NCBI GenBank assembly: GCA_003140095.1
Contig: PLIU01000506.1
Span: forward strand, 848 to 57,672
Direction of reading: 5' to 3'
DNA length: 56,825 bases
Source: Verrucomicrobiales bacterium
GTDB taxonomy: Bacteria; Verrucomicrobiota; Verrucomicrobiia; Limisphaerales; Palsa-1400
Shown piece after piece: positions 1 to 56,825 of the stretch. Below the pieces are notes generated by a model. That model was given only the letters and a program-made list of their open reading frames with translations. It did no database searches and was not told the DNA's origin. Position numbers and translations under genes: made by a program. Numbering within the stretch: the first letter of the stretch is position 1; the number at the start of each line of letters is the position of its first letter.

Positions 1-1857
1 TGGCGCCGCTGAGCCGCTGGCCGGAGTCACCGTCGCGGTGAAGGTGACCGGGAGTCCCCATGCTGAGAACTCGGAGCTGGTCAATAGCTCCAGCGTGGTA
101 TTCGTCAAGACCGGAGCAGCCACGGCGTTGATCAGCAAGGCGGGTCTCAAAAGGGCTATGCTCGATTGGTAGGAATCGAACGCGAAGGCATCCCCGGTCT
201 CATAATCCGTGCCATAGAGTTGGTTAGTGAGTTCGAAACTCGCGATTCTAGAGCCGCCAAGTATTGAATTCACGAAGCTGGTGACGTCAATGTACTTCCA
301 ATCGCCGGCAGCCAACCCGTTCGTATCATTGACATCAATTGAATAATTCAGGGTTGCAGGCAAGTTCGTATTGGCTTCCGTCCAGGAATTGTCCAACGAA
401 CCGTAAACGCTTAGGTAGGGAGTCCCGAAGGACTGGCAAACATGGATGCGAAGATACGCGCTTGCAACCGGCCCGCTCAAGGCCGTGAGATTGAATTGCA
501 GCGCCGCCGCATCGAGATCATTATCTGGATCCGAGTTGGCCACCCAATTAACGACTTCTCCCGGAACCGTGACTGTGTCGTTCGTAAAAAAGAGGCCTCC
601 CAGACCGTCTGTCCAAAGGCTGGCGTCCGCGTAAACAACGGTATTGGTGACCGGATTCAGGCTAAGAAACGCGCCGTACACATCGGAATTATCTATGACC
701 GTGCCATCCGCGGCCAAAACGTCGCCACCGCCATTTTCTGCTGAAACGTCATTAAAAGTAAGATTCGTCTCTTCCGCCACTCCGCCCGGGCAAACAAAGA
801 TGGCGCCGCCTTTGCCAAGGCCGCTTTGTCCGCCGCCGCTGCCTCCGCTGCCGCCATTGGCTTGATCGAAGTCAAAGCTCACGTTGGAGAGAATGACCAA
901 GGCGTCTTGCCAAACGCAGACTGCGCCGCCCAAGCCCGCGCCGCCGCCGCCGCCGCCGCCGAGGGCAGACGATTGCCCTGGGGCTCCCGCGCCGCCAAAG
1001 TCGGCGCTGATGCCGGCGCGGCCGGGGAAATCGCCGTCATTTCCGCCGCCACCTCCACCACCGCCAAACGATCCGCCTCCGCCATAACCACCCCCAGCAA
1101 AGGAGGAAGCGGCTCCTCCGCCGCCTCCGCCAGGGTTGCCGCCAGCGCTGCCGACTAGGAGGACGCCGGCGCTCTCCTCAGATCCAAAAGTTCCAGGCCC
1201 AGCCAAAGCGCCACTACTGCCACCGTTGCCGGCGCCTCCGGCGCCGCCGGGTTCGGCGCCGCTTGCCCCTCCGTTGGCGCCGCCATTGCCGCCGGTCACA
1301 CTGCAATTATGGAAAAAAACATCGTGGATCGAAACGGTCGAGGATGAATCGGCGAGCACGCCGCCGCCCATGGCGCCACCGCCGCCGCCGCCGCCTTCGC
1401 CTGCGACGCCATTGCCGCCGATCACCTGGCCCTGTGCAATGGTAAGCCCGCTCAGGCTCGATACTCCTCCCGTGAAATGAAACACCCGGCTGATGTTGAC
1501 GGCGTTAAGCCCGAGGAAAGACGATCCCGGACCGGAAATCTCTAGGCTTTTATTAACGATGATTTCTCCAAAGGTAATAACGAGGGTTTGGTTAATCAGC
1601 GACGGGCCAAAAACAATGGTGTCGCCGCTGGCAGCCGCCAAGATAGTTTGCCGGAGCGATCCGGCGCCGTTGTCAGTGGCGTTCGTCACCGTCAGCGTGG
1701 CGGCGCCCGTGAGTGTGGCGGCGCCGAGAAAGGCGAACGCGGGCAGCAAAAGGGAGAAGACCAAGCTGCGCAAATGTCTCCTCATCGAAGCTAGAGGCGC
1801 GTGCAATGACAACTCTGATTTCTTTTCCGGTGAGCAAGTATTATGATTGTTTTTCAT
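1..1857 (-). CDS. Large secreted protein, runs off the window at its 3' end: signal peptide, 'VTNATDNGAGSLR' N-terminal module, Gly-rich region, DNRLRE/CBM96-like domain, start of an Ig-like (Big_3) repeat
   Basis: Manual translation from ATG 1857 (alternative ATG 1785) is open to position 1: MRRHLRSLVFSLLLPAFAFLGAATLTGAATLTVTNATDNGAGSLRQTILAAASGDTIVF...GGGGGGGAMGGG...ALQFNLTALSGPVASAYLRIHV...SWTEANTN...GDWKYIDVTSFV...VTFTATVTPASGSAAP. Missing from the ORF track because it has no stop in the window; the Pro-rich + strand ORFs are its antisense shadow. Confidence 0.85.
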   Translation of the reverse strand, partial: MKNNHNTCSPEKKSELSLHAPLASMRRHLRSLVFSLLLPAFAFLGAATLTGAATLTVTNATDNGAGSLRQTILAAASGDTIVFGPSLINQTLVITFGEIIVNKSLEISGPGSSFLGLNAVNISRVFHFTGGVSSLSGLTIAQGQVIGGNGVAGEGGGGGGGAMGGGVLADSSSTVSIHDVFFHNCSVTGGNGGANGGASGAEPGGAGGAGNGGSSGALAGPGTFGSEESAGVLLVGSAGGNPGGGGGGAASSFAGGGYGGGGSFGGGGGGGGNDGDFPGRAGISADFGGAGAPGQSSALGGGGGGGAGLGGAVCVWQDALVILSNVSFDFDQANGGSGGSGGGQSGLGKGGAIFVCPGGVAEETNLTFNDVSAENGGGDVLAADGTVIDNSDVYGAFLSLNPVTNTVVYADASLWTDGLGGLFFTNDTVTVPGEVVNWVANSDPDNDLDAAALQFNLTALSGPVASAYLRIHVCQSFGTPYLSVYGSLDNSWTEANTNLPATLNYSIDVNDTNGLAAGDWKYIDVTSFVNSILGGSRIASFELTNQLYGTDYETGDAFAFDSYQSSIALLRPALLINAVAAPVLTNTTLELLTSSEFSAWGLPVTFTATVTPASGSAAP

Positions 1858-2163
1858 ATCGTCGTTTACTTTAAGCAGGAACATTATTTATATGCTATGG
1901 GGTGTTATTCCCAGTTACTTAAAGTATGCTTGCTTAAACCCGTCTAAATTGTTCCCGACCATTTGTTTTCTTTTCCTATAGGCAAGTATTCTTATCTTTC
2001 TATGTTATTGTTTGCGTGAGTAAGGAAGATTATTTTGGTGCTATAAGGTGTTTTGCCCAGTCCCTCATAGTCTGCTTTTTGAATCGGACTAATAAAGCGT
2101 TTACGATCAACTTGCCGTCCTCGATAAGCGGCCGGAGTGTCTTCTACTTGGATGCGTGTGAGC

Positions 2164-2709
2164 TTACTTAATCTCCATGCTGTGTTCCACGTCGAGGCTT
2201 GGCCGGACGGCTACGCGCGGCCAGCGCCCGGAACGGGCCAGCGCCATCGCCGCCTCCAGCGACTCCAGCGGAAATGGCGGCGACACCAGACGTTTCCATG
2301 GGAGGCTTCGCCCCCGATGCTGCAAGAACTCGATGGCAACAGCGAGATGGCGCGGTGCATAGTTGTGCGTGCCTTGGATGGTGAGGCACTTGCGGATGAT
2401 GATTTCCCCCGTCAGTTCGAGCCGCGAGTCCGGATGCACCAATCCGACTATTTGATACCGGCCGCCCGGGCGCAGCAGTTCGATGCCCTCGGCTATGATG
2501 GCGGCGCTGCCGGCGGCCTCAATCACCGCATCGACGCTGCCTTCGGCCACGTGACCGTGCGCCGAGTTCAGCGCCGGTTCGCCGCCAAAGGCCGGCACCA
2601 GTTCCAGCCGCGCGGGGTTGGTATCGACAACCACGACGCGCTGCCAGCCCTTCTCCCGCAGCAAAGAACAACCGAACAGGCCCAGCAGTCCCGCGCATTC
2701 GACCTTTAC
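2164..2709 (-). pseudogene. C-terminal half of a zinc-type (MDR) alcohol dehydrogenase of the phosphonate-catabolism-associated family (HpnZ-like); catalytic N-terminal domain missing
   Basis: Reads (C)AGLLGLFGCSLLREKGWQRVVVVDTNPARLEL...VDAVIEAAGSAAIIAEGIELLRPGGRYQIVG...CLTIQGTHNYAPRHLAVAIEFL...LVSPPFPL...GRWPRVAVRP. Similarity begins at the Rossmann Gly motif, there is no usable start codon, and further upstream the frame is only the antisense of phnW. Confidence 0.75.
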
Positions 2710-2742
2710 ATTATGCGCGAAACCTTTAAAGACTACGATCAG

Positions 2743-3873
2743 ATGCAGGTAACGAATGAGATTCCCGCCGCGCGCGACAAGCTGCTGTTCACGCCCGGGC
2801 CTTTGACCACGAGCCAAACCGTCAAGCAGGCGATGCTGCGCGATGCCGGTTCCTGGCACTCCGATTTCAACGCGTTGGTGGCCGATGTGCGGCTGCGCTT
2901 GTTGCGTCTGGCCGGTCTGTCGCGTGAGCAAGGATGGGAAGCCATCCTGCTGCAAGGTTCCGGCACGTTTGGGGTCGAGTCGATTTTTCAAACGTGCGTG
3001 CCGCCGGATGGAAAAGTGGTGGTCCTGGCCAACGGCGCTTACGGCGAGCGGATCGCGCAAATGTTGAAGTGCGCCAGGATCGTTCACCATGTCGTGCGTG
3101 CGGCGGAAGACGCGCCCGCCGATGCCGCGGCCTTGGAGAGCTGTCTGGCCGGGGATCCCGCAGTGACCCATGTCGCCGTGGTTCATTGCGAGACCACGAC
3201 AGGTCTCTTGAATCCAATTGACTCTATCGGTCGCGTGGCCAAACGCCATGGCAAAACATACGTGGTGGACGCTATGAGCAGTTTTGGCGGCATGCCGATA
3301 GACATTGCGGCGTGCGGGATTGATTTCCTGGTTTCCTCCTCGAACAAGTGCATCGAAGGAGTGCCGGGCTTTTCCTTTGTCTTGTGCCGGCGCGACGCCC
3401 TTTTGGCCAGCGAAGGCTGGGCGCGAAGTCTGAGTCTGGATTTGCTCGGCCAACTCAAGGGATTCGAGAAGGACGGCAAGTTTCGTTACACTCCTCCGAC
3501 GCATGTCATTCTCGCTTTCGATCAGGCCTTGCGGGAATTAGAGCTCGAAGGCGGGGTTCCCGCCCGCCATGAGCGTTACCGCCGCAACCACGAAACCTTG
3601 CTGGCCGGAATGGATCTCCTCGAATTTAAACCCTATCTGATTCCCGCCTTGCAGAGTCCGATCATCACGGCGTTTCTCCACCCGCCAAACGGGCAGTTCG
3701 AGTTCGAGCGATTTTACACGGAATTGAGCAGGTGCGGCTTCCTCATTTATCCTGGCAAACTGACCCAAGTGGACACCTTTCGCATTGCCAACATTGGCCG
3801 TCTTTTTCCGGCCGACATGGAGCAGCTTGTCGCGGCTATCGGGTCCGTCTGGAGTCAAATGGCCTATGAATGA
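2743..3873 (+). CDS. phnW: 2-aminoethylphosphonate--pyruvate transaminase
   Basis: LLFTPGPLTTS, QGSGTFGVE, NGAYGER, HCETTTG, DAMSSFG, SSSNKCIEGVPG (PLP lysine), RYTPPTH, IYPGK. Start set at ATG 2743 (alternative 2713); the extension to 2137 in the ORF track is the antisense of the ADH fragment. Confidence 0.95.
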   Translation: MQVTNEIPAARDKLLFTPGPLTTSQTVKQAMLRDAGSWHSDFNALVADVRLRLLRLAGLSREQGWEAILLQGSGTFGVESIFQTCVPPDGKVVVLANGAYGERIAQMLKCARIVHHVVRAAEDAPADAAALESCLAGDPAVTHVAVVHCETTTGLLNPIDSIGRVAKRHGKTYVVDAMSSFGGMPIDIAACGIDFLVSSSNKCIEGVPGFSFVLCRRDALLASEGWARSLSLDLLGQLKGFEKDGKFRYTPPTHVILAFDQALRELELEGGVPARHERYRRNHETLLAGMDLLEFKPYLIPALQSPIITAFLHPPNGQFEFERFYTELSRCGFLIYPGKLTQVDTFRIANIGRLFPADMEQLVAAIGSVWSQMAYE

Positions 3874-5107
3874 TTTCACTCTCAACAGCCGCGCCTATAG
3901 CCCGCCGCCGGCACCGGTCGTGGTCATTTGCCTGGACGGTTCGGCGGACGAGTATTTGGACACGGCGATGGCTCGCGGCCAGATGCCGAATCTCTTGCGG
4001 CTGAGCCTGCAGGGCTACCGCGGCCTGGCACGGGGGGCGATGCCAAGCCTGACGAACGTCAATAATACTTCCATCGTCACCGGCGCGCCGCCGCGCGTTC
4101 ATGGCATCGGCGGCAATTATTTTTTCGACACCGCCAGCGGGAAGGAAGTGATGATGAACTCGGCCAGTTTTCTCCGGGCCGAAACGATTTTTCCCGCGGC
4201 GCAACGGGCGGGACGGCGCGTGGCGGTGGTGACGGCCAAGGAAAAACTGCGCGACATCTTCGCCTCGGGCTTGATCGGTTTGGGCGGGATCGCGTTCTCC
4301 TCCGAGAAGGCCCGCGAAGCCAAGCGCGGGACCCATGGCATCGACGACGTCGAAACCGTGGTTGGCCCGGCACCTCCTATTTATAGCGGGGAGGCATCGC
4401 TCTATGTTCTAAAGGCCGGTGTAAAACTCATCGAACGCGGCGCCGCGGACTTCCTCTACCTGAGCACGACGGATTTCATGCAGCATAAGTACGGGCCGGA
4501 GGCAGCCGAAGCCGTCGAGTTTTATGCGGGCATTGACGAGCAACTGGGTCATCTCCTGGCGCTCGGCGCGCTGGTCGGCATTACCGCCGATCATGGCATG
4601 AACGCCAAGCAGAAAGCGGATGGCTCGCCCAATGTCATTTACCTCGAATCTGAACTCGTCCAGCAGTTTGGGCCGGGATTTCGCGTCATTCTGCCCATCA
4701 CCGATCCGTACGTGGCGCATCACGGTGCCTTGGGATCGTTCGCGCAGGTGCATCTCCCGCCGGCGAACGGTCTGGCCGTCGGGCCGGTGGCCGCCTTTCT
4801 GCGGCAGGTGGCGGGCGTGACGGAGGTGCTGGAGCGGGATTGCGCGGCGCGGTGGCTGGAACTTCCGGAGGACCGCATGGGCGACCTTGTCGTCTGTTCC
4901 GGCCGCGACGTGGTGCTGGGCCGGACGCCGCAATGGCACGACCTGACGGTGCTCGAAAACGGCCTGCGCTCGCATGGCGGACGATACGAAGAGATGGTGC
5001 CATTCCTCCTGAGCGCGCCCTTGAAAGCGGACTACGCCGCGCGGGCGCGAGGCGACGTGAGGAACTTCGATATTTTCGACTTTACATGCAACGGAACCCA
5101 ACCATGA
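3866..5107 (+). CDS. phnA: Phosphonoacetate hydrolase (alkaline phosphatase superfamily)
   Basis: VVVICLDG, MPSLTNVNNTSIVTG, YLSTTDFMQHKY, TADHGMNAK, VILPITDPYVAHHGALGS, LRSHGG, RNFDIFD. ATG 3866 overlaps the phnW stop. Confidence 0.93.
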   Translation: MNDFTLNSRAYSPPPAPVVVICLDGSADEYLDTAMARGQMPNLLRLSLQGYRGLARGAMPSLTNVNNTSIVTGAPPRVHGIGGNYFFDTASGKEVMMNSASFLRAETIFPAAQRAGRRVAVVTAKEKLRDIFASGLIGLGGIAFSSEKAREAKRGTHGIDDVETVVGPAPPIYSGEASLYVLKAGVKLIERGAADFLYLSTTDFMQHKYGPEAAEAVEFYAGIDEQLGHLLALGALVGITADHGMNAKQKADGSPNVIYLESELVQQFGPGFRVILPITDPYVAHHGALGSFAQVHLPPANGLAVGPVAAFLRQVAGVTEVLERDCAARWLELPEDRMGDLVVCSGRDVVLGRTPQWHDLTVLENGLRSHGGRYEEMVPFLLSAPLKADYAARARGDVRNFDIFDFTCNGTQP

Positions 5108-6519
5108 ACGCATCCAGCTTGATCGCAGGAAAAGCCGCCGCAGGCGGCGGGGACTTCGTTGTCGTGCGAAGCCCGCACGATGGCGCGGAAGCCGGCCGGG
5201 TGGCGGCGGCCTCGCGCCAGGACGTGGAAGCGGCGGTGGCGGCGGCGCGCGCGTTCCGCGACACTCCGAATCGCCATGAACGGGGCAAGATTCTTGATTT
5301 GACACGCTCCGCGCTCGAAGCGCAGCGCGAAGATTTCGCCCGCCTGATCACCAGCGAAAGCGGGCTGGCCCTGCGGGAAACACGCTATGAAGTCGGAAGG
5401 ACCCTGGAGGTGTTGCGATGCGCGGCGATGGAGGCGCTGCGGGACGACGGCCAGATTTTTTCGGCGGACATCTCGGCCCAGGGCAAAGCCCGAAAAATCT
5501 TTACGACACGGGAGCCGTTGCGATGCGCCGCCGCGATCACGCCCTTTAACCATCCGCTTAACCAGGTCGCACACAAGGTTGCGCCCGCCATCGCCGCGGG
5601 CACGCCCCTGGTGCTCAAACCATCGGAGAAAACTCCGCTCACGGCCTTCAAGTTTGCCGAACTGCTTTACGCGGCGGGATTGCCTGGCCCAATGCTCAGC
5701 GTCCTCGTCGGTCCGACGGGCGAAGTGGCTGAACCGCTGGTGTGCCACCCCGCGGTGGATTTGGTCGCGTTCACCGGCAGCGTGGCGGTGGGCAAAAAGA
5801 TCGCGTCGGTGGCCGGATATAAGAAGCTGGTCCTCGAATTGGGCGGCAATGACCCGCTGATCGTGCTCCACGACGCCGATCTGGATTTGGCCGTGACGCT
5901 CGCGGCCGAGGGCAGTTACCGCAATTCCGGCCAGCGTTGCACGGCGGTCAAACGCATCCTGGTCGAGGAAGCCATCGCGGCCGATTTTACCAGCCGCCTG
6001 GTTGAAAGAACGAGGGAATATCGCTGTGGCGATCCTTTGGATGAAAACACGAGGGTGGGCACGGTCATCGACGAGGCATCCGCCCTGCAGTTGGAAGCGG
6101 TGCTGCGCGAAGCGGTCGCCGGCGGCGCAAAAATACTCATCGGCGGCGGCCGGCGCGGCGCTTTTGTGGAACCGACGGTCATCGTTGACGTTCCGCGCGA
6201 TTGCCGCATGGTCGTCTGTGAGAGTTTTGGGCCGCTGGCCCCGATTCTCAAAGTGCGCGACCTCGACGACGCGTTGGAAGTTGCCAATTCGACCGCCTAC
6301 GGACTTAGTTCCGGTGTCGTCACAACGAATTTGCAAAGCGCGATCAAGGCGATCAAGGCGCTGCGTTGCGGGACGGTGAATGTGAACGAAATTCCCGGCT
6401 TTCGAACTGAGAACAGCCCGTTTGGCGGCATCAAGGACAGTGGCTTGGGCGTCAAGGAAGGGGTGATTGAGGCCATCAAGGCCTACAGTTACGTTAAAAC
6501 GTTCAGCCTGCCGTGGTAA
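5104..6519 (+). CDS. phnY: Phosphonoacetaldehyde dehydrogenase
   Basis: ALDH motifs ITPFNHP, KPSEKTP, FTGS, LELGGNDP, NSGQRCTAVKR, ESFGP; PhnY-type C-terminus GLGVKEGVIEAIKAYSYVKTFSLPW; ATGA overlap with phnA. Confidence 0.93.
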   Translation: MNASSLIAGKAAAGGGDFVVVRSPHDGAEAGRVAAASRQDVEAAVAAARAFRDTPNRHERGKILDLTRSALEAQREDFARLITSESGLALRETRYEVGRTLEVLRCAAMEALRDDGQIFSADISAQGKARKIFTTREPLRCAAAITPFNHPLNQVAHKVAPAIAAGTPLVLKPSEKTPLTAFKFAELLYAAGLPGPMLSVLVGPTGEVAEPLVCHPAVDLVAFTGSVAVGKKIASVAGYKKLVLELGGNDPLIVLHDADLDLAVTLAAEGSYRNSGQRCTAVKRILVEEAIAADFTSRLVERTREYRCGDPLDENTRVGTVIDEASALQLEAVLREAVAGGAKILIGGGRRGAFVEPTVIVDVPRDCRMVVCESFGPLAPILKVRDLDDALEVANSTAYGLSSGVVTTNLQSAIKAIKALRCGTVNVNEIPGFRTENSPFGGIKDSGLGVKEGVIEAIKAYSYVKTFSLPW

Positions 6520-6520
6520 T

Positions 6521-7873
6521 ATGAGCCAGTTCGACACCGAAGGAGATTTGAACCTTTCGCAAAACCGGCGCCAATGGGCCGCGGAGAACATAGACGCGCC
6601 TACAAGACGCCTCCTGGAGGAGGACGCGCGATGCTTCTTGCATCAATCCCTTTCCACGCCCTGCTTGAATGTCATCAAATCGGCTTCAGGCTCCGGGTTC
6701 GAAGACACCGCTGGCCGCCGTTACCTGGACTTTCACGGCAACAACGTTCACACAGTTGGTTTCGGCCACCCGAAGGTGATCGCCGCCATCAAAGAGCAGT
6801 TGGACCAACTCACCTTTTGCACGCGCCGCTACACTTGCGAACCGGCGATTCGCTTTGCCGAAAAGCTCATCGAAATCGCTCCTCCAGGCCTTGACCGCGT
6901 CCTGCTGGCTCCCGGTGGAACGACCGCCATCAGCACGGCGCTCAAGCTGGCACGCGTGGCGACGGGCCGCTTCAAATTTGTTTCGATGTGGGATTCGTTT
7001 CACGGCGCGTCGCTGGATGCCATATCGGTTGGGGGCGAGGCCATCTTCCGGCGTGACATTGGGCCTTTGCTGCCGGGCTGCGAACACGTGCCGCCCGCCG
7101 ACAATCGCCACTGCCCGTTCAAGTGTGGCGCGTCTTGTTCATTGGCTTGCGCCGATTACGTGGAGTATGTTTTGGAAAAGGAAGGCGATGTGGCCGCCAT
7201 CATTGGCGAAACGATTCGATCCATTCCGTTCATTCCACCGCCGGAATATTGGAAGCGGATTCGCGCCGCTTGCGATAAACACGGCGCGCTTCTCATTCTG
7301 GATGAGATTCCCATGGGCCTCGGCCGCACCGGCCGCATGTTCGCCTGCCAGCACTACGAGGTGACGCCGGATATCCTCGTGCTGGGCAAAGGATTGGGCG
7401 GCGGTATTTTCCCGTTGGCGGCCGTGCTGTGCCGAGGCGCGATGAACAGCTCGCCCCACACCGCCATGGGACATTACACGCACGAGAAGAATCCAGTCGC
7501 TTGCGCCGCGGGTCTGGCCACGCTCCAAGTCATCGAAGAGGAAGGCTTGGTGGAGCATGCACGCGTTTTGGGCGAGTACACGATGGATCGTCTGCGCACG
7601 ATGGCGCAACGTCATCCACTGATCGGGGATATCCGCGGCCTGGGCCTCATTCTCGGCGTCGAGTTGCTCAAAGACGGGTTCACCCTCACGCCGGCGGCGG
7701 ATGAAGCGGAACGGGTCATGTACGCGGCGCTTCGCGGCGGCCTCAATTTCAAGGTCACGAAGGGGAATATTCTTACGCTGACCCCGGCCTTGACTTTGAC
7801 CCAAGCAGAAATGGATCAAGCGCTGGCGATCCTGGAGCGAGCCATTGATTCAGTTGAAACGCGCGGAAAATGA
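6521..7873 (+). CDS. pbfA: (R)-1-hydroxy-2-aminoethylphosphonate ammonia-lyase (class III aminotransferase fold)
   Basis: PbfA-type motifs TEGDLN, FLHQSLSTPCL, DFHGNNVH, APGGT, WDSFHGASLDAISVGGE, DEIP, GKGLGGG, GHYTHEKNP, FKVTKGN. Starts 1 bp after the phnY stop. Confidence 0.85.
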   Translation: MSQFDTEGDLNLSQNRRQWAAENIDAPTRRLLEEDARCFLHQSLSTPCLNVIKSASGSGFEDTAGRRYLDFHGNNVHTVGFGHPKVIAAIKEQLDQLTFCTRRYTCEPAIRFAEKLIEIAPPGLDRVLLAPGGTTAISTALKLARVATGRFKFVSMWDSFHGASLDAISVGGEAIFRRDIGPLLPGCEHVPPADNRHCPFKCGASCSLACADYVEYVLEKEGDVAAIIGETIRSIPFIPPPEYWKRIRAACDKHGALLILDEIPMGLGRTGRMFACQHYEVTPDILVLGKGLGGGIFPLAAVLCRGAMNSSPHTAMGHYTHEKNPVACAAGLATLQVIEEEGLVEHARVLGEYTMDRLRTMAQRHPLIGDIRGLGLILGVELLKDGFTLTPAADEAERVMYAALRGGLNFKVTKGNILTLTPALTLTQAEMDQALAILERAIDSVETRGK

Positions 7874-7911
7874 AAGAAAGAGCGCAGGCCCCGCCCATGC
7901 AGGGCCTGCGT
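7873..7911 (-). terminator. Intrinsic terminator between convergent genes, U-rich tail on the minus strand
   Basis: Stem CGCAGGCCC (7883-7891) / GGGCCTGCG (7902-7910), followed on the minus strand by CTCTTTCTTTCA. Confidence 0.6.
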
Positions 7912-7953
7912 GCCATCATTTCCAAACAATGCCGGCATCGCCGGGCCGCGTAT

Positions 7954-10900
7954 TTACTCAGTCCCCAAACGATAGAAGGTGCTGGGCTGGCCTGGAATGT
8001 TTGTGATAGTCGTCGTGCCAGCCCCCAGGGTCCCGGCCACTGTCACCCAATTGGTCGTCGAGAGGTTGGAGTTTTGCTGGAGAGCGACGTTTGCGGCGCC
8101 GGTCCACGTCAAAACCAGACTTTGGCCGCTCAGTTGGGCTGTTAGCGATCCAAGGTTTCCCGAAGATCTGGACGAAGTCGAATAGAACGCCCAATTATCA
8201 ATGCCCCAGTACCAACTGCCGGTGCCCACTTGGAACATGCGGAACTGGACGGAGGGTTGATTGTCGGCGCCCGGCACGGCAAAGGCCTCGAAGCGCTTGC
8301 TTTCGAAGGCGTCATCATTGACTCGTCCCTCGATGAAAGGAGCCAGGGCTTGAGTGATCGGCGCGCCGACGAAGGCGCCAATCGTACCGCCGATAAGTTT
8401 GCCCAGCGAATTGGTATAATGGGGAGTGATGCCGAAGGACATGGTTGCAGCCACGTCAACATCTCCGTTGGCGTCGTGGACAATCATGGACGGGCCTTGG
8501 GTATCCGATTCTCCCATGAGCAGATAAAGCAGAGGTTGCCAATGCACACCGTCAAAGGTGTATTCCATGCCGTCAATATTGTTCTGGTTCTGTATGTAGG
8601 AGCTGTCAAAGGCAACTACGATTCCTGACTTGCCAGTGAAGTTATATTTTTCGGTGTAAACATACTGGATCTGCTGGCCGTTGCGGTTATCCGATTCGCA
8701 ATAAAGGAACTGCTCATTGAGCAGAGGATTGGTGGCCTCACTGAAGAAGAGTCCGTTGAGTTCCTGGTATAGGCCGACCAGCAAATGATTGGCCCAGTCA
8801 CCCCATTGTCCGTCATTAGTGTTCAGCACCGTCCAGCCCAGGAAAGCATCCGAGTTGTAATCGGTGAAATTAGTGGTGGGAGTAGTCTCCTCGGGTGAGG
8901 TCCAATTGGTTTGGGTCCAGCCGGCCGGCAGTTGTCCATCGGCGAGTTCATTGAAGGTCTCGTAATAGAGGGCGCTATTTGTATCAAAGACGTAGTTGCG
9001 CAACTTGTCGAACTGCCAGGTGTTGCTATAGTTAGTTCCGCCGGCCGCATAGTTTATCAGTCCGGTGTGAACGGTGCGTTTCAACTGCAAGCCCGGCGGC
9101 GTGTAACTCGCCAGCGTGATACCTGAACCGTTGGTGATAGTCGCATTAACCGGGCTGCCGTCGATGCTCACAGCAACCGACGAAGGAGTGACTGCGGCGC
9201 TGGAGCCATCATGGATTTTAATTTGCACCGTAGGCCGTCCCCAGTCGTCGCCGATGTAAGTTGAAAGGAATACGGTCGGCCCGACGTAGCTTACGTAGGG
9301 TCCGTACGACGCGGTGTTGCTCTGATAGGCTGGCACATATCCCGGGGTGGTTGTGTCGTTGACCAATATCTTTTGCCCTGAAGGGGTGACCGAGTAAAAC
9401 TGCAGCCCTGCGCTGCCCTCATTGTCTGGCAGGGTTCCCGTTCGAAACCAAACGATTCTGGTGGCGTAGTAGCCGGTTTGGGCCACGGCAAAACCAAAGA
9501 GTGTGTCCTCGGGAATGTCACGGCTGTCATACAGGCCGACTTGGGTCGAAAACGCGTCATAAGCGTTTGTGCCGATGGTGATGCGGAAGCCGTCAGAGGC
9601 ATTCATGCCGAATTGATGGAAGCCGGCCGTCAAATAAAGGTAGCTCACAATTTCGACGGCCAGATTGGCATCGTCAGTGCCGGTTAAACCTGGGATGGTT
9701 TGCTCCGAATAATTGGTAAAGATATCGCCTTGAGTGCCGGAGAAGCAAAAGTCCACGACACTGCTGACCGGATACGCGCCATCGGGCAGGGGGCCTGGGG
9801 TTGCCGTTTCCACCTGGTTCGAACCGGTCATCGGATCGATCAACAGGCCGGCCAATTGCGCTTCGGCGCGATCGACGCAGGCGGCCAAATAGCCGTAACC
9901 GACGCCGTCCGCGGTCTCAATGGCTTGGTCGGAAATCTGGCTCACCCGCATTTGAAAGCCGGAATTGGCAGCGTTGGTGCTCACCGCGCCGACGGGTTGA
10001 GCGGCTACCGCCGGGAGGTCCGCGTAATTCAACACGGTAAAATTCCAGTTAGTCGTGATGTCATCGGGCGGAGTGTTGTTGTCGCTGAAACTCAGCGTCA
10101 CGGAATGGGTCGAATTGGCGGCCAGCAGGTTGCTCACCACAAAATCGACTTGCGTGACACCGTTGGTTTTGCTGACAGTAGCTGCGACGAGGTTGCTATC
10201 CAGCGTGAGCGTCACGGTGGAGGGAGTAGCCGCGTAATCCGCGTCTGTAATGGTGGCAGCGAGAAGGGGATTACCGGAAGCGCCGACGAAGCCGGGGGTT
10301 GGAATCAGACCGCCGATAGAGGGGGGCAGTTTTGTCACTACTTGGAGAACGTTGGAACCTAGCAGGCCCCCTTGATAAATCGCTTTCACTTCCGAAGCGC
10401 TGAGGACGCGGCCCCAAGCAGCCATGTCGTCCATGAGCAAATTGGTCACCTCGCCGCCACCGCCGTCGTTGTAGGAGCCAGTGCCGTCCTGGCCGATGTT
10501 GACCGCCAAGGGGATGCTTATTGTGTCAATATCGCCCGTGACATTGGCCAGCGAATCGGAGGAGGCGGTAGGCCAATTGGTTCCGTCCTTATAGATGGTG
10601 ACCAGTTCAGCGGCGCCGCGGTCAAAAGTCACGCAGACATGGTGCCAACCTGAGTCTTCGACGTCCGGTGCGTCCTCCGTGCTTTGCTTGTCTCCACTCC
10701 CGTCCGTCACATTGATGCGCATGCCGTCGGGTTCGGTGAAAATTCCCCAGCCCTGGTTGTCGCTGCTATTCCAGTTCTTGTTGGAAATAAAGGGGATATC
10801 GCCCGACTGATTGGTGAAACTGGTCCAGAAGGCAATGCTGAAGCTCTCGGTCGAGTCGAAGAGGAGGTTGGTCGGGTAGCCCAGGGTGACGTAGTCGAAA

Positions 10901-11163
10901 ACTGTCCCGTCCAGGGATGTCGTGCAAGTAACCGCGCCCGCGCCAATGAATCCCTTGGCGATGGATGCACCCATATTGGTGCCGTTGTCCCCATTGCCGG
11001 AGTCGTCCAGGAAAACACCATCGGCATTGGTGGCGTCGAAAGTCAGGTGAAACAACAGGCCATTGGTGAGAGTGCTGCCTTGGCTGAGGCCGCAGCAGCC
11101 GAGAAAGGCCCCGACGAACAGGGCGAGAAACAAACGCGAATGCATCAGGAACTTTGATTTCAT
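7954..11163 (-). CDS. Secreted multidomain protein: LamG-like jelly roll, Ig-like, PA14-like, Ig-like, conserved beta-sandwich domain, C-terminal F[YF]RL module
   Basis: 1069 aa with signal peptide; LamG motifs FSIAFW, GWHHVCVTFDR, MDDMAAWGRVLSASEV; PA14-like GFHQFGMNASDGFRITIG; ends LVLTWTG...LQQNSNLSTTNW...STFYRLGTE. Confidence 0.85.
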   Translation of the reverse strand: MKSKFLMHSRLFLALFVGAFLGCCGLSQGSTLTNGLLFHLTFDATNADGVFLDDSGNGDNGTNMGASIAKGFIGAGAVTCTTSLDGTVFDYVTLGYPTNLLFDSTESFSIAFWTSFTNQSGDIPFISNKNWNSSDNQGWGIFTEPDGMRINVTDGSGDKQSTEDAPDVEDSGWHHVCVTFDRGAAELVTIYKDGTNWPTASSDSLANVTGDIDTISIPLAVNIGQDGTGSYNDGGGGEVTNLLMDDMAAWGRVLSASEVKAIYQGGLLGSNVLQVVTKLPPSIGGLIPTPGFVGASGNPLLAATITDADYAATPSTVTLTLDSNLVAATVSKTNGVTQVDFVVSNLLAANSTHSVTLSFSDNNTPPDDITTNWNFTVLNYADLPAVAAQPVGAVSTNAANSGFQMRVSQISDQAIETADGVGYGYLAACVDRAEAQLAGLLIDPMTGSNQVETATPGPLPDGAYPVSSVVDFCFSGTQGDIFTNYSEQTIPGLTGTDDANLAVEIVSYLYLTAGFHQFGMNASDGFRITIGTNAYDAFSTQVGLYDSRDIPEDTLFGFAVAQTGYYATRIVWFRTGTLPDNEGSAGLQFYSVTPSGQKILVNDTTTPGYVPAYQSNTASYGPYVSYVGPTVFLSTYIGDDWGRPTVQIKIHDGSSAAVTPSSVAVSIDGSPVNATITNGSGITLASYTPPGLQLKRTVHTGLINYAAGGTNYSNTWQFDKLRNYVFDTNSALYYETFNELADGQLPAGWTQTNWTSPEETTPTTNFTDYNSDAFLGWTVLNTNDGQWGDWANHLLVGLYQELNGLFFSEATNPLLNEQFLYCESDNRNGQQIQYVYTEKYNFTGKSGIVVAFDSSYIQNQNNIDGMEYTFDGVHWQPLLYLLMGESDTQGPSMIVHDANGDVDVAATMSFGITPHYTNSLGKLIGGTIGAFVGAPITQALAPFIEGRVNDDAFESKRFEAFAVPGADNQPSVQFRMFQVGTGSWYWGIDNWAFYSTSSRSSGNLGSLTAQLSGQSLVLTWTGAANVALQQNSNLSTTNWVTVAGTLGAGTTTITNIPGQPSTFYRLGTE

Positions 11164-11317
11164 ATTTTATTGCAATTAATTGGTCCGCGCAAACGTCCTA
11201 TCTGCCATTGACTATTCGCAGTCGGGCAGCGGCGAACCATTACAGTTAATCAAGGACAGCGGATTCTTACAGGGTTCGCAAAGAATGTCAACGCTTTTCG
11301 ACTCATTTTCACTCATT

Positions 11318-11361
11318 CCTCACGGTCCCGTCACAGCTTCGTAACATCCAGCAACTAAAGC
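11318..11361 (+). promoter_or_regulatory. Putative Pho-box-like (OmpR/PhoB-type) 11-bp direct repeats
   Basis: CCTCACG-gtcc-CGTCACA-gctt-CGTAACA in 11-bp register (11318, 11329, 11340), with a weak -10 (TAAAGC) at 11356. Confidence 0.35.
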
Positions 11362-11460
11362 GCATGGGAGGGGCAGGGGCGGAAAATTGGCGCTCTTTTG
11401 GCCAAACCGCGGCTCGATTTTGTGGCTTAAATATTTCCTGTTTGTCACCATTTTCTGCTT

Positions 11461-11529
11461 GCGTAGGTCAGCGCAGTACAGTTCACTGTAGGTCAGCACA
11501 GTACATACTGTAGGTCCGAGCAGTACAGT
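11461..11529. promoter_or_regulatory. Three tandem operator-like motifs GTAGGTC-N4-CAGTACA
   Basis: Copies start at 11463, 11488 and 11510; the third forms a perfect ACTGTA-N11-TACAGT dyad (11507-11529). Confidence 0.55.
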
Positions 11530-11638
11530 TTGCTGGCGCTTGTAGCTCATATTTGAAACGTGGCGACCTCGAAGTGCCACGTTTCGTCCTTGTAAAACAT
11601 AAATAAAACAAAAATAAAACACGAACAAGACACGAACC

Positions 11639-14600
11639 ATGAGAAATCGAATAATGATCCAAGCCAAGGCGCTGACTGTGGCGCTCGCCGCGCTTTCGTA
11701 CGGCGCCGCGCTCGCGCAGGTGACCAATACCCTGCCGACGACTTACGTTTACCCATTGAGCGCCGCGAACACCAACCAACCCGGCCTCATTTGGAATGTT
11801 TCCCAAGTAGCTGCCGACCAACTCGGTACCCTCGCCTGGGCCGAGTCCCAGCTTGTCGGGCAGGAAGGCACCAATTTGGCTGATCCCACGGAGATCTACA
11901 GCAGCGCCGCCGGGGACGCGACTGTGCCAAGCAACCCCTTTCTGCCGATCACGTTCATCATCCCGGGTTCTATCAATTTCAGCATTTCAGCCGGTTCCGG
12001 CGCCCCTGACTGCAGCGACAACCGCACTGATCTTCCCTGTGAAGACGGCATGGTCGGCACGCCAGGAAACCCGCCCGATGCCAACGGCGGCACGGACAAT
12101 ATCGCGGCGGAAGCCCTGGCCTACCTCGATCTGCCTGAAGGCCCGGTGACCATGGGCGTCAGGAGCGATGACGGTTTCAAACTCCAAATCGGCGCCGCCA
12201 ATCCAGGCGACCGGTATTCCTCCAACGCAGTGGTTGTCGAGCAGTTCAACGGCACGCGCGGGTATGCCGACAGCATCGTGACGTTTAACGTCGCCGAAGC
12301 GGGCCTATACGCGGCCCGGCTGCTCTACTTTCAGGGCGGCGGCGGCGCCAGCGTGGAGTGGTACACATTTCCTCCCGCCGGAAGCACCAACGCGTTCCTT
12401 GGCGAACTGAACACCGGCACGAACGCGGTGCTGGTCAACGACGTGGCCGACGGCGGCATCCCCGCTTACCGGTCCGTCGCCGTCCCCCCGCTGCCTCAAG
12501 GCTCCTACGTCTCCAGCCTGGTTCCGGCGCCGGGGGAGATTGGAACCGGGATCTTGCCGACAATCACCGCGACCATCGTCAATGGCCTGGCGCCCGTGAC
12601 GAACATCACCTTGACGGTTGACGGAACCACCTTGACTCCCAGCATCGATACGACCACCAACGGCGCGACGATTTCATACACCTACACAAATCTGCTTCTC
12701 AGCGATTCCACTCATACGCTTGTGCTGACTTGGAACGACAGCGGAACCACGCTGGGCGTGACCTCGACCTTCTCCACCGAAGGCTACATTACGCTGGACT
12801 CCTCGCAGATAGTCACGCCGGACACCACAAAGCCCGGCTTCAAGTTTAACATTTTCGGCAATACCCTGGACTACCTGGTGAGCAGCCAGAACGGAATCCA
12901 AGCGGGCGAAAGCGACAATTTGGACAACATTGAATTGGGTCTGAACGGGCTCCTGACGAACGGGATTGGCGGATTCCTGTCCAACATGGTGACCCTCGCC
13001 AACAATGGCCCGGCCATGGCCCCCGCTCCGGCCTTGGGCGGCCCCAGCGCCCCGGCGGAGTTCATCATCACGAACACGATCAACCTCGACAGCGGCAACA
13101 TGCCTGGGTTCCCCGCCCAAGACGCCGGCATTGACCCGAGCCATTCGGAAGTGCTGACCTATGTTTATCTTCCCGTGGGACTGACCACGTTTACCTTGAA
13201 CCTCGATGGCTTTTATCGGGCTTTCATGGGATCTTGGGATTACACCGCTGGAGTTCAGGTCGGGACCATCAATGACGCTGCCGATGGCAACACGTCGTTT
13301 GGCGTCGTGGCGACCACGGCGGGCTACTATCCTCTGCGTCTTACCGTCTTCAACATTGACCTCAGCCCCCAGGAATCGCTCTACAGCATAAGCCCTGGCG
13401 GGAGCAATGTTCTCGTGAACGACACCGCCAACGGAGGTTTGCCCGCTTATTACGCGCTCTCGACCCCGGCCCCGCCGTACGTGCGCTACACCAGCCCTCG
13501 GCCGGTGCCTCGCCAAGTGGAGTATCCGAATAATCGCGTGTTGATTCGCTTGCAAGATCGCGACACTCAGGTGAGCGACAGCACGCCCGCCTTCAACCTC
13601 GACGGCAATAACGTAACCATCACCAACGAGCGGGTTGGCGACGTGCTCGCACTGACCTGGACGGCCACCACGCTGCAAACCCCGGCGGAAATTCACAGCG
13701 GGCTGCTGACCTACAAAGACACGTCCGGTAATTCCCTGTCCAATCAATGGTCGTTCTTAAACCTCAAGGCCGTTTGGCTTCCGACGGCGTCCGCCGGCTA
13801 CTGGCTTCCGACCAACGCGGTGGCGATCGAGACCTTCGAGGAATACACGGACCCGACTGAGTTCACCAACGGCGCTCCAACGAGCGCGATGTTTATTGGC
13901 GCTCCGGCGGGCCAATGGTATATGTCTCCGCAGACGAATAACCCGTTGGTTGACATCGCTCCGGTCTGGACCAACACGCCTACGGGATCCACCAACTGGT
14001 TCGTCTGGAACTGGGACGCTGGCGGCGACGGCACCTGGAACGACACGGATCCGAACAGCGCCGCTTACGCGAACTTCTTGTGCGTCGATCTGAACACGTT
14101 CTCCGGCATCGAGGGCGATACCCTCAACACAGCCCCCTTCGAAATGATCAATGGAATGCCGCTGGTGCAGCTTGTGGCCAACCCGAGCGACAACATCTTC
14201 ATAGCCGAGTCGGACAACCGTGACGGCGACACCATAACCAACGTTCCCGGGCAAAATCCTGGTCAAACTCAGTTTGCCATCAGCACACGCTTTGACCTCA
14301 CCGGCGTGGCGAACCCGGTTATCGCCTGGGCCTCGATCCAAAAACAAAATCAGGATAACATCAATTCGATGGAATACTCGGTAGATGGAGGCATCACTTG
14401 GGCCCCGATCATCTACTACTTGGACGGCCACAAATACGAGGATGCAGGCGATCCGGCGGACATCCAAGTCAACATCGACAACACCGTGAACGTGAACAAA
14501 ACCTTGTTCCACGACACCAATCCGGGCGAAATCCCGCTTTGGACCGATTCCACCGGCGACGTGAACAACACCTACGCCTCCTGCGTTGCCGCGCCGATAA

Positions 14601-15019
14601 GCCAAGCCTTGGCCCCGTTCTTCGCCCCGCGCGTCAACGACGACAAGTTCGACGGCAAACGCATCGAAGTGGTTCGCCTGCCTTTGGCCGCCAACAAGAG
14701 CGACGTTCGGCTGCGCGTGGGGCAAATCGGCTCCTGCAGTTGGTATTTTGGCCTCTCCCAAATCGCCTTCTTCGACGTGCCGCCCTCCGGAGCCATGGTT
14801 CCGACCGGCCTCCCGCCTGCGGCGGGGCCCACGCTCAACATCTCCGCCGCCAGCGGCAAAGTGACCCTCACTTGGACCGGCACGGGCACGCTACAGTCGG
14901 CTACGATCTTGACTGGCAAATCGAGCGATTGGTCCGCCGTAACCCCGGCCCCCACCGGGAACACCTACACGACGCCGATCGCCTCTGGAAACTTGTTCTT
15001 CCGCCTTATGAGCAACTAG
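11639..15019 (+). CDS. Secreted multidomain protein, paralog of 7954-11163: two PA14-like/Ig-like modules, shared beta-sandwich domain, C-terminal F[YF]RL module
   Basis: 1126 aa with signal peptide (ALA-Q); MGVRSDDGFKLQIG; internal repeat VLVND(V/T)A(D/N)GG(I/L)PAY; shares ESDNR, QNQ.NI..MEY, API(S/T)QALAPF...RVNDD.F..KR.E and SWY(F/W)G with the paralog; ends GNLFFRLMSN. Confidence 0.85.
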   Translation: MRNRIMIQAKALTVALAALSYGAALAQVTNTLPTTYVYPLSAANTNQPGLIWNVSQVAADQLGTLAWAESQLVGQEGTNLADPTEIYSSAAGDATVPSNPFLPITFIIPGSINFSISAGSGAPDCSDNRTDLPCEDGMVGTPGNPPDANGGTDNIAAEALAYLDLPEGPVTMGVRSDDGFKLQIGAANPGDRYSSNAVVVEQFNGTRGYADSIVTFNVAEAGLYAARLLYFQGGGGASVEWYTFPPAGSTNAFLGELNTGTNAVLVNDVADGGIPAYRSVAVPPLPQGSYVSSLVPAPGEIGTGILPTITATIVNGLAPVTNITLTVDGTTLTPSIDTTTNGATISYTYTNLLLSDSTHTLVLTWNDSGTTLGVTSTFSTEGYITLDSSQIVTPDTTKPGFKFNIFGNTLDYLVSSQNGIQAGESDNLDNIELGLNGLLTNGIGGFLSNMVTLANNGPAMAPAPALGGPSAPAEFIITNTINLDSGNMPGFPAQDAGIDPSHSEVLTYVYLPVGLTTFTLNLDGFYRAFMGSWDYTAGVQVGTINDAADGNTSFGVVATTAGYYPLRLTVFNIDLSPQESLYSISPGGSNVLVNDTANGGLPAYYALSTPAPPYVRYTSPRPVPRQVEYPNNRVLIRLQDRDTQVSDSTPAFNLDGNNVTITNERVGDVLALTWTATTLQTPAEIHSGLLTYKDTSGNSLSNQWSFLNLKAVWLPTASAGYWLPTNAVAIETFEEYTDPTEFTNGAPTSAMFIGAPAGQWYMSPQTNNPLVDIAPVWTNTPTGSTNWFVWNWDAGGDGTWNDTDPNSAAYANFLCVDLNTFSGIEGDTLNTAPFEMINGMPLVQLVANPSDNIFIAESDNRDGDTITNVPGQNPGQTQFAISTRFDLTGVANPVIAWASIQKQNQDNINSMEYSVDGGITWAPIIYYLDGHKYEDAGDPADIQVNIDNTVNVNKTLFHDTNPGEIPLWTDSTGDVNNTYASCVAAPISQALAPFFAPRVNDDKFDGKRIEVVRLPLAANKSDVRLRVGQIGSCSWYFGLSQIAFFDVPPSGAMVPTGLPPAAGPTLNISAASGKVTLTWTGTGTLQSATILTGKSSDWSAVTPAPTGNTYTTPIASGNLFFRLMSN

Positions 15020-15045
15020 CAATCGGAATTCGCTTCGCGAATCGC

Positions 15046-15074
15046 TCCCGCCGGAGCATTAAGCTCCGGCGGGA
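15046..15074 (+). terminator. Strong hairpin after the secreted-protein gene (terminator or RNA stabiliser)
   Basis: Perfect 12-bp stem TCCCGCCGGAGC-attaa-GCTCCGGCGGGA starting 27 bp after the stop; no U-tract. Confidence 0.5.
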
Positions 15075-15121
15075 TACGGAATGAAGGGACATCTTAGAGC
15101 GTGTCTGAGAATTCGTGCCGA

Positions 15122-15145
15122 GCGCCGCGTGAGGGCACGCGGCGC
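15122..15145 (-). repeat. REP-like palindrome, same family as the copies at 21966 and 22678
   Basis: GCCGCGTG-aggg-CACGCGGC is the reverse complement of GCCGCGTG-ccct-CACGCGGC. Confidence 0.7.
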
Positions 15146-15227
15146 CCGGAAGGGCCAAGGAACAGTCAAAGGTGTCACCCACGGAAACCAAAAACGGCCA
15201 AAATGACGAGGGATACTTGTGGGAGTT

Positions 15228-15321
15228 GAATCAGCCGTCCCTTCGGGACTGGCGGGCTGCTGCGTTGGACCCGGCGTTGAATTGAATCGCCGGGCTATTC
15301 TCATGATGTCCCTTCGGGACA
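15228..15321 (+). repeat. Composite REP-like element with three hairpins (CGTC-type)
   Basis: GTCCCTTCGGGAC occurs twice (15237-15249, 15308-15320), flanking a CCCGGCG...CGCCGGG stem (15270-15294). Confidence 0.65.
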
Positions 15322-15457
15322 GAAGGATCGAACGATCGCTGAGGTTTTTGACATTGTAGGAGCCAGCCTAACTAACTAACGACCATGAGTGCGCAAACAA
15401 CAATGCAAATTGGCAAAACCCACTTTTATGTCATCTACCCAGCCTGGAACAATGCCC

Positions 15458-17281
15458 TTAAATCTTCCAATACGGCTTGGAACTGGCATCGATCTGCTCG
15501 AACAATTGGCGCACACAGGCCGGAATCTCGTCCATCGCCTCGGCGATGCGCGCGCCCAACCGGCTGTCGTACTCGCCCAGCCGGAACTGCGAAAGCAAAT
15601 CACTCAAGGCCTGCTTTTGGTCTGGCAACGTGCGCGCCGGCTCCAGCCGCGTCTCTAACTCCGCCTGCGGCAGCGTGATGGCCGGAAAGACCCGCATTAT
15701 CGCCTTGGTCTCCAGCAGGTACCCTTCCAAGTCGGGAAAATCCACCGTGATGACCTGCTCGGGCGGCAATTGCAATTGTTCCACAATCGTCCTCTTGGTC
15801 AGGCTGGCCATCTCGCTGCCGTTGCCGAAAACGGCGAAGACCAGCGTATGCACGAAGTTGCTCAACGCTATGCGCGTGTTGGCAAAATAATGCAGCGTGC
15901 AGGCCCCCTCGGCGTCCAGAAATTGAACCTTGATGTGAAAGTTGAACTTCTTGGCCCAGGCCTCGAAAATCGGCACGTGATCGGCCTGCTCCACAAACAC
16001 AATCGCGTCCGCCTCGAAGCTGAAGGATGGTTTGACCCCCAATTGCTCGATCACCTCCGGCGCCTGCTGCGGCGTGACCGTCACGGCCACGGTCGATCTG
16101 TCCACGTCTCGCTGCACGATGAACAAAGAGGAGAGCGGACAGGAAGCGGCAATGGCGGTGGAATGGGTGGCCACGTAAATCCGCTTGCCTTTGGCTTCCT
16201 CACGCAGGAAGTGGAAGAGCCCCAGTTGCGCTTTGGGATGAAGGTAGGTTTCCGGCTCCTCGATGCACACCCATGCTCCCGGTTTGGCCAGGATCACTTT
16301 GGCCACCACAGCCACCACCGACCGCGTGCCAAAACTCATTTGGCCTATCGAATAGACCAGATCTTCGTCGGCGTCGTCGATTAGTCCCAGCGTGGCCTCG
16401 TTTTGGATTGTTGGCGTGTAAAGCTTGCCCAGGTTGGGCACCAACTTGGATACCTCCGCCTCGATCTTGCGAAATTGCTTGGGCTTGTTGTTGTAGAGCC
16501 AATGCATCACGTCGGGCAGGTTGGACACGTCGGCCGTCAGCGTTTGCTCGCCCAGGATGGGCGAAGTGGTCGGCATTTTGCGCAGGGGATCGACCCATTC
16601 CAGGTTGGCGAATTGTTGATAGACCGCCTCGGCCAAAGCGTGCGAGACCGGGAACGCGCCGCTGCCTTCCGGCCGGCCCAAGCGCAAGCGGTATGGCGCG
16701 GCGGCCTCCGGCTTGGACTCCAGTTTGATCGGCTCCGCCGGCAGTTCGCCGCTGCAACGTTTGCACAGCGCCTCCATCTGGCCGCCGACCGCCTCCAGGC
16801 TGTTCGGCGTGCCGTGAACGGAAAAAATCACGAAAGGCCGGTCGCCGGCGACGTTAGGCGTAGCCAGTTCCTCGCGGAATCCATCCCGCGTGATGTCGAT
16901 CTTCAGGATCAGGGCGGAGAGGAAGCCGGAGTTGCTCACATCAGGCGCGGCCAATTGCGGATTGCCGGCGTAGAGGACGTGTATGAAATCAATCCGTTTT
17001 CTGGGAGCCGGGATGAACTCGAAGAGGAACTCGATGGTCTCATCCTCGCGCTTGCGATAGACGACCTCGCTCAACTTCTGGCCGCGGGAGGCAACAGCCT
17101 GCTCGAAGCTGGTGGCGGCTTCGGAGAGGAACTTGAAGACGTCCAGGCAATTGGATTTGCCGGCGTTATTACGGCCCATCAACAGCGCGAGGTTGTTGAG
17201 ATTATCCAACTCCAAGCGCTTGATGCTTTTATAATTACCGGCGACCACCCGCTTGAGACTGAGATCAGCAAGTTCCATCAC
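15458..17281 (-). CDS. OLD-like ABC ATPase (AAA_15/AAA_21 type) with a degenerate C-terminal TOPRIM-like domain
   Basis: N-terminal NYKSI; Walker A GRNNAGKS; signature QMSFGT; Walker B/D-loop VCIEEPETYLHP; H-loop VATHS; TOPRIM-like SFSFEADAIVFVEQADH and DLEGYL. Confidence 0.8.
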   Translation of the reverse strand: MMELADLSLKRVVAGNYKSIKRLELDNLNNLALLMGRNNAGKSNCLDVFKFLSEAATSFEQAVASRGQKLSEVVYRKREDETIEFLFEFIPAPRKRIDFIHVLYAGNPQLAAPDVSNSGFLSALILKIDITRDGFREELATPNVAGDRPFVIFSVHGTPNSLEAVGGQMEALCKRCSGELPAEPIKLESKPEAAAPYRLRLGRPEGSGAFPVSHALAEAVYQQFANLEWVDPLRKMPTTSPILGEQTLTADVSNLPDVMHWLYNNKPKQFRKIEAEVSKLVPNLGKLYTPTIQNEATLGLIDDADEDLVYSIGQMSFGTRSVVAVVAKVILAKPGAWVCIEEPETYLHPKAQLGLFHFLREEAKGKRIYVATHSTAIAASCPLSSLFIVQRDVDRSTVAVTVTPQQAPEVIEQLGVKPSFSFEADAIVFVEQADHVPIFEAWAKKFNFHIKVQFLDAEGACTLHYFANTRIALSNFVHTLVFAVFGNGSEMASLTKRTIVEQLQLPPEQVITVDFPDLEGYLLETKAIMRVFPAITLPQAELETRLEPARTLPDQKQALSDLLSQFRLGEYDSRLGARIAEAMDEIPACVRQLFEQIDASSKPYWKI

Positions 17282-17338
17282 GCGAGCATTTTACATAGTC
17301 CTTTCTCCTCAGAGTCTCAAGGCTATTCCAGGCTCGGA

Positions 17339-18976
17339 CTAATCTTCATCCGTTTTTCTCATCGGCACCAAGTCGAATTGGCTGCGGTTGAATGAGTAGC
17401 CATAGAGAACCAACGCCAGAATGGAAGCTGCGGCCGTAAGCAATCCCGCCAGCGCCACGACCCACCATTTCGCCGCCATGAAAAAAGTGACGCCGGTCCC
17501 CAACATGACCAATATCAGGACAAAGCCGCGCCAGGCGAAACTGCTCTTTTGGGCGTCGTTGGTCCTGGGAGAAAACGCCGCGATCACCAACAAGGGCTGG
17601 ACCATCAACGCCACGGCGCTCCATTTCAATGCGTTCTCAATCGCCACGAAATGAATTCCAGCCGACGCCGCGTAAAGAATCAGGAGACAGAACACCACGA
17701 CAAAAGTGCTGGCGATGTTGATCTTCAAAACGACGCGCGCCAATTCCCAAAACTCAATGGGATAATTGGCGTAATACGGACTGCGCAAACCGCTCCCTGG
17801 CGGCAGATCGAAGCCGCGCGCGGTTCTGACGATGGCGGTCACACCCATCAACCCCCACAGCGGCAAAAACACCTCCGCTTTCGGAAGCCAGCCGTGTCGA
17901 AAGAGCCAAGGCACGGGCAATGCCAGCAAAAGAAACGGCGCCAGGCGTCTGAGATGAAAGGTCCAGCCCGGATTAGCGGCCAGCATGAACTCCGCAACGG
18001 TGCGGTCGCGGCCGTTGAGCAGACGTGAAAAGAGTCGTTCCAGCGAACCCGCGTTTTGCCAATCGAATCCGGCCAGGAATTGGCGGCGTTGAATCGCGGC
18101 CCGAGCCTCGTCCGGACTCTTTGCCAGGCGCTCGCCAAATTCCAGCAGTTCCGGGATGCGCCCATCGCTGGTGTGTCTCGGCTCGCTCAAAAGGAAGGCC
18201 CGGCGCACGCGCTGAAATGCAATGGGCGAAAGAGCGAGCACAACCGCGCACATCAGCCCCGGCAAGACACGATGAAGAACACCGCTCTCGTCGGAAACTC
18301 CCAAGCTCTGGAGAGTCCAGCCCAACGGCGGGACGCACCAGGCGAGGCCGTCCAGCCACGTGCATACATTTGACAGGTGCAACCCGGCGGAAAGAAGCAC
18401 CAGGGCGGCCACTTGGAACGGCAACGCCAGCGGAGCAAAGTGATCGGGCCGCGCGAATGCAACCAGGCAAACAGCCATCGCCACGATAAAAACCCACTGC
18501 ACCGCGCCAAACGCCAGCCCGCCCGTGATGGCGCGCCAACCGACCCCGGCATGGACCAGAAGCACGTAATAAGCGACCGCGAAATCAAAGAGCGGCCACC
18601 AACTGCCGCGCAGGAATCGCCTCCATTGCACGCGGAAAATGTCGCTTTCCGATATAGGCAGATAATCGAACACGATTAACCCGGGGTCATCATAAAGCCC
18701 CGTATAAAAATGACTCGCCTGATAAAACACCGTGCCCAATGTCCACAAGAGGATGACCGCCACCACGTATTCCACGGTGATGAGCTTGGAAATGACCGCC
18801 AGCATCACCAGAAATCCCATAAACAATAAACGATACACCCAGGGCGGAATGCCAGGCCTCCCTTTGGCCGCGGCGCGCGCCAGTCGATACTCCTCCCGCA
18901 ATGATGCCGACGCGAATACTTCAGCCCGCACCCGCTGGCGCGCCGCCTCCTCTAAAGACCACCGCCGCAAGCTCAC
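17339..18976 (-). CDS. Polytopic membrane protein, probable ABC exporter permease
   Basis: 545 aa with two blocks of hydrophobic helices; GTGA overlap with the upstream ABC ATPase. Confidence 0.7.
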   Translation of the reverse strand: MSLRRWSLEEAARQRVRAEVFASASLREEYRLARAAAKGRPGIPPWVYRLLFMGFLVMLAVISKLITVEYVVAVILLWTLGTVFYQASHFYTGLYDDPGLIVFDYLPISESDIFRVQWRRFLRGSWWPLFDFAVAYYVLLVHAGVGWRAITGGLAFGAVQWVFIVAMAVCLVAFARPDHFAPLALPFQVAALVLLSAGLHLSNVCTWLDGLAWCVPPLGWTLQSLGVSDESGVLHRVLPGLMCAVVLALSPIAFQRVRRAFLLSEPRHTSDGRIPELLEFGERLAKSPDEARAAIQRRQFLAGFDWQNAGSLERLFSRLLNGRDRTVAEFMLAANPGWTFHLRRLAPFLLLALPVPWLFRHGWLPKAEVFLPLWGLMGVTAIVRTARGFDLPPGSGLRSPYYANYPIEFWELARVVLKINIASTFVVVFCLLILYAASAGIHFVAIENALKWSAVALMVQPLLVIAAFSPRTNDAQKSSFAWRGFVLILVMLGTGVTFFMAAKWWVVALAGLLTAAASILALVLYGYSFNRSQFDLVPMRKTDED

Positions 18977-19710
18977 GAAACTTCCTCCTCGCGAAGTTGA
19001 CTGAAAATGTCGTCCAACCCGCTCGTCGCCGCGTGCGGATCTTTGCGCAAATCTGCCGCGGACTGATAGGCCCGGATAGCTCCGCGATGGATGACGCAGA
19101 TGCGGTCGGAAAAGCGTTCGGCCGCGTCAAGAATCTGAGTCGTGTAGAGGACCGTCTGTCCATGGGCTGCGGCCTCGTGTGCCCGGCGTTTGAAGGTATT
19201 GATGCCGTTGGGGTCCATGCCGGAGGCGAACGGTTCATCCAGCAGCCACAGCTTCGGATTCACCGCCAGCAACGCGGCCAGCGCCGCCTTGTAACGCTGC
19301 CCGCGCGACAGCGTGGCCAGCGGCACCTCGGCCAGCGGCAAGAGATCCAACTCGCGCAACAACTCCACCACGCGGTCTTCCACGCCGGGTTGGGCCAGTT
19401 CGTAGAGGCGGAGCACCATGCCGATGTGTTGCAAAGGCGTCCATTCCTCGAAGGTGGCGGGAAAATCCGGCAGAAACATAAATTGCCGGCGCAAATCCAT
19501 CCGTCCGCGCAGGAACACTTCCCCGTCATAAACGATCCGTCCTTTATCCGGCACAGCCGTTCCGGCCAGGCAGCGGAGCAGAGTTGTTTTGCCCGCGCCA
19601 TTCAGCCCCAGCAGCGCCACCACCTGCCCCGATTCAATCGTCAAGGAAACCTCGTCCAGCGCCCGGCGCGCTTTGAACTGTTTCACCACTCCTTGCAATT
19701 CGATTTTCAT
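18973..19710 (-). CDS. ABC transporter ATP-binding protein (ABC-2/drug-export type)
   Basis: GLNGAGKTT, LSRGQ, WLLDEP; the H-loop reads YTTQ instead of xSH/xTH. Confidence 0.92.
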   Translation of the reverse strand: MKIELQGVVKQFKARRALDEVSLTIESGQVVALLGLNGAGKTTLLRCLAGTAVPDKGRIVYDGEVFLRGRMDLRRQFMFLPDFPATFEEWTPLQHIGMVLRLYELAQPGVEDRVVELLRELDLLPLAEVPLATLSRGQRYKAALAALLAVNPKLWLLDEPFASGMDPNGINTFKRRAHEAAAHGQTVLYTTQILDAAERFSDRICVIHRGAIRAYQSAADLRKDPHAATSGLDDIFSQLREEEVS

Positions 19711-19792
19711 AAATTCGACAAAATTGAGCTTAACCTAAGCACATCGCTAATGATTAGCATGTCTTATTCTTAAGCCCGGCTCAAACCTCTTT

Positions 19793-20091
19793 CTGGTTTG
19801 ACTGGGTTTGACTGGTTTGACTGGGTTTGACCGGCCTGCACATTCCCCTGGCTCTTTTTGGCCACCGGCAGGCCCATTTTCGGCCACGGCAGGTTTGATT
19901 CGGTTTGATTCGGTTCGATTCGGTTTGATTTGGTTTGACTGGGTTTGACCGGCCTGCATTCCCGTGGCTCTTTTTGGCCACCGGCAGGCCCCCCATTTTC
20001 GGCCACGGCAGGTTTGATTCGGTTTGATTTGGTCTGAACCGCCTTGATTGAGGCCTGCTCTGGTTTGACTGAGTTTGACCGGGATTGACTG
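19793..20091. repeat. Array of about 17 decamers (GGTTTGAYTN) in three blocks separated by two near-identical ~60-bp spacers
   Basis: Units at 19795-19833 (4), 19892-19951 (6) and 20011-20091 (7, more degenerate). Spacer GGCCTGCA..TTCCC.TGGCTCTTTTTGGCCACCGGCAGGCCC..ATTTTCGGCCACGGCA is duplicated. Confidence 0.9.
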
Positions 20092-20380
20092 ACCGGGTCA
20101 TTCGCTCCCATAATGCGTGAAAACCACGCAATTCGCCGCGCATACGCGGCTCCGATTAAAGCACGTGCTTTGATGAACATACTTCGGCAACTCAGATCCA
20201 ATCCAAGTCCAATCGCCGGGAACCGGTCCTGCGGCATCCCGGGCGAGGCTGGATTCGCGACTGCAAATTTTCAAAGAACTGGCGCATAAGCGCCGCACAC
20301 TTGGCACATTACCACGTTATGGATGGAATGCAAAACGCATGTTGGCACCCAAATCCTTAGGCTCCGAATTTCACGGCTTG

Positions 20381-20428
20381 GGGAGCACACGCGCCTCGCG
20401 TGTGGCGGTCGGCGCCCCCGCCGACCGC
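20381..20428 (+). repeat. REP-like double hairpin
   Basis: GGGAG-CACACGCG-cct-CGCGTGTG followed directly by GCGGTCGGCG-cccc-CGCCGACCGC. Confidence 0.7.
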
Positions 20429-20562
20429 TTAGGCCTGCTTTCAACGCCGGGCCCAACCCAGCCGACCTCAAGTCACGAAGGGACGGCTGATGTCATGGCC
20501 CTTGGCATCGGGGATTGTCAGCAGTGGCCCCTTGGGGCTAAAGTGGCTGGCGTTCGCCCGGC

Positions 20563-21879
20563 ATGAGAAAATGGCTCACACGATGCGCGGTCGCGGCAGC
20601 CTTGATTGGAACCGTGCTGCTGGCAGTCTTGCATCAACTCCAAACACCGCCCAATTCTGTGGGGCGAGCGTTGCCGCAGGGCAAAGTGAAACCGCAATTG
20701 GTCAGCGAAGAGGATACGGCTGTGCTCCTTGCACCTGACGGCTCGCTTTGGGCTTGGGGCGGAACAGGCGATGGTCTTCTGGGCGTTTTTCCGCAGCCAG
20801 AGATTTTGGAGGTTCCACGGCGAATCGGGTCAGACTCGGATTGGTCACAGGTAAGTGCCGCCTTGCAGCATACGGTTGCTCTGAAGTGCGACGGCAGTCT
20901 CTGGGCCTGGGGCACGAACCGATTTGGCGAGGCTGGCCAGGGAAATCTGACCAAGCGGAATTACGCGACACCAACGCGCATCGGCTCGGAAACCAACTGG
21001 ACTCAGATTTGCTCTGGCTTTAACCACAACCTTGCGTTGAAAAATGACGGCTCTGCATGGGCGTGGGGCCTTAATACAGACGGTGTGCTGGGAACCGGTA
21101 CGACAAATGATTCTCCTGCGCCCGCAATGGTTGGAACAAACCGGGATTGGCGGATGATCGCAGCAGAAGACTTCGCGAACTTTGCGCTCAAGAGCAATGG
21201 CACTCTTTGGGAGTGGGGATATTGCAGGAGTCGCAACAGCAACGATTTGGTGCCAAAGCCAATCGGGTATGACACGAATTGGGCGTTCATTTCGGCGAGC
21301 GGATACGCAATGGTTGCGCTCAAAAACGACGGAACCGTTTGGGTCGGAAGCGGAAACGCTTCCTCCGCCTCGGCTTGGAATTCCTCCTTCGTTATGAACA
21401 TGACGCAGATTGGTCGCGATAAAGATTGGACGGAGGTCTGCACCGGGGATTGTTCATTCTTTGGCCGCAAGAAAGACGGCAGTTGGTGGGGCTGGGGAAA
21501 CAATGATTGGCGACAACTTGGCGTCGGCACAAATGCGGAAGTCGCCGCACCGCAACGTGTACGCTTCAATTTCGAGGCTTGGGCTTTCGCGCCTGGAGTG
21601 GGTAACACCCTCGTGTTGGGCAAGGATGGCAAGTTGTGGACTTGGGGCTATCGTCTTGGAGTGAAACCCAGCGCGGCGCGGCAGAGATTCGAGGCGTTCG
21701 TTGCCCCGGCGGTGAAGCGCTTCCCGTCCCTTGGCTTCCTGGTCAAATCGGACATCGACTCTCCGCCGCACCTGCTGTGGGAGCTTCCGCCGGAAGTGCG
21801 CCGCTCGCTTGGAACCGGGCCAATTAGCCTTACGAATCATTTGACCTCCGGCCATCCAGCCGCTGCCTCCCATGAATAA
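20563..21879 (+). CDS. Membrane-anchored RCC1/BLIP-II-type beta-propeller protein, copy 1
   Basis: Basic plus hydrophobic N-terminus; seven (A/L)LKxDGSLWxWG-type repeats; conserved C-terminal PAVKRFP...KSDID...LLWELPPEVRR. Confidence 0.88.
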   Translation: MRKWLTRCAVAAALIGTVLLAVLHQLQTPPNSVGRALPQGKVKPQLVSEEDTAVLLAPDGSLWAWGGTGDGLLGVFPQPEILEVPRRIGSDSDWSQVSAALQHTVALKCDGSLWAWGTNRFGEAGQGNLTKRNYATPTRIGSETNWTQICSGFNHNLALKNDGSAWAWGLNTDGVLGTGTTNDSPAPAMVGTNRDWRMIAAEDFANFALKSNGTLWEWGYCRSRNSNDLVPKPIGYDTNWAFISASGYAMVALKNDGTVWVGSGNASSASAWNSSFVMNMTQIGRDKDWTEVCTGDCSFFGRKKDGSWWGWGNNDWRQLGVGTNAEVAAPQRVRFNFEAWAFAPGVGNTLVLGKDGKLWTWGYRLGVKPSAARQRFEAFVAPAVKRFPSLGFLVKSDIDSPPHLLWELPPEVRRSLGTGPISLTNHLTSGHPAAASHE

Positions 21880-21989
21880 CCCTCAAGTCAGCCGTTACAA
21901 TTATACGTAGCGACAGCAATGAGTTCGCTTTCCGGGTCGGGCGAACCAGCCAGCAACGGGCGGTTGTAGGCCGCGTGCCCTCACGCGGC
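21880..21989 (+). repeat. Downstream module copy 1 (hairpin plus GTAG-tagged REP), duplicated at 22592-22701
   Basis: AGCGACAG..ATGAGTTCGC...CCGGGTC.GGCGAACCAGCC.GCAACGGGCGGTTGTAGGCCGCGTGCCCTCACGCGGC is shared by both copies. Confidence 0.85.
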
Positions 21990-22013
21990 TGAGGTCACAT
22001 GCGATCGTAAATC

Positions 22014-22095
22014 TTGACAGGATGAACAGGATTTACAGGATAAAATCTTGTCGCTCACCGTTTCCGAATCCTGTTCATCCTGTTCATCCTGTCAA
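22014..22095. repeat. Long inverted repeat built from 9-nt units (ACAGGATNN)
   Basis: TTG-ACAGGATGA-ACAGGATTT-ACAGGAT, 26-nt loop, ATCCTGT-TCATCCTGT-TCATCCTGT-CAA; 28-bp arms with 2 mismatches. Confidence 0.85.
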
Positions 22096-22134
22096 AAATG
22101 CTGCTAAGAAAACAAAACTTTGTGGGATAGTAGT

Positions 22135-22187
22135 ACGGATTTCACGGCTTGGAAAGCCGCCCTTTCTTATCCGTGTCATCCGTGGTT
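22135..22187. repeat. Partial inverted repeat of 9-nt units (ACGGATNNC)
   Basis: ACGGATTTC-ACGGCT ... ATCCGT-GTCATCCGT-GGTT. Confidence 0.65.
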
Positions 22188-22227
22188 GTATAACTTCGTT
22201 TACGGTTTGTAGAATAAATCACCTGGC

Positions 22228-22591
22228 ATGAGAAAATGGCTCACACGATGTGGCGTGGCGGCAGTTTTGATTACTATCGTCCTGTTGGCGCTCACGCCCG
22301 AACGCCATCCGCCCGGTGTTTGGGTGGGCAAACCGTTGCCGCCGGGCAAGGTGAAGCCGCAGTTGGCCAATTCTTGGTCTTACCCACCACAACGCGTCCC
22401 TTTCCATTTCGATAGCTCCAGCCGTCAAACGCTTCCCATCCCTCGGCTTCCTGATCAAATCCGACATTGACTGTACTCCTCACCTCCTGTGGGAGCTTCC
22501 GCCGGAAGTGCGCCGCGCCCTTGGACCCGGGCCAAAAATCTCCACGAATAATTCAACCTCCGGCCATCCAGCCGATGCCACCCATCAATAA
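22228..22591 (+). pseudogene. Internally deleted RCC1-propeller paralog, only the conserved ends retained
   Basis: MRKWLTRCGVAAVL...GKVKPQLANSWSY is joined to PPQRVPFHFD, then in a shifted frame APAVKRFPSLGFLIKSDIDCTPHLLWELPPEVRRALG...HPADATHQ*. Confidence 0.88.
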
Positions 22592-22701
22592 ACCTGAATT
22601 CAGCAGTTGCGATTATAGGCAGCGACAGAATTGAGTTCGCCTGCCGGGTCAGGCGAACCAGCCTGCAACGGGCGGTTGTAGGCCGCGTGCCCTCACGCGG
22701 C
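22592..22701 (+). repeat. Downstream module copy 2 (hairpin plus GTAG-tagged REP)
   Basis: Hairpin GTTCGCCTG-ccgggt-CAGGCGAAC (22635-22658); GTAG-GCCGCGTG-ccct-CACGCGGC (22678-22701). Confidence 0.85.
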
Positions 22702-22881
22702 GGGGGGCCATGCGCGATTAATTGATCGTAGTACAAGGCGCACATAGATAAGAATTTATAGATTGCTTGATCGAGCATTTTGTTCCAGCACCGGTTCAAT
22801 GAACGCAGCAGTCGCCAACCTCTGAACCTGTTTTCTTTGTGGTGCAACATCCCGAATTCGCTCATTTCTGAGAAAACTTTT

Positions 22882-22968
22882 TCACCACGAAGGGCGCGAA
22901 GGACACGAAGTTTTGAAAAAGACCATATGGATGGTTCTTCTTCGTGCTCTTCGTGTCCTTCGTGGTGA
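22882..22968. repeat. Long inverted repeat built from 9-nt units (ACGAAGNNC)
   Basis: TCACC-ACGAAGGGC-GCGAAGGAC-ACGAAG, 29-nt loop, CTTCGT-GCTCTTCGT-GTCCTTCGT-GGTGA. Confidence 0.85.
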
Positions 22969-23054
22969 GAATTGGCTTGCGGCTCGTCTGCGTTGTGCTC
23001 TTTGTCTTCTTTTGTGGCCACTGCAAATGCTTTTTGTAGGTTAAATCACCCGGC

Positions 23055-24314
23055 ATGAGAAAATGGCTCACACGCTGCGCGGTGGCGGCAGGCTTGATTC
23101 TGTTGGTGCTGCTGCTCGCGGTGCATCAACTTAATGGGCCTGGAATTTGGAACGGCCATCCATTGCCGCCGGGCAAAGTGAAGCCACAGTTGGTTAATGA
23201 TCGGTTGTGCGCGATCCTCCTGGCTCCGGACGGTTCGCTTTGGGCTTGGGGTGGAACGCCGCAATGGAACTTTCCCGTAAGCTCGCGCCCGCAAGATGTT
23301 ACCTTCTCGGAGGTGCCGCGACGCATCGGGTCAGATTCGAATTGGAGGCAAGTGGCTTTTTGCCAGGACCTCACACTTGCTCTGAAGGACGACGGCAGTC
23401 TGTGGGCTTGGCACTTTAACCAACTGTACGGCGCTCCAACCCGGATCGGCACGGAAACTAACTGGAGCCAACTCTGCGCCGCCGATGGGAACAATTTGGC
23501 GTTGAAAAATGACGGTTCACTTTGGACCTGGCCATCGGATAGCTCGGCTCCGGCCATGGTCGGCACAGACCGGGATTGGCGGACGATCGCAGTGGTTGGC
23601 GCCGCCAGCCTCGCCCTCAAGAGCTATGGCACACTCTGGGGCTGGGGAAGGTTCGATGGCAGCAATTATCGGGTTCCCCGGCCAATCGCGGCAGGCACTA
23701 ATTGGCTGGCCATCTCGGCCAACGGCTCCTTCATACTTGCCCTCAAAACCGATGGAACACTTTGGACGAGCGGCAGTAACGTTTCTCGTGTTCCTTCACT
23801 CCCGTTTACCGGTCTAAGCACAAACTTCATCCAACTCGGACCGGACAAGGATTGGGCCGAGATCTTTGCCGGGGAAGATTGCTCCTTCTTTGCGCTGAAG
23901 AAAGACGGCAGTTGGTGGGGTTGCGGGCAGAACCTCTTCGGGCAACTCGGCCTGGGCACAAATATCACGGCCGTGGCCTCACCGCAACGCCTGCCCTTCG
24001 AACTCAATCCTTGGGCCTTCGCGCCGGGAGTGCAAGCCACCCTTTGTTTGGGTAAGGATGGCAAGTTGTGGACTTGGGGCAAGCGCTTGGGCTTGGGCCA
24101 ACCGAGCGCGAAGCGGCTGAGATTCGAGGCGTTCGTCGCCCCGGCGGTCAATCGCTTCCCGACCCTAGGCTTCCTGATCAAATCGGACATCGACTATGCG
24201 CCGCACCTGCTGTGGGAACTTCCGCCGGAAGTACGCCGCGCGCTTGGAACCGGGTCAAAAGACTCCACGAATATTTCGACCACCGCCCATCCAGCAGGTG
24301 CCTCCCATGAATAA
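23055..24314 (+). CDS. Membrane-anchored RCC1/BLIP-II-type beta-propeller protein, copy 2
   Basis: Same architecture as copy 1, with shortened loops after blades 2 and 3. Confidence 0.88.
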   Translation: MRKWLTRCAVAAGLILLVLLLAVHQLNGPGIWNGHPLPPGKVKPQLVNDRLCAILLAPDGSLWAWGGTPQWNFPVSSRPQDVTFSEVPRRIGSDSNWRQVAFCQDLTLALKDDGSLWAWHFNQLYGAPTRIGTETNWSQLCAADGNNLALKNDGSLWTWPSDSSAPAMVGTDRDWRTIAVVGAASLALKSYGTLWGWGRFDGSNYRVPRPIAAGTNWLAISANGSFILALKTDGTLWTSGSNVSRVPSLPFTGLSTNFIQLGPDKDWAEIFAGEDCSFFALKKDGSWWGCGQNLFGQLGLGTNITAVASPQRLPFELNPWAFAPGVQATLCLGKDGKLWTWGKRLGLGQPSAKRLRFEAFVAPAVNRFPTLGFLIKSDIDYAPHLLWELPPEVRRALGTGSKDSTNISTTAHPAGASHE

Positions 24315-25689
24315 ATCGCCCGGCATTAAAAAATGGCGCACACGATGCGCAATTGCGGCGGCCTTGATTCTTATCGTGCTGCTGGTGTTCGAGCATCAAC
24401 TCCATGCACCCGGCATTCGGATGGGCAAACCGTTGCCTCAAGGCAAAGTGCGGCCGCAATTAGTCAACGCTGGAGATATCGCTTTGCTTCTGGCTCCCGA
24501 TGGGTCGCTCTGGGCTTGGGGCGGAACGCAATCCAAACTGGCTTGGAACGGAACGGGCTCAAGACTTATGGGCGTGTTCCCTCAGCCATCTATCTCGGAG
24601 GTTCCTCTCCGCGTCGGCGCAGACTCGGATTGGACCCAGGTAGCTTCAGGCGGCTCATATACGGTGGCGCTTAAAAGCGATGGCAGCCTTTGGGCCTGGG
24701 GTTGGAACGGCGAAGGAGAAGTTGGCCAGGCGAACCTCACCAATCACTACGGCGCTCCAACTCGTATCGGCAGGGAAACCAACTGGACCCAGATTTGCGC
24801 CGGCGTTGCTCACACGGTGGCCTTAAAAATTGACGGTTCGCTCTGGGCCTGGGGCTTCAATAACCGCGGCCAATTAGGAGACGGCACGACCAACAACATT
24901 TCCGTTCCGAGTATGATCGGCGTAGATCGGGATTGGCAAGCGATCGCGGCGCACGTTAACAACACCTTGGCCCTCAAGAGAAACGGCACCATCTGGCGCT
25001 GGGGGTCACAAAGCAACAGTGGCAATGAATTATTGACGCCAACACAAATGGAACCTGGCACGAATTGGCAGGCCATTTCAGCCTACGATTTTAACCTGCT
25101 GGCGCTCAAAACCGATGGAACGCTTTGGCTAAGCAGTATGCTCGTTGGTGCAGGGGTTTACATTAACGCCGCTTCGGCGTTCGCCTCCGGTCACACTGAT
25201 AACTTCACCCAGGTCGGACGCGATCAGGATTGGATTGAAATTCATGCCGGTTGGATTTCGTTCTTTGCCCGCAAGAATGATGGCAGTTGGTGGGGCTGCG
25301 GCCTGAATTACGAGGGACAGCTTGGCTTGGGCACGCATGTTTTGTGTGCGCCCTCCCCCCGGCGCCTGCCATTCAGCTTCGAGCCTTGGGTCTTCGCGCC
25401 GGGACAAGGCACCACTCTGTTGTTGGGCCTTGATGGCAAATTGTGGACTTGGGGAAGGCGGCTGGGGCTAAGCGGACCGAGCGCGACGCGGCAGAAATTC
25501 GAGGCGTTCTTGGCCCCGGCGGTCAAGCGGTTCCCCGCATTTCGCTTCCTGATCAAATCGGACATTGACCAAACGCCGCACCTCCTATGGGAGCTTCCGC
25601 CGGAAGTGCGCCGTTCGCTCGGAACCGGGCCGAATGGCTCCACGAATGATCCGACCACCGCCCATCCAGCAGGTCCCTCCCATGAATAA
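24307..25689 (+). CDS. Membrane-anchored RCC1/BLIP-II-type beta-propeller protein, copy 3
   Basis: Starts at the ATG inside CATGAATAA of copy 2 (MNKSPGIKKWRTRC); the family's second ATG is ATT here. Confidence 0.88.
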   Translation: MNKSPGIKKWRTRCAIAAALILIVLLVFEHQLHAPGIRMGKPLPQGKVRPQLVNAGDIALLLAPDGSLWAWGGTQSKLAWNGTGSRLMGVFPQPSISEVPLRVGADSDWTQVASGGSYTVALKSDGSLWAWGWNGEGEVGQANLTNHYGAPTRIGRETNWTQICAGVAHTVALKIDGSLWAWGFNNRGQLGDGTTNNISVPSMIGVDRDWQAIAAHVNNTLALKRNGTIWRWGSQSNSGNELLTPTQMEPGTNWQAISAYDFNLLALKTDGTLWLSSMLVGAGVYINAASAFASGHTDNFTQVGRDQDWIEIHAGWISFFARKNDGSWWGCGLNYEGQLGLGTHVLCAPSPRRLPFSFEPWVFAPGQGTTLLLGLDGKLWTWGRRLGLSGPSATRQKFEAFLAPAVKRFPAFRFLIKSDIDQTPHLLWELPPEVRRSLGTGPNGSTNDPTTAHPAGPSHE

Positions 25690-27016
25690 ATCGCCCGGCA
25701 TGAAAAAATGGCTCACCCGATGCGCAATTGCGGCGATCTTGATTCTTATCGTGCTGCTGGTGTTCGAGCATCAACTCCATGCTCCAGGTTTTTCGGTCGG
25801 CAGACCGTTGCCGCCGGGCAAAGTGCGACCGCAATTGGTCACCGACTGGGAGACGGCTGTCCTTCTGGCCCCCGACGGATCACTCTGGGCTTGGGGCGGG
25901 ACAGAATTTCACCTTACGAACGTATTCCCGCATCCCGTCACCTCGCAGGTTCCACTTCGCATCGGCTCGGACTCGGATTGGTCGCAAGTAGCTGGTGGCA
26001 CGATGAATACATTGGCATTAAAGGATGATGGCAGCCTGTGGGCCTGGGGTAGGGAGGGCCTGGGACGATCTGGCCCGGCAAACCTCACCCATCACGACGG
26101 CACTCCAACCCGCATCGGCACGGAAACGAACTGGGCTCTAATCTGCTCCGGATTTGCTCACTATCTGGCGTTAAAAAATGACGGCTCGCTCTGGGCTTGT
26201 GGGGACAATGGCCAAGGCCAACTAGGCGACGGCTCGACCAGAATTATGTCGGTTCTGACAATGATCGGCACAGCCCGGGATTGGCGGGCGATCGCAGCGG
26301 GCAGCTTCGACAGCTTCGCGCTAAAAAGCAACGGCACTCTCTGGGGCTGGGGGAAAGGCCACATCAGCAATGATTTAACCCCCAGGCAGATTGACTCCGG
26401 CACGAATTGGCTGTCCATTTCGGCATGCCTTAACACGCTCATGGCGCGCAAAACCGATGGAACTCTTTGGCTAAAAAGCCCAAACGCGATGGTTATTGCT
26501 TCGGCTTTCGTTCACGGTCCCACTGAAGACTTGACACAGATTGGAAAGGATAGAGATTGGACTCAAGTCTATGCCGGGTTTAATTCGTTCTTCGCCCGCA
26601 AGAAAGACGGCAGTTGGTGGGTCTGCGGCTTGAATTACGAGGGACAGATTGGTCTCGGCCCAAATATCACCGCAGTGCCATCACCGCAACGCTTCCCCTT
26701 CGACTTCGATCCTTGGGCCTTCGCACCCGGCGGTCAAACCACCATTTTGCTGGGCATAGATGGCAAGTTGTGGACTTGGGGCAAGCGCTTGGGGGCGGGC
26801 CAACCGAGCGCGGCGCGGCTGAAAATCCAGGCCTTCCTGGCCGCGATGGTGAAACGCTTCCCGTCCCTTGGCTTCCTGATCAAATCGGACATCGACCAAA
26901 CACCGCATCTCCTATGGGAGCTTCCCCCGGAAGTGCGCCGCGCGCTTGGAACCGGGCCAAAAAGCGCTACAAATAATTCGACTTTAGGGCAACCAACCGA
27001 TGCCTCGCATGAATAA
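25682..27016 (+). CDS. Membrane-anchored RCC1/BLIP-II-type beta-propeller protein, copy 4
   Basis: MNKSPGMKKWLTRC start overlapping the copy 3 stop; seven RCC1-type repeats. Confidence 0.88.
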   Translation: MNKSPGMKKWLTRCAIAAILILIVLLVFEHQLHAPGFSVGRPLPPGKVRPQLVTDWETAVLLAPDGSLWAWGGTEFHLTNVFPHPVTSQVPLRIGSDSDWSQVAGGTMNTLALKDDGSLWAWGREGLGRSGPANLTHHDGTPTRIGTETNWALICSGFAHYLALKNDGSLWACGDNGQGQLGDGSTRIMSVLTMIGTARDWRAIAAGSFDSFALKSNGTLWGWGKGHISNDLTPRQIDSGTNWLSISACLNTLMARKTDGTLWLKSPNAMVIASAFVHGPTEDLTQIGKDRDWTQVYAGFNSFFARKKDGSWWVCGLNYEGQIGLGPNITAVPSPQRFPFDFDPWAFAPGGQTTILLGIDGKLWTWGKRLGAGQPSAARLKIQAFLAAMVKRFPSLGFLIKSDIDQTPHLLWELPPEVRRALGTGPKSATNNSTLGQPTDASHE

Positions 27017-28316
27017 ATCGCCCGGCATGAAAGAATGGCTCACACGATGCGCGGCGGCGGCAGCCTTGATCGGTATCGTGCTGCTGGCGGCGACGCATCC
27101 ACGCCATCCGCCGGGGATTTGGATGGGCCAACCGTTGCCTTCGGGCAAAGTGAAGCCGCAACTCGTCAGCGCCTGGTTGTATGAGACGCTCCTGGCTCCC
27201 GACGGGTCGCTTTGGGCTTGGGGCGGGTCGGAGCAATCCCCCTTACCCTCAAACTGGTTCCCGCAAGATGCGATGTTGCAGATTCCACACCGCATCGGGT
27301 CGGATTCGAATTGGACGCAGGTGGCGTGTTGCCAGGATTACCAAGTCGCTTTGAAAAACGACGGCAGTCTGTGGACTTGGGTTTTTAACCAATCTGGACC
27401 CACTCCAACCCGGATCGGTACAGATGCCAATTGGAGCCAAATCTGCGCCGGCGGTGGGCACAATCTAACGTTGAAAAACGACGGTTCATTGTGGACCTGG
27501 GACTCGAACGAGCGCGTCACACTAAACGACGGGACGACCACCAACAGGCCCGTTCCAACCATGGTCGGCACAGACCGGGATTGGCGGTCGATCGCCGCAG
27601 GTCTTCGGAACAGCTTCGCGCTCAAAAACAACGGCACCCTTTGGGAATGGGGAACACAAGGCGCCGCCAGCAACGATTTGACGCCAAGGCAAATCTCACC
27701 TGATACGAATTGGCAGGCCATTTCGGCCGACCGTTTTTGCCTATTGGCGCTTAAAACCGATGGAACACTTTGGGCAACGAATAGCAGCGTGACTCGTATT
27801 GCTAAGGCCTTCGTTCCCAATCTCACTGGAAACTTCACCCAGATCGGACCGGACACGGATTGGACCGAAGTCTATGCCGGAATGAATTCGTTTTATGCCC
27901 GCAAGAAAGACGGCGCTTGGTGGGTCTGCGGGGTGAACCATTTCGGACAACTTGGCCTGGGCACAAATATTTTCGCAGTGCCCTCGCCGCAACGACTGCC
28001 TTTCGACTTCGATCCTTGGGCCTTCGCGCCGGCAGAAGGTACCGCCCTTATGTTGGGCAAAGATGGCAAGTTGTGGACTTGGGGTTTGCGCCAGGGCGGC
28101 CAACCGAGCGCGGCGCGGCAGAAATTCGAGGCGTTCTTGGCCCCGGCGGTCAAGCGGTTCCCCGCACTTCGCTTCCTGATCAAATCGGACATCGACCAAA
28201 CACCGCACTTCCTGTGGGAGCTTCCAGCGGAAGTTCGCCGTTCGCTCGGAACCGGGCCAAATGGCGCCACGAATAATTTGACCGCGGGCCATTCTGCCAA
28301 TACTCTTCATCCATAG
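27009..28316 (+). CDS. Membrane-anchored RCC1/BLIP-II-type beta-propeller protein, copy 5
   Basis: MNKSPGMKEWLTRC start overlapping the copy 4 stop; seven repeats; divergent last codons (NTLHP*). Confidence 0.88.
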   Translation: MNKSPGMKEWLTRCAAAAALIGIVLLAATHPRHPPGIWMGQPLPSGKVKPQLVSAWLYETLLAPDGSLWAWGGSEQSPLPSNWFPQDAMLQIPHRIGSDSNWTQVACCQDYQVALKNDGSLWTWVFNQSGPTPTRIGTDANWSQICAGGGHNLTLKNDGSLWTWDSNERVTLNDGTTTNRPVPTMVGTDRDWRSIAAGLRNSFALKNNGTLWEWGTQGAASNDLTPRQISPDTNWQAISADRFCLLALKTDGTLWATNSSVTRIAKAFVPNLTGNFTQIGPDTDWTEVYAGMNSFYARKKDGAWWVCGVNHFGQLGLGTNIFAVPSPQRLPFDFDPWAFAPAEGTALMLGKDGKLWTWGLRQGGQPSAARQKFEAFLAPAVKRFPALRFLIKSDIDQTPHFLWELPAEVRRSLGTGPNGATNNLTAGHSANTLHP

Positions 28317-28380
28317 ATTTATGCATGTGTTCCGGCGCGGCGGACCCGGGAGCCGGCCATTCCATCTCTGCGCGATCTGC

Positions 28381-29586
28381 ATGAAAAAACGCATCTTGTT
28401 TGTCGGCGAGGACCAGGCTCTTTGCCAGGAATTCCAGGCGCACTGCCCTGGGCCGGAGAGCGTTTGGACCGTCCAACACGTCCAAACCGAAGAAGAAGCG
28501 CTGGCCTTGTGCCAGCAGCAGACCATCGCCGTCGTCGTGGCCGACGTCAATCTCAATGGCAAAAGCGGCACCGATTTGCTCGACGCTTTCATGCGCCGCC
28601 AGCCCAAGGCCTTGCGCATCATCATTTCAGACCTGGCCGACGTGGCCAGCACAATGAAGTGCATCGGCCACGCCCATCACCACGTCTTGAAGCCGTGCAG
28701 CGCGCAGACTCTTCTCCAGGCCCTCGACCAGGCCTTCGCTCAGGAAGCCTGGCTGCCCAGCGAACCGGTGCAAGGCTTCATCGCCCAGATGCGCCAGGTC
28801 CCCAGCCCGATCAAGGCCTACCAGCAGATTGTCCAGGAAATGAAGTCGCCGACCTGCTCCCTGGAGAAAATCGGCAACCTGGTCGCGAAAGACCCGGCTG
28901 TCGCGGCCAAGGTCCTGCAACTGGCCAACTCGACCGTATTCGGACGGGAATTGAAAGTAGTCAACCCGGCCGAAGCCATCGGCTACATCGGCCTGGAAAC
29001 CACCAAGGCGGTCGTCCTGCTGGCCCACACCTTCTCCTCGTTCGACAACCTCAAGCTGGCCCGTTTCTCCATCGAAGACCTTTGGCGGCACTCGGTGGCC
29101 GTCGGCCGCATGGCGCAGCGCGTGGTGGTGTTGGAAAAGGCCGGGGAGGACCTCGCCGAACAGGCCTTTGCCGCCGGGTTGCTGCACGACATTGGGAAGC
29201 TGCTCTTTGCGGCCAACCACTCGGGCCTTTTCGGCAAGGTCCTGCGGCTGGCGCGCGAACAACAGTGCAACTTGTGGGAAGCCGAGTCGCAAATTTTGCC
29301 CGGCGTCGGCCATGCCGAATTAGGCGCGACGGTTTTAGGGATTTGGGGATTGCCCAAGTCGATTACCGAGGCCGTGGCGTTGCATCATTGCCCGTGGCGG
29401 CAGCGCCACCACACTTTCAGCCCGGTCACGGCGGTCCATGTGGCCAACATTTTGGACCATGAAAACCATCTCGACCCCGCCATCATCATGCCCTCGCAGA
29501 TCAATACTTCCTATCTCAAGGACATGGGTTTGGCCGGGCGCGAGGAGGACTGGCGTCAAGGCTGCGTGGGGATGGATCGGCAGTGA
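28381..29586 (+). CDS. Response regulator with REC and HDOD domains
   Basis: MKKRILFVGED...VVVADVNLNGKSG...LKPC (REC); DPAVAAKVLQLANS, LWRHS, AGLLHDIGKL, GHAELGA..L..WGLP, HH (HDOD). Confidence 0.9.
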   Translation: MKKRILFVGEDQALCQEFQAHCPGPESVWTVQHVQTEEEALALCQQQTIAVVVADVNLNGKSGTDLLDAFMRRQPKALRIIISDLADVASTMKCIGHAHHHVLKPCSAQTLLQALDQAFAQEAWLPSEPVQGFIAQMRQVPSPIKAYQQIVQEMKSPTCSLEKIGNLVAKDPAVAAKVLQLANSTVFGRELKVVNPAEAIGYIGLETTKAVVLLAHTFSSFDNLKLARFSIEDLWRHSVAVGRMAQRVVVLEKAGEDLAEQAFAAGLLHDIGKLLFAANHSGLFGKVLRLAREQQCNLWEAESQILPGVGHAELGATVLGIWGLPKSITEAVALHHCPWRQRHHTFSPVTAVHVANILDHENHLDPAIIMPSQINTSYLKDMGLAGREEDWRQGCVGMDRQ

Positions 29587-30740
29587 TGAGGATGCACGCC
29601 CTCCGGCTCTCCTTGATCTTCTGGCTGCGACGATTCCCGAGGCTGCATCGCGTTACACGTCGCATCTCCCAGCGCATCCGCGACCTCGTCCTTGGCCTGC
29701 TGCGCCAAATGATCCCGGCCACCGTCCCTTGGGGACCGCCCAAAGGATTCTTTTCCGACTACGAGCTGCTCCGAAACGCAAAAGTGGATGGCAAAGTGTT
29801 GTTGGAATCGCAAGATGTTCCAACTGCCGCGGCGGACAGCCTCCGCGAAAAATCCGGCCTTAAACAAACTCATAATCAACCTTGGCCGATCTTCTGGACC
29901 CTCCATCCCCAAGGCCGCCTCATCGCCAAGTCGCTTGTTTTGCTTGACAAGCAAAAACGCCTATCGCGGGAAGGAGCGTTCGGCCCGGCTGCCAAAACGG
30001 ATCCCGCCTATGGCAACATCTTCCTTCCGCCTCCCACTCGACTCCATGGCAATTGGACCAGTATCAAAAGCCAATGGGAGGAGGGGTTTTGCCACTGGTT
30101 TCTGGACGGATTGCCCCGTCTGGCCATATTACCCGAACTGCCGCTCAACACGCGCATCATCGTTCCGTCCCGGTTGGCGCCCTATCAACAACAAACTTTG
30201 CAGTGGCTCGGTCTGGCGGATCGCATCAGGCCGACCGAGGAAAAACATCTTCTCATCGAGCACTATTACTTTTGCTCGCTGACCTCGATGACAGGATGTT
30301 ACAATCCCTTCGCCGTGCAATTCCTGCGGCGATCATTCCTGCCTCACGCTAAGCTGGAGTATGAACCGCCACCCCGATTTTATGTGCGGCGCGTTGGCAA
30401 ATCCCGGCCTATAGACAACGAGCATGAGGTTCTTGATTTCTTTCGGAAAAGAGGCTGGGCGATCATCGACACCGAACAACTCCCACTGGGCATACAAATC
30501 CGCCTTTTTTCCCAGGCCGAAATGATCTGCGCCCCGCACGGCGCCGGGCTGACCAATCTTCTCTGGTCCCCGCCCGGCTGCAAGGTGCTCGAATTGTGCG
30601 CCAGCACTTACCTCAATGGAATATATGAAGGCCTCGCCGAATGCCTGGCCTTGCAGTATCGCTACTTGATTTTCGAAGGCGACAACACCTTTCGATCTCG
30701 CATCAATCTGGAAGAGTTGGAACGCGCCCTGGAATTCTAG
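29583..30740 (+). CDS. Glycosyltransferase family 61 (DUF563) protein
   Basis: FCHWFLDGLPRL, RFYVRR...RPIDNE, QIRLFSQAEMICAPHGAGLTNLLW...VLEL. Confidence 0.85.
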   Translation: MMRMHALRLSLIFWLRRFPRLHRVTRRISQRIRDLVLGLLRQMIPATVPWGPPKGFFSDYELLRNAKVDGKVLLESQDVPTAAADSLREKSGLKQTHNQPWPIFWTLHPQGRLIAKSLVLLDKQKRLSREGAFGPAAKTDPAYGNIFLPPPTRLHGNWTSIKSQWEEGFCHWFLDGLPRLAILPELPLNTRIIVPSRLAPYQQQTLQWLGLADRIRPTEEKHLLIEHYYFCSLTSMTGCYNPFAVQFLRRSFLPHAKLEYEPPPRFYVRRVGKSRPIDNEHEVLDFFRKRGWAIIDTEQLPLGIQIRLFSQAEMICAPHGAGLTNLLWSPPGCKVLELCASTYLNGIYEGLAECLALQYRYLIFEGDNTFRSRINLEELERALEF

Positions 30741-30806
30741 TTATCGAAACGGTGTTCCTCCCTTGAAAAACCGCTTGCCCTTAATTCGGCTATTGGAGAA
30801 CATCCG

Positions 30807-31715
30807 TTGGTTATGGTTTCTGGCTTGCTCGTCGGCTTTTATCGCGTGGTTCATGGCCGTTTGCATCTGCCGGGCGCCGGGTGGTTGCTCCGAAGGCTTG
30901 CCCCGATCGTCCCGCGTCTGCAAGCGTATCCGTTCCTCGTGCCGGAGGTGGGAGTAGCCTTGCTCGATTTTCGCGAAATCGAAGCCTTTGGCTTGGTCAA
31001 TCTCGTGCTTGGCGATCTGCGGAACGATGCGAACTTGCATCGATGCCTGGAAATGGCGCTCCAACCAGGAGACGTGTTTTGGGACGTGGGAGCCAACGTC
31101 GGCGTGGTCTCGGGACACTTCGCTCATCCGCGCTTCCAACTTTCCAGCCTGCACGCCTTTGAACCCAACCCCATTCCATTGAAAACCCTCCAATCTTTGT
31201 TCTCGGCCAATGCGCGCTGCATCGTGCATCCGTTTGGTCTGGGGGACAAAGACCAGATGATCAACATGAACCTTTCCTCCGCTGGCAGCAGCTTGGGATC
31301 CATGTCGCGCGATTTCCAGGAGGGCAAACAAATTCGGGTCCAGGTTCGCCGCGGCGATGCCGTACGCCGCGAATTGGGTTTGCCGGCTCCCCACGTCATG
31401 AAAATTGACGTCGAGGGATTTGAACCCAGCGTGTTTGCCGGCTTGACGGAAACCATCGCCGAGCACCGTCCCATCCTTTTCTTCGAGCATCTCTTCTTGT
31501 CCGATCAGCAGATCAGGGAACTGATGCCGAAGGACTACGTCCTCTTTTTTATCCAGGACGACGGCTCGACCACAACCGATTTTTCCGAGCGGCGCAAAGG
31601 GCATGATGTCATTGTTATCCCGGCAGAGAAAGCGGCACGACTCAACTTGGCGCCAACCGTGCCAGCCCGGAACCGCGCCGCCGATGGAGCAGGGCGGCGG
31701 GTTCAGAAAACTTAA
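30807..31715 (+). CDS. FkbM family methyltransferase
   Basis: VFWDVGANVG, HAFEPNP, MKIDVEGFE. Confidence 0.9.
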   Translation: MVMVSGLLVGFYRVVHGRLHLPGAGWLLRRLAPIVPRLQAYPFLVPEVGVALLDFREIEAFGLVNLVLGDLRNDANLHRCLEMALQPGDVFWDVGANVGVVSGHFAHPRFQLSSLHAFEPNPIPLKTLQSLFSANARCIVHPFGLGDKDQMINMNLSSAGSSLGSMSRDFQEGKQIRVQVRRGDAVRRELGLPAPHVMKIDVEGFEPSVFAGLTETIAEHRPILFFEHLFLSDQQIRELMPKDYVLFFIQDDGSTTTDFSERRKGHDVIVIPAEKAARLNLAPTVPARNRAADGAGRRVQKT

Positions 31716-31988
31716 TCCGAGGCGCATGCCAAAGGCGCGGCCTGCAAGACGGGTAGCCAGCAGGACGGTCGGAGCGCAGAAAGATGCAGAATACACTTGC
31801 GCTTCCACTTCCCATCCCCTAAGAAGTCGCTCGAAGTGCGGCGGTTAGCACGGATCGGCGACAGGCGCGCCAAGTTACCGCCATTGGGACAGCGGAAGGC
31901 GTGCCTTCCTCCGCAAAAGCCAATGGCGGCAGCTTCGTGAGGTCTGCTGTGCCTTCCTGCGCCACGCGCCGCCCTTCTTAATGTATTC

Positions 31989-32810
31989 ATGCAGGAATTA
32001 GTCATCGAAGCAGGACGAACCGAACGTCACTATTGGCGCGATCTGTGGCGTTACCGGGAACTCTTTTACTTCCTCGCCTGGCGCGACATCCTGGTGCGCT
32101 ACAAGCAGACCGTCCTTGGCATCGCATGGGCCGTCATTCGTCCCTTCCTGACCACGGTGGCCTTTACGGCGGTTTTCAAAGGTATCGCCAAACTTTCCGC
32201 GCCTGGCGGTCTGCCTTACCCGCTGTTCGTCATGGCGGCCGTGCTTCCCTGGCAATTCTTTTCCTCCAGTCTGAGCGAATCCAGCAATAGCCTCGTCACC
32301 AACGCTAACCTCATCTCCAAAATTTACTTTCCGCGCCTCATCGTTCCCGCCGGCGCCGTCATCACCAGCTTTGTGGATTTCCTCATCACCTTGGGACTGC
32401 TGGCCCTGTTCATGATCTGGTACAGATTTGTCCCGGACTGGCGCATTTTAACATTTCCGCTCTTCATCCTTTTGGCGTTTGGCGCTGCCTTTGGCGCCGG
32501 CCTTTGGCTCTGCGCTTTGAATGTGGAATATCGCGATTTTCGTTACATCATTCCATTTATCGTGCAGTTCGGCCTCTACTTCTCACCCGTCGGTTTTGCC
32601 AGCGCCGACGTTTCCGCCAAATGGCGCTTGCTCTACTCCCTGAACCCGATGGTCGGCGTCATCGACGGCTTCCGCTGGTCTCTGCTCCGCGGGAAATCAT
32701 CCCTCGACTGGTCCACGACACTGCTGTCCATGACGGTGGTGATCCTTCTCATGGCCAGCGGCATCTGGTATTTTCGCAAGATGGAACGCACCTTTGCCGA
32801 TGTCATATAA
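31989..32810 (+). CDS. wzm: Polysaccharide ABC transporter permease
   Basis: RYRELFYFLAWRDILVRYKQTVLGIAW, LISKIYFPR, YRDFRYIIPF, LNPMVGVIDGFR, FRKMERTFADVI. Confidence 0.93.
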   Translation: MQELVIEAGRTERHYWRDLWRYRELFYFLAWRDILVRYKQTVLGIAWAVIRPFLTTVAFTAVFKGIAKLSAPGGLPYPLFVMAAVLPWQFFSSSLSESSNSLVTNANLISKIYFPRLIVPAGAVITSFVDFLITLGLLALFMIWYRFVPDWRILTFPLFILLAFGAAFGAGLWLCALNVEYRDFRYIIPFIVQFGLYFSPVGFASADVSAKWRLLYSLNPMVGVIDGFRWSLLRGKSSLDWSTTLLSMTVVILLMASGIWYFRKMERTFADVI

Positions 32811-32837
32811 TCGCAGAGGCCAGCCAGCAAGCGCCCC

Positions 32838-34136
32838 ATGTCTGACGCCATCATCCAAGTCGAGAACCTCGGCAAACGCTACCGTATTGCCCATCAACAG
32901 CAGCAGCGGAGTTATATGGCCTTGCGCGACGTCATCGCCCACAAGCTGGCCGCGCCCTTTCGAGTGCTGAAAGGAAGAACTCCGCGTTCCGAGATAGCAG
33001 CTCCGAGTTCCGACCTCCGGCCTCCAAGCTCTCGCATGGAAGATTTTTGGGCGCTCAGAAATGTTTCCTTCGAAGTCAAGCAGGGCGAAGTGGTGGGGAT
33101 TATCGGGCGCAACGGCGCGGGCAAGAGCACCCTGCTGAAAATCCTGAGCCGCATCACCGAACCGAGCGAGGGCCGGGTGCGTTTGCGAGCTCGCGTGGCC
33201 AGCCTGTTGGAAGTCGGGACTGGATTTCACCCCGAGTTGACCGCGCGCGAGAATATCTTCCTCAACGGCGCGATTCTTGGCATGCACCGGGCGGAGATTA
33301 GGAGGAAGTTCGATGAGATCGTGGCCTTTGCCGAGGTGGAAAAGTTTCTCGATACGCCCGTCAAACACTACAGCAGCGGCATGTATGTGCGGCTGGCCTT
33401 CGCCGTCGCCGCGCACCTGGAACCGGAGATCTTAATTGTGGACGAAGTATTGGCGGTGGGCGATGCCGCATTCCAAAAGAAAAGCCTTGGCAAAATGGGT
33501 CACGTGGCGCGAACCGAAGCGCGCACGGTGTTATTTGTCAGTCACAACATGACGGCTGTTCAGACTCTCTGTCACCGGGCCTTGATGCTGGCTGGAGGCG
33601 AATTGATTGCCGCTGGTCCGGTGGCTACTGTAGTGTCGCGCTATCTCCGGGAGGCTCAAGGTTCCAACGAAGAGAAGCATTGGACCGATCCCCAAACTGC
33701 CCCGGGAAATGAACTCATCCGGATTAAACGAGTTCGCATTTTGCCGGAGGGCGATTCCGAACTGCTGACCATGCACTCTCCTTTGCGCCTCGAAACCGAA
33801 TACTGGGTGGTTAAAGACGGCGCGGCTACGCACCTTACTTATCATCTCATCAACGATCAGGGCATCATCGTCCTGACCACAGGTTGTCCGTCCGAAACGC
33901 GCACGCCTGGATGTTACAGAGCCATTTTTCAGATTCCCGGCAACCTGCTCAACAGCGGCGGGTATTTCCTTAAACTCTTGATTGTGCTAAATGAAAATCA
34001 GGTTGCCTACGAGAATGACGGCATCGCTTCCTTCACCGTCGTGGACGCGGCCGCGCGAAATCATGCCTGTTTGGGCCGGGAACCGGGCGTGGTTCAACCA
34101 GTGTTAACTTGGAAAACAATTAACATTCAGGCTTGA
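32838..34136 (+). CDS. wzt: Polysaccharide ABC transporter ATPase with C-terminal carbohydrate-binding (Wzt_C) domain
   Basis: GRNGAGKS, LLEVGTGFHPELT, YSSGM, ILIVDEVLAVGD, FVSH, plus a ~150-aa beta-rich C-terminal extension. Confidence 0.93.
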   Translation: MSDAIIQVENLGKRYRIAHQQQQRSYMALRDVIAHKLAAPFRVLKGRTPRSEIAAPSSDLRPPSSRMEDFWALRNVSFEVKQGEVVGIIGRNGAGKSTLLKILSRITEPSEGRVRLRARVASLLEVGTGFHPELTARENIFLNGAILGMHRAEIRRKFDEIVAFAEVEKFLDTPVKHYSSGMYVRLAFAVAAHLEPEILIVDEVLAVGDAAFQKKSLGKMGHVARTEARTVLFVSHNMTAVQTLCHRALMLAGGELIAAGPVATVVSRYLREAQGSNEEKHWTDPQTAPGNELIRIKRVRILPEGDSELLTMHSPLRLETEYWVVKDGAATHLTYHLINDQGIIVLTTGCPSETRTPGCYRAIFQIPGNLLNSGGYFLKLLIVLNENQVAYENDGIASFTVVDAAARNHACLGREPGVVQPVLTWKTINIQA

Positions 34137-34168
34137 ACTTTTGCCCCGATTTCTCTTTTAAAGACACA

Positions 34169-35491
34169 ATGAATGATGGTGCCAAAGAATTACTGATCAG
34201 TCCTGACCAGAATCCCAAATGGAGAGTTCTTGTGTTTCCAGGAGCAACCGAAATTGCCATGGAGCTGCGCCAATCTCTGGCCTGGTGCAAGGACATTCTC
34301 CTTTTCTCCGCTGGCAGCGATGTTTCAAATCATGCGCCATTTGCCTTCGCTCGTCATTTCATAATTCCAGCCGTCAGCCAACCCACATGGCTGGATGAAC
34401 TATCTGCCTTGGTGGAGGCAAACCAAATCACTCACATCTTTCCGGCTCACGATGATGCTCTGCTGGCCTTGTCGGAAAACGCCACGAGGCTAAAAGCAAA
34501 AGTTATCACATCGCCATTGGAAACTTGCCGGCTCACTCGATCAAAAAGAGAAACCATTCGGCGGCTGTCAGCCATAGTTCCAACACCAGAATTATTTGAC
34601 TCGCCGGAAGCGGTCAAAATCTGGCCAGTATTCTTGAAACCGGATCGTGGACAAGGTTCGCAGCGAACCGCCTTAGCACAAAACGCCTCTGAACTCGCAG
34701 CCTTGCTGGCGCAGGATTCTGACCGCATCATACTTGAATACCTCGAAGGGCCGGAATTCACCGTGGACTGTTTTTCTGACCGTCAGACCGGCCTGCAATA
34801 TGCCTGTGGGCGGCGAAGGCGGCGAATTCGCTCGGGGATTGCCATGGCTTCGGCACTGGTTGAGGATAACCGGTTCCGGGAATATGCAGAAGCAATTTCC
34901 AAGTTGGTTGAACTTCATGGGGCATGGTTTTTCCAGGTCAAAGCCGACCAGCATGGCGTGTGGAAGGTCATGGAAGTCGCTCCGCGCATCGGAGGCACAT
35001 CCGCTTTAAGCCGCGTGCATGGTGTAAACCTGCCCCTGTTGAGTTTGTATGAATCGGAGCGCCTGCCAGTGCGAATCTTGCCTGGTTGTTTTCGTGTGGA
35101 AATCGATCGCACCTTGGCTAACCGCTATCGGCACAACATCCGCTACCAGACATTGTATGTGGATTTCGACGATACGTTAGTCATCCGTGGAAGGTTGAAT
35201 ATTGATCTTGTTAAATTACTTTACCAAGGAATAAATCGCGGCGTTCGGTTGGTGCTTTTGACAAGGCATGATGGCGATTTGAAATCCCAATTGCACCGCT
35301 GGCGCCTGAATAGTCTTTTTGATGAAATTATACATTTGGCCCCAACAGAATCAAAAGCTGACTTTATTACAGAGAAAAACGCCGTGTTCATAGACGACAG
35401 CTTTGCCGAACGGCAGGCTCTTCAGGAAAAGACTGGCATTGTCACACTTGATCCATCCATGGTTGAGTTGTTGCTCGACGATTGCGTATGA
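34169..35491 (+). CDS. ATP-grasp protein with C-terminal HAD-like domain
   Basis: PVFLKPDRGQGS, ILEYLEGPEFTVD, MEVAPRIGG; C-terminal LYVDFDDTL...LLTRH...SKAD...FIDDS. Alternative TTG start at 34133. Confidence 0.8.
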   Translation: MNDGAKELLISPDQNPKWRVLVFPGATEIAMELRQSLAWCKDILLFSAGSDVSNHAPFAFARHFIIPAVSQPTWLDELSALVEANQITHIFPAHDDALLALSENATRLKAKVITSPLETCRLTRSKRETIRRLSAIVPTPELFDSPEAVKIWPVFLKPDRGQGSQRTALAQNASELAALLAQDSDRIILEYLEGPEFTVDCFSDRQTGLQYACGRRRRRIRSGIAMASALVEDNRFREYAEAISKLVELHGAWFFQVKADQHGVWKVMEVAPRIGGTSALSRVHGVNLPLLSLYESERLPVRILPGCFRVEIDRTLANRYRHNIRYQTLYVDFDDTLVIRGRLNIDLVKLLYQGINRGVRLVLLTRHDGDLKSQLHRWRLNSLFDEIIHLAPTESKADFITEKNAVFIDDSFAERQALQEKTGIVTLDPSMVELLLDDCV

Positions 35492-36519
35492 CTCCCAAAC
35501 AACAATGCCTTAATTTGCCGGTCGCGGCGAATAAACATGGCGTTCGCGTCGCGTACGGAGCGGGAGGGGCTTTGGCCGGGCTAATGGCGCAAGAGAATGA
35601 GGTGTTCGATTGGATCGTTGACGACACTCCTGGATACGCCGGCCAAATGTTCGCCGGCCGCCAAATCCGGTCATCCAGAGAGTTATCGGTCCTTTCTGAC
35701 GGTTCCGCCCGCATCGTGGTTTGCGCCCACACTTCTACCTCTTCGAAAGCGATAGCCCGGCGTTTGGAGGAGATGGGATTTCGCAAAGGCATAGATTTTT
35801 CGGACGGTTCCCTTCTGGCGGTTCAACACATGAGCCGGCGATTGTCTGTTCTCCTGCAAAGGCCATTTGAGGAGACGCTCTGGGAGCGCGTTAGACTTGC
35901 CGTTGAAGGAGTTAATCTCAGGAATTTATCAGGCGTGGCTGGAAGCTGGCTTTTCGTTGGGCTTGCGGAAACTGCCAACAGAGACGCCATTTCGGGCGCC
36001 GTTGCCGAGGCGGGCGTGTATCAAGGCGCCAACGCCATTGCATCTCTTCGATCTTCTCCCCCCCTGCGGGAGCGTCTCTACTTTTTGCTGGACAGTTTTG
36101 AGGGCCTTGGAAAATCTTCCAGCTTGGATCCAAATTCTCGCACGGGTGAATTCGCAGACGTTAATTTGAGTGCCTTGCATGAAGCGATTGCTTCCTACAC
36201 CAACGCTTTTGTTTGCAAGGGATACTTTGAAGAAACACTGCCAAAGTTGTCAGACCAACGATTTGCCCTCGCCTATATTGATTGTGATTTGGCCGAGCCT
36301 GCCAGATACTGCATGGAATGGTTCTGGGACCGGCTTACGAATGGCGGCTTTTTATTGATCCATGATTATTGGTTCCCCGATTTTCAATTGCCAGCGGGTT
36401 CGCCTGAACCGTTTCGTGGAATTAAAACTGTTGCGGATCAGTTTCTAGCCGGCAAGCGCGCGCGTTTTGTCGTTCTTCCTGAAACAACCCATCTCGTCAT
36501 TCGCAAGGAAGAAGGGTAG
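35488..36519 (+). CDS. TylF/MycF-family O-methyltransferase with an N-terminal Rossmann-like segment
   Basis: GAVAEAGVYQG, LDSFEGL, KGYFEETLP, AYIDCDL, GGFLLIHDY; N-terminal VAYGAGG...IVDD. Confidence 0.82.
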   Translation: MTPKQQCLNLPVAANKHGVRVAYGAGGALAGLMAQENEVFDWIVDDTPGYAGQMFAGRQIRSSRELSVLSDGSARIVVCAHTSTSSKAIARRLEEMGFRKGIDFSDGSLLAVQHMSRRLSVLLQRPFEETLWERVRLAVEGVNLRNLSGVAGSWLFVGLAETANRDAISGAVAEAGVYQGANAIASLRSSPPLRERLYFLLDSFEGLGKSSSLDPNSRTGEFADVNLSALHEAIASYTNAFVCKGYFEETLPKLSDQRFALAYIDCDLAEPARYCMEWFWDRLTNGGFLLIHDYWFPDFQLPAGSPEPFRGIKTVADQFLAGKRARFVVLPETTHLVIRKEEG

Positions 36520-36575
36520 ATAGGCGGAAACAGGCTTGAATGCGAACCGCAATTCAACAAGTTCGTTAAACGTTT

Positions 36576-37775
36576 ATGCAACTAGCCATTCTTGGCGGAG
36601 CGCCCGCATTCTTACAACCTTTGCATGTTGGCCGCCCGAGTCTTGGCGACCGCGAGACGATGTTGCGGCGTGTCAATGAAATCTTTGATCGCCGCTGGTT
36701 CACCAATGACGGTCCCCTGGTCAAGGAATTTGAAGCTGGAATCGAAGAGCTTGTCGGCGTGAAACACTGCGTCGCCATGTGCAATGCCACGATTGCCCTG
36801 GAGATTGCCATCCGCGCCCTCGAACTGCGGGGTGAAGTGATCGTGCCGGCCTACACCTTCATCGCCACGGCGCATGCACTGCATTGGCAGGAGATCACGC
36901 CCGTGTTTGCCGACATGGATCCCGCAACATACAATGTCGCCCCGGAATCCATGGAGCGGCTCATCACACCGCGCACGACCGGTATCATCGGCGTCCATGT
37001 GTGGGGTCGGCTATGCGATACGGAAGCCATCGAGTCCATCGCGCAAAAGCATCGACTCAAGGTGATGTATGATGCGGCCCACGCCTTTGGCTGCTCGCAG
37101 CGCGGACGAATGGCCGGCAGTTTTGGGTCCTGCGAAGTGTTCAGTTTTCATGCCACTAAATTTATCAACAGTTTCGAAGGCGGCGCGGCGGTGACCAACC
37201 ATGACGCGCTGGCGGCCAAAATGCGGCTCATGCGCAATTTTGGTTTTGCCGGATATGACAAGGTGCTTTATCCCGGAACAAACGGCAAGATGACTGAAAT
37301 ATGCGCGGCCATGGGATTGACATCGTTGGAAGCCATGGAAGCGATTGTGGCCTCGAATCGCAAAAACTACGAGGCTTATGCCGATGGTTTGCGCGGCTTG
37401 CCCGGAATCAGTTTGATCGTTTACCCCGCTCAGGAGCGAGTGAACTACCAGTATGTGGTCATCGAGGTGGATCCGGAAGCGTCACCCTTGAATCGCGATG
37501 AATTGGTGGCGGTTCTTCATGGGGAAAATGTTTTGGCGCGAAAATATTTTTGGCCCGGGTGTCATCGCATGGAGCCATATCGGTCATTGCAACCAAACGC
37601 ATTTCTGCTGCTACCTCAGACGGATAAAGTGGCGGCACGCGTTATTGTTTTGCCAACAGGGCAATCGTTAAGTCCAGAAAACGCCCAAGTCGTGTGCATG
37701 CTCATCAAAACCGCCTTGAAAAAGGCGCCACAAGTTCGTTCTGCTCTGCATGCGCTCTATTGCCATAATAGCTAA
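36576..37775 (+). CDS. DegT/DnrJ/EryC1/StrS NDP-sugar aminotransferase (DesI/VioA-like, C4)
   Basis: LAILGGAPAF..PLHVGRP, WFTNDGPLV.EFE, CNAT, YDAAHAFG, FSFHATK, EGG, RNFG, GTNGKM. Confidence 0.9.
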   Translation: MQLAILGGAPAFLQPLHVGRPSLGDRETMLRRVNEIFDRRWFTNDGPLVKEFEAGIEELVGVKHCVAMCNATIALEIAIRALELRGEVIVPAYTFIATAHALHWQEITPVFADMDPATYNVAPESMERLITPRTTGIIGVHVWGRLCDTEAIESIAQKHRLKVMYDAAHAFGCSQRGRMAGSFGSCEVFSFHATKFINSFEGGAAVTNHDALAAKMRLMRNFGFAGYDKVLYPGTNGKMTEICAAMGLTSLEAMEAIVASNRKNYEAYADGLRGLPGISLIVYPAQERVNYQYVVIEVDPEASPLNRDELVAVLHGENVLARKYFWPGCHRMEPYRSLQPNAFLLLPQTDKVAARVIVLPTGQSLSPENAQVVCMLIKTALKKAPQVRSALHALYCHNS

Positions 37776-37805
37776 GAATCCGCGCCGTCCGATTCGAAAG
37801 ATTTC

Positions 37806-38921
37806 ATGAGAATTCCGGTAAAAAAAATCGTTGCGCGCGCCTATCGCATCATAACGTTTCCTGCCCGTTGCGTGACGGCAAAAATCGTCCAAGCGCCGGG
37901 TTTATGGCAGTTCCTGAGGTTGGCCGATCGGAGGGTTATCATGTTTCTTGTTCCTGGCCGTGAAATTATCGGCGGCGGTCCCCTGTCGATTTTCAATCTT
38001 TATCGTTTTTCGCAAGAGATGGCTGCCGTTCACCACGCCAAAGTTGTTATGTGCTCCTATCCCGGGGAGGGAGCAGATTCTTGCCGTTACCCGAACATTG
38101 CGAACGACGTAACCATTTACCCGTTTCGGATGATTTTGGCGATGTGTCGCCGAGTAGAACAAATGCAGCTTCATGTGCCGGAATATGCGGCGCAGGCGAT
38201 AGTGGAGAGAATAGGCTTTGAGCGATTGGCCCGCTTGCGTTCAACCCATGGCTTGCGGTTAAATATCCTAAATCAGAACATCTTATTGATGCCTCCAGAC
38301 GCCTTTCTGCAACGCTTGCGACTCAAAGTCCCGGAACACCTGACATGCACCACCGCGCATCCTAGTTATAGCACGGTGGAATTCAGGCGCAGGTGGGGAA
38401 TGCCTGTGCATCATCTGCCGGCTTGGACCTACCCCGACGCGGCGCCTGCCTCCGGCTACGAGACCAAGCGCGACCTGATGATTGTCTCACCCGATGTTTC
38501 ACCGCATCGCGAAGCAGTTTTGAATAAAATCGCCACAGAACTGCCCCGCCTTGAAATAAAGGTGATTGAGGATATGCGCTTTGAAGACTATCTTAAGCTG
38601 GCACGTGCGGCAAAGTGGTCGCTTACTTTTGGTGAAGGGATGGATGACTATTTCATGTCTGTCCTCTTTCGCGGGGGAGTCGGTTTCGCCGTGTATAACA
38701 CGGAGTTTTTTACGCCGGAGTTTAAAGGTCGGCGCACAGTTTATCCTGATTGGGAGACACTTGCCACCAGGATTACTGCTGACATCAAAGCACTCGATAG
38801 CAAGCAGGCCATGGAATCATACAACGCTGAAGTGCGTCCGCTTTTGGCCGGAATTTGGTCGCGCGACAAAACACTAGCCGCGCTGGAAGCATTTTACCGC
38901 GGCCAATTCACGCTGCCTTGA
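37806..38921 (+). CDS. Hypothetical protein, possibly a GT-B-like glycan-modifying enzyme
   Basis: 371-aa co-oriented ORF in the glycan locus; GGPLSIF and FGEGMDDYF are weakly GT-like. Confidence 0.55.
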   Translation: MRIPVKKIVARAYRIITFPARCVTAKIVQAPGLWQFLRLADRRVIMFLVPGREIIGGGPLSIFNLYRFSQEMAAVHHAKVVMCSYPGEGADSCRYPNIANDVTIYPFRMILAMCRRVEQMQLHVPEYAAQAIVERIGFERLARLRSTHGLRLNILNQNILLMPPDAFLQRLRLKVPEHLTCTTAHPSYSTVEFRRRWGMPVHHLPAWTYPDAAPASGYETKRDLMIVSPDVSPHREAVLNKIATELPRLEIKVIEDMRFEDYLKLARAAKWSLTFGEGMDDYFMSVLFRGGVGFAVYNTEFFTPEFKGRRTVYPDWETLATRITADIKALDSKQAMESYNAEVRPLLAGIWSRDKTLAALEAFYRGQFTLP

Positions 38922-39037
38922 GGTTTGGTTCGGGGCTTATAATGATTGGACAAGGGATTCGGAGCTTGCGCCCCGCGTCGAAACGAAGCTAATGTGGCGG
39001 GACGCTGAGTTGCTTGAAAAGACGGACGGTGTGCCAG

Positions 39038-40012
39038 ATGAGTTTGCTTGCGGATCAAATCACGATCGCGATTACGGTTTATAGCCGGCGCCAATTTATC
39101 AAGCAGGCCATCGCCAGCGCGCTCAACCAATCCATGCCCGCCCGCGTGATCGTCGTGGAAGACTGCGGGCCGGATCCGACGTTGGCATCATTTGTCAAAG
39201 ATGAGTTTGGCTCCAGGATCGAGTATATCAGAAATTCCAGGCGGCGCGGTCTTTTTGGCAACTGGAACGCTTGTCTCGAACGTTGCCAGACCGAATGGAT
39301 CACCATCCTGCACGATGACGACTTTCTGGCGCCGGAATTTGTCGAGGCCATGATCGAGTTGGAGACAGCATCGCCGGGCTGCGCCTTGTATCTTGGCCGG
39401 ACCATCAATGTGAACGAACACGGCGAACCCACGCCGGAACAAGATGGCCGGACGGTGTCGGGGCGCTGGATGCAAAGAGATTTAATGGATATTCTTTATG
39501 TTCCGTTTTGCTTTGCCGGGCATCTGTTCCGGGTATCGGACGCAAGGGCTGTGGGCGGATTCCGTGAAACATCATTTATGTGCGGCGATTGGGAGATGTG
39601 GGCCAAATTGATGGCCTTCGGCGGGGCGGCGCAAAGCAGCCGGGTGGTTGCTTTCAATCGAAGTCACCAGGGATGGGACAGAGGGAGCAACCAGGTGTCC
39701 CGGAGCGGCAGGCACCTGCCCACAACGTTTGCTCAGCACAAGAGAATCTTGGCGCTGCTGGCCGGGAGCAGAGCGTTAAAATTCGACCGGATAGAATGGC
39801 AGCGACGCTTACCCATGTCCACTCGGTTTCTGCTTCAAAACAGCCAGACACTTTCGCCCCGATTGCTGCGTTATCATGTCAGGCTGCTCTTGCTCTCCCG
39901 TCCCCCGCACTGGCGCTATGCGTTGTTTCAAAAGATGACCAGGGTCGGAGGAGTTGGCTTCGTTAAATTGGCGTCAAAGATGTGGCGCCGGATGCATTCA
40001 TTTGCAGATTGA
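39038..40012 (+). CDS. Glycosyltransferase family 2
   Basis: AIASALNQ, IVVEDCGPD, GLFGNWNAC, ILHDDD, GGF, DWEMW. Confidence 0.88.
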   Translation: MSLLADQITIAITVYSRRQFIKQAIASALNQSMPARVIVVEDCGPDPTLASFVKDEFGSRIEYIRNSRRRGLFGNWNACLERCQTEWITILHDDDFLAPEFVEAMIELETASPGCALYLGRTINVNEHGEPTPEQDGRTVSGRWMQRDLMDILYVPFCFAGHLFRVSDARAVGGFRETSFMCGDWEMWAKLMAFGGAAQSSRVVAFNRSHQGWDRGSNQVSRSGRHLPTTFAQHKRILALLAGSRALKFDRIEWQRRLPMSTRFLLQNSQTLSPRLLRYHVRLLLLSRPPHWRYALFQKMTRVGGVGFVKLASKMWRRMHSFAD

Positions 40013-40032
40013 AAGGGCTTTTGGTTTTGGAG

Positions 40033-40761
40033 ATGATCGCGCTTGTGCAAGACCCGATTGCGGGACAATTAAATGCCACGGAGAGAGAACTGCTGACGGC
40101 GGCCATCCGTTCCGCACCGCGCCAACCCAAAGCGGCGCTCGAAGTGGGCACTTGGCTCGGAGGCGGAAGCACCGCGCATATTCTCGAGGCTCTGCAGAGC
40201 AACGGGGCGGGTCATCTTTGGGGAATTGAGGCGGATCGGGCCATTTATGAGCAGATGATTCGGAATCTGGAGAAGGCTGTCCCGCTCGCGTTGCACCGGT
40301 TTACCCCGTTATTCGGTTTTTCGCAAAGGGTGATTCCGTCATGGCTGGCTCAACAAGGCTCAGGTTTTGAAATTGATTTCGCCTTTCTGGACGGGGGCAA
40401 CAATCCCATGGAGCAAATCATTGAATTCCGCTTGCTCGATCCGCGTATGCCCATTGGGGCCGTTCTCATGGCGCATGACGCCAAGCTGCGCAAAGGCAAA
40501 TGGCTGGTCCCCTATCTCGCATGCCTGGACCATTGGACATCGGAGGTCCACGACATCAGCGAGGAGGGGTTGTTGCGCGCTCGAAAAATCGCGGCCCATC
40601 CCTCGAAGAAGAGCCTGCACCGCGCCCGTCGGGCGCTGCTCAAGATGCGTTGCGCGCCAATCGAAGTGGCGGCCGCCATTACTCCGCGCTTAATCTGCCT
40701 TTTTGTGTTTAATCTTCTGCCGCGGCGCTTTTCCCGTTCGCTCTCGGATGGACGTAAATAA
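40033..40761 (+). CDS. Class I SAM-dependent methyltransferase (Methyltransf_24-like)
   Basis: ALEVGTWLGGGST, LWGIE, IDFAFLDGGN, LMAHD. Start uncertain (39982-40033). Confidence 0.78.
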   Translation: MIALVQDPIAGQLNATERELLTAAIRSAPRQPKAALEVGTWLGGGSTAHILEALQSNGAGHLWGIEADRAIYEQMIRNLEKAVPLALHRFTPLFGFSQRVIPSWLAQQGSGFEIDFAFLDGGNNPMEQIIEFRLLDPRMPIGAVLMAHDAKLRKGKWLVPYLACLDHWTSEVHDISEEGLLRARKIAAHPSKKSLHRARRALLKMRCAPIEVAAAITPRLICLFVFNLLPRRFSRSLSDGRK

Positions 40762-40985
40762 GGCGAGGATGACGTTTTTATTCTCCAACAGCTTCGTCAT
40801 GACATCAAGCCCGGACCCGACCGCGTCACGCACCGCGGCGTAACTTCCGGGACAGGATCCTGTGCATATGCCGCCAAGCAAAGTCCAGCCCAGTTGGTGT
40901 TTTGTCCGTATTGACAAGGCGTGGCCGGGGTTTTATCCTCCGGCCCTTGCTTTGCTCTTGGTGGGGCAGGGCCCGAATCACATTG

Positions 40986-41999
40986 ATGGCTAAGAAAGTC
41001 TTAATCACGGGCATCACGGGCCAGGATGGTTCGTATTTGGCGGAATGGCTTCTTGCCAAAGGTTACGAAGTCCACGGCCTGGTCCGCCGGGCCAGCACCT
41101 TTAACCGGGGGCGCCTGGAAGCGATTTACTCCGACCCGCACGTCCGCGACCGCGGGATCTTTCTCCACTATGGCGACCTCAGCGACGCCAGTGGGTTGAG
41201 CCGCCTCCTGCACCGGGTGCAACCGGACGAACTCTACAATCTGGCCGCCCAAAGCCATGTGCGCGTCAGCTTCGATGCTCCCGAATACACCACCGACATC
41301 ACCGCCACCGGCGCGGTGCGGTTGCTGGAGGCCATCCGGGAGGCTGGCCTGAGGCCCCGTTTTTACCAGGCCTCCTCCAGCGAGATGTTCGGCCGGGCGC
41401 GGGAAATGCCGCAGAACGAGAAGACGCCTTTCTACCCGCGCAGCCCCTATGGTTGCTCGAAGGTTTACGCCTACTGGATCACTGTCAACTATCGCGAATC
41501 CTACGGCCTGCATGCCAGCAACGGCATCCTCTTCAACCACGAATCGCCACGCCGCGGCGAAACCTTCGTCACCCGCAAGATCACCCGCGCCGTCGCCCAC
41601 ATCGCGGCCGGCCTGCAGGACAAGCTCTATTTGGGCAATCTGGAGGCCCAGCGCGATTGGGGTTACGCCAAGGAGTATGTCCAAGCCATGTGGCTGATGC
41701 TCCAGCAAGACCAACCGGACGACTACGTCATCGCTACCAATGAAACGCATTCCGTTCGCGAGTTTCTGGATGTGGCCTTTGGTTGTGTGAAGCTAGACTG
41801 GAGGAAATACGTCGAGATCGATCCGCGCTACTACCGTCCGGCCGAGGTGGATGGGCTGATCGGCAATTACAGCAAGGCCAAACGCCAATTGGGCTGGGAG
41901 CCCAAAACCACGTTTCCAGAATTGGTCCGGTTGATGGTGGACGCGGACATTCAGCTTCTGAAGGATCATCGTGAGGGAAGAATTCTTGTGTCCACCTGA
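40986..41999 (+). CDS. gmd: GDP-mannose 4,6-dehydratase
   Basis: [55 protein letters not shown]. Confidence 0.95.
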
Positions 42000-42135
42000 G
42001 TCCAGCCCAAAATGAAACCATTCGTTTTTTGCCTTCCGGTCTCCCATCTCTCATCACCACCGCCAGTCAAACGAAAAGTCCTGAGCAGGGGCCGATCCAC
42101 CTTGGCCTAAGACTCCATTCGGCCCTCACTGTTTT

Positions 42136-43137
42136 ATGACATCTCCCTCCTCCAAACCACGAGCCTTAATCTGCGGCGTGTCGGGACAGGACGGGGCCTA
42201 CCTCGCCAAGTTTCTGCTGGAGCGCGGATACGACGTCATAGGAACATCGCGCGATGCCCGAATCTCCCCGTTCGACAACTTGAAGCGGTTGGGCATCTCC
42301 GAAGGGATTGCCTTGGAATCAATGGCGATCGATGATTTTCGCAGCGTGGTCGGTGTAATCCGGAAAGTCTCGCCACAGGAGATTTACAACCTGGCCGGCC
42401 AAACCTCGGTGGGCCTCTCCTTCCAGCAGCCCGTTGAGACCTTTGAAAGCATCAGCGTTGGCACACTGAATCTGCTGGAAGCGATCCGCTTCCTGGGAGA
42501 CCCGATCCGCTTCTTCAACGCGGGTTCGGGTGAGTGCTTCGGAGATACTCAGCGTGAAAGTGCCACCGAGGAGCATCCCTTTCGGCCGCGAAGCCCCTAC
42601 GCGGTGGCGAAAGCCGCCGCCTTTTGGCAGGTGGCCAACTACCGGGAAGATTACCATCTGTTTGCCTGTTCTGGGATTCTGTTCAATCACGAATCACCCT
42701 TGCGCCCGGCCAGGTTCGTAACTCGAAAAATTGTGGCGGCGGCCTGCCGCATCGCCGCTGGCAGCGGTGAGGTACTCCGCCTTGGCAACACCAATGTGCA
42801 GCGGGATTGGGGTTGGGCGCCGGAGTATGTCGAAGCCATGTGGCTGATGCTCCAGAAGAGCCAACCTTCGGATTTTATTATTGCGACCGGCCAGTGCCAT
42901 ACGTTGGAGGCGTTTGTGTCCGCGGCTTTCGACGCGGTCGGTTTAAACTGGAAGAACCACGTTGAGACGGATCCCTCTTTGACCAGGCCCACAGAAGTTA
43001 ATTTTCAGCGCGGAAACCCCGCCAAAGCTTACCGCGAACTCGGATGGAAAGCTCGTCATGAAATGTTTTCCGTTGTCAAAATGATGGTAGGCGCGGAGCG
43101 GGAACTTCCAGCGCATTTATCTGGAGAGAGGCAATGA
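42136..43137 (+). CDS. Second, divergent Gmd-family SDR (dehydratase or 4-reductase)
   Basis: LICGVSGQDGAYL, YNLAGQTSV, FNAGSGE, SPYAVAK, FNHESPLR..RFVTRK, RDWGWAPEYV. Confidence 0.85.
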   Translation: MTSPSSKPRALICGVSGQDGAYLAKFLLERGYDVIGTSRDARISPFDNLKRLGISEGIALESMAIDDFRSVVGVIRKVSPQEIYNLAGQTSVGLSFQQPVETFESISVGTLNLLEAIRFLGDPIRFFNAGSGECFGDTQRESATEEHPFRPRSPYAVAKAAAFWQVANYREDYHLFACSGILFNHESPLRPARFVTRKIVAAACRIAAGSGEVLRLGNTNVQRDWGWAPEYVEAMWLMLQKSQPSDFIIATGQCHTLEAFVSAAFDAVGLNWKNHVETDPSLTRPTEVNFQRGNPAKAYRELGWKARHEMFSVVKMMVGAERELPAHLSGERQ

Positions 43138-44180
43138 ACTTGCCATCCGTGCGGACAAATGATCCGAAAATGAAGGTCTTGTTCTCCTGCAGTGTGCCGT
43201 TTTTTCTGGCGCACGGCGGTTCGCAGATTCTGGTGGAAGCGGTGATGCGCGAGTTGGGCGGCCTTGGCGTGGAAGTGGAGCCGGCACGATGGTGGGATGA
43301 GAATCAAAAGGGCGATGTCATCCACTATTTTAACCGCCCTCCCCCAACGAATGTCGATTTGGCCCGGCAAAAGGGATTCAAGGTCGTCATGACCGAACTC
43401 CTGGATCAGACCGCCTCGCGCGGCCGGGCGCAACTTCTGGCCCAGCGATCCTTCACCAAGCTGGCCCGCGCGCTTTTGCCGCCGGGCCTTTTGCTGCGGA
43501 CCGGGTGGGAGGTTTACGGACAACTCGACGCCATGGTTTATGCGGTCGAGCATGAGTGGGAGGTGGCCCAGTACCTTTTCGGCGCCAGGCCGGACAGAGG
43601 ATGTATCATTCCCCACGGGCTGGAGGAGGAAGCGCTGCGGCAATTAGCGCTGCCACAAAAGCAAGAGGACTACTTGGTTTCTGTGGCGACGATTCATCCG
43701 CGCAAGAACACCGTTGTGCTGGCGCAAGCTGCCCAGCGGGCGCGAACACCCGTGGTGTTTTTAGGCAAGCCTTACGCCGGGGACGACCCGTATTTTTTGG
43801 AGTTTAAAAAATGGGTGGACGGGAAGATCGTCCGCTACCCGGGATTTGTTTCCACCGAAGAGAAATGGCGTTATCTGCGCGGCGCGCGCGGATTTGCGCT
43901 GCTGAGCCAGTTTGAAAGCGGATGCATCGCCGTGTACGAGGCAGCCGCAGCCGGGTTGCCCCTGCTGCTCTCGGACTTGCCGTGGGCCTCCAAGGTTTAT
44001 GCAAACGCGCGGGCCGTGAAGTTTATTCGCTTGCGCTCGGTAACGGACATCGCCGCAGACTTGGGATCCTTTTACGCCCTCGCCCATCGGCAGCCTGGAA
44101 CAACCTTTCCGCTCTTGACATGGCGACAGGTGGCCGAAAAATACGCGAACGTTTATCAACGCATTCTGGGCCGACCATGA
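43134..44180 (+). CDS. Glycosyltransferase family 4
   Basis: HGG, IIPHGL, HPRKN, SQFESGCIAVYEAAAAGLP; ATGA overlap with the upstream gene. Confidence 0.88.
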   Translation: MNLPSVRTNDPKMKVLFSCSVPFFLAHGGSQILVEAVMRELGGLGVEVEPARWWDENQKGDVIHYFNRPPPTNVDLARQKGFKVVMTELLDQTASRGRAQLLAQRSFTKLARALLPPGLLLRTGWEVYGQLDAMVYAVEHEWEVAQYLFGARPDRGCIIPHGLEEEALRQLALPQKQEDYLVSVATIHPRKNTVVLAQAAQRARTPVVFLGKPYAGDDPYFLEFKKWVDGKIVRYPGFVSTEEKWRYLRGARGFALLSQFESGCIAVYEAAAAGLPLLLSDLPWASKVYANARAVKFIRLRSVTDIAADLGSFYALAHRQPGTTFPLLTWRQVAEKYANVYQRILGRP

Positions 44181-45334
44181 GAGTCGCCATCCTCGTTCCC
44201 GATAATCGGCAAGAGTTCCACCGGTATTCGGACCCCGAACCGTACTTTGGGCCGGCGCCGACTGCGCTGCTGAGCGGCTTGGCCATGATACCTGATTGTG
44301 AAATCCATATTGTCTGCTGCGTCCAGCGCCCACTCCGTTCTCCTTCAAAACTGGCCGGCAATATTTACTATCATTCCCTTCTGGTTCCAAAATGGGGTTG
44401 GATGCGGGGCGCTTACTTGGGCTGCCTCGGGGCCATTCGCCGGAAATTGCGCGAAATCACGCCTGACCTGGTGCATGGTCAAGGAACGGAACGTTACTGC
44501 GCTTTAGGAGCCGTTTATTCCGGGTTCCCAAATGTCGTGACCCTTCATGGGAACATGCGAAGGGTCGCCAAGGTCAACCAGGCACAGCCCTTTTCATTTT
44601 TGTGGTTGGCGGCGCGGATGGAACGCTGGATGCTCCCGAAAGCCGGAGGCGTCGTCTGTCTGAGCACTCATACCCAGCGGCAAGTTCAAGCGCTGGCCCG
44701 CACCACCTGGGTTCTGCCCAACGCAGTGGCCAGCAGTTTTTTTGATGTTCCCAGGCACGCAGTTGCCCCAAGCCAGATTCTCTGTGTCGCGAACATTCTT
44801 TACCATAAGAATCAAACCCAATTGATCCGGGCCTTGGATCCTCTGGCCAAAAAGACCGACTTTGAATTGATTTTCCTGGGCCGCGCGGCCACGACGGACT
44901 CCTACGCCCAGGAGTTTCTCCTCTTAGTGCGCGAACGGCCCTGGTGCCGTTTTCAAGGTTTCGCCAACCAGCCGGAGCTGCAAACGGCCCTTAGTCGCGC
45001 CGCCCTTCTCGTCTTGCCGTCTTTGGAAGAGAACTGTCCCATGGCAGTCCTGGAAGCGATGGCGGCGGGAGTGCCCGTGGCGGCGGCCAATCTGGGAGGA
45101 GTGCCCGATTTGATTGCTCATAATTCCGAGGGACTTCTGTTCGACCCGACCCAGCAGGAGAGTATCCGCGGCGCAATCGCGGAATTACTCGCAGATGACA
45201 AGAAGGCGGCGGGGTTGGCCGCGATAGCCAAGGCCAAGGCATGGCGGTGCTTTCATCCACAGAAGGTCGCCGAAAAGCACGTTGCGATCTACCACGAGGT
45301 CATCACGAAGAGCCAGGCCCCGCCGGTTGTTTGA
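44177..45334 (+). CDS. Glycosyltransferase family 4
   Basis: DLVHGQG, VTLHG, LPNAV, HKNQ, PSLEENCPMAVLEAMAAGVPV. Confidence 0.9.
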   Translation: MRVAILVPDNRQEFHRYSDPEPYFGPAPTALLSGLAMIPDCEIHIVCCVQRPLRSPSKLAGNIYYHSLLVPKWGWMRGAYLGCLGAIRRKLREITPDLVHGQGTERYCALGAVYSGFPNVVTLHGNMRRVAKVNQAQPFSFLWLAARMERWMLPKAGGVVCLSTHTQRQVQALARTTWVLPNAVASSFFDVPRHAVAPSQILCVANILYHKNQTQLIRALDPLAKKTDFELIFLGRAATTDSYAQEFLLLVRERPWCRFQGFANQPELQTALSRAALLVLPSLEENCPMAVLEAMAAGVPVAAANLGGVPDLIAHNSEGLLFDPTQQESIRGAIAELLADDKKAAGLAAIAKAKAWRCFHPQKVAEKHVAIYHEVITKSQAPPVV

Positions 45335-45519
45335 GGCCCTTCCAGTGATCCGAAAGAGGCCGGTCGGCCACGACACGCAGGTTCTTCACGAGGCGCGGCA
45401 AACTGATTCGGATATGCCCCGCGGCGATCCGGTCTTTGGGCTGAGGAGGGGGACAGCAAAACAGATTCGTTTTAAGGTTGACTGAATTACGCCGCAGCAT
45501 ACAGCCTGCGATAGCAGTC

Positions 45520-46188
45520 ATGAAATTCGGAATTTATGAGCTTTACAATCTTTTTCAGCCGGCTCTGAGAAGACGCCGTTTTAAACTTTTTTTGGATGCC
45601 TTCCAGCCCGTAGCGTCAACGCGAATCTTAGACGTGGGTGGATTCGTGAGGGATTGGAAGAACGCCGGGATACTTTCGTCCGTCACATGCCTCAATGTTG
45701 ATGTCATCCATGCCGATCCTGCGTCCGACAAGCCAACAACGAGTCGGGTCGTTTTTGAGGTGGGTGATGGGCGGAACATGAAGTTTGCAGATCAGAGCTT
45801 TGATATCGTGTTTTCCAACAGTGTGATCGAACATGTCGGCACTTGGAAGGACCAGCAGCGTTTTGCGGCGGAGGTTCGCCGGGTGGGCCGGCAAGTTTTT
45901 GTGCAAACGCCAAATCGATGGTTCTTTATCGAACCCCACTTCGTGGCTGTTTTTGTTCATTATCTTCCCTGGGCGCTGGCCAAGCGCATTATTCCTTTTT
46001 GTTCATTTCGCGGTCTTTTTCGCAGTGGCGACAACGCAAATCTTAAGCAATTGGCCGCTGAGTTGGGTTTATTGTCGTTCCACCAGGTGAAGGAACTTTT
46101 TCCGGATTGCGAAATTCATCGTGAAAAACTGTTTGGTTTGACAAAGAGTTTCGTCGCGGTCAGACGCGATCCTGCCAAAGCTGGATAG
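45520..46188 (+). CDS. Class I SAM-dependent methyltransferase (Methyltransf_11-like)
   Basis: ILDVGG, GDGRNMKFADQSFDIVFSNSVIEHVG, VQTPN.WF.IEPH. Confidence 0.88.
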   Translation: MKFGIYELYNLFQPALRRRRFKLFLDAFQPVASTRILDVGGFVRDWKNAGILSSVTCLNVDVIHADPASDKPTTSRVVFEVGDGRNMKFADQSFDIVFSNSVIEHVGTWKDQQRFAAEVRRVGRQVFVQTPNRWFFIEPHFVAVFVHYLPWALAKRIIPFCSFRGLFRSGDNANLKQLAAELGLLSFHQVKELFPDCEIHREKLFGLTKSFVAVRRDPAKAG

Positions 46189-46296
46189 CCCCCAAACCGC
46201 AGAATTTTAGCATGAAGGCGAGGCCGTGAGAGGATGTAAGAATTTCGTTGCTATGCCTGATGGTCCTGCTCTAGATTAAGTTCAGAGAACTGAAAG

Positions 46297-47823
46297 ATGC
46301 TTAATATCCATCGCCTTCTGATTGCTTACGCCGTGGCCATACCGCTGGCTTTGATGCTGGGGTACTTGGTGGCGACGCCGGATCTGGCCAGCATCGCCGC
46401 GCTCGGTTTTGTTTTGTTCTGTCTGGCGCTGCCACTGGTCATCCGGTGGCATCATGCTCTGCTTATCGTGGTCTGGAATTCGGCGTTAATGCTGGGCTTT
46501 ATGCCAGGCCAACCGCGTCTCTGGCTCGTCGTGGCGGCGATGGCCTTTGCCATGGCGGCGGTCAACCACGTAACCGGCTTGAAATCCTCCCTGCGCGCGC
46601 CGGAACTGACGAAGCCGCTCCTGTTTTTACTCGCGGTGGTCGTGGTGACCGCGCGGTATCGAGGCGGGTTGGGTTCGCGTGTTCTTGGCGGATCGGGCTA
46701 TGGCGGCAGAGGTTACATTTATATCCTGGGGGCGATCATCGGATATTTTGCTTTGACGGCCCAACGGATTCCGATCGACAAGAGTGAGCGGATGGTTAAA
46801 TGGTTCTTCCTTTCCGGCCTGACGTTTATCTTAAGCAATCTGCTCTACGTGCTTGGGCCGGCTTTTTACGTGCTGTATAATTTTATTTCGTCGGATTTTG
46901 TGGGCACCCAGGTCGCCGTTGACTACGGGCAAAACGTGGTTGAGCGCTTTGGCGGACTGGGGCCCGCCGCAACCGCGATTTTTTGCTTTGTTCTGGCGCG
47001 TTGGGGCATCCGGCGGATTTTCGAATGGGACAAACCGTGGCGATTGATGCTCTTGATCGTAGCCATCGGAGCTGCCCTTTTCAGCGGTTTTCGTTCGCAA
47101 GTCGGCCTCTTGGGCGCTTTTTTTGTAATGCAATTCATGGTGGAGGGCCTTTGGAAAACCGCCTTCCTGCCGCTTTTCTGCTTGCTGCTGGCGCTGTGTC
47201 TGACACCCATGCTGCTGTTCGCCAACAAGATGCCTCCGGCTGTGCAGCGAAGTCTGGCTGTCTTTCTGCCTATATTTCCTGTGGAAATCAATCCCGACGT
47301 GCGCGTGGAAGCGTTGAACTCCACTCAGTGGCGCCACGAAATGTGGTCAGAGGTGTACCCGGAGGTTCCCAGATACCTTCTCATCGGCAAAGGATACTCG
47401 ATTGATCCGGTTGACCTTTATTTAACCGAGCAGGCGACTCAATCGGGCCTCCTCAACAATTACGAGCTCTCGATTGTTGCCGGTGACTATCATAATGGCC
47501 CCCTTTCGGTTCTGATCCCGTTTGGAATGTTTGGAGCGATTGCCGTTCTCTGGCTGCTGGGAGCGGGCGTAAAGGTGCTGTATTGGAACTACCGTTACGG
47601 CGATGCCCGATTGAGGCAGGTGAATATGACTCTGCTGTCGTTTTTCCTGACGCAATGCATTTTTTTCTTTTTTGTGTTCGGCGCAATCAGCTCGCAGCTT
47701 GTGATGTTTTTGGGAATTCTGGGCCTCAATGTCAGCCTTAATGGCGGGGTCTGCCGCCGGCCCGCAGTAGCCCGCCAAACGGCCCCTTCATCCCCGCTGG
47801 CCGTGCCCGTGCCGGCGGCTTGA
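46297..47823 (+). CDS. O-antigen ligase/polymerase-like (Wzy_C/WaaL) membrane protein
   Basis: About 12 hydrophobic segments; SGFRS, periplasmic STQWRHEMW...LLIGKG...GDYHNG...FGMFG. Confidence 0.78.
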   Translation: MLNIHRLLIAYAVAIPLALMLGYLVATPDLASIAALGFVLFCLALPLVIRWHHALLIVVWNSALMLGFMPGQPRLWLVVAAMAFAMAAVNHVTGLKSSLRAPELTKPLLFLLAVVVVTARYRGGLGSRVLGGSGYGGRGYIYILGAIIGYFALTAQRIPIDKSERMVKWFFLSGLTFILSNLLYVLGPAFYVLYNFISSDFVGTQVAVDYGQNVVERFGGLGPAATAIFCFVLARWGIRRIFEWDKPWRLMLLIVAIGAALFSGFRSQVGLLGAFFVMQFMVEGLWKTAFLPLFCLLLALCLTPMLLFANKMPPAVQRSLAVFLPIFPVEINPDVRVEALNSTQWRHEMWSEVYPEVPRYLLIGKGYSIDPVDLYLTEQATQSGLLNNYELSIVAGDYHNGPLSVLIPFGMFGAIAVLWLLGAGVKVLYWNYRYGDARLRQVNMTLLSFFLTQCIFFFFVFGAISSQLVMFLGILGLNVSLNGGVCRRPAVARQTAPSSPLAVPVPAA

Positions 47824-47871
47824 TGCTCCATGACGCAAGCGCCGTCATGAAGGAACCGGCCTGATGCCGCC

Positions 47872-48726
47872 ATGCGCTTTTCCGTGGTCACACCGAGTTT
47901 CCGCCAATCGCAGTGGCTTAAGCTGTGCGTGGCCTCGGTTGCGGACCAAGGGGTGGAGGCCGAGCATATTGTGCAGGACGCCTGCTCGGATGACGGCACC
48001 TTGGATTGGCTCTTGACCGATCCACGCCTCAAGGCCTACTCAGAGAAGGACGCTGGAATGTACGACGCCGTCAATCGCGGCCTGAGGCGGGCTTCAGGTG
48101 AAATCCTCTCTTACTTGAATTGCGACGAGCAATACCTGCCGGGGGCTTTGCCGGCGGTGGGGGCCTATTTTGAGCGCCATCCGCAAGTGGAGATGCTCTT
48201 TGGCAACTGCGTGGTCGTGGGTCCAAAAGGGGAATTCATTTGTTACCGCAAGGTCCAGAAGCCCTCCAAGCATCACGTCATGGTATCCCATTTGCCAACC
48301 TTTACCTGCTCGACCTTTTTCCGCCGCTCTGTCCTGGACCAACACGGTCTGTTTTTTGACAGCCAATGGCGCGATCTTGGAGACGCCGAATGGGTTTTGC
48401 GCGCCTTGGATAAGGGCGTTCGCATTGGCATCCTGGGAGAATTCCTGTCCGTTTTTGCCGACACGGGCGCCAACATGAACCTTGCGCCCAATGCGCAGAA
48501 GGAAAAGAAACTGCTGGCACAGGCGGCGCCTGGATGGGCGCGGAAACTGGCGGTGGCGCTGGTGTGGCGGCATCGATTCAACCGTCTGATCCGCGGCGCC
48601 TACAGTCAAAAACCTTTTGACTACGCGATCTACACTTTGGCCGATTCGGATGAACGGGTGGTCCATCACGTGGAGCGCCCAACTTTTGTCTGGAAAGGAC
48701 GGTTGGAGTCAACCTTCAAGATCTGA
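47872..48726 (+). CDS. Glycosyltransferase family 2
   Basis: FSVVTPSF, IVQDACSDDGT, EKDAGMYDAVNRG, YLNCDE. Confidence 0.9.
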   Translation: MRFSVVTPSFRQSQWLKLCVASVADQGVEAEHIVQDACSDDGTLDWLLTDPRLKAYSEKDAGMYDAVNRGLRRASGEILSYLNCDEQYLPGALPAVGAYFERHPQVEMLFGNCVVVGPKGEFICYRKVQKPSKHHVMVSHLPTFTCSTFFRRSVLDQHGLFFDSQWRDLGDAEWVLRALDKGVRIGILGEFLSVFADTGANMNLAPNAQKEKKLLAQAAPGWARKLAVALVWRHRFNRLIRGAYSQKPFDYAIYTLADSDERVVHHVERPTFVWKGRLESTFKI

Positions 48727-48739
48727 CTTGCTGTCGCCC

Positions 48740-50188
48740 ATGGTCTTCAATTCCCTGATCTTCTTGGTGTTTTTGGCGGTGGTGCTTACGCTTTATTACC
48801 CGCTGAATCACCGCAGCCAGAACCTGATGCTTCTGGCGGCCAGCTATTTCTTTTATGGTTGGTGGGATTACCGGTTTCTGAGCCTCCTGCTATTCACGTC
48901 GCTGTTCGACTACGTGTGCGCCCTCAAAATTGAGGCCGAAAACAGGCCTGCCCGACGCAAGCTATTTCTGGCCTCCAGCATTTTCGTCAACATGGGCGTT
49001 CTGGGAATATTCAAGTATTACAATTTCTTTGCCGCCACGCTGCGGTCCGCATTGGAGCCAATGGGTGTGCATCTGGATTTCCCGACGCTGCATTTGATTC
49101 TTCCGATCGGGCTTTCCTTCTACACCTTTCTCTCCATGAGCTACACCATTGATGTTTATCGGAAGGAGATTCCGGCCACCCGCAACGCTCTGGATTTCAT
49201 GCTTTATGTGGCCTACTTCCCGCATTTGGTGGCGGGGCCTATTGTGCGAGCTTCCTATCTCCTTCCGCAGATCCAGCGCCCGCGAGTCATCAAGGCGCCG
49301 GAGGTTGAGAATGGAATCTGGCTCATTTTGATTGGCTATATAAAGAAGGTAGTCATCGCCGACCGCCTCGGCCAGTTTGTGGACTGGAGCTTCGCCCAAC
49401 CCGCCGCCCCCTTTGATAATCTGAATGCGTGGGTCGTGATTTATGCCTTTGCCTTCCAGATTTACGGCGATTTCGCCGGCTATTCGGACATCGCCCGCGG
49501 ACTGGCCAAGCTCATGGGGTTCGAGTTGGTGGTGAATTTTCGCGCGCCTTATTTGGTGTCCAATCCTGCGGCCTTCTGGCGCCACTGGCACATCAGCCTT
49601 TCGACCTGGCTGCGCGATTATCTCTATATTTCGCTGGGGGGCAACCGTCACGGAAGATGGAAGACTTACCGCAACCTCATGCTAACCATGTTGCTGGGAG
49701 GCTTGTGGCATGGTGCCGGGTTGGCCTTCGTGCTTTGGGGTCTTTACCAGGGTCTGCTTCTGGTGGTCCATCGCCTGTGGTCGGAATTCCGCGGATCGCC
49801 TGCGCACAGCGCTGACCCTCACCCCAGCGGATGGCTTGGCTGGTTCAAGATGTTCCTTTTGGTGGCGGTGTTTTTCCACATCACCTGTTTGGGCTGGCTC
49901 CTGTTCCGGGCCGGCGGCGTGCGGCACGGAGAGGGCGAGTGGGCCGTTGTCAGGTCTTATCTCCGTGCCATGTTTCGCTTTCAAGGAACCCATCTTTTGC
50001 TCAACTTCATTATCCCCGTGGCCATGCTTGGCGCCCTGGGGTTGTTCTTCCAGTGGAGGAACTGGAAGATGAATGAGTTTTCCCAATGGTCCAGTTCCAA
50101 GAAGGCCTTGGCCGTCACAACGGCGCTGGCACTCATCACCGTCATGGGTGTTTTTCAGGGCGCGCAATTCATTTACTTTCAATTCTGA
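48740..50188 (+). CDS. MBOAT family O-acyltransferase (AlgI/DltB-like)
   Basis: MVFNS..FL.F, LPIGLSFYTF, YFPHLVAGPI, QIYGDFAGYSDIA, FWRHWHISLSTWLRDYLYI.LGGN, GLWHGA, FIYFQF. Confidence 0.93.
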   Translation: MVFNSLIFLVFLAVVLTLYYPLNHRSQNLMLLAASYFFYGWWDYRFLSLLLFTSLFDYVCALKIEAENRPARRKLFLASSIFVNMGVLGIFKYYNFFAATLRSALEPMGVHLDFPTLHLILPIGLSFYTFLSMSYTIDVYRKEIPATRNALDFMLYVAYFPHLVAGPIVRASYLLPQIQRPRVIKAPEVENGIWLILIGYIKKVVIADRLGQFVDWSFAQPAAPFDNLNAWVVIYAFAFQIYGDFAGYSDIARGLAKLMGFELVVNFRAPYLVSNPAAFWRHWHISLSTWLRDYLYISLGGNRHGRWKTYRNLMLTMLLGGLWHGAGLAFVLWGLYQGLLLVVHRLWSEFRGSPAHSADPHPSGWLGWFKMFLLVAVFFHITCLGWLLFRAGGVRHGEGEWAVVRSYLRAMFRFQGTHLLLNFIIPVAMLGALGLFFQWRNWKMNEFSQWSSSKKALAVTTALALITVMGVFQGAQFIYFQF

Positions 50189-51451
50189 ATGGGGAGCCGA
50201 AAGCTAATCATCTTGATGGCCGGGGTTTCCGCCGCAGCCTTGGTGTTGTATGCCGTATTGGGCAGGACGCTGGCAGGCGCGTTGGATGTCCGTTTCGGGC
50301 ACCGCGTTCTCCAGATGGCCGCCGGCAAAACCACCGACTCGCGAATGTTCATCCAGATGCGCTTGCGCGAAGCCGTGTTTCTTTTGACCGCGGCCGCTCT
50401 CATCGCCTTGGCCCAATTTCTGGCCGCTTGCTGGATTAACCGAAGGACTCCGCCTCGCTTGGTCTGGATTTTGAGCGCTCTCAGTGGGTTTGTCTGCCTC
50501 AATGCGTTCGCTCTCCTCGCCGCTCACACGGTGGTTTTCTGGTGTCTTCTGTTCACCGGCACTGGCACCACGCACAATTACACTCAATACCGGATTAAAT
50601 GGGGCTTGACGCGGGAGATGCAGGCGCCCAAACAGGCCGTTCTCTTCGGCTCCAGCCAGACCCGCGCGGAAATCGACGAGGGCATCCTCAACGAACGCTT
50701 GGGAACCCGCTTATGGACCACCGAATTGCACTTTCCCGGCAACCAGGTTTACGATATGCTTTTGAACCTGGAGGACCTTCCACCCGTCAAAGTGGATTAC
50801 GTCATCTGTTACTTGAGCGAGGGCAACTTCATCGTCGGTCCTCAAACGGAAAGCATCAAGTTTTTCCTGAATTTTCGCAATCTCCCGGAATTCTACAGTT
50901 TGGGTGGCGCTTTCACCCATCCAAATCGTTCATTTGCCTACGGTCTTCTGGGAAATGCCCTGCCTCTGTTCCGCCTCCGGGATCCTCTTCTCGACCGAAT
51001 TCTGGGCTCCAGCATTATGAATTTGAGCCAGGAGGAGTGGAATCAGTCCCTGGTTCCGGATTTGGCCACCAGAGCCAGGACTGCCGTCGTGCCGTATTAC
51101 TTTGGGCCAAACACGGTATTTCAAAAGAAAGCCTTTTGCGTTTTCGCGGCCAGATGCCGCGAACGGCACGCAGTCCTGATTGTCTGCTGTGGACAGTTGA
51201 ATCCCATTCTTGGCCGGATGGTTGATCCATCCTTCCGAGCCGGTATGCTTGCATTCTTGCGCGGCCAGGCCGCCCAGGATACGAACATTGTTTTGCTGGA
51301 ACAGGCGCAGATGCCTGCGCAAACAGAAAAGGACTACGACGATCTCACCCACGTCAACACGGCCACGCAGGCGCGATTCAGCGATTTTATCGTCGGCGTC
51401 CTGGAAAACCTCATGCAAACCAACCTGCCGGCAAAACATGGAGCCCACTAA
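50189..51451 (+). CDS. Membrane-anchored SGNH/DltD-like protein, probable partner of the MBOAT
   Basis: N-terminal TM helices; LFGSSQT (GSS block) and YDDLTHVN (DxxH); begins immediately after the MBOAT stop. Confidence 0.72.
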   Translation: MGSRKLIILMAGVSAAALVLYAVLGRTLAGALDVRFGHRVLQMAAGKTTDSRMFIQMRLREAVFLLTAAALIALAQFLAACWINRRTPPRLVWILSALSGFVCLNAFALLAAHTVVFWCLLFTGTGTTHNYTQYRIKWGLTREMQAPKQAVLFGSSQTRAEIDEGILNERLGTRLWTTELHFPGNQVYDMLLNLEDLPPVKVDYVICYLSEGNFIVGPQTESIKFFLNFRNLPEFYSLGGAFTHPNRSFAYGLLGNALPLFRLRDPLLDRILGSSIMNLSQEEWNQSLVPDLATRARTAVVPYYFGPNTVFQKKAFCVFAARCRERHAVLIVCCGQLNPILGRMVDPSFRAGMLAFLRGQAAQDTNIVLLEQAQMPAQTEKDYDDLTHVNTATQARFSDFIVGVLENLMQTNLPAKHGAH

Positions 51452-51728
51452 CGTTCGTCCCATGAAGCACGGCACCAAGCGAACGCTCGAAGGCATCGCT
51501 AAGCTTCTGGCGGAGAGGAATGAATCGGCTCTTGCGGCAGCATCATCGTCAAGCCGACCACCATGGAGCAGAACTGTCGCGGGCTGCCGGCGCTGGTGCG
51601 GCATTTTGGAACGAGCTCCAAAATTGAGATCCATTTCCAAACCTAAATTGGCAAAATCCCTAAGCCGTTCTGGGTAAAGGATATAAATGAATTGCAGGGC
51701 GTCCTCGATGAACTCAGAGAGTTGCGGC

Positions 51729-52763
51729 TCATGTTTCAGGTTTAGGCGGCCCGCGTTTTTCATCAAGCGTGGTTCGTTCTTTGTTATAGTCATAGAACGG
51801 CTCCCGGAAGAGATAAAGGAGGCGGTGGGCCAACCCGGCCATAGGGGACCGATAGCCCAGCCACGCCAGAAATGAGCTGTTGAAACAAAATAAACCGGGC
51901 AGATCCGTCCATTTGCGCTTGAGATAAAATGGGACGGTTTGGAACGCTTCCCAGTCTTGGTTGAGCGCAATTTCGGGAAACGAAGTCCACCAGCCTTGGC
52001 GGCGAAAGTATTGCAAGTAGCGGACGGTGCGTTCGTCAATTTGCATCAGCTTGCAGCAAATGCGGTCGGCGGCGACCATATCGTTGGAGACCAGCAGCCA
52101 GTTCAGATCCACGACATCGCCGCGCATGGGGCCGGTGCCGTTCAAGCCAAAGCGGCCATCAACGATGGAGTGGGCCTTGGGGAGCCGACGGTTGACTTCA
52201 AAGATGACTTCGGCAAAAAAGGGATGGAGTTTGAGCCGCACGGCAGGGTTCTGGATGCAGCCCCATTGGTTCTTGATGGACATGGAGACGCGGGTGTTCA
52301 TGTGTATCTTAGGCACAGGCATGGTGATGAAAGCATCGATCTCGTGCAGGAGCAGTTTGGGCATGGGGATGGAGAGCTTTCGGTGGCCGACCTTGATTCT
52401 CAGGAGTTCAGGCTCGGTATAGCTAATGTTGACCAGGCGAGCGCCGGTTTGCGTGGCCAATTCGTTCATTCCCATTTGTTCAAAAACGGCATCCATGGAA
52501 AAGGGGTTGTAGCCGCCGCTTTCGGCCTCGCCGATGATGACCTTGTAACCGCGACTGATAAGGCATTCAGTGGTGGCTTTGATGCAGGCAAAGGAGGTCA
52601 TGACCCCAGGACGGTAGGTGGGAAAAGTGAAATTGGGTTTGAGAAAGACAGTGGCCCCCGGGCGGACCGTTTCAAAAAATCCGACACCAGCCAGACCGGC
52701 TGCAACAGGTCCCGGATAACCATCGGCGAGTTTGCTCAGAAAAACCTTTGGTTTGGCGACCAT
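51729..52763 (-). CDS. DUF362 domain protein
   Basis: VFLKPNF, IIGEAESG, ITMPVPKIH...SMSIKNQWGC, IVDG......GP..G, DMVAAD. Confidence 0.82.
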   Translation of the reverse strand: MVAKPKVFLSKLADGYPGPVAAGLAGVGFFETVRPGATVFLKPNFTFPTYRPGVMTSFACIKATTECLISRGYKVIIGEAESGGYNPFSMDAVFEQMGMNELATQTGARLVNISYTEPELLRIKVGHRKLSIPMPKLLLHEIDAFITMPVPKIHMNTRVSMSIKNQWGCIQNPAVRLKLHPFFAEVIFEVNRRLPKAHSIVDGRFGLNGTGPMRGDVVDLNWLLVSNDMVAADRICCKLMQIDERTVRYLQYFRRQGWWTSFPEIALNQDWEAFQTVPFYLKRKWTDLPGLFCFNSSFLAWLGYRSPMAGLAHRLLYLFREPFYDYNKERTTLDEKRGPPKPET

Positions 52764-53059
52764 GCGCAACAACTTAACAGTCCGGCGTCCGTCCGGTCAA
52801 TAGCCTGCAGATAGTTCGCCAACCCATCTGAGCGGCAATGCATGCGATTGGCCATCTCATGCGCAAAATGAAAAACCACTTGCTTGGGCTGGCCAGCGTG
52901 GGCATTATCTTGCCATGGAGGCCACTGTTTGTAAGGCTTGGAAACTTTGGCCCGAATTCATTCCACGCATCAAGGCCATGGCTTGCGAAAGCTTGTTGCT
53001 GTCGAAATCGTAACTTGCCTTTGAATATGCCAATATCTGGAACCCTTCACAACCCCTTG

Positions 53060-54271
53060 ATGAAGAACGGAAAGGAAGCAACTACGTCCCAAGCCAACCA
53101 CGGATGGAGCTTTGCCCGCCTCCGGCGGATCACCACGGCGTCCCATCGCTACATGGCGGAAGTGGACGGCCTCCGGTTTATCGCCATCTTCAGTGTGATT
53201 CTGTTTCATGTTTATTATAACGTAGCGTTTGCTCATGAGGCCGTGCTGGCCGCCTCTCCATTCAGCTTCATGATTTGGCCGGTGACTCACGGCTTTCGCG
53301 GCGTCCAACTCTTCTTCGTGATTAGTGGGTTTATCCTGGGTCTGCCTTTTGCCGCTCATTACCTCACCCGCGGGCCGGCGGTCAAGGTCGGGCAATTTTA
53401 CTTGCGCCGGCTGACGCGGCTGGAACCACCCTACATCCTGGCGTTGCTGCTGATTTATGGTGCCGCCGCCGTGATGCACAATGTCCACACGCGCGAGCCG
53501 GGTTTCTCCTCCGGGCTGCCGCTCCGCCTGGTCTATGCTTACCTTTTTGTGCGGGGCGTGCCTCCCACCTTGGACGGGGTGACGTGGACACTGGAAATCG
53601 AGGTGCAATTCTATCTGTTGGCGCCTTTGCTCGCCCAGGTCTTCAAACTGGCAACCATCCCTCGCCGCTTGACTCTCATCGCGGCGATCTGCGGTGCTCC
53701 GCTGCTGGCGTGGGTCGTGCCGCGGAGCGATGTGACACTACTGGGTTTCATTCATTTTTTCTTGGCCGGATTCCTGCTGGCCGACATCCACTGCACCGGC
53801 GCAGGCGCGGGACGATTGCCGGCGCGGTTCTTTGATCTGCTGGGGATCGGGTGCCTCCTGGTTACGCTTTTGGTCCCGGAAAGGCCCGTTTTAAAGCCGC
53901 TAGAGCCATGGTTGCTGTGCGGGATTTTTATCGGCGCTCTGCGCGGCAGCCGCTTCACGGCATTTCTACGGCGGCCCTCGATTTCGGTGCTCGGCGGCAT
54001 GTGCTATTCGCTTTACTTGCTGCACAATCCGCTCCTCTCATTCATCACGCCCAAGGTCGTTGCCAGCGGCATGTCGCTGCCACAGGCTTTTCTGCGTCTG
54101 GCCGTGGCAGGGATGCCCATCGCGGTGGGCGCGGGGATGGCATATTACATCCTAATCGAAAGGCCGTGCATGAATCCAAAATGGCCGCAGCTTGCCTTTC
54201 AACATGTCTCGCGGATGATCGGTGCGGTGCCCAGAACAGTCGCTCCCCTGACAAAATCCGGCGGGAAATGA
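53060..54271 (+). CDS. Acyltransferase family 3 (OafA-like)
   Basis: EVDGLRFIAI..V..FH, GVQLFFVISGF, FYLRRLTRLEPPY, WTLEIEVQFY, GGMCYSLYLLH, IERP. Start placed at ATG 53060. Confidence 0.9.
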   Translation: MKNGKEATTSQANHGWSFARLRRITTASHRYMAEVDGLRFIAIFSVILFHVYYNVAFAHEAVLAASPFSFMIWPVTHGFRGVQLFFVISGFILGLPFAAHYLTRGPAVKVGQFYLRRLTRLEPPYILALLLIYGAAAVMHNVHTREPGFSSGLPLRLVYAYLFVRGVPPTLDGVTWTLEIEVQFYLLAPLLAQVFKLATIPRRLTLIAAICGAPLLAWVVPRSDVTLLGFIHFFLAGFLLADIHCTGAGAGRLPARFFDLLGIGCLLVTLLVPERPVLKPLEPWLLCGIFIGALRGSRFTAFLRRPSISVLGGMCYSLYLLHNPLLSFITPKVVASGMSLPQAFLRLAVAGMPIAVGAGMAYYILIERPCMNPKWPQLAFQHVSRMIGAVPRTVAPLTKSGGK

Positions 54272-54283
54272 AACGGATGCGGA

Positions 54284-55396
54284 TCAATTCCGGCTTTGGC
54301 TCAGCGCGGCTAAAATGCGATCCACCACGGCGTCCCAATTGTGGCGGCCAAGCAACTCATCGGCCCAAACTTGGAGTTGCGCCGGAGTGGTGGCCAGCGC
54401 CTGCCGCAGCGCTGCGGCGAAGCTCTGGTAATTGCCATTGTCGAACGGGCAACCGCAACCGCTCATGACCTCGCGTGTGGCGGGAATATCGGAATAAACA
54501 GGACATGCCCCCGCCAAAACAGCTTCTACGGGCGGGCGGCCAAAGCCTTCGTATTCGGAGGAAAAGACGACCACCCGCGCGCTGCCCATCAACTCGCGGA
54601 ATTCTCCTTCCGGCAAGCGCGGATGCCGTTGGAATCCGGGCAGCGCCGGCAGTTCCAGACCCAGCGGAAGCGAACCGATCCAATGCACGGACTCGGTGGA
54701 TGGGCCTTCCCGGCGCCAGCGCGAAAAGAACTCCACCGCCTGGCGCGGCAGCTTGTACGGAAACCGGCTGGCCAGCACCACAACATCGCGCCGTTCTGTG
54801 ATGGGCGATGGAGGGCAGCGGTCGAAGCCTTCGCCGCAGCACACCAAGGGAGGGATGCGCCAGCCTTTTTCACGAGCCACACGCTGGACTTCGCGGCTGG
54901 TGAATTGGGTGGGGGTGAAAACCACGTCCGCCTGGCGCAGGGAGGCGCGCAGGGAGGCGCGAAAATAGGCCGCCTCAAGTTTGCCCACCTCGTCAGGATA
55001 ATGGCGGTCGTAGTGGTCTTGCAACACATCGTGGATGAGGGGAGCAAGCCGCACCGGGCACCGCCGGACGAACGACGCGAAGCCTTTGGGCAGCAGCAGC
55101 CATTCATTGCCCGACCGCCGTGCGGCGGCGTAGGCGGCGAATTGATCCCACCAAATCCGGCCAAAGCTGCCGCGAACTGGGAGATCGTGAAACTCCGTCC
55201 GCGTGGTGGCGGGCAACTCGAGTTTTTTACGCAGAGAATTGTTGGCCAGCACCGTCAGCGGCGGCCCTTGCGGCCGCCTGGCAAGGACGCGGAGCAGATC
55301 GATGGAAACATTGAAGATGCCCACGGACTTGGCGCGCGCGAAGGATTGATCCGCCAGCGAATAAGTGATCGAATTCTTTCTGAGTGGCGATACCAT
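54284..55396 (-). CDS. Glycosyltransferase family 4
   Basis: RIWWDQ, IHD, SEYEGFGRPPVEA, SDIP..REV. Confidence 0.85.
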   Translation of the reverse strand: MVSPLRKNSITYSLADQSFARAKSVGIFNVSIDLLRVLARRPQGPPLTVLANNSLRKKLELPATTRTEFHDLPVRGSFGRIWWDQFAAYAAARRSGNEWLLLPKGFASFVRRCPVRLAPLIHDVLQDHYDRHYPDEVGKLEAAYFRASLRASLRQADVVFTPTQFTSREVQRVAREKGWRIPPLVCCGEGFDRCPPSPITERRDVVVLASRFPYKLPRQAVEFFSRWRREGPSTESVHWIGSLPLGLELPALPGFQRHPRLPEGEFRELMGSARVVVFSSEYEGFGRPPVEAVLAGACPVYSDIPATREVMSGCGCPFDNGNYQSFAAALRQALATTPAQLQVWADELLGRHNWDAVVDRILAALSQSRN

Positions 55397-55505
55397 AGGC
55401 CATTCACCGGGGGCCGGACGAACTCTTCATTTGTGGCATCGTATAATTCATGGAGTCTTGTTGTAAAGGGCAACGCGTTTTTTTACCACATCGCGGTTTT
55501 TGCCA

Positions 55506-55533
55506 TTGACGGATGGCGGGTTTGAGGTATAGT
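55506..55533 (+). promoter_or_regulatory. Sigma70-type promoter of nusA
   Basis: TTGACG-N16-TATAGT about 100 bp upstream of the start codon. Confidence 0.65.
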
Positions 55534-55576
55534 GAGCATCGAATAAATTTGTATGGCTGAACTTGTTTCAGCGCGC

Positions 55577-55611
55577 AAGTCGGAGAGCCAGGTTCTGCCG
55601 ACTTTTTTATT
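55577..55611 (+). terminator. Leader terminator upstream of nusA (rimP/nusA-leader-like attenuator)
   Basis: AAGTCGG...CCGACTT stem running into TTTTTTATT, between the promoter and the ATG. Confidence 0.6.
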
Positions 55612-55635
55612 GCTTGAATTGGGAAAGACGAAGAT

Positions 55636-56825
55636 ATGAACGCGGATTTCTTAGCTGTCTTGGAATTCTGGGAGCGCGAGAAGGGCATCAGCCGTGATGT
55701 CTTGGTGCAGGCCGTCGAAGAGGCCCTGCTCTCGGCTGCCAAAAAAGCCGTCGGCCCCGCCCGCGAATTACGTTGCGCTATTGATACCAAGACCGGCGAC
55801 ATCAAGGCCTTCGCCAAGTTGGTCGTCTCGGAGAAAGTCCTCTCCAAACACGACCAGATTTCCGTTTTCGATGCCCGGCGCATCAAGGCCGACGCCCAAT
55901 TGGGCGAGGAGCTGGAGGTGGAGGTGACCCCGGCCGGCTTTGGCCGCATCGCTTCCCAATACGCCAAGCAGGCCCTAATGCAGCACATCCGCCGGGCCGA
56001 GAAACAGCTCATTTTCACCGAGTTCAAAGACCGCGTGGGGGACATCATGAGCGGGGTGGTGCGGCGTTTCGAACGCTCGGACGTGACGGTGGACCTGGGC
56101 AAATACGAGGCCCTGCTGCCTCACCGCGAGCGCGTGCCGACAGAAGAATACCAGATCGGCGAGCGAATCCGCTGCTACGTTAAAGCGGTGGAAAGCGGGT
56201 CGCACGGGCCGGAAATCATTCTCTCTCGCGCCGATCCGCAATTTGTCATCAAGTTGTTTCGGTTGGAAGTGTCCGAAATCAACGACGGCACCATCGAAAT
56301 CAAGGGGATTGCCCGCGAGCCGGGATTTCGCACTAAACTGGCCGTCCATACACGGGACCCCAAGGTGGACCCCGTCGGCGCCTGTGTCGGCCTGCGCGGC
56401 CAGCGGGTCAAGAACATCGTGCGTGAATTGAACAATGAGAAGGTGGACATCATCAAGTGGGACACCAATATCAAGGCTTATATTTCCAACGCCTTGGCGC
56501 CCGCGCAACTCAAGTCGTTTACCGTGGATGACGTGCGCCACCGGGTTAAAATCATGGTGGCGGAAGACCAGCTTTCACTGGCCATCGGCAAACGCGGGCA
56601 AAACGCCCGTCTGACCTCCAAGCTCACCGGCTGGCAAATTGATATTGAGGCGGAAACGGTGGTCATGGTCGGTTTTGAGGAGAAAGTCGCCCAGGCCGTA
56701 AAGACTTTCGCCGCCATCCCCGGCCTGACGCCGGAGGTGGCCAGCGTGCTGGTGCATGCGGGATTCTCCACCGTGGAGGCGCTGCTGCAGGCGGAGTCGA
56801 GCGATTTGGAGCAGATTGAACAGAT
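55636..56825 (+). CDS. nusA: Transcription termination/antitermination factor NusA (3' end outside the window)
   Basis: Manual translation: MNADFLAVLEFWEREKGISRDVL...FGRIASQYAKQ...IILSRADP...LFRLEVSEINDG...AREPGFRTK...DPVGACVGLRGQRVKNIVRELNNEKVDII...QLSLAIGKRGQNARL. Confidence 0.97.
   Translation, partial: MNADFLAVLEFWEREKGISRDVLVQAVEEALLSAAKKAVGPARELRCAIDTKTGDIKAFAKLVVSEKVLSKHDQISVFDARRIKADAQLGEELEVEVTPAGFGRIASQYAKQALMQHIRRAEKQLIFTEFKDRVGDIMSGVVRRFERSDVTVDLGKYEALLPHRERVPTEEYQIGERIRCYVKAVESGSHGPEIILSRADPQFVIKLFRLEVSEINDGTIEIKGIAREPGFRTKLAVHTRDPKVDPVGACVGLRGQRVKNIVRELNNEKVDIIKWDTNIKAYISNALAPAQLKSFTVDDVRHRVKIMVAEDQLSLAIGKRGQNARLTSKLTGWQIDIEAETVVMVGFEEKVAQAVKTFAAIPGLTPEVASVLVHAGFSTVEALLQAESSDLEQIEQ

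Follow-up and report, generated by a model that had tools for sequence, protein, structure and literature searches.

We find that a peat-soil Verrucomicrobium carries a tandem array of membrane-anchored RCC1 propellers, and our analysis supports a fast-evolving repertoire of exported binders. The array occupies positions 20563–28316 of the window, by which we mean the whole 56,825-nt stretch of DNA analyzed. With a probability of roughly 0.4, our best guess is that these binders, held at the inner membrane, neutralize foreign periplasmic proteins rather than serving as a housekeeping part of the envelope. No description of such an array was found in print.

Organization and fold of the array

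On the plus strand, five intact paralogs and a relic follow one another head to tail, and the ORF listing and alignment here agree with the first-pass annotation. The first paralog, g1 (20563–21879; 438 amino acids), runs from a transmembrane helix through a seven-bladed RCC1 propeller to a conserved C-terminal block (C-block), as seen by ORF listing, Pfam, and alignment. Its sister in the tree is the metagenome protein P0040 (support 99), and g2, g3, g4, and g5 are each 59 to 63% identical to it. The relic (22228–22591) retains the first ~51 codons followed by the C-block in another frame, the propeller having been deleted, and had no Pfam match. The remaining paralogs are g2 (23055–24314; 419 amino acids), g3 (24307–25689; 460 amino acids; ORF listing and P0006), g4 (25682–27016; 444 amino acids; modeled from 25700), and g5 (27009–28316; 435 amino acids; ORF listing and P0030), with the last three counted from an MNKSPG start. 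Both the N-terminal motif and the C-terminal block described at first sight were found in the array sequences, although g3 deviates at its N-terminus (WRTRC replaces WLTRC, and the inner ATG is ATT).

The description of the array as coupled holds for g2 to g5, in which successive genes overlap by 8 nt at stop and start (ATGAATAA), provided that the MNKSPG start is used. It does not hold for g1 and the relic, because these are followed by repeat-filled spacers of 350 to 460 bp. Repeat analysis placed a palindromic element (arms 22014–22041 and 22068–22095) in the spacer after g1 (21880–22227) and an inverted repeat (22879–22910 and 22940–22971) in the spacer after the relic (22592–23054). The end of g1 together with the first ~115 nt of its spacer (21703–21994) is repeated after the relic at 22415–22706 with 84% identity. 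RNA-library contigs span array genes and spacers alike, and are thus no proof of transcription. Upstream of the array lies a dispersed intergenic repeat with tandem sub-repeats (19780–20250; 83 matches in its own genome). The site is anchored on the left by a minus-strand AAA_15/AAA_21 ATPase (15458–17281; Pfam), kept in four of four congeners and the only gene at the locus with PADLOC matches (HEC-01A, GajA, and Old). On the right it is anchored by a plus-strand response regulator with an HDOD domain (RR-HDOD; 28381–29586; Pfam), which is 81 to 84% identical in three of the four congeners searched.

The seven-bladed RCC1 fold proposed earlier is borne out by Pfam, AlphaFold2 models, and Foldseek. 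All five intact genes matched Pfam RCC1, RCC1_2, and WD40_RLD; PF13540 scored above its 22-bit cut-off in all five (45 to 93 bits), PF00415 above 21.7 bits in four (g2 reached 20.3), and PF25390 above 150 bits in two. The models show seven four-stranded blades closed into a ring (pLDDT 87.9 for g4 and 88.5 for g2), even for g2, which is without two D-A hairpins. In each gene product, a short basic N-terminal stretch precedes a single membrane helix, and a conserved linker of 18 residues leads on to the propeller. In the g4 model, these elements are a transmembrane helix (residues 2–26), blades (45–362), helices (371–393), a velcro strand (398–407), a further helix (410–415), and a disordered tail. 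In the models, blade 1 is completed by the C-terminal strand PHLLWELP, which comes after a helical hairpin and pairs with N-terminal strands. We took the basic N-terminal stretch and its 25-residue helix as an export signal; charge counts are similar on both sides of the membrane helix, which speaks against a clear topology call. A distant family member, L019, has at its start a stretch that we read as a classical signal peptide. Judged from sequence, the propeller would be exported and stay tethered to the inner membrane on its outer side.

Old paralogs, locus turnover, and a variable face

A tree of 87 rows does not group the five paralogs as a clade, and their lineages are common to other genomes. 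Core sequences share an identity of 0.59 inside the array and of 0.575 with other genomes, and five long ORFs are still intact at dS around 1. The paralogs are old lineages retained side by side. Synonymous difference (pS) falls from 0.55 in the core to 0.39 at the N-terminus and 0.26 in the C-block; C-block identity is 0.785 within the array versus 0.647 between genomes, and over codons 372–401 g3 and g5 share 96% of their nucleotides. These patterns show that gene conversion homogenizes the gene junctions (C-block, tail, and N-terminus). The constant ends do not make up a cassette frame: they are constant because the C-block contributes the strand that closes blade 1, and because of this gene conversion.

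The subfamily has a clear signature and is narrowly distributed, among peat and permafrost Verrucomicrobiota. In a search of 1.84 billion proteins, a C-block profile matched 25 cluster representatives. Within the GTDB family, 4 of 31 genomes carry the block; in the class sample, 2 of 301 do. The host genome itself has 13 C-block matches, relics included; relics and truncated family copies are common. Copy number at the site between the AAA ATPase and the RR-HDOD gene differs among species of one genus: five plus one relic here, two in genome G003, and a 41-nt scar in G004, which corresponds to the 3' tail of g5 (34 of 41 nt identical). The array thus grows, decays into relics, and gets deleted among species of a single genus. 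Identical content across relatives, or a known housekeeping role, would have spoken against the diversifying array first proposed; content varies between relatives, and no housekeeping role for the family was found in print.

Divergence of the core, as it was initially described, is concentrated in the B-C and D-A loops, with conservation in the strands and in the A-B and C-D loops. Entropy is 2.46 in the B-C and D-A loops versus 0.89 in the A-B and C-D loops (68 sequences; Mann-Whitney test, P = 5 × 10−16). The B-C turns take the place of the canonical RCC1 'G..H' motif, the canonical His being mostly lost. Maximum likelihood (ML) estimates of ω from 16 coding sequences were 2.1 to 3.1 for B-C loops, 0.5 to 0.6 for D-A loops, 0.2 for A-B/C-D loops, and 0.27 to 0.3 for strands, values obtained at near-saturated divergence (tree length ~35 substitutions per codon), with the B-C class picked after the entropy profile had been seen and with a single tree although the paralogs recombine. 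Likelihood ratio tests (LRTs) on the 18 B-C codons rejected ω = 1 (P = 1.5 × 10−4 to 5.8 × 10−6; with linked branch lengths, 2ΔlnL = 20.4, P = 6 × 10−6), and none of 60 neutral simulations attained the observed B-C ω or LRT. Unlike the ML estimate, the counting-method pN/pS in B-C loops is not above 1 (0.94), and overall core ω is 0.25 to 0.41. In these codon models, the B-C turns show ω above 1, and the scaffold of strands and A-B and C-D loops is under purifying selection.

The diversifying character first suggested for the array therefore stands, resting on old paralogs, copy number from 0 to 5 + 1 at one syntenic site, relics, and B-C ω above 1. A conserved scaffold with a diversifying face, old tandem paralogs, junctions subject to gene conversion, and turnover are together signatures that usually mark molecules facing a changing partner.

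Candidate functions and genomic neighborhood

A propeller of this kind, being without an enzymatic or signaling domain, would work by stoichiometric binding through its variable face; the array would therefore be a repertoire of binders with different specificities. Like immunity proteins or inhibitors, such binders may capture or neutralize foreign proteins entering the periplasm, and it is an immunity or inhibitor role that we infer for the array. The more specific proposal of a germline-encoded periplasmic poly-immunity or surveillance set, in which the positively selected top face of each paralog neutralizes a different competitor toxin or lytic enzyme, is plausible though unlikely. The members of such a set would turn over by birth-and-death evolution, and the frame would stay recombinable thanks to gene conversion at the constant junctions.

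Genomic context gave no direct support to the immunity or decoy function suggested by the first-pass annotation. Across 29 loci (353 kb), no toxin partner or family-specific neighbor recurs beside the family; the recurrent neighbors were generic ABC ATPases (at five loci), RR-HDOD genes (at three, two of them syntenic), and pseudopilin-like genes (at three). Pfam annotation of the window genes confirmed the stated absence of a cognate toxin from the window, and the Pfam matches among neighbors of family copies in the same genome included no toxins. On contig C393, a relic sits next to PEPCK, 4.6 kb beyond the edge of a type VI secretion system (T6SS) cluster; among the 31 genomes of the family, 2 have both propeller and T6SS, 2 the propeller only, 4 the T6SS only, and 23 neither, which is not significant (Fisher test, P = 0.16). 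Propeller g4 matched no PADLOC-DB 2.0 family. Strain-variable copy number and presence, a trait of toxin-immunity systems, is seen in the array, but an adjacent cognate toxin is not.

Four other explanations have to be weighed against neutralizing binders. The propellers could be tied to a variable cell-surface polysaccharide locus: at the inner membrane they would recognize glycans from the cell itself or its environment, and they would vary because the glycans do. Genes for GT61, an FkbM methyltransferase, and Wzm/Wzt lie 1.3 kb downstream of the array; G003, with two copies, also has FkbM, Wzm, and Wzt at the site, and the copy-free G004 and G001 are without these genes beside RR-HDOD. The C199 family copy is flanked by a fucosidase and a GT2 gene. 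However, the site-level link comes from two related genomes only, so that kinship could account for it, RR-HDOD stands between the array and the glycan genes, and other family loci have no such cluster, generic ABC ATPases alone of these genes recurring there (5 of 29 loci). Profile searches detected no carbohydrate-binding family in the propeller proteins, and we regard glycan binding as unlikely. It is doubtful, too, that the array is a redundant expansion under relaxed constraint, with drifting exposed loops and no repertoire function, produced incidentally by unequal crossing-over at a repeat-rich hotspot. Frequent relics and truncated copies, the flanking dispersed repeats, the counting estimate in the B-C loops, and the low overall core ω are in its favor, but an ML ω of 2 to 3 beyond the reach of neutral simulation, long intact ORFs on a constrained scaffold, and paralog lineages found also in other genomes argue against drift.

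The propellers could also be inner-membrane proteins that stop phage genomes from entering or are exploited for that entry, which would place the array in an arms race within a hotspot resembling a defense island. This would fit the OLD/Gabija/HEC-01-like ATPase on the left, the differences at the site between congeners, and the abundance of generic RCC1 propellers on viral contigs. Yet that ATPase neighbors the family only at a syntenic pair of loci, the propeller has no PADLOC match, and the family C-terminal motif occurs in 0 of 80 viral loci (and 0 of 136 generic RCC1 loci), which makes a phage connection improbable. Least probable is that the propellers act as periplasmic co-sensors feeding the adjacent RR-HDOD protein. 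Of the eight family loci in this genome, two have such a gene downstream on the same strand (with 11 of the genome's 13 HDOD matches being full-length, two or more would arise by chance with a probability of ~0.003), but neither Pfam nor the AlphaFold2 model revealed a histidine kinase or cytoplasmic domain in the propeller proteins. In other species, RR-HDOD adjoins the family only at the syntenic G003 locus; around the RR-HDOD genes of G004 and G001, the 10 kb examined contained no copy of the RCC1 family.

If the partners of these binders are competitor toxins or lytic enzymes, the array would bring a new fold and a new architecture, with no linked toxin, to bacterial immunity. Under the poly-immunity proposal, it would be the first full β-propeller immunity family, uncoupled from any cognate toxin gene; were the partners glycans, it would be a new class of periplasmic lectins. 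Either way, the variable B-C turns provide precise positions for mutation and testing.

Relation to known systems

To our knowledge, RCC1 propellers are well-known binding scaffolds whose bacterial roles are mostly undefined beyond a few effectors and BLIP-II. The best Foldseek match of the g4 model was UVR8 (E = 3.5 × 10−25), with UVR8, HERC1/2, RCC1, and RPGR ranging from 3.5 × 10−25 to 1 × 10−17, and the profile match to UVR8 had E = 4.6 × 10−55. These RCC1-like domains have the same seven-bladed propeller, and the B-C turns of the array align with their 'G..H' turn, which we take to be the one bearing the GWRHT interface residues of UVR8. Unlike them, the array proteins are bacterial, with a membrane helix and a C-terminal helical hairpin and velcro strand (PH.LWELP.EV); their genes are multicopy with fast turnover, and the canonical His is mostly lost.

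For BLIP-II, with which the propellers were compared earlier, Foldseek gave E = 1.5 × 10−13 (TMq, 0.41 to 0.43; rmsd, ~7 Å); it is a more distant structural neighbor than UVR8, HERC, and RCC1, ranking 46 to 48 behind eukaryotic RLDs and absent among PDB sequence matches at E ≤ 10−5. BLIP-II of Streptomyces is likewise an exported bacterial RCC1-type propeller and acts by one-face binding, as the array proteins presumably do. It is shorter (~270 residues in solved chains) and soluble, without an anchor or C-block, and we saw no β-lactamase link for the array.

The peptidoglycan-hydrolase inhibitors Tsi1, X-Tfi(XAC2610), and PliI are periplasmic all-β binders that neutralize incoming or self hydrolases (PMC3391265, PMC10933484). 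They are small partial propellers whose genes adjoin that of the effector. According to Zhang et al. 2012, no β-propeller had by then turned up among polymorphic-toxin immunity proteins (PMC3482391). The array differs from Tsi1, X-Tfi, and PliI in its full RCC1 fold, its membrane tether, and the lack of an effector neighbor in 29 loci. Tandem or orphan immunity arrays, such as PA5086–5088 for PldB and the Bacteroidales acquired interbacterial defense clusters, also set several paralogous exported binders in a row; their copy number and presence vary between strains, and their toxin partner is known. Their folds differ from that of the array described here, and the likeness is one of genetic architecture only.

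Layout and ancestry of the array

Five intact RCC1 propeller genes lie in tandem on the forward strand, at 20563-21879 (g1), 23055-24314 (g2), 24307-25689 (g3), 25682-27016 (g4) and 27009-28316 (g5), with a relic of a sixth copy (a short ORF, 22228-22591) between g1 and g2. The ORF listing, alignment and Pfam searches confirm the first-pass annotation, which had described five intact paralogs and a relic across 20563-28316. All five intact proteins match Pfam RCC1, RCC1_2 and WD40_RLD, and g2-g5 share 59-63% protein identity with g1; the relic gave no Pfam match. NCBIfam held no family model for any of g1-g5, and the ESM Atlas returned generic RCC1 clusters alone.

An identical junction (...CATGAATAAATCGCCCGGCATGA...) links g2 to g3, g3 to g4 and g4 to g5, and within it the ATG of each gene overlaps the stop of the preceding gene by 8 nt. 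This overlapping ATG is the likely start, because the inner ATG of g3 is mutated to ATT. Spacers of 350-460 bp follow g1 and the relic and contain palindromic elements. Two of these, at 22014-22095 (28-nt arms, 93% complementary) and 22879-22971 (32-nt arms, 84% complementary), look like REP or MITE hairpins. The relic keeps its first ~51 codons, followed by internal deletions and then the C-terminal block in a second frame; its 3' part and ~115 nt of downstream spacer are an 84% copy of the g1 end. Rfam at the gathering threshold found nothing in the whole window, and a promoter and terminator scan stayed at chance level (4 versus 3.1 expected and 13 versus 13.0 expected). The array is matched by RNA-library contigs whose labels name peat or permafrost metagenomes. 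Contigs from four RNA libraries match each of g1-g5, in some cases with 0 differences, and library X1 covers 30 of 30 bins, spacers included; uncovered bins in X2, X3 and X5 carry no information. Since DNA carry-over is possible, we do not take these contigs as evidence of transcription.

A tree built from 87 family proteins does not group the five paralogs as a clade. The sister of g1 is a metagenome protein (support 99) and that of g5 is another (support 97), with g2 joining the g5 clade (support 98); g3 and g4 fall within an unresolved radiation. The copies are thus old lineages, common to other organisms. Beyond the array, the same genome (assembly size 7.8 Mb, 515 contigs, completeness 89%) carries three full-length copies (contigs C199, C314 and C95), a further copy that is split (C200), and fragments (C301, C393 and C198). 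The C-block, the conserved C-terminal block of the paralogs, has 13 matches in this genome, array included.

A homolog search with the C-block (profile A4), proposed in the first-pass annotation, covered 1.84 billion proteins and gave 25 cluster representatives; within the GTDB family it matched 4 of the 31 genomes (13, 3, 1 and 1 matches). Most representatives have lengths and match positions that suggest family-sized proteins or short fragments; in two (975 and 300 aa) the match is split over many short stretches. The idea of a portable C-terminal module was dropped. In a sample of 301 genomes from across the class, two had the C-block, one of them weakly. The family motif occurs in ten loci among 185,579 species genomes, eight from Verrucomicrobiota or a group within it by record title and two from other phyla. 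Metagenome records of JGI, ENA and Logan contain many protein homologs, at 50-66% identity. Metagenome contigs of 12104, 8384 and 62424 bases hold two to three family copies each, and tandem pairs also occur in the congener G003 and at loci L098 and L104. A viral origin was rejected: generic RCC1 proteins (at most 39% identity) occur in 80 viral loci, and the family motif in none of the 80.

A conserved propeller with one diversifying face

The AlphaFold2 model of g4, built from a 59-row family alignment, is confident (pLDDT 87.9, pTM 0.84) and has at least 27 strands arranged as seven four-stranded blades. A helix (residues 2-26) and a linker (27-44) precede the ring; towards the C-terminus come two helices (371-386 and 388-393), a long strand (398-407) and a short helix (410-415), followed by a disordered tail. 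Although g2 has no counterpart of two D-A hairpins, AlphaFold2 still gives the same propeller (pLDDT 88.5), so the seven blades proposed from sequence are present in both models. Foldseek with the g4 model places UVR8 (E 3.5e-25, TM 0.66/0.78), grouped with RCC1, RPGR and HERC1/2, above BLIP-II (E 1.5e-13, TMq 0.41-0.43). Complex prediction for a homodimer of the g4 ectodomain gave no support and speaks neither for nor against a dimer.

By strand count, blade 1 of g4 combines the C-terminal strand (IDQTPHLLWE) with three N-terminal strands (45-49, 52-56 and 62-66), so that the two "constant ends" of the paralogs are the two halves of a closing blade. A family copy on contig C95 (L092:5283-6509) has no C-terminal helical hairpin and retains the velcro strand (…IDQTPFLLWELLPEVRRSLIQ); the hairpin thus appears dispensable for closing the ring. 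At the N-terminus the paralogs have three basic residues ahead of a 25-residue hydrophobic stretch, which we read as a signal anchor, and a distant member, L019, looks to start with an ordinary signal peptide. On these two grounds the propeller is predicted to sit outside the cytoplasm.

Gene conversion also contributes to the likeness of the ends. Mean synonymous difference (Nei-Gojobori counts, ten paralog pairs) is 0.55 in the core between anchor and C-block, 0.39 over the first 50 codons and 0.26 in the C-block, and third codon positions, about 0.45-0.60 identical in the core, reach an identity of 0.72-0.79 at the 3' end. Between g3 and g5, nucleotide identity is 96% over codons 372-401 and 68% in the cores. 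C-block identity averages 0.785 among array copies versus 0.647 to at least 58 foreign family members, only 2-3 of which exceed the within-array mean, whereas core identity is alike (0.59 versus 0.575). Concerted evolution therefore affects the junction of C-block, tail and next N-terminus but not the cores. Even among members no more than 35-44% identical, the motif P-H-x-x-W-E-L-P-x-E-V is conserved in protein, and structural constraint and gene conversion both contribute to the C-block likeness. The constant ends of the first-pass annotation are present; their origin lies in the closing blade and gene conversion.

Variation is concentrated on one face. With residue classes taken from the DSSP string of the g4 model, Shannon entropy over 68 family sequences is 3.01 in B-C loops, 2.34 in D-A loops, 1.18 in A-B loops, 0.56 in C-D loops and 0.93-1.39 in strands; between the faces it is 2.46 versus 0.89 (Mann-Whitney, p 5e-16). 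In the same order, pN/pS among the five paralogs is 0.94, 0.71, 0.41, 0.17 and 0.33-0.39. Propellers usually bind ligands at their "top" face, which is made up of the B-C and D-A loops. In alignments with RCC1 repeats the B-C turns coincide with the canonical "G..H" turn; in UVR8 this turn carries the GWRHT interface residues.

Maximum-likelihood omega, estimated from coding sequences (GY codon model, fixed topology, 16 sequences comprising the five window genes and eleven others), is 2.1 (F1X4) to 3.1 (F3X4) in B-C loops, 0.50-0.58 in D-A loops, 0.21 in A-B and C-D loops pooled and 0.27 in strands, on a highly divergent tree (~35 substitutions per codon) that is single although the paralogs recombine. 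For the 18 B-C codons, a class picked after the entropy profile was known, likelihood-ratio tests against omega = 1 gave 2dlnL of 14.4 and 20.5 (p 1.5e-4 and 5.8e-6), and the counting estimate is ~1, not above 1. With branch lengths linked across partitions, the B-C likelihood profile peaks at omega 2-3 (2dlnL 20.4, p 6e-6). Sixty simulations at omega = 1, which kept the tree, length and saturation of the real data, reached a maximum omega of 1.58 and a maximum LRT of 9.94.

Turnover at the site and its neighbours

The array lies between two conserved anchors. The left ATPase (15458-17281) occurs in all four congeners at 72-89% identity; the response regulator with an HDOD domain on the right (RR-HDOD, 28381-29586) has an ortholog in three of the four (81-84%), and G002 holds distant paralogs only. 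The left ATPase, 607 aa on the reverse strand with AAA_15/AAA_21 domains, keeps this position in all four congeners. It has PADLOC matches to HEC-01A, GajA, Old and ATPase-Toprim, and its presence may point to a defence-island-like hotspot. Between the anchors, the genome studied here holds an ABC operon, dispersed repeats, five genes and the relic; G003 holds one full-length and one shortened copy; and G004 has about 120-165 bp, within which a 41-nt stretch matches the g5 3' tail at 34/41 positions (score 27 versus a maximum of 15 in 200 shuffles). As a deletion scar, this stretch indicates that the array was lost in G004. No family member was found in G001 (95% complete) or G004 (93% complete), so an essential housekeeping function for the family is ruled out in this genus. 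The first-pass annotation had called for a copy-number comparison and had held uniform content or a housekeeping role against its own reading; we saw neither, and what we find is five copies and a relic here, two in G003 and a scar in G004.

Other features of the region were noted. A dispersed intergenic repeat of GGTTTGA(C/T)T(G/C)-type 10-mers (19780-20250) has 83 matches in its own genome, many near contig ends, and its summed contig depth in four RNA libraries is 24-102 versus mostly 0-15 in the flanks, a several-fold difference. At 17339-19710, on the reverse strand, the stop of an ABC ATPase gene overlaps the start of a gene for a polytopic membrane protein of 545 aa without a Pfam family; this pair lies between left ATPase and array in this genome only. 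A link between it and the propellers was rejected, as likeness to the ATPase near L019 is a generic 30% and the membrane proteins are unrelated (E 0.35). Of two very large ORFs at 7954-15019, the one of 1069 aa has a LamG-like domain and the one of 1126 aa no clear family. Genes for a GT61 glycosyltransferase, an FkbM methyltransferase and a Wzm/Wzt ABC-2 exporter occupy 29583-34136; FkbM, Wzm and Wzt are also in G003, where GT61 is replaced, and none of the four adjoins RR-HDOD in G004 or G001.

ORFs called and clustered in 29 family loci (353 kb) gave generic ABC ATPases at five loci, RR-HDOD at three (two syntenic) and pseudopilin-like genes at three, and no other recurrent neighbour. A type VI secretion (T6SS) cluster lies on contig C393 (L094, L182 and L183) at about 21000-48800; TssC is above the Pfam cut-off, and we read VgrG, ClpV and TssM from its ORFs. 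Downstream of VgrG is a PG_binding_1 protein with a masked (N) stretch beside it. We did not accept a T6SS link: the RCC1-family relic on C393 (16068-16391) lies outside the cluster, 4.6 kb past its end and beside PEPCK, and VipB (6 of 31 family genomes) and the C-block (4 of 31) coincide in two genomes (Fisher p 0.16).

Possible roles and known systems

The array belongs to a multicopy family with quick turnover, in which the propeller scaffold is conserved and one face diversifies. The propeller is predicted to be exported and would act through binding alone, with paralogs that would differ in specificity. Our guess is that foreign periplasm-acting proteins rank first among candidate targets, because of the inner-membrane tethering, the lack of an output domain, the arms-race signature and the accessory distribution.

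Binding of glycans by the propellers and neutral drift of their sequences are rival readings. Signalling through RR-HDOD is another: the gene lies downstream at two of eight loci in this genome (chance of at least two, about 0.003), including contig C314 (L091:1718-6272), where a GFO/IDH/MocA oxidoreductase gene and a second RR-HDOD gene come after a family copy, all in one orientation, but no such link was found in other species. A phage-related role is a further rival; a PADLOC search with the propeller gave no match.

Titles and abstracts of the papers that our searches retrieved yielded no described membrane-anchored RCC1 family or array in Verrucomicrobiota. The RCC1 fold is already known; for this subfamily, its closing motif and the way it evolves we found no description. 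According to Zhang et al. 2012 (PMC3482391), the polymorphic-toxin immunity proteins known by then included no propellers. Tsi1, X-Tfi and PliI are partial propellers, according to two reports (PMC3391265, PMC10933484). As known bacterial RCC1 roles, a 2023 preprint (10.1101/2023.11.21.568195) gives Legionella effectors and a Yersinia toxin-complex propeller.
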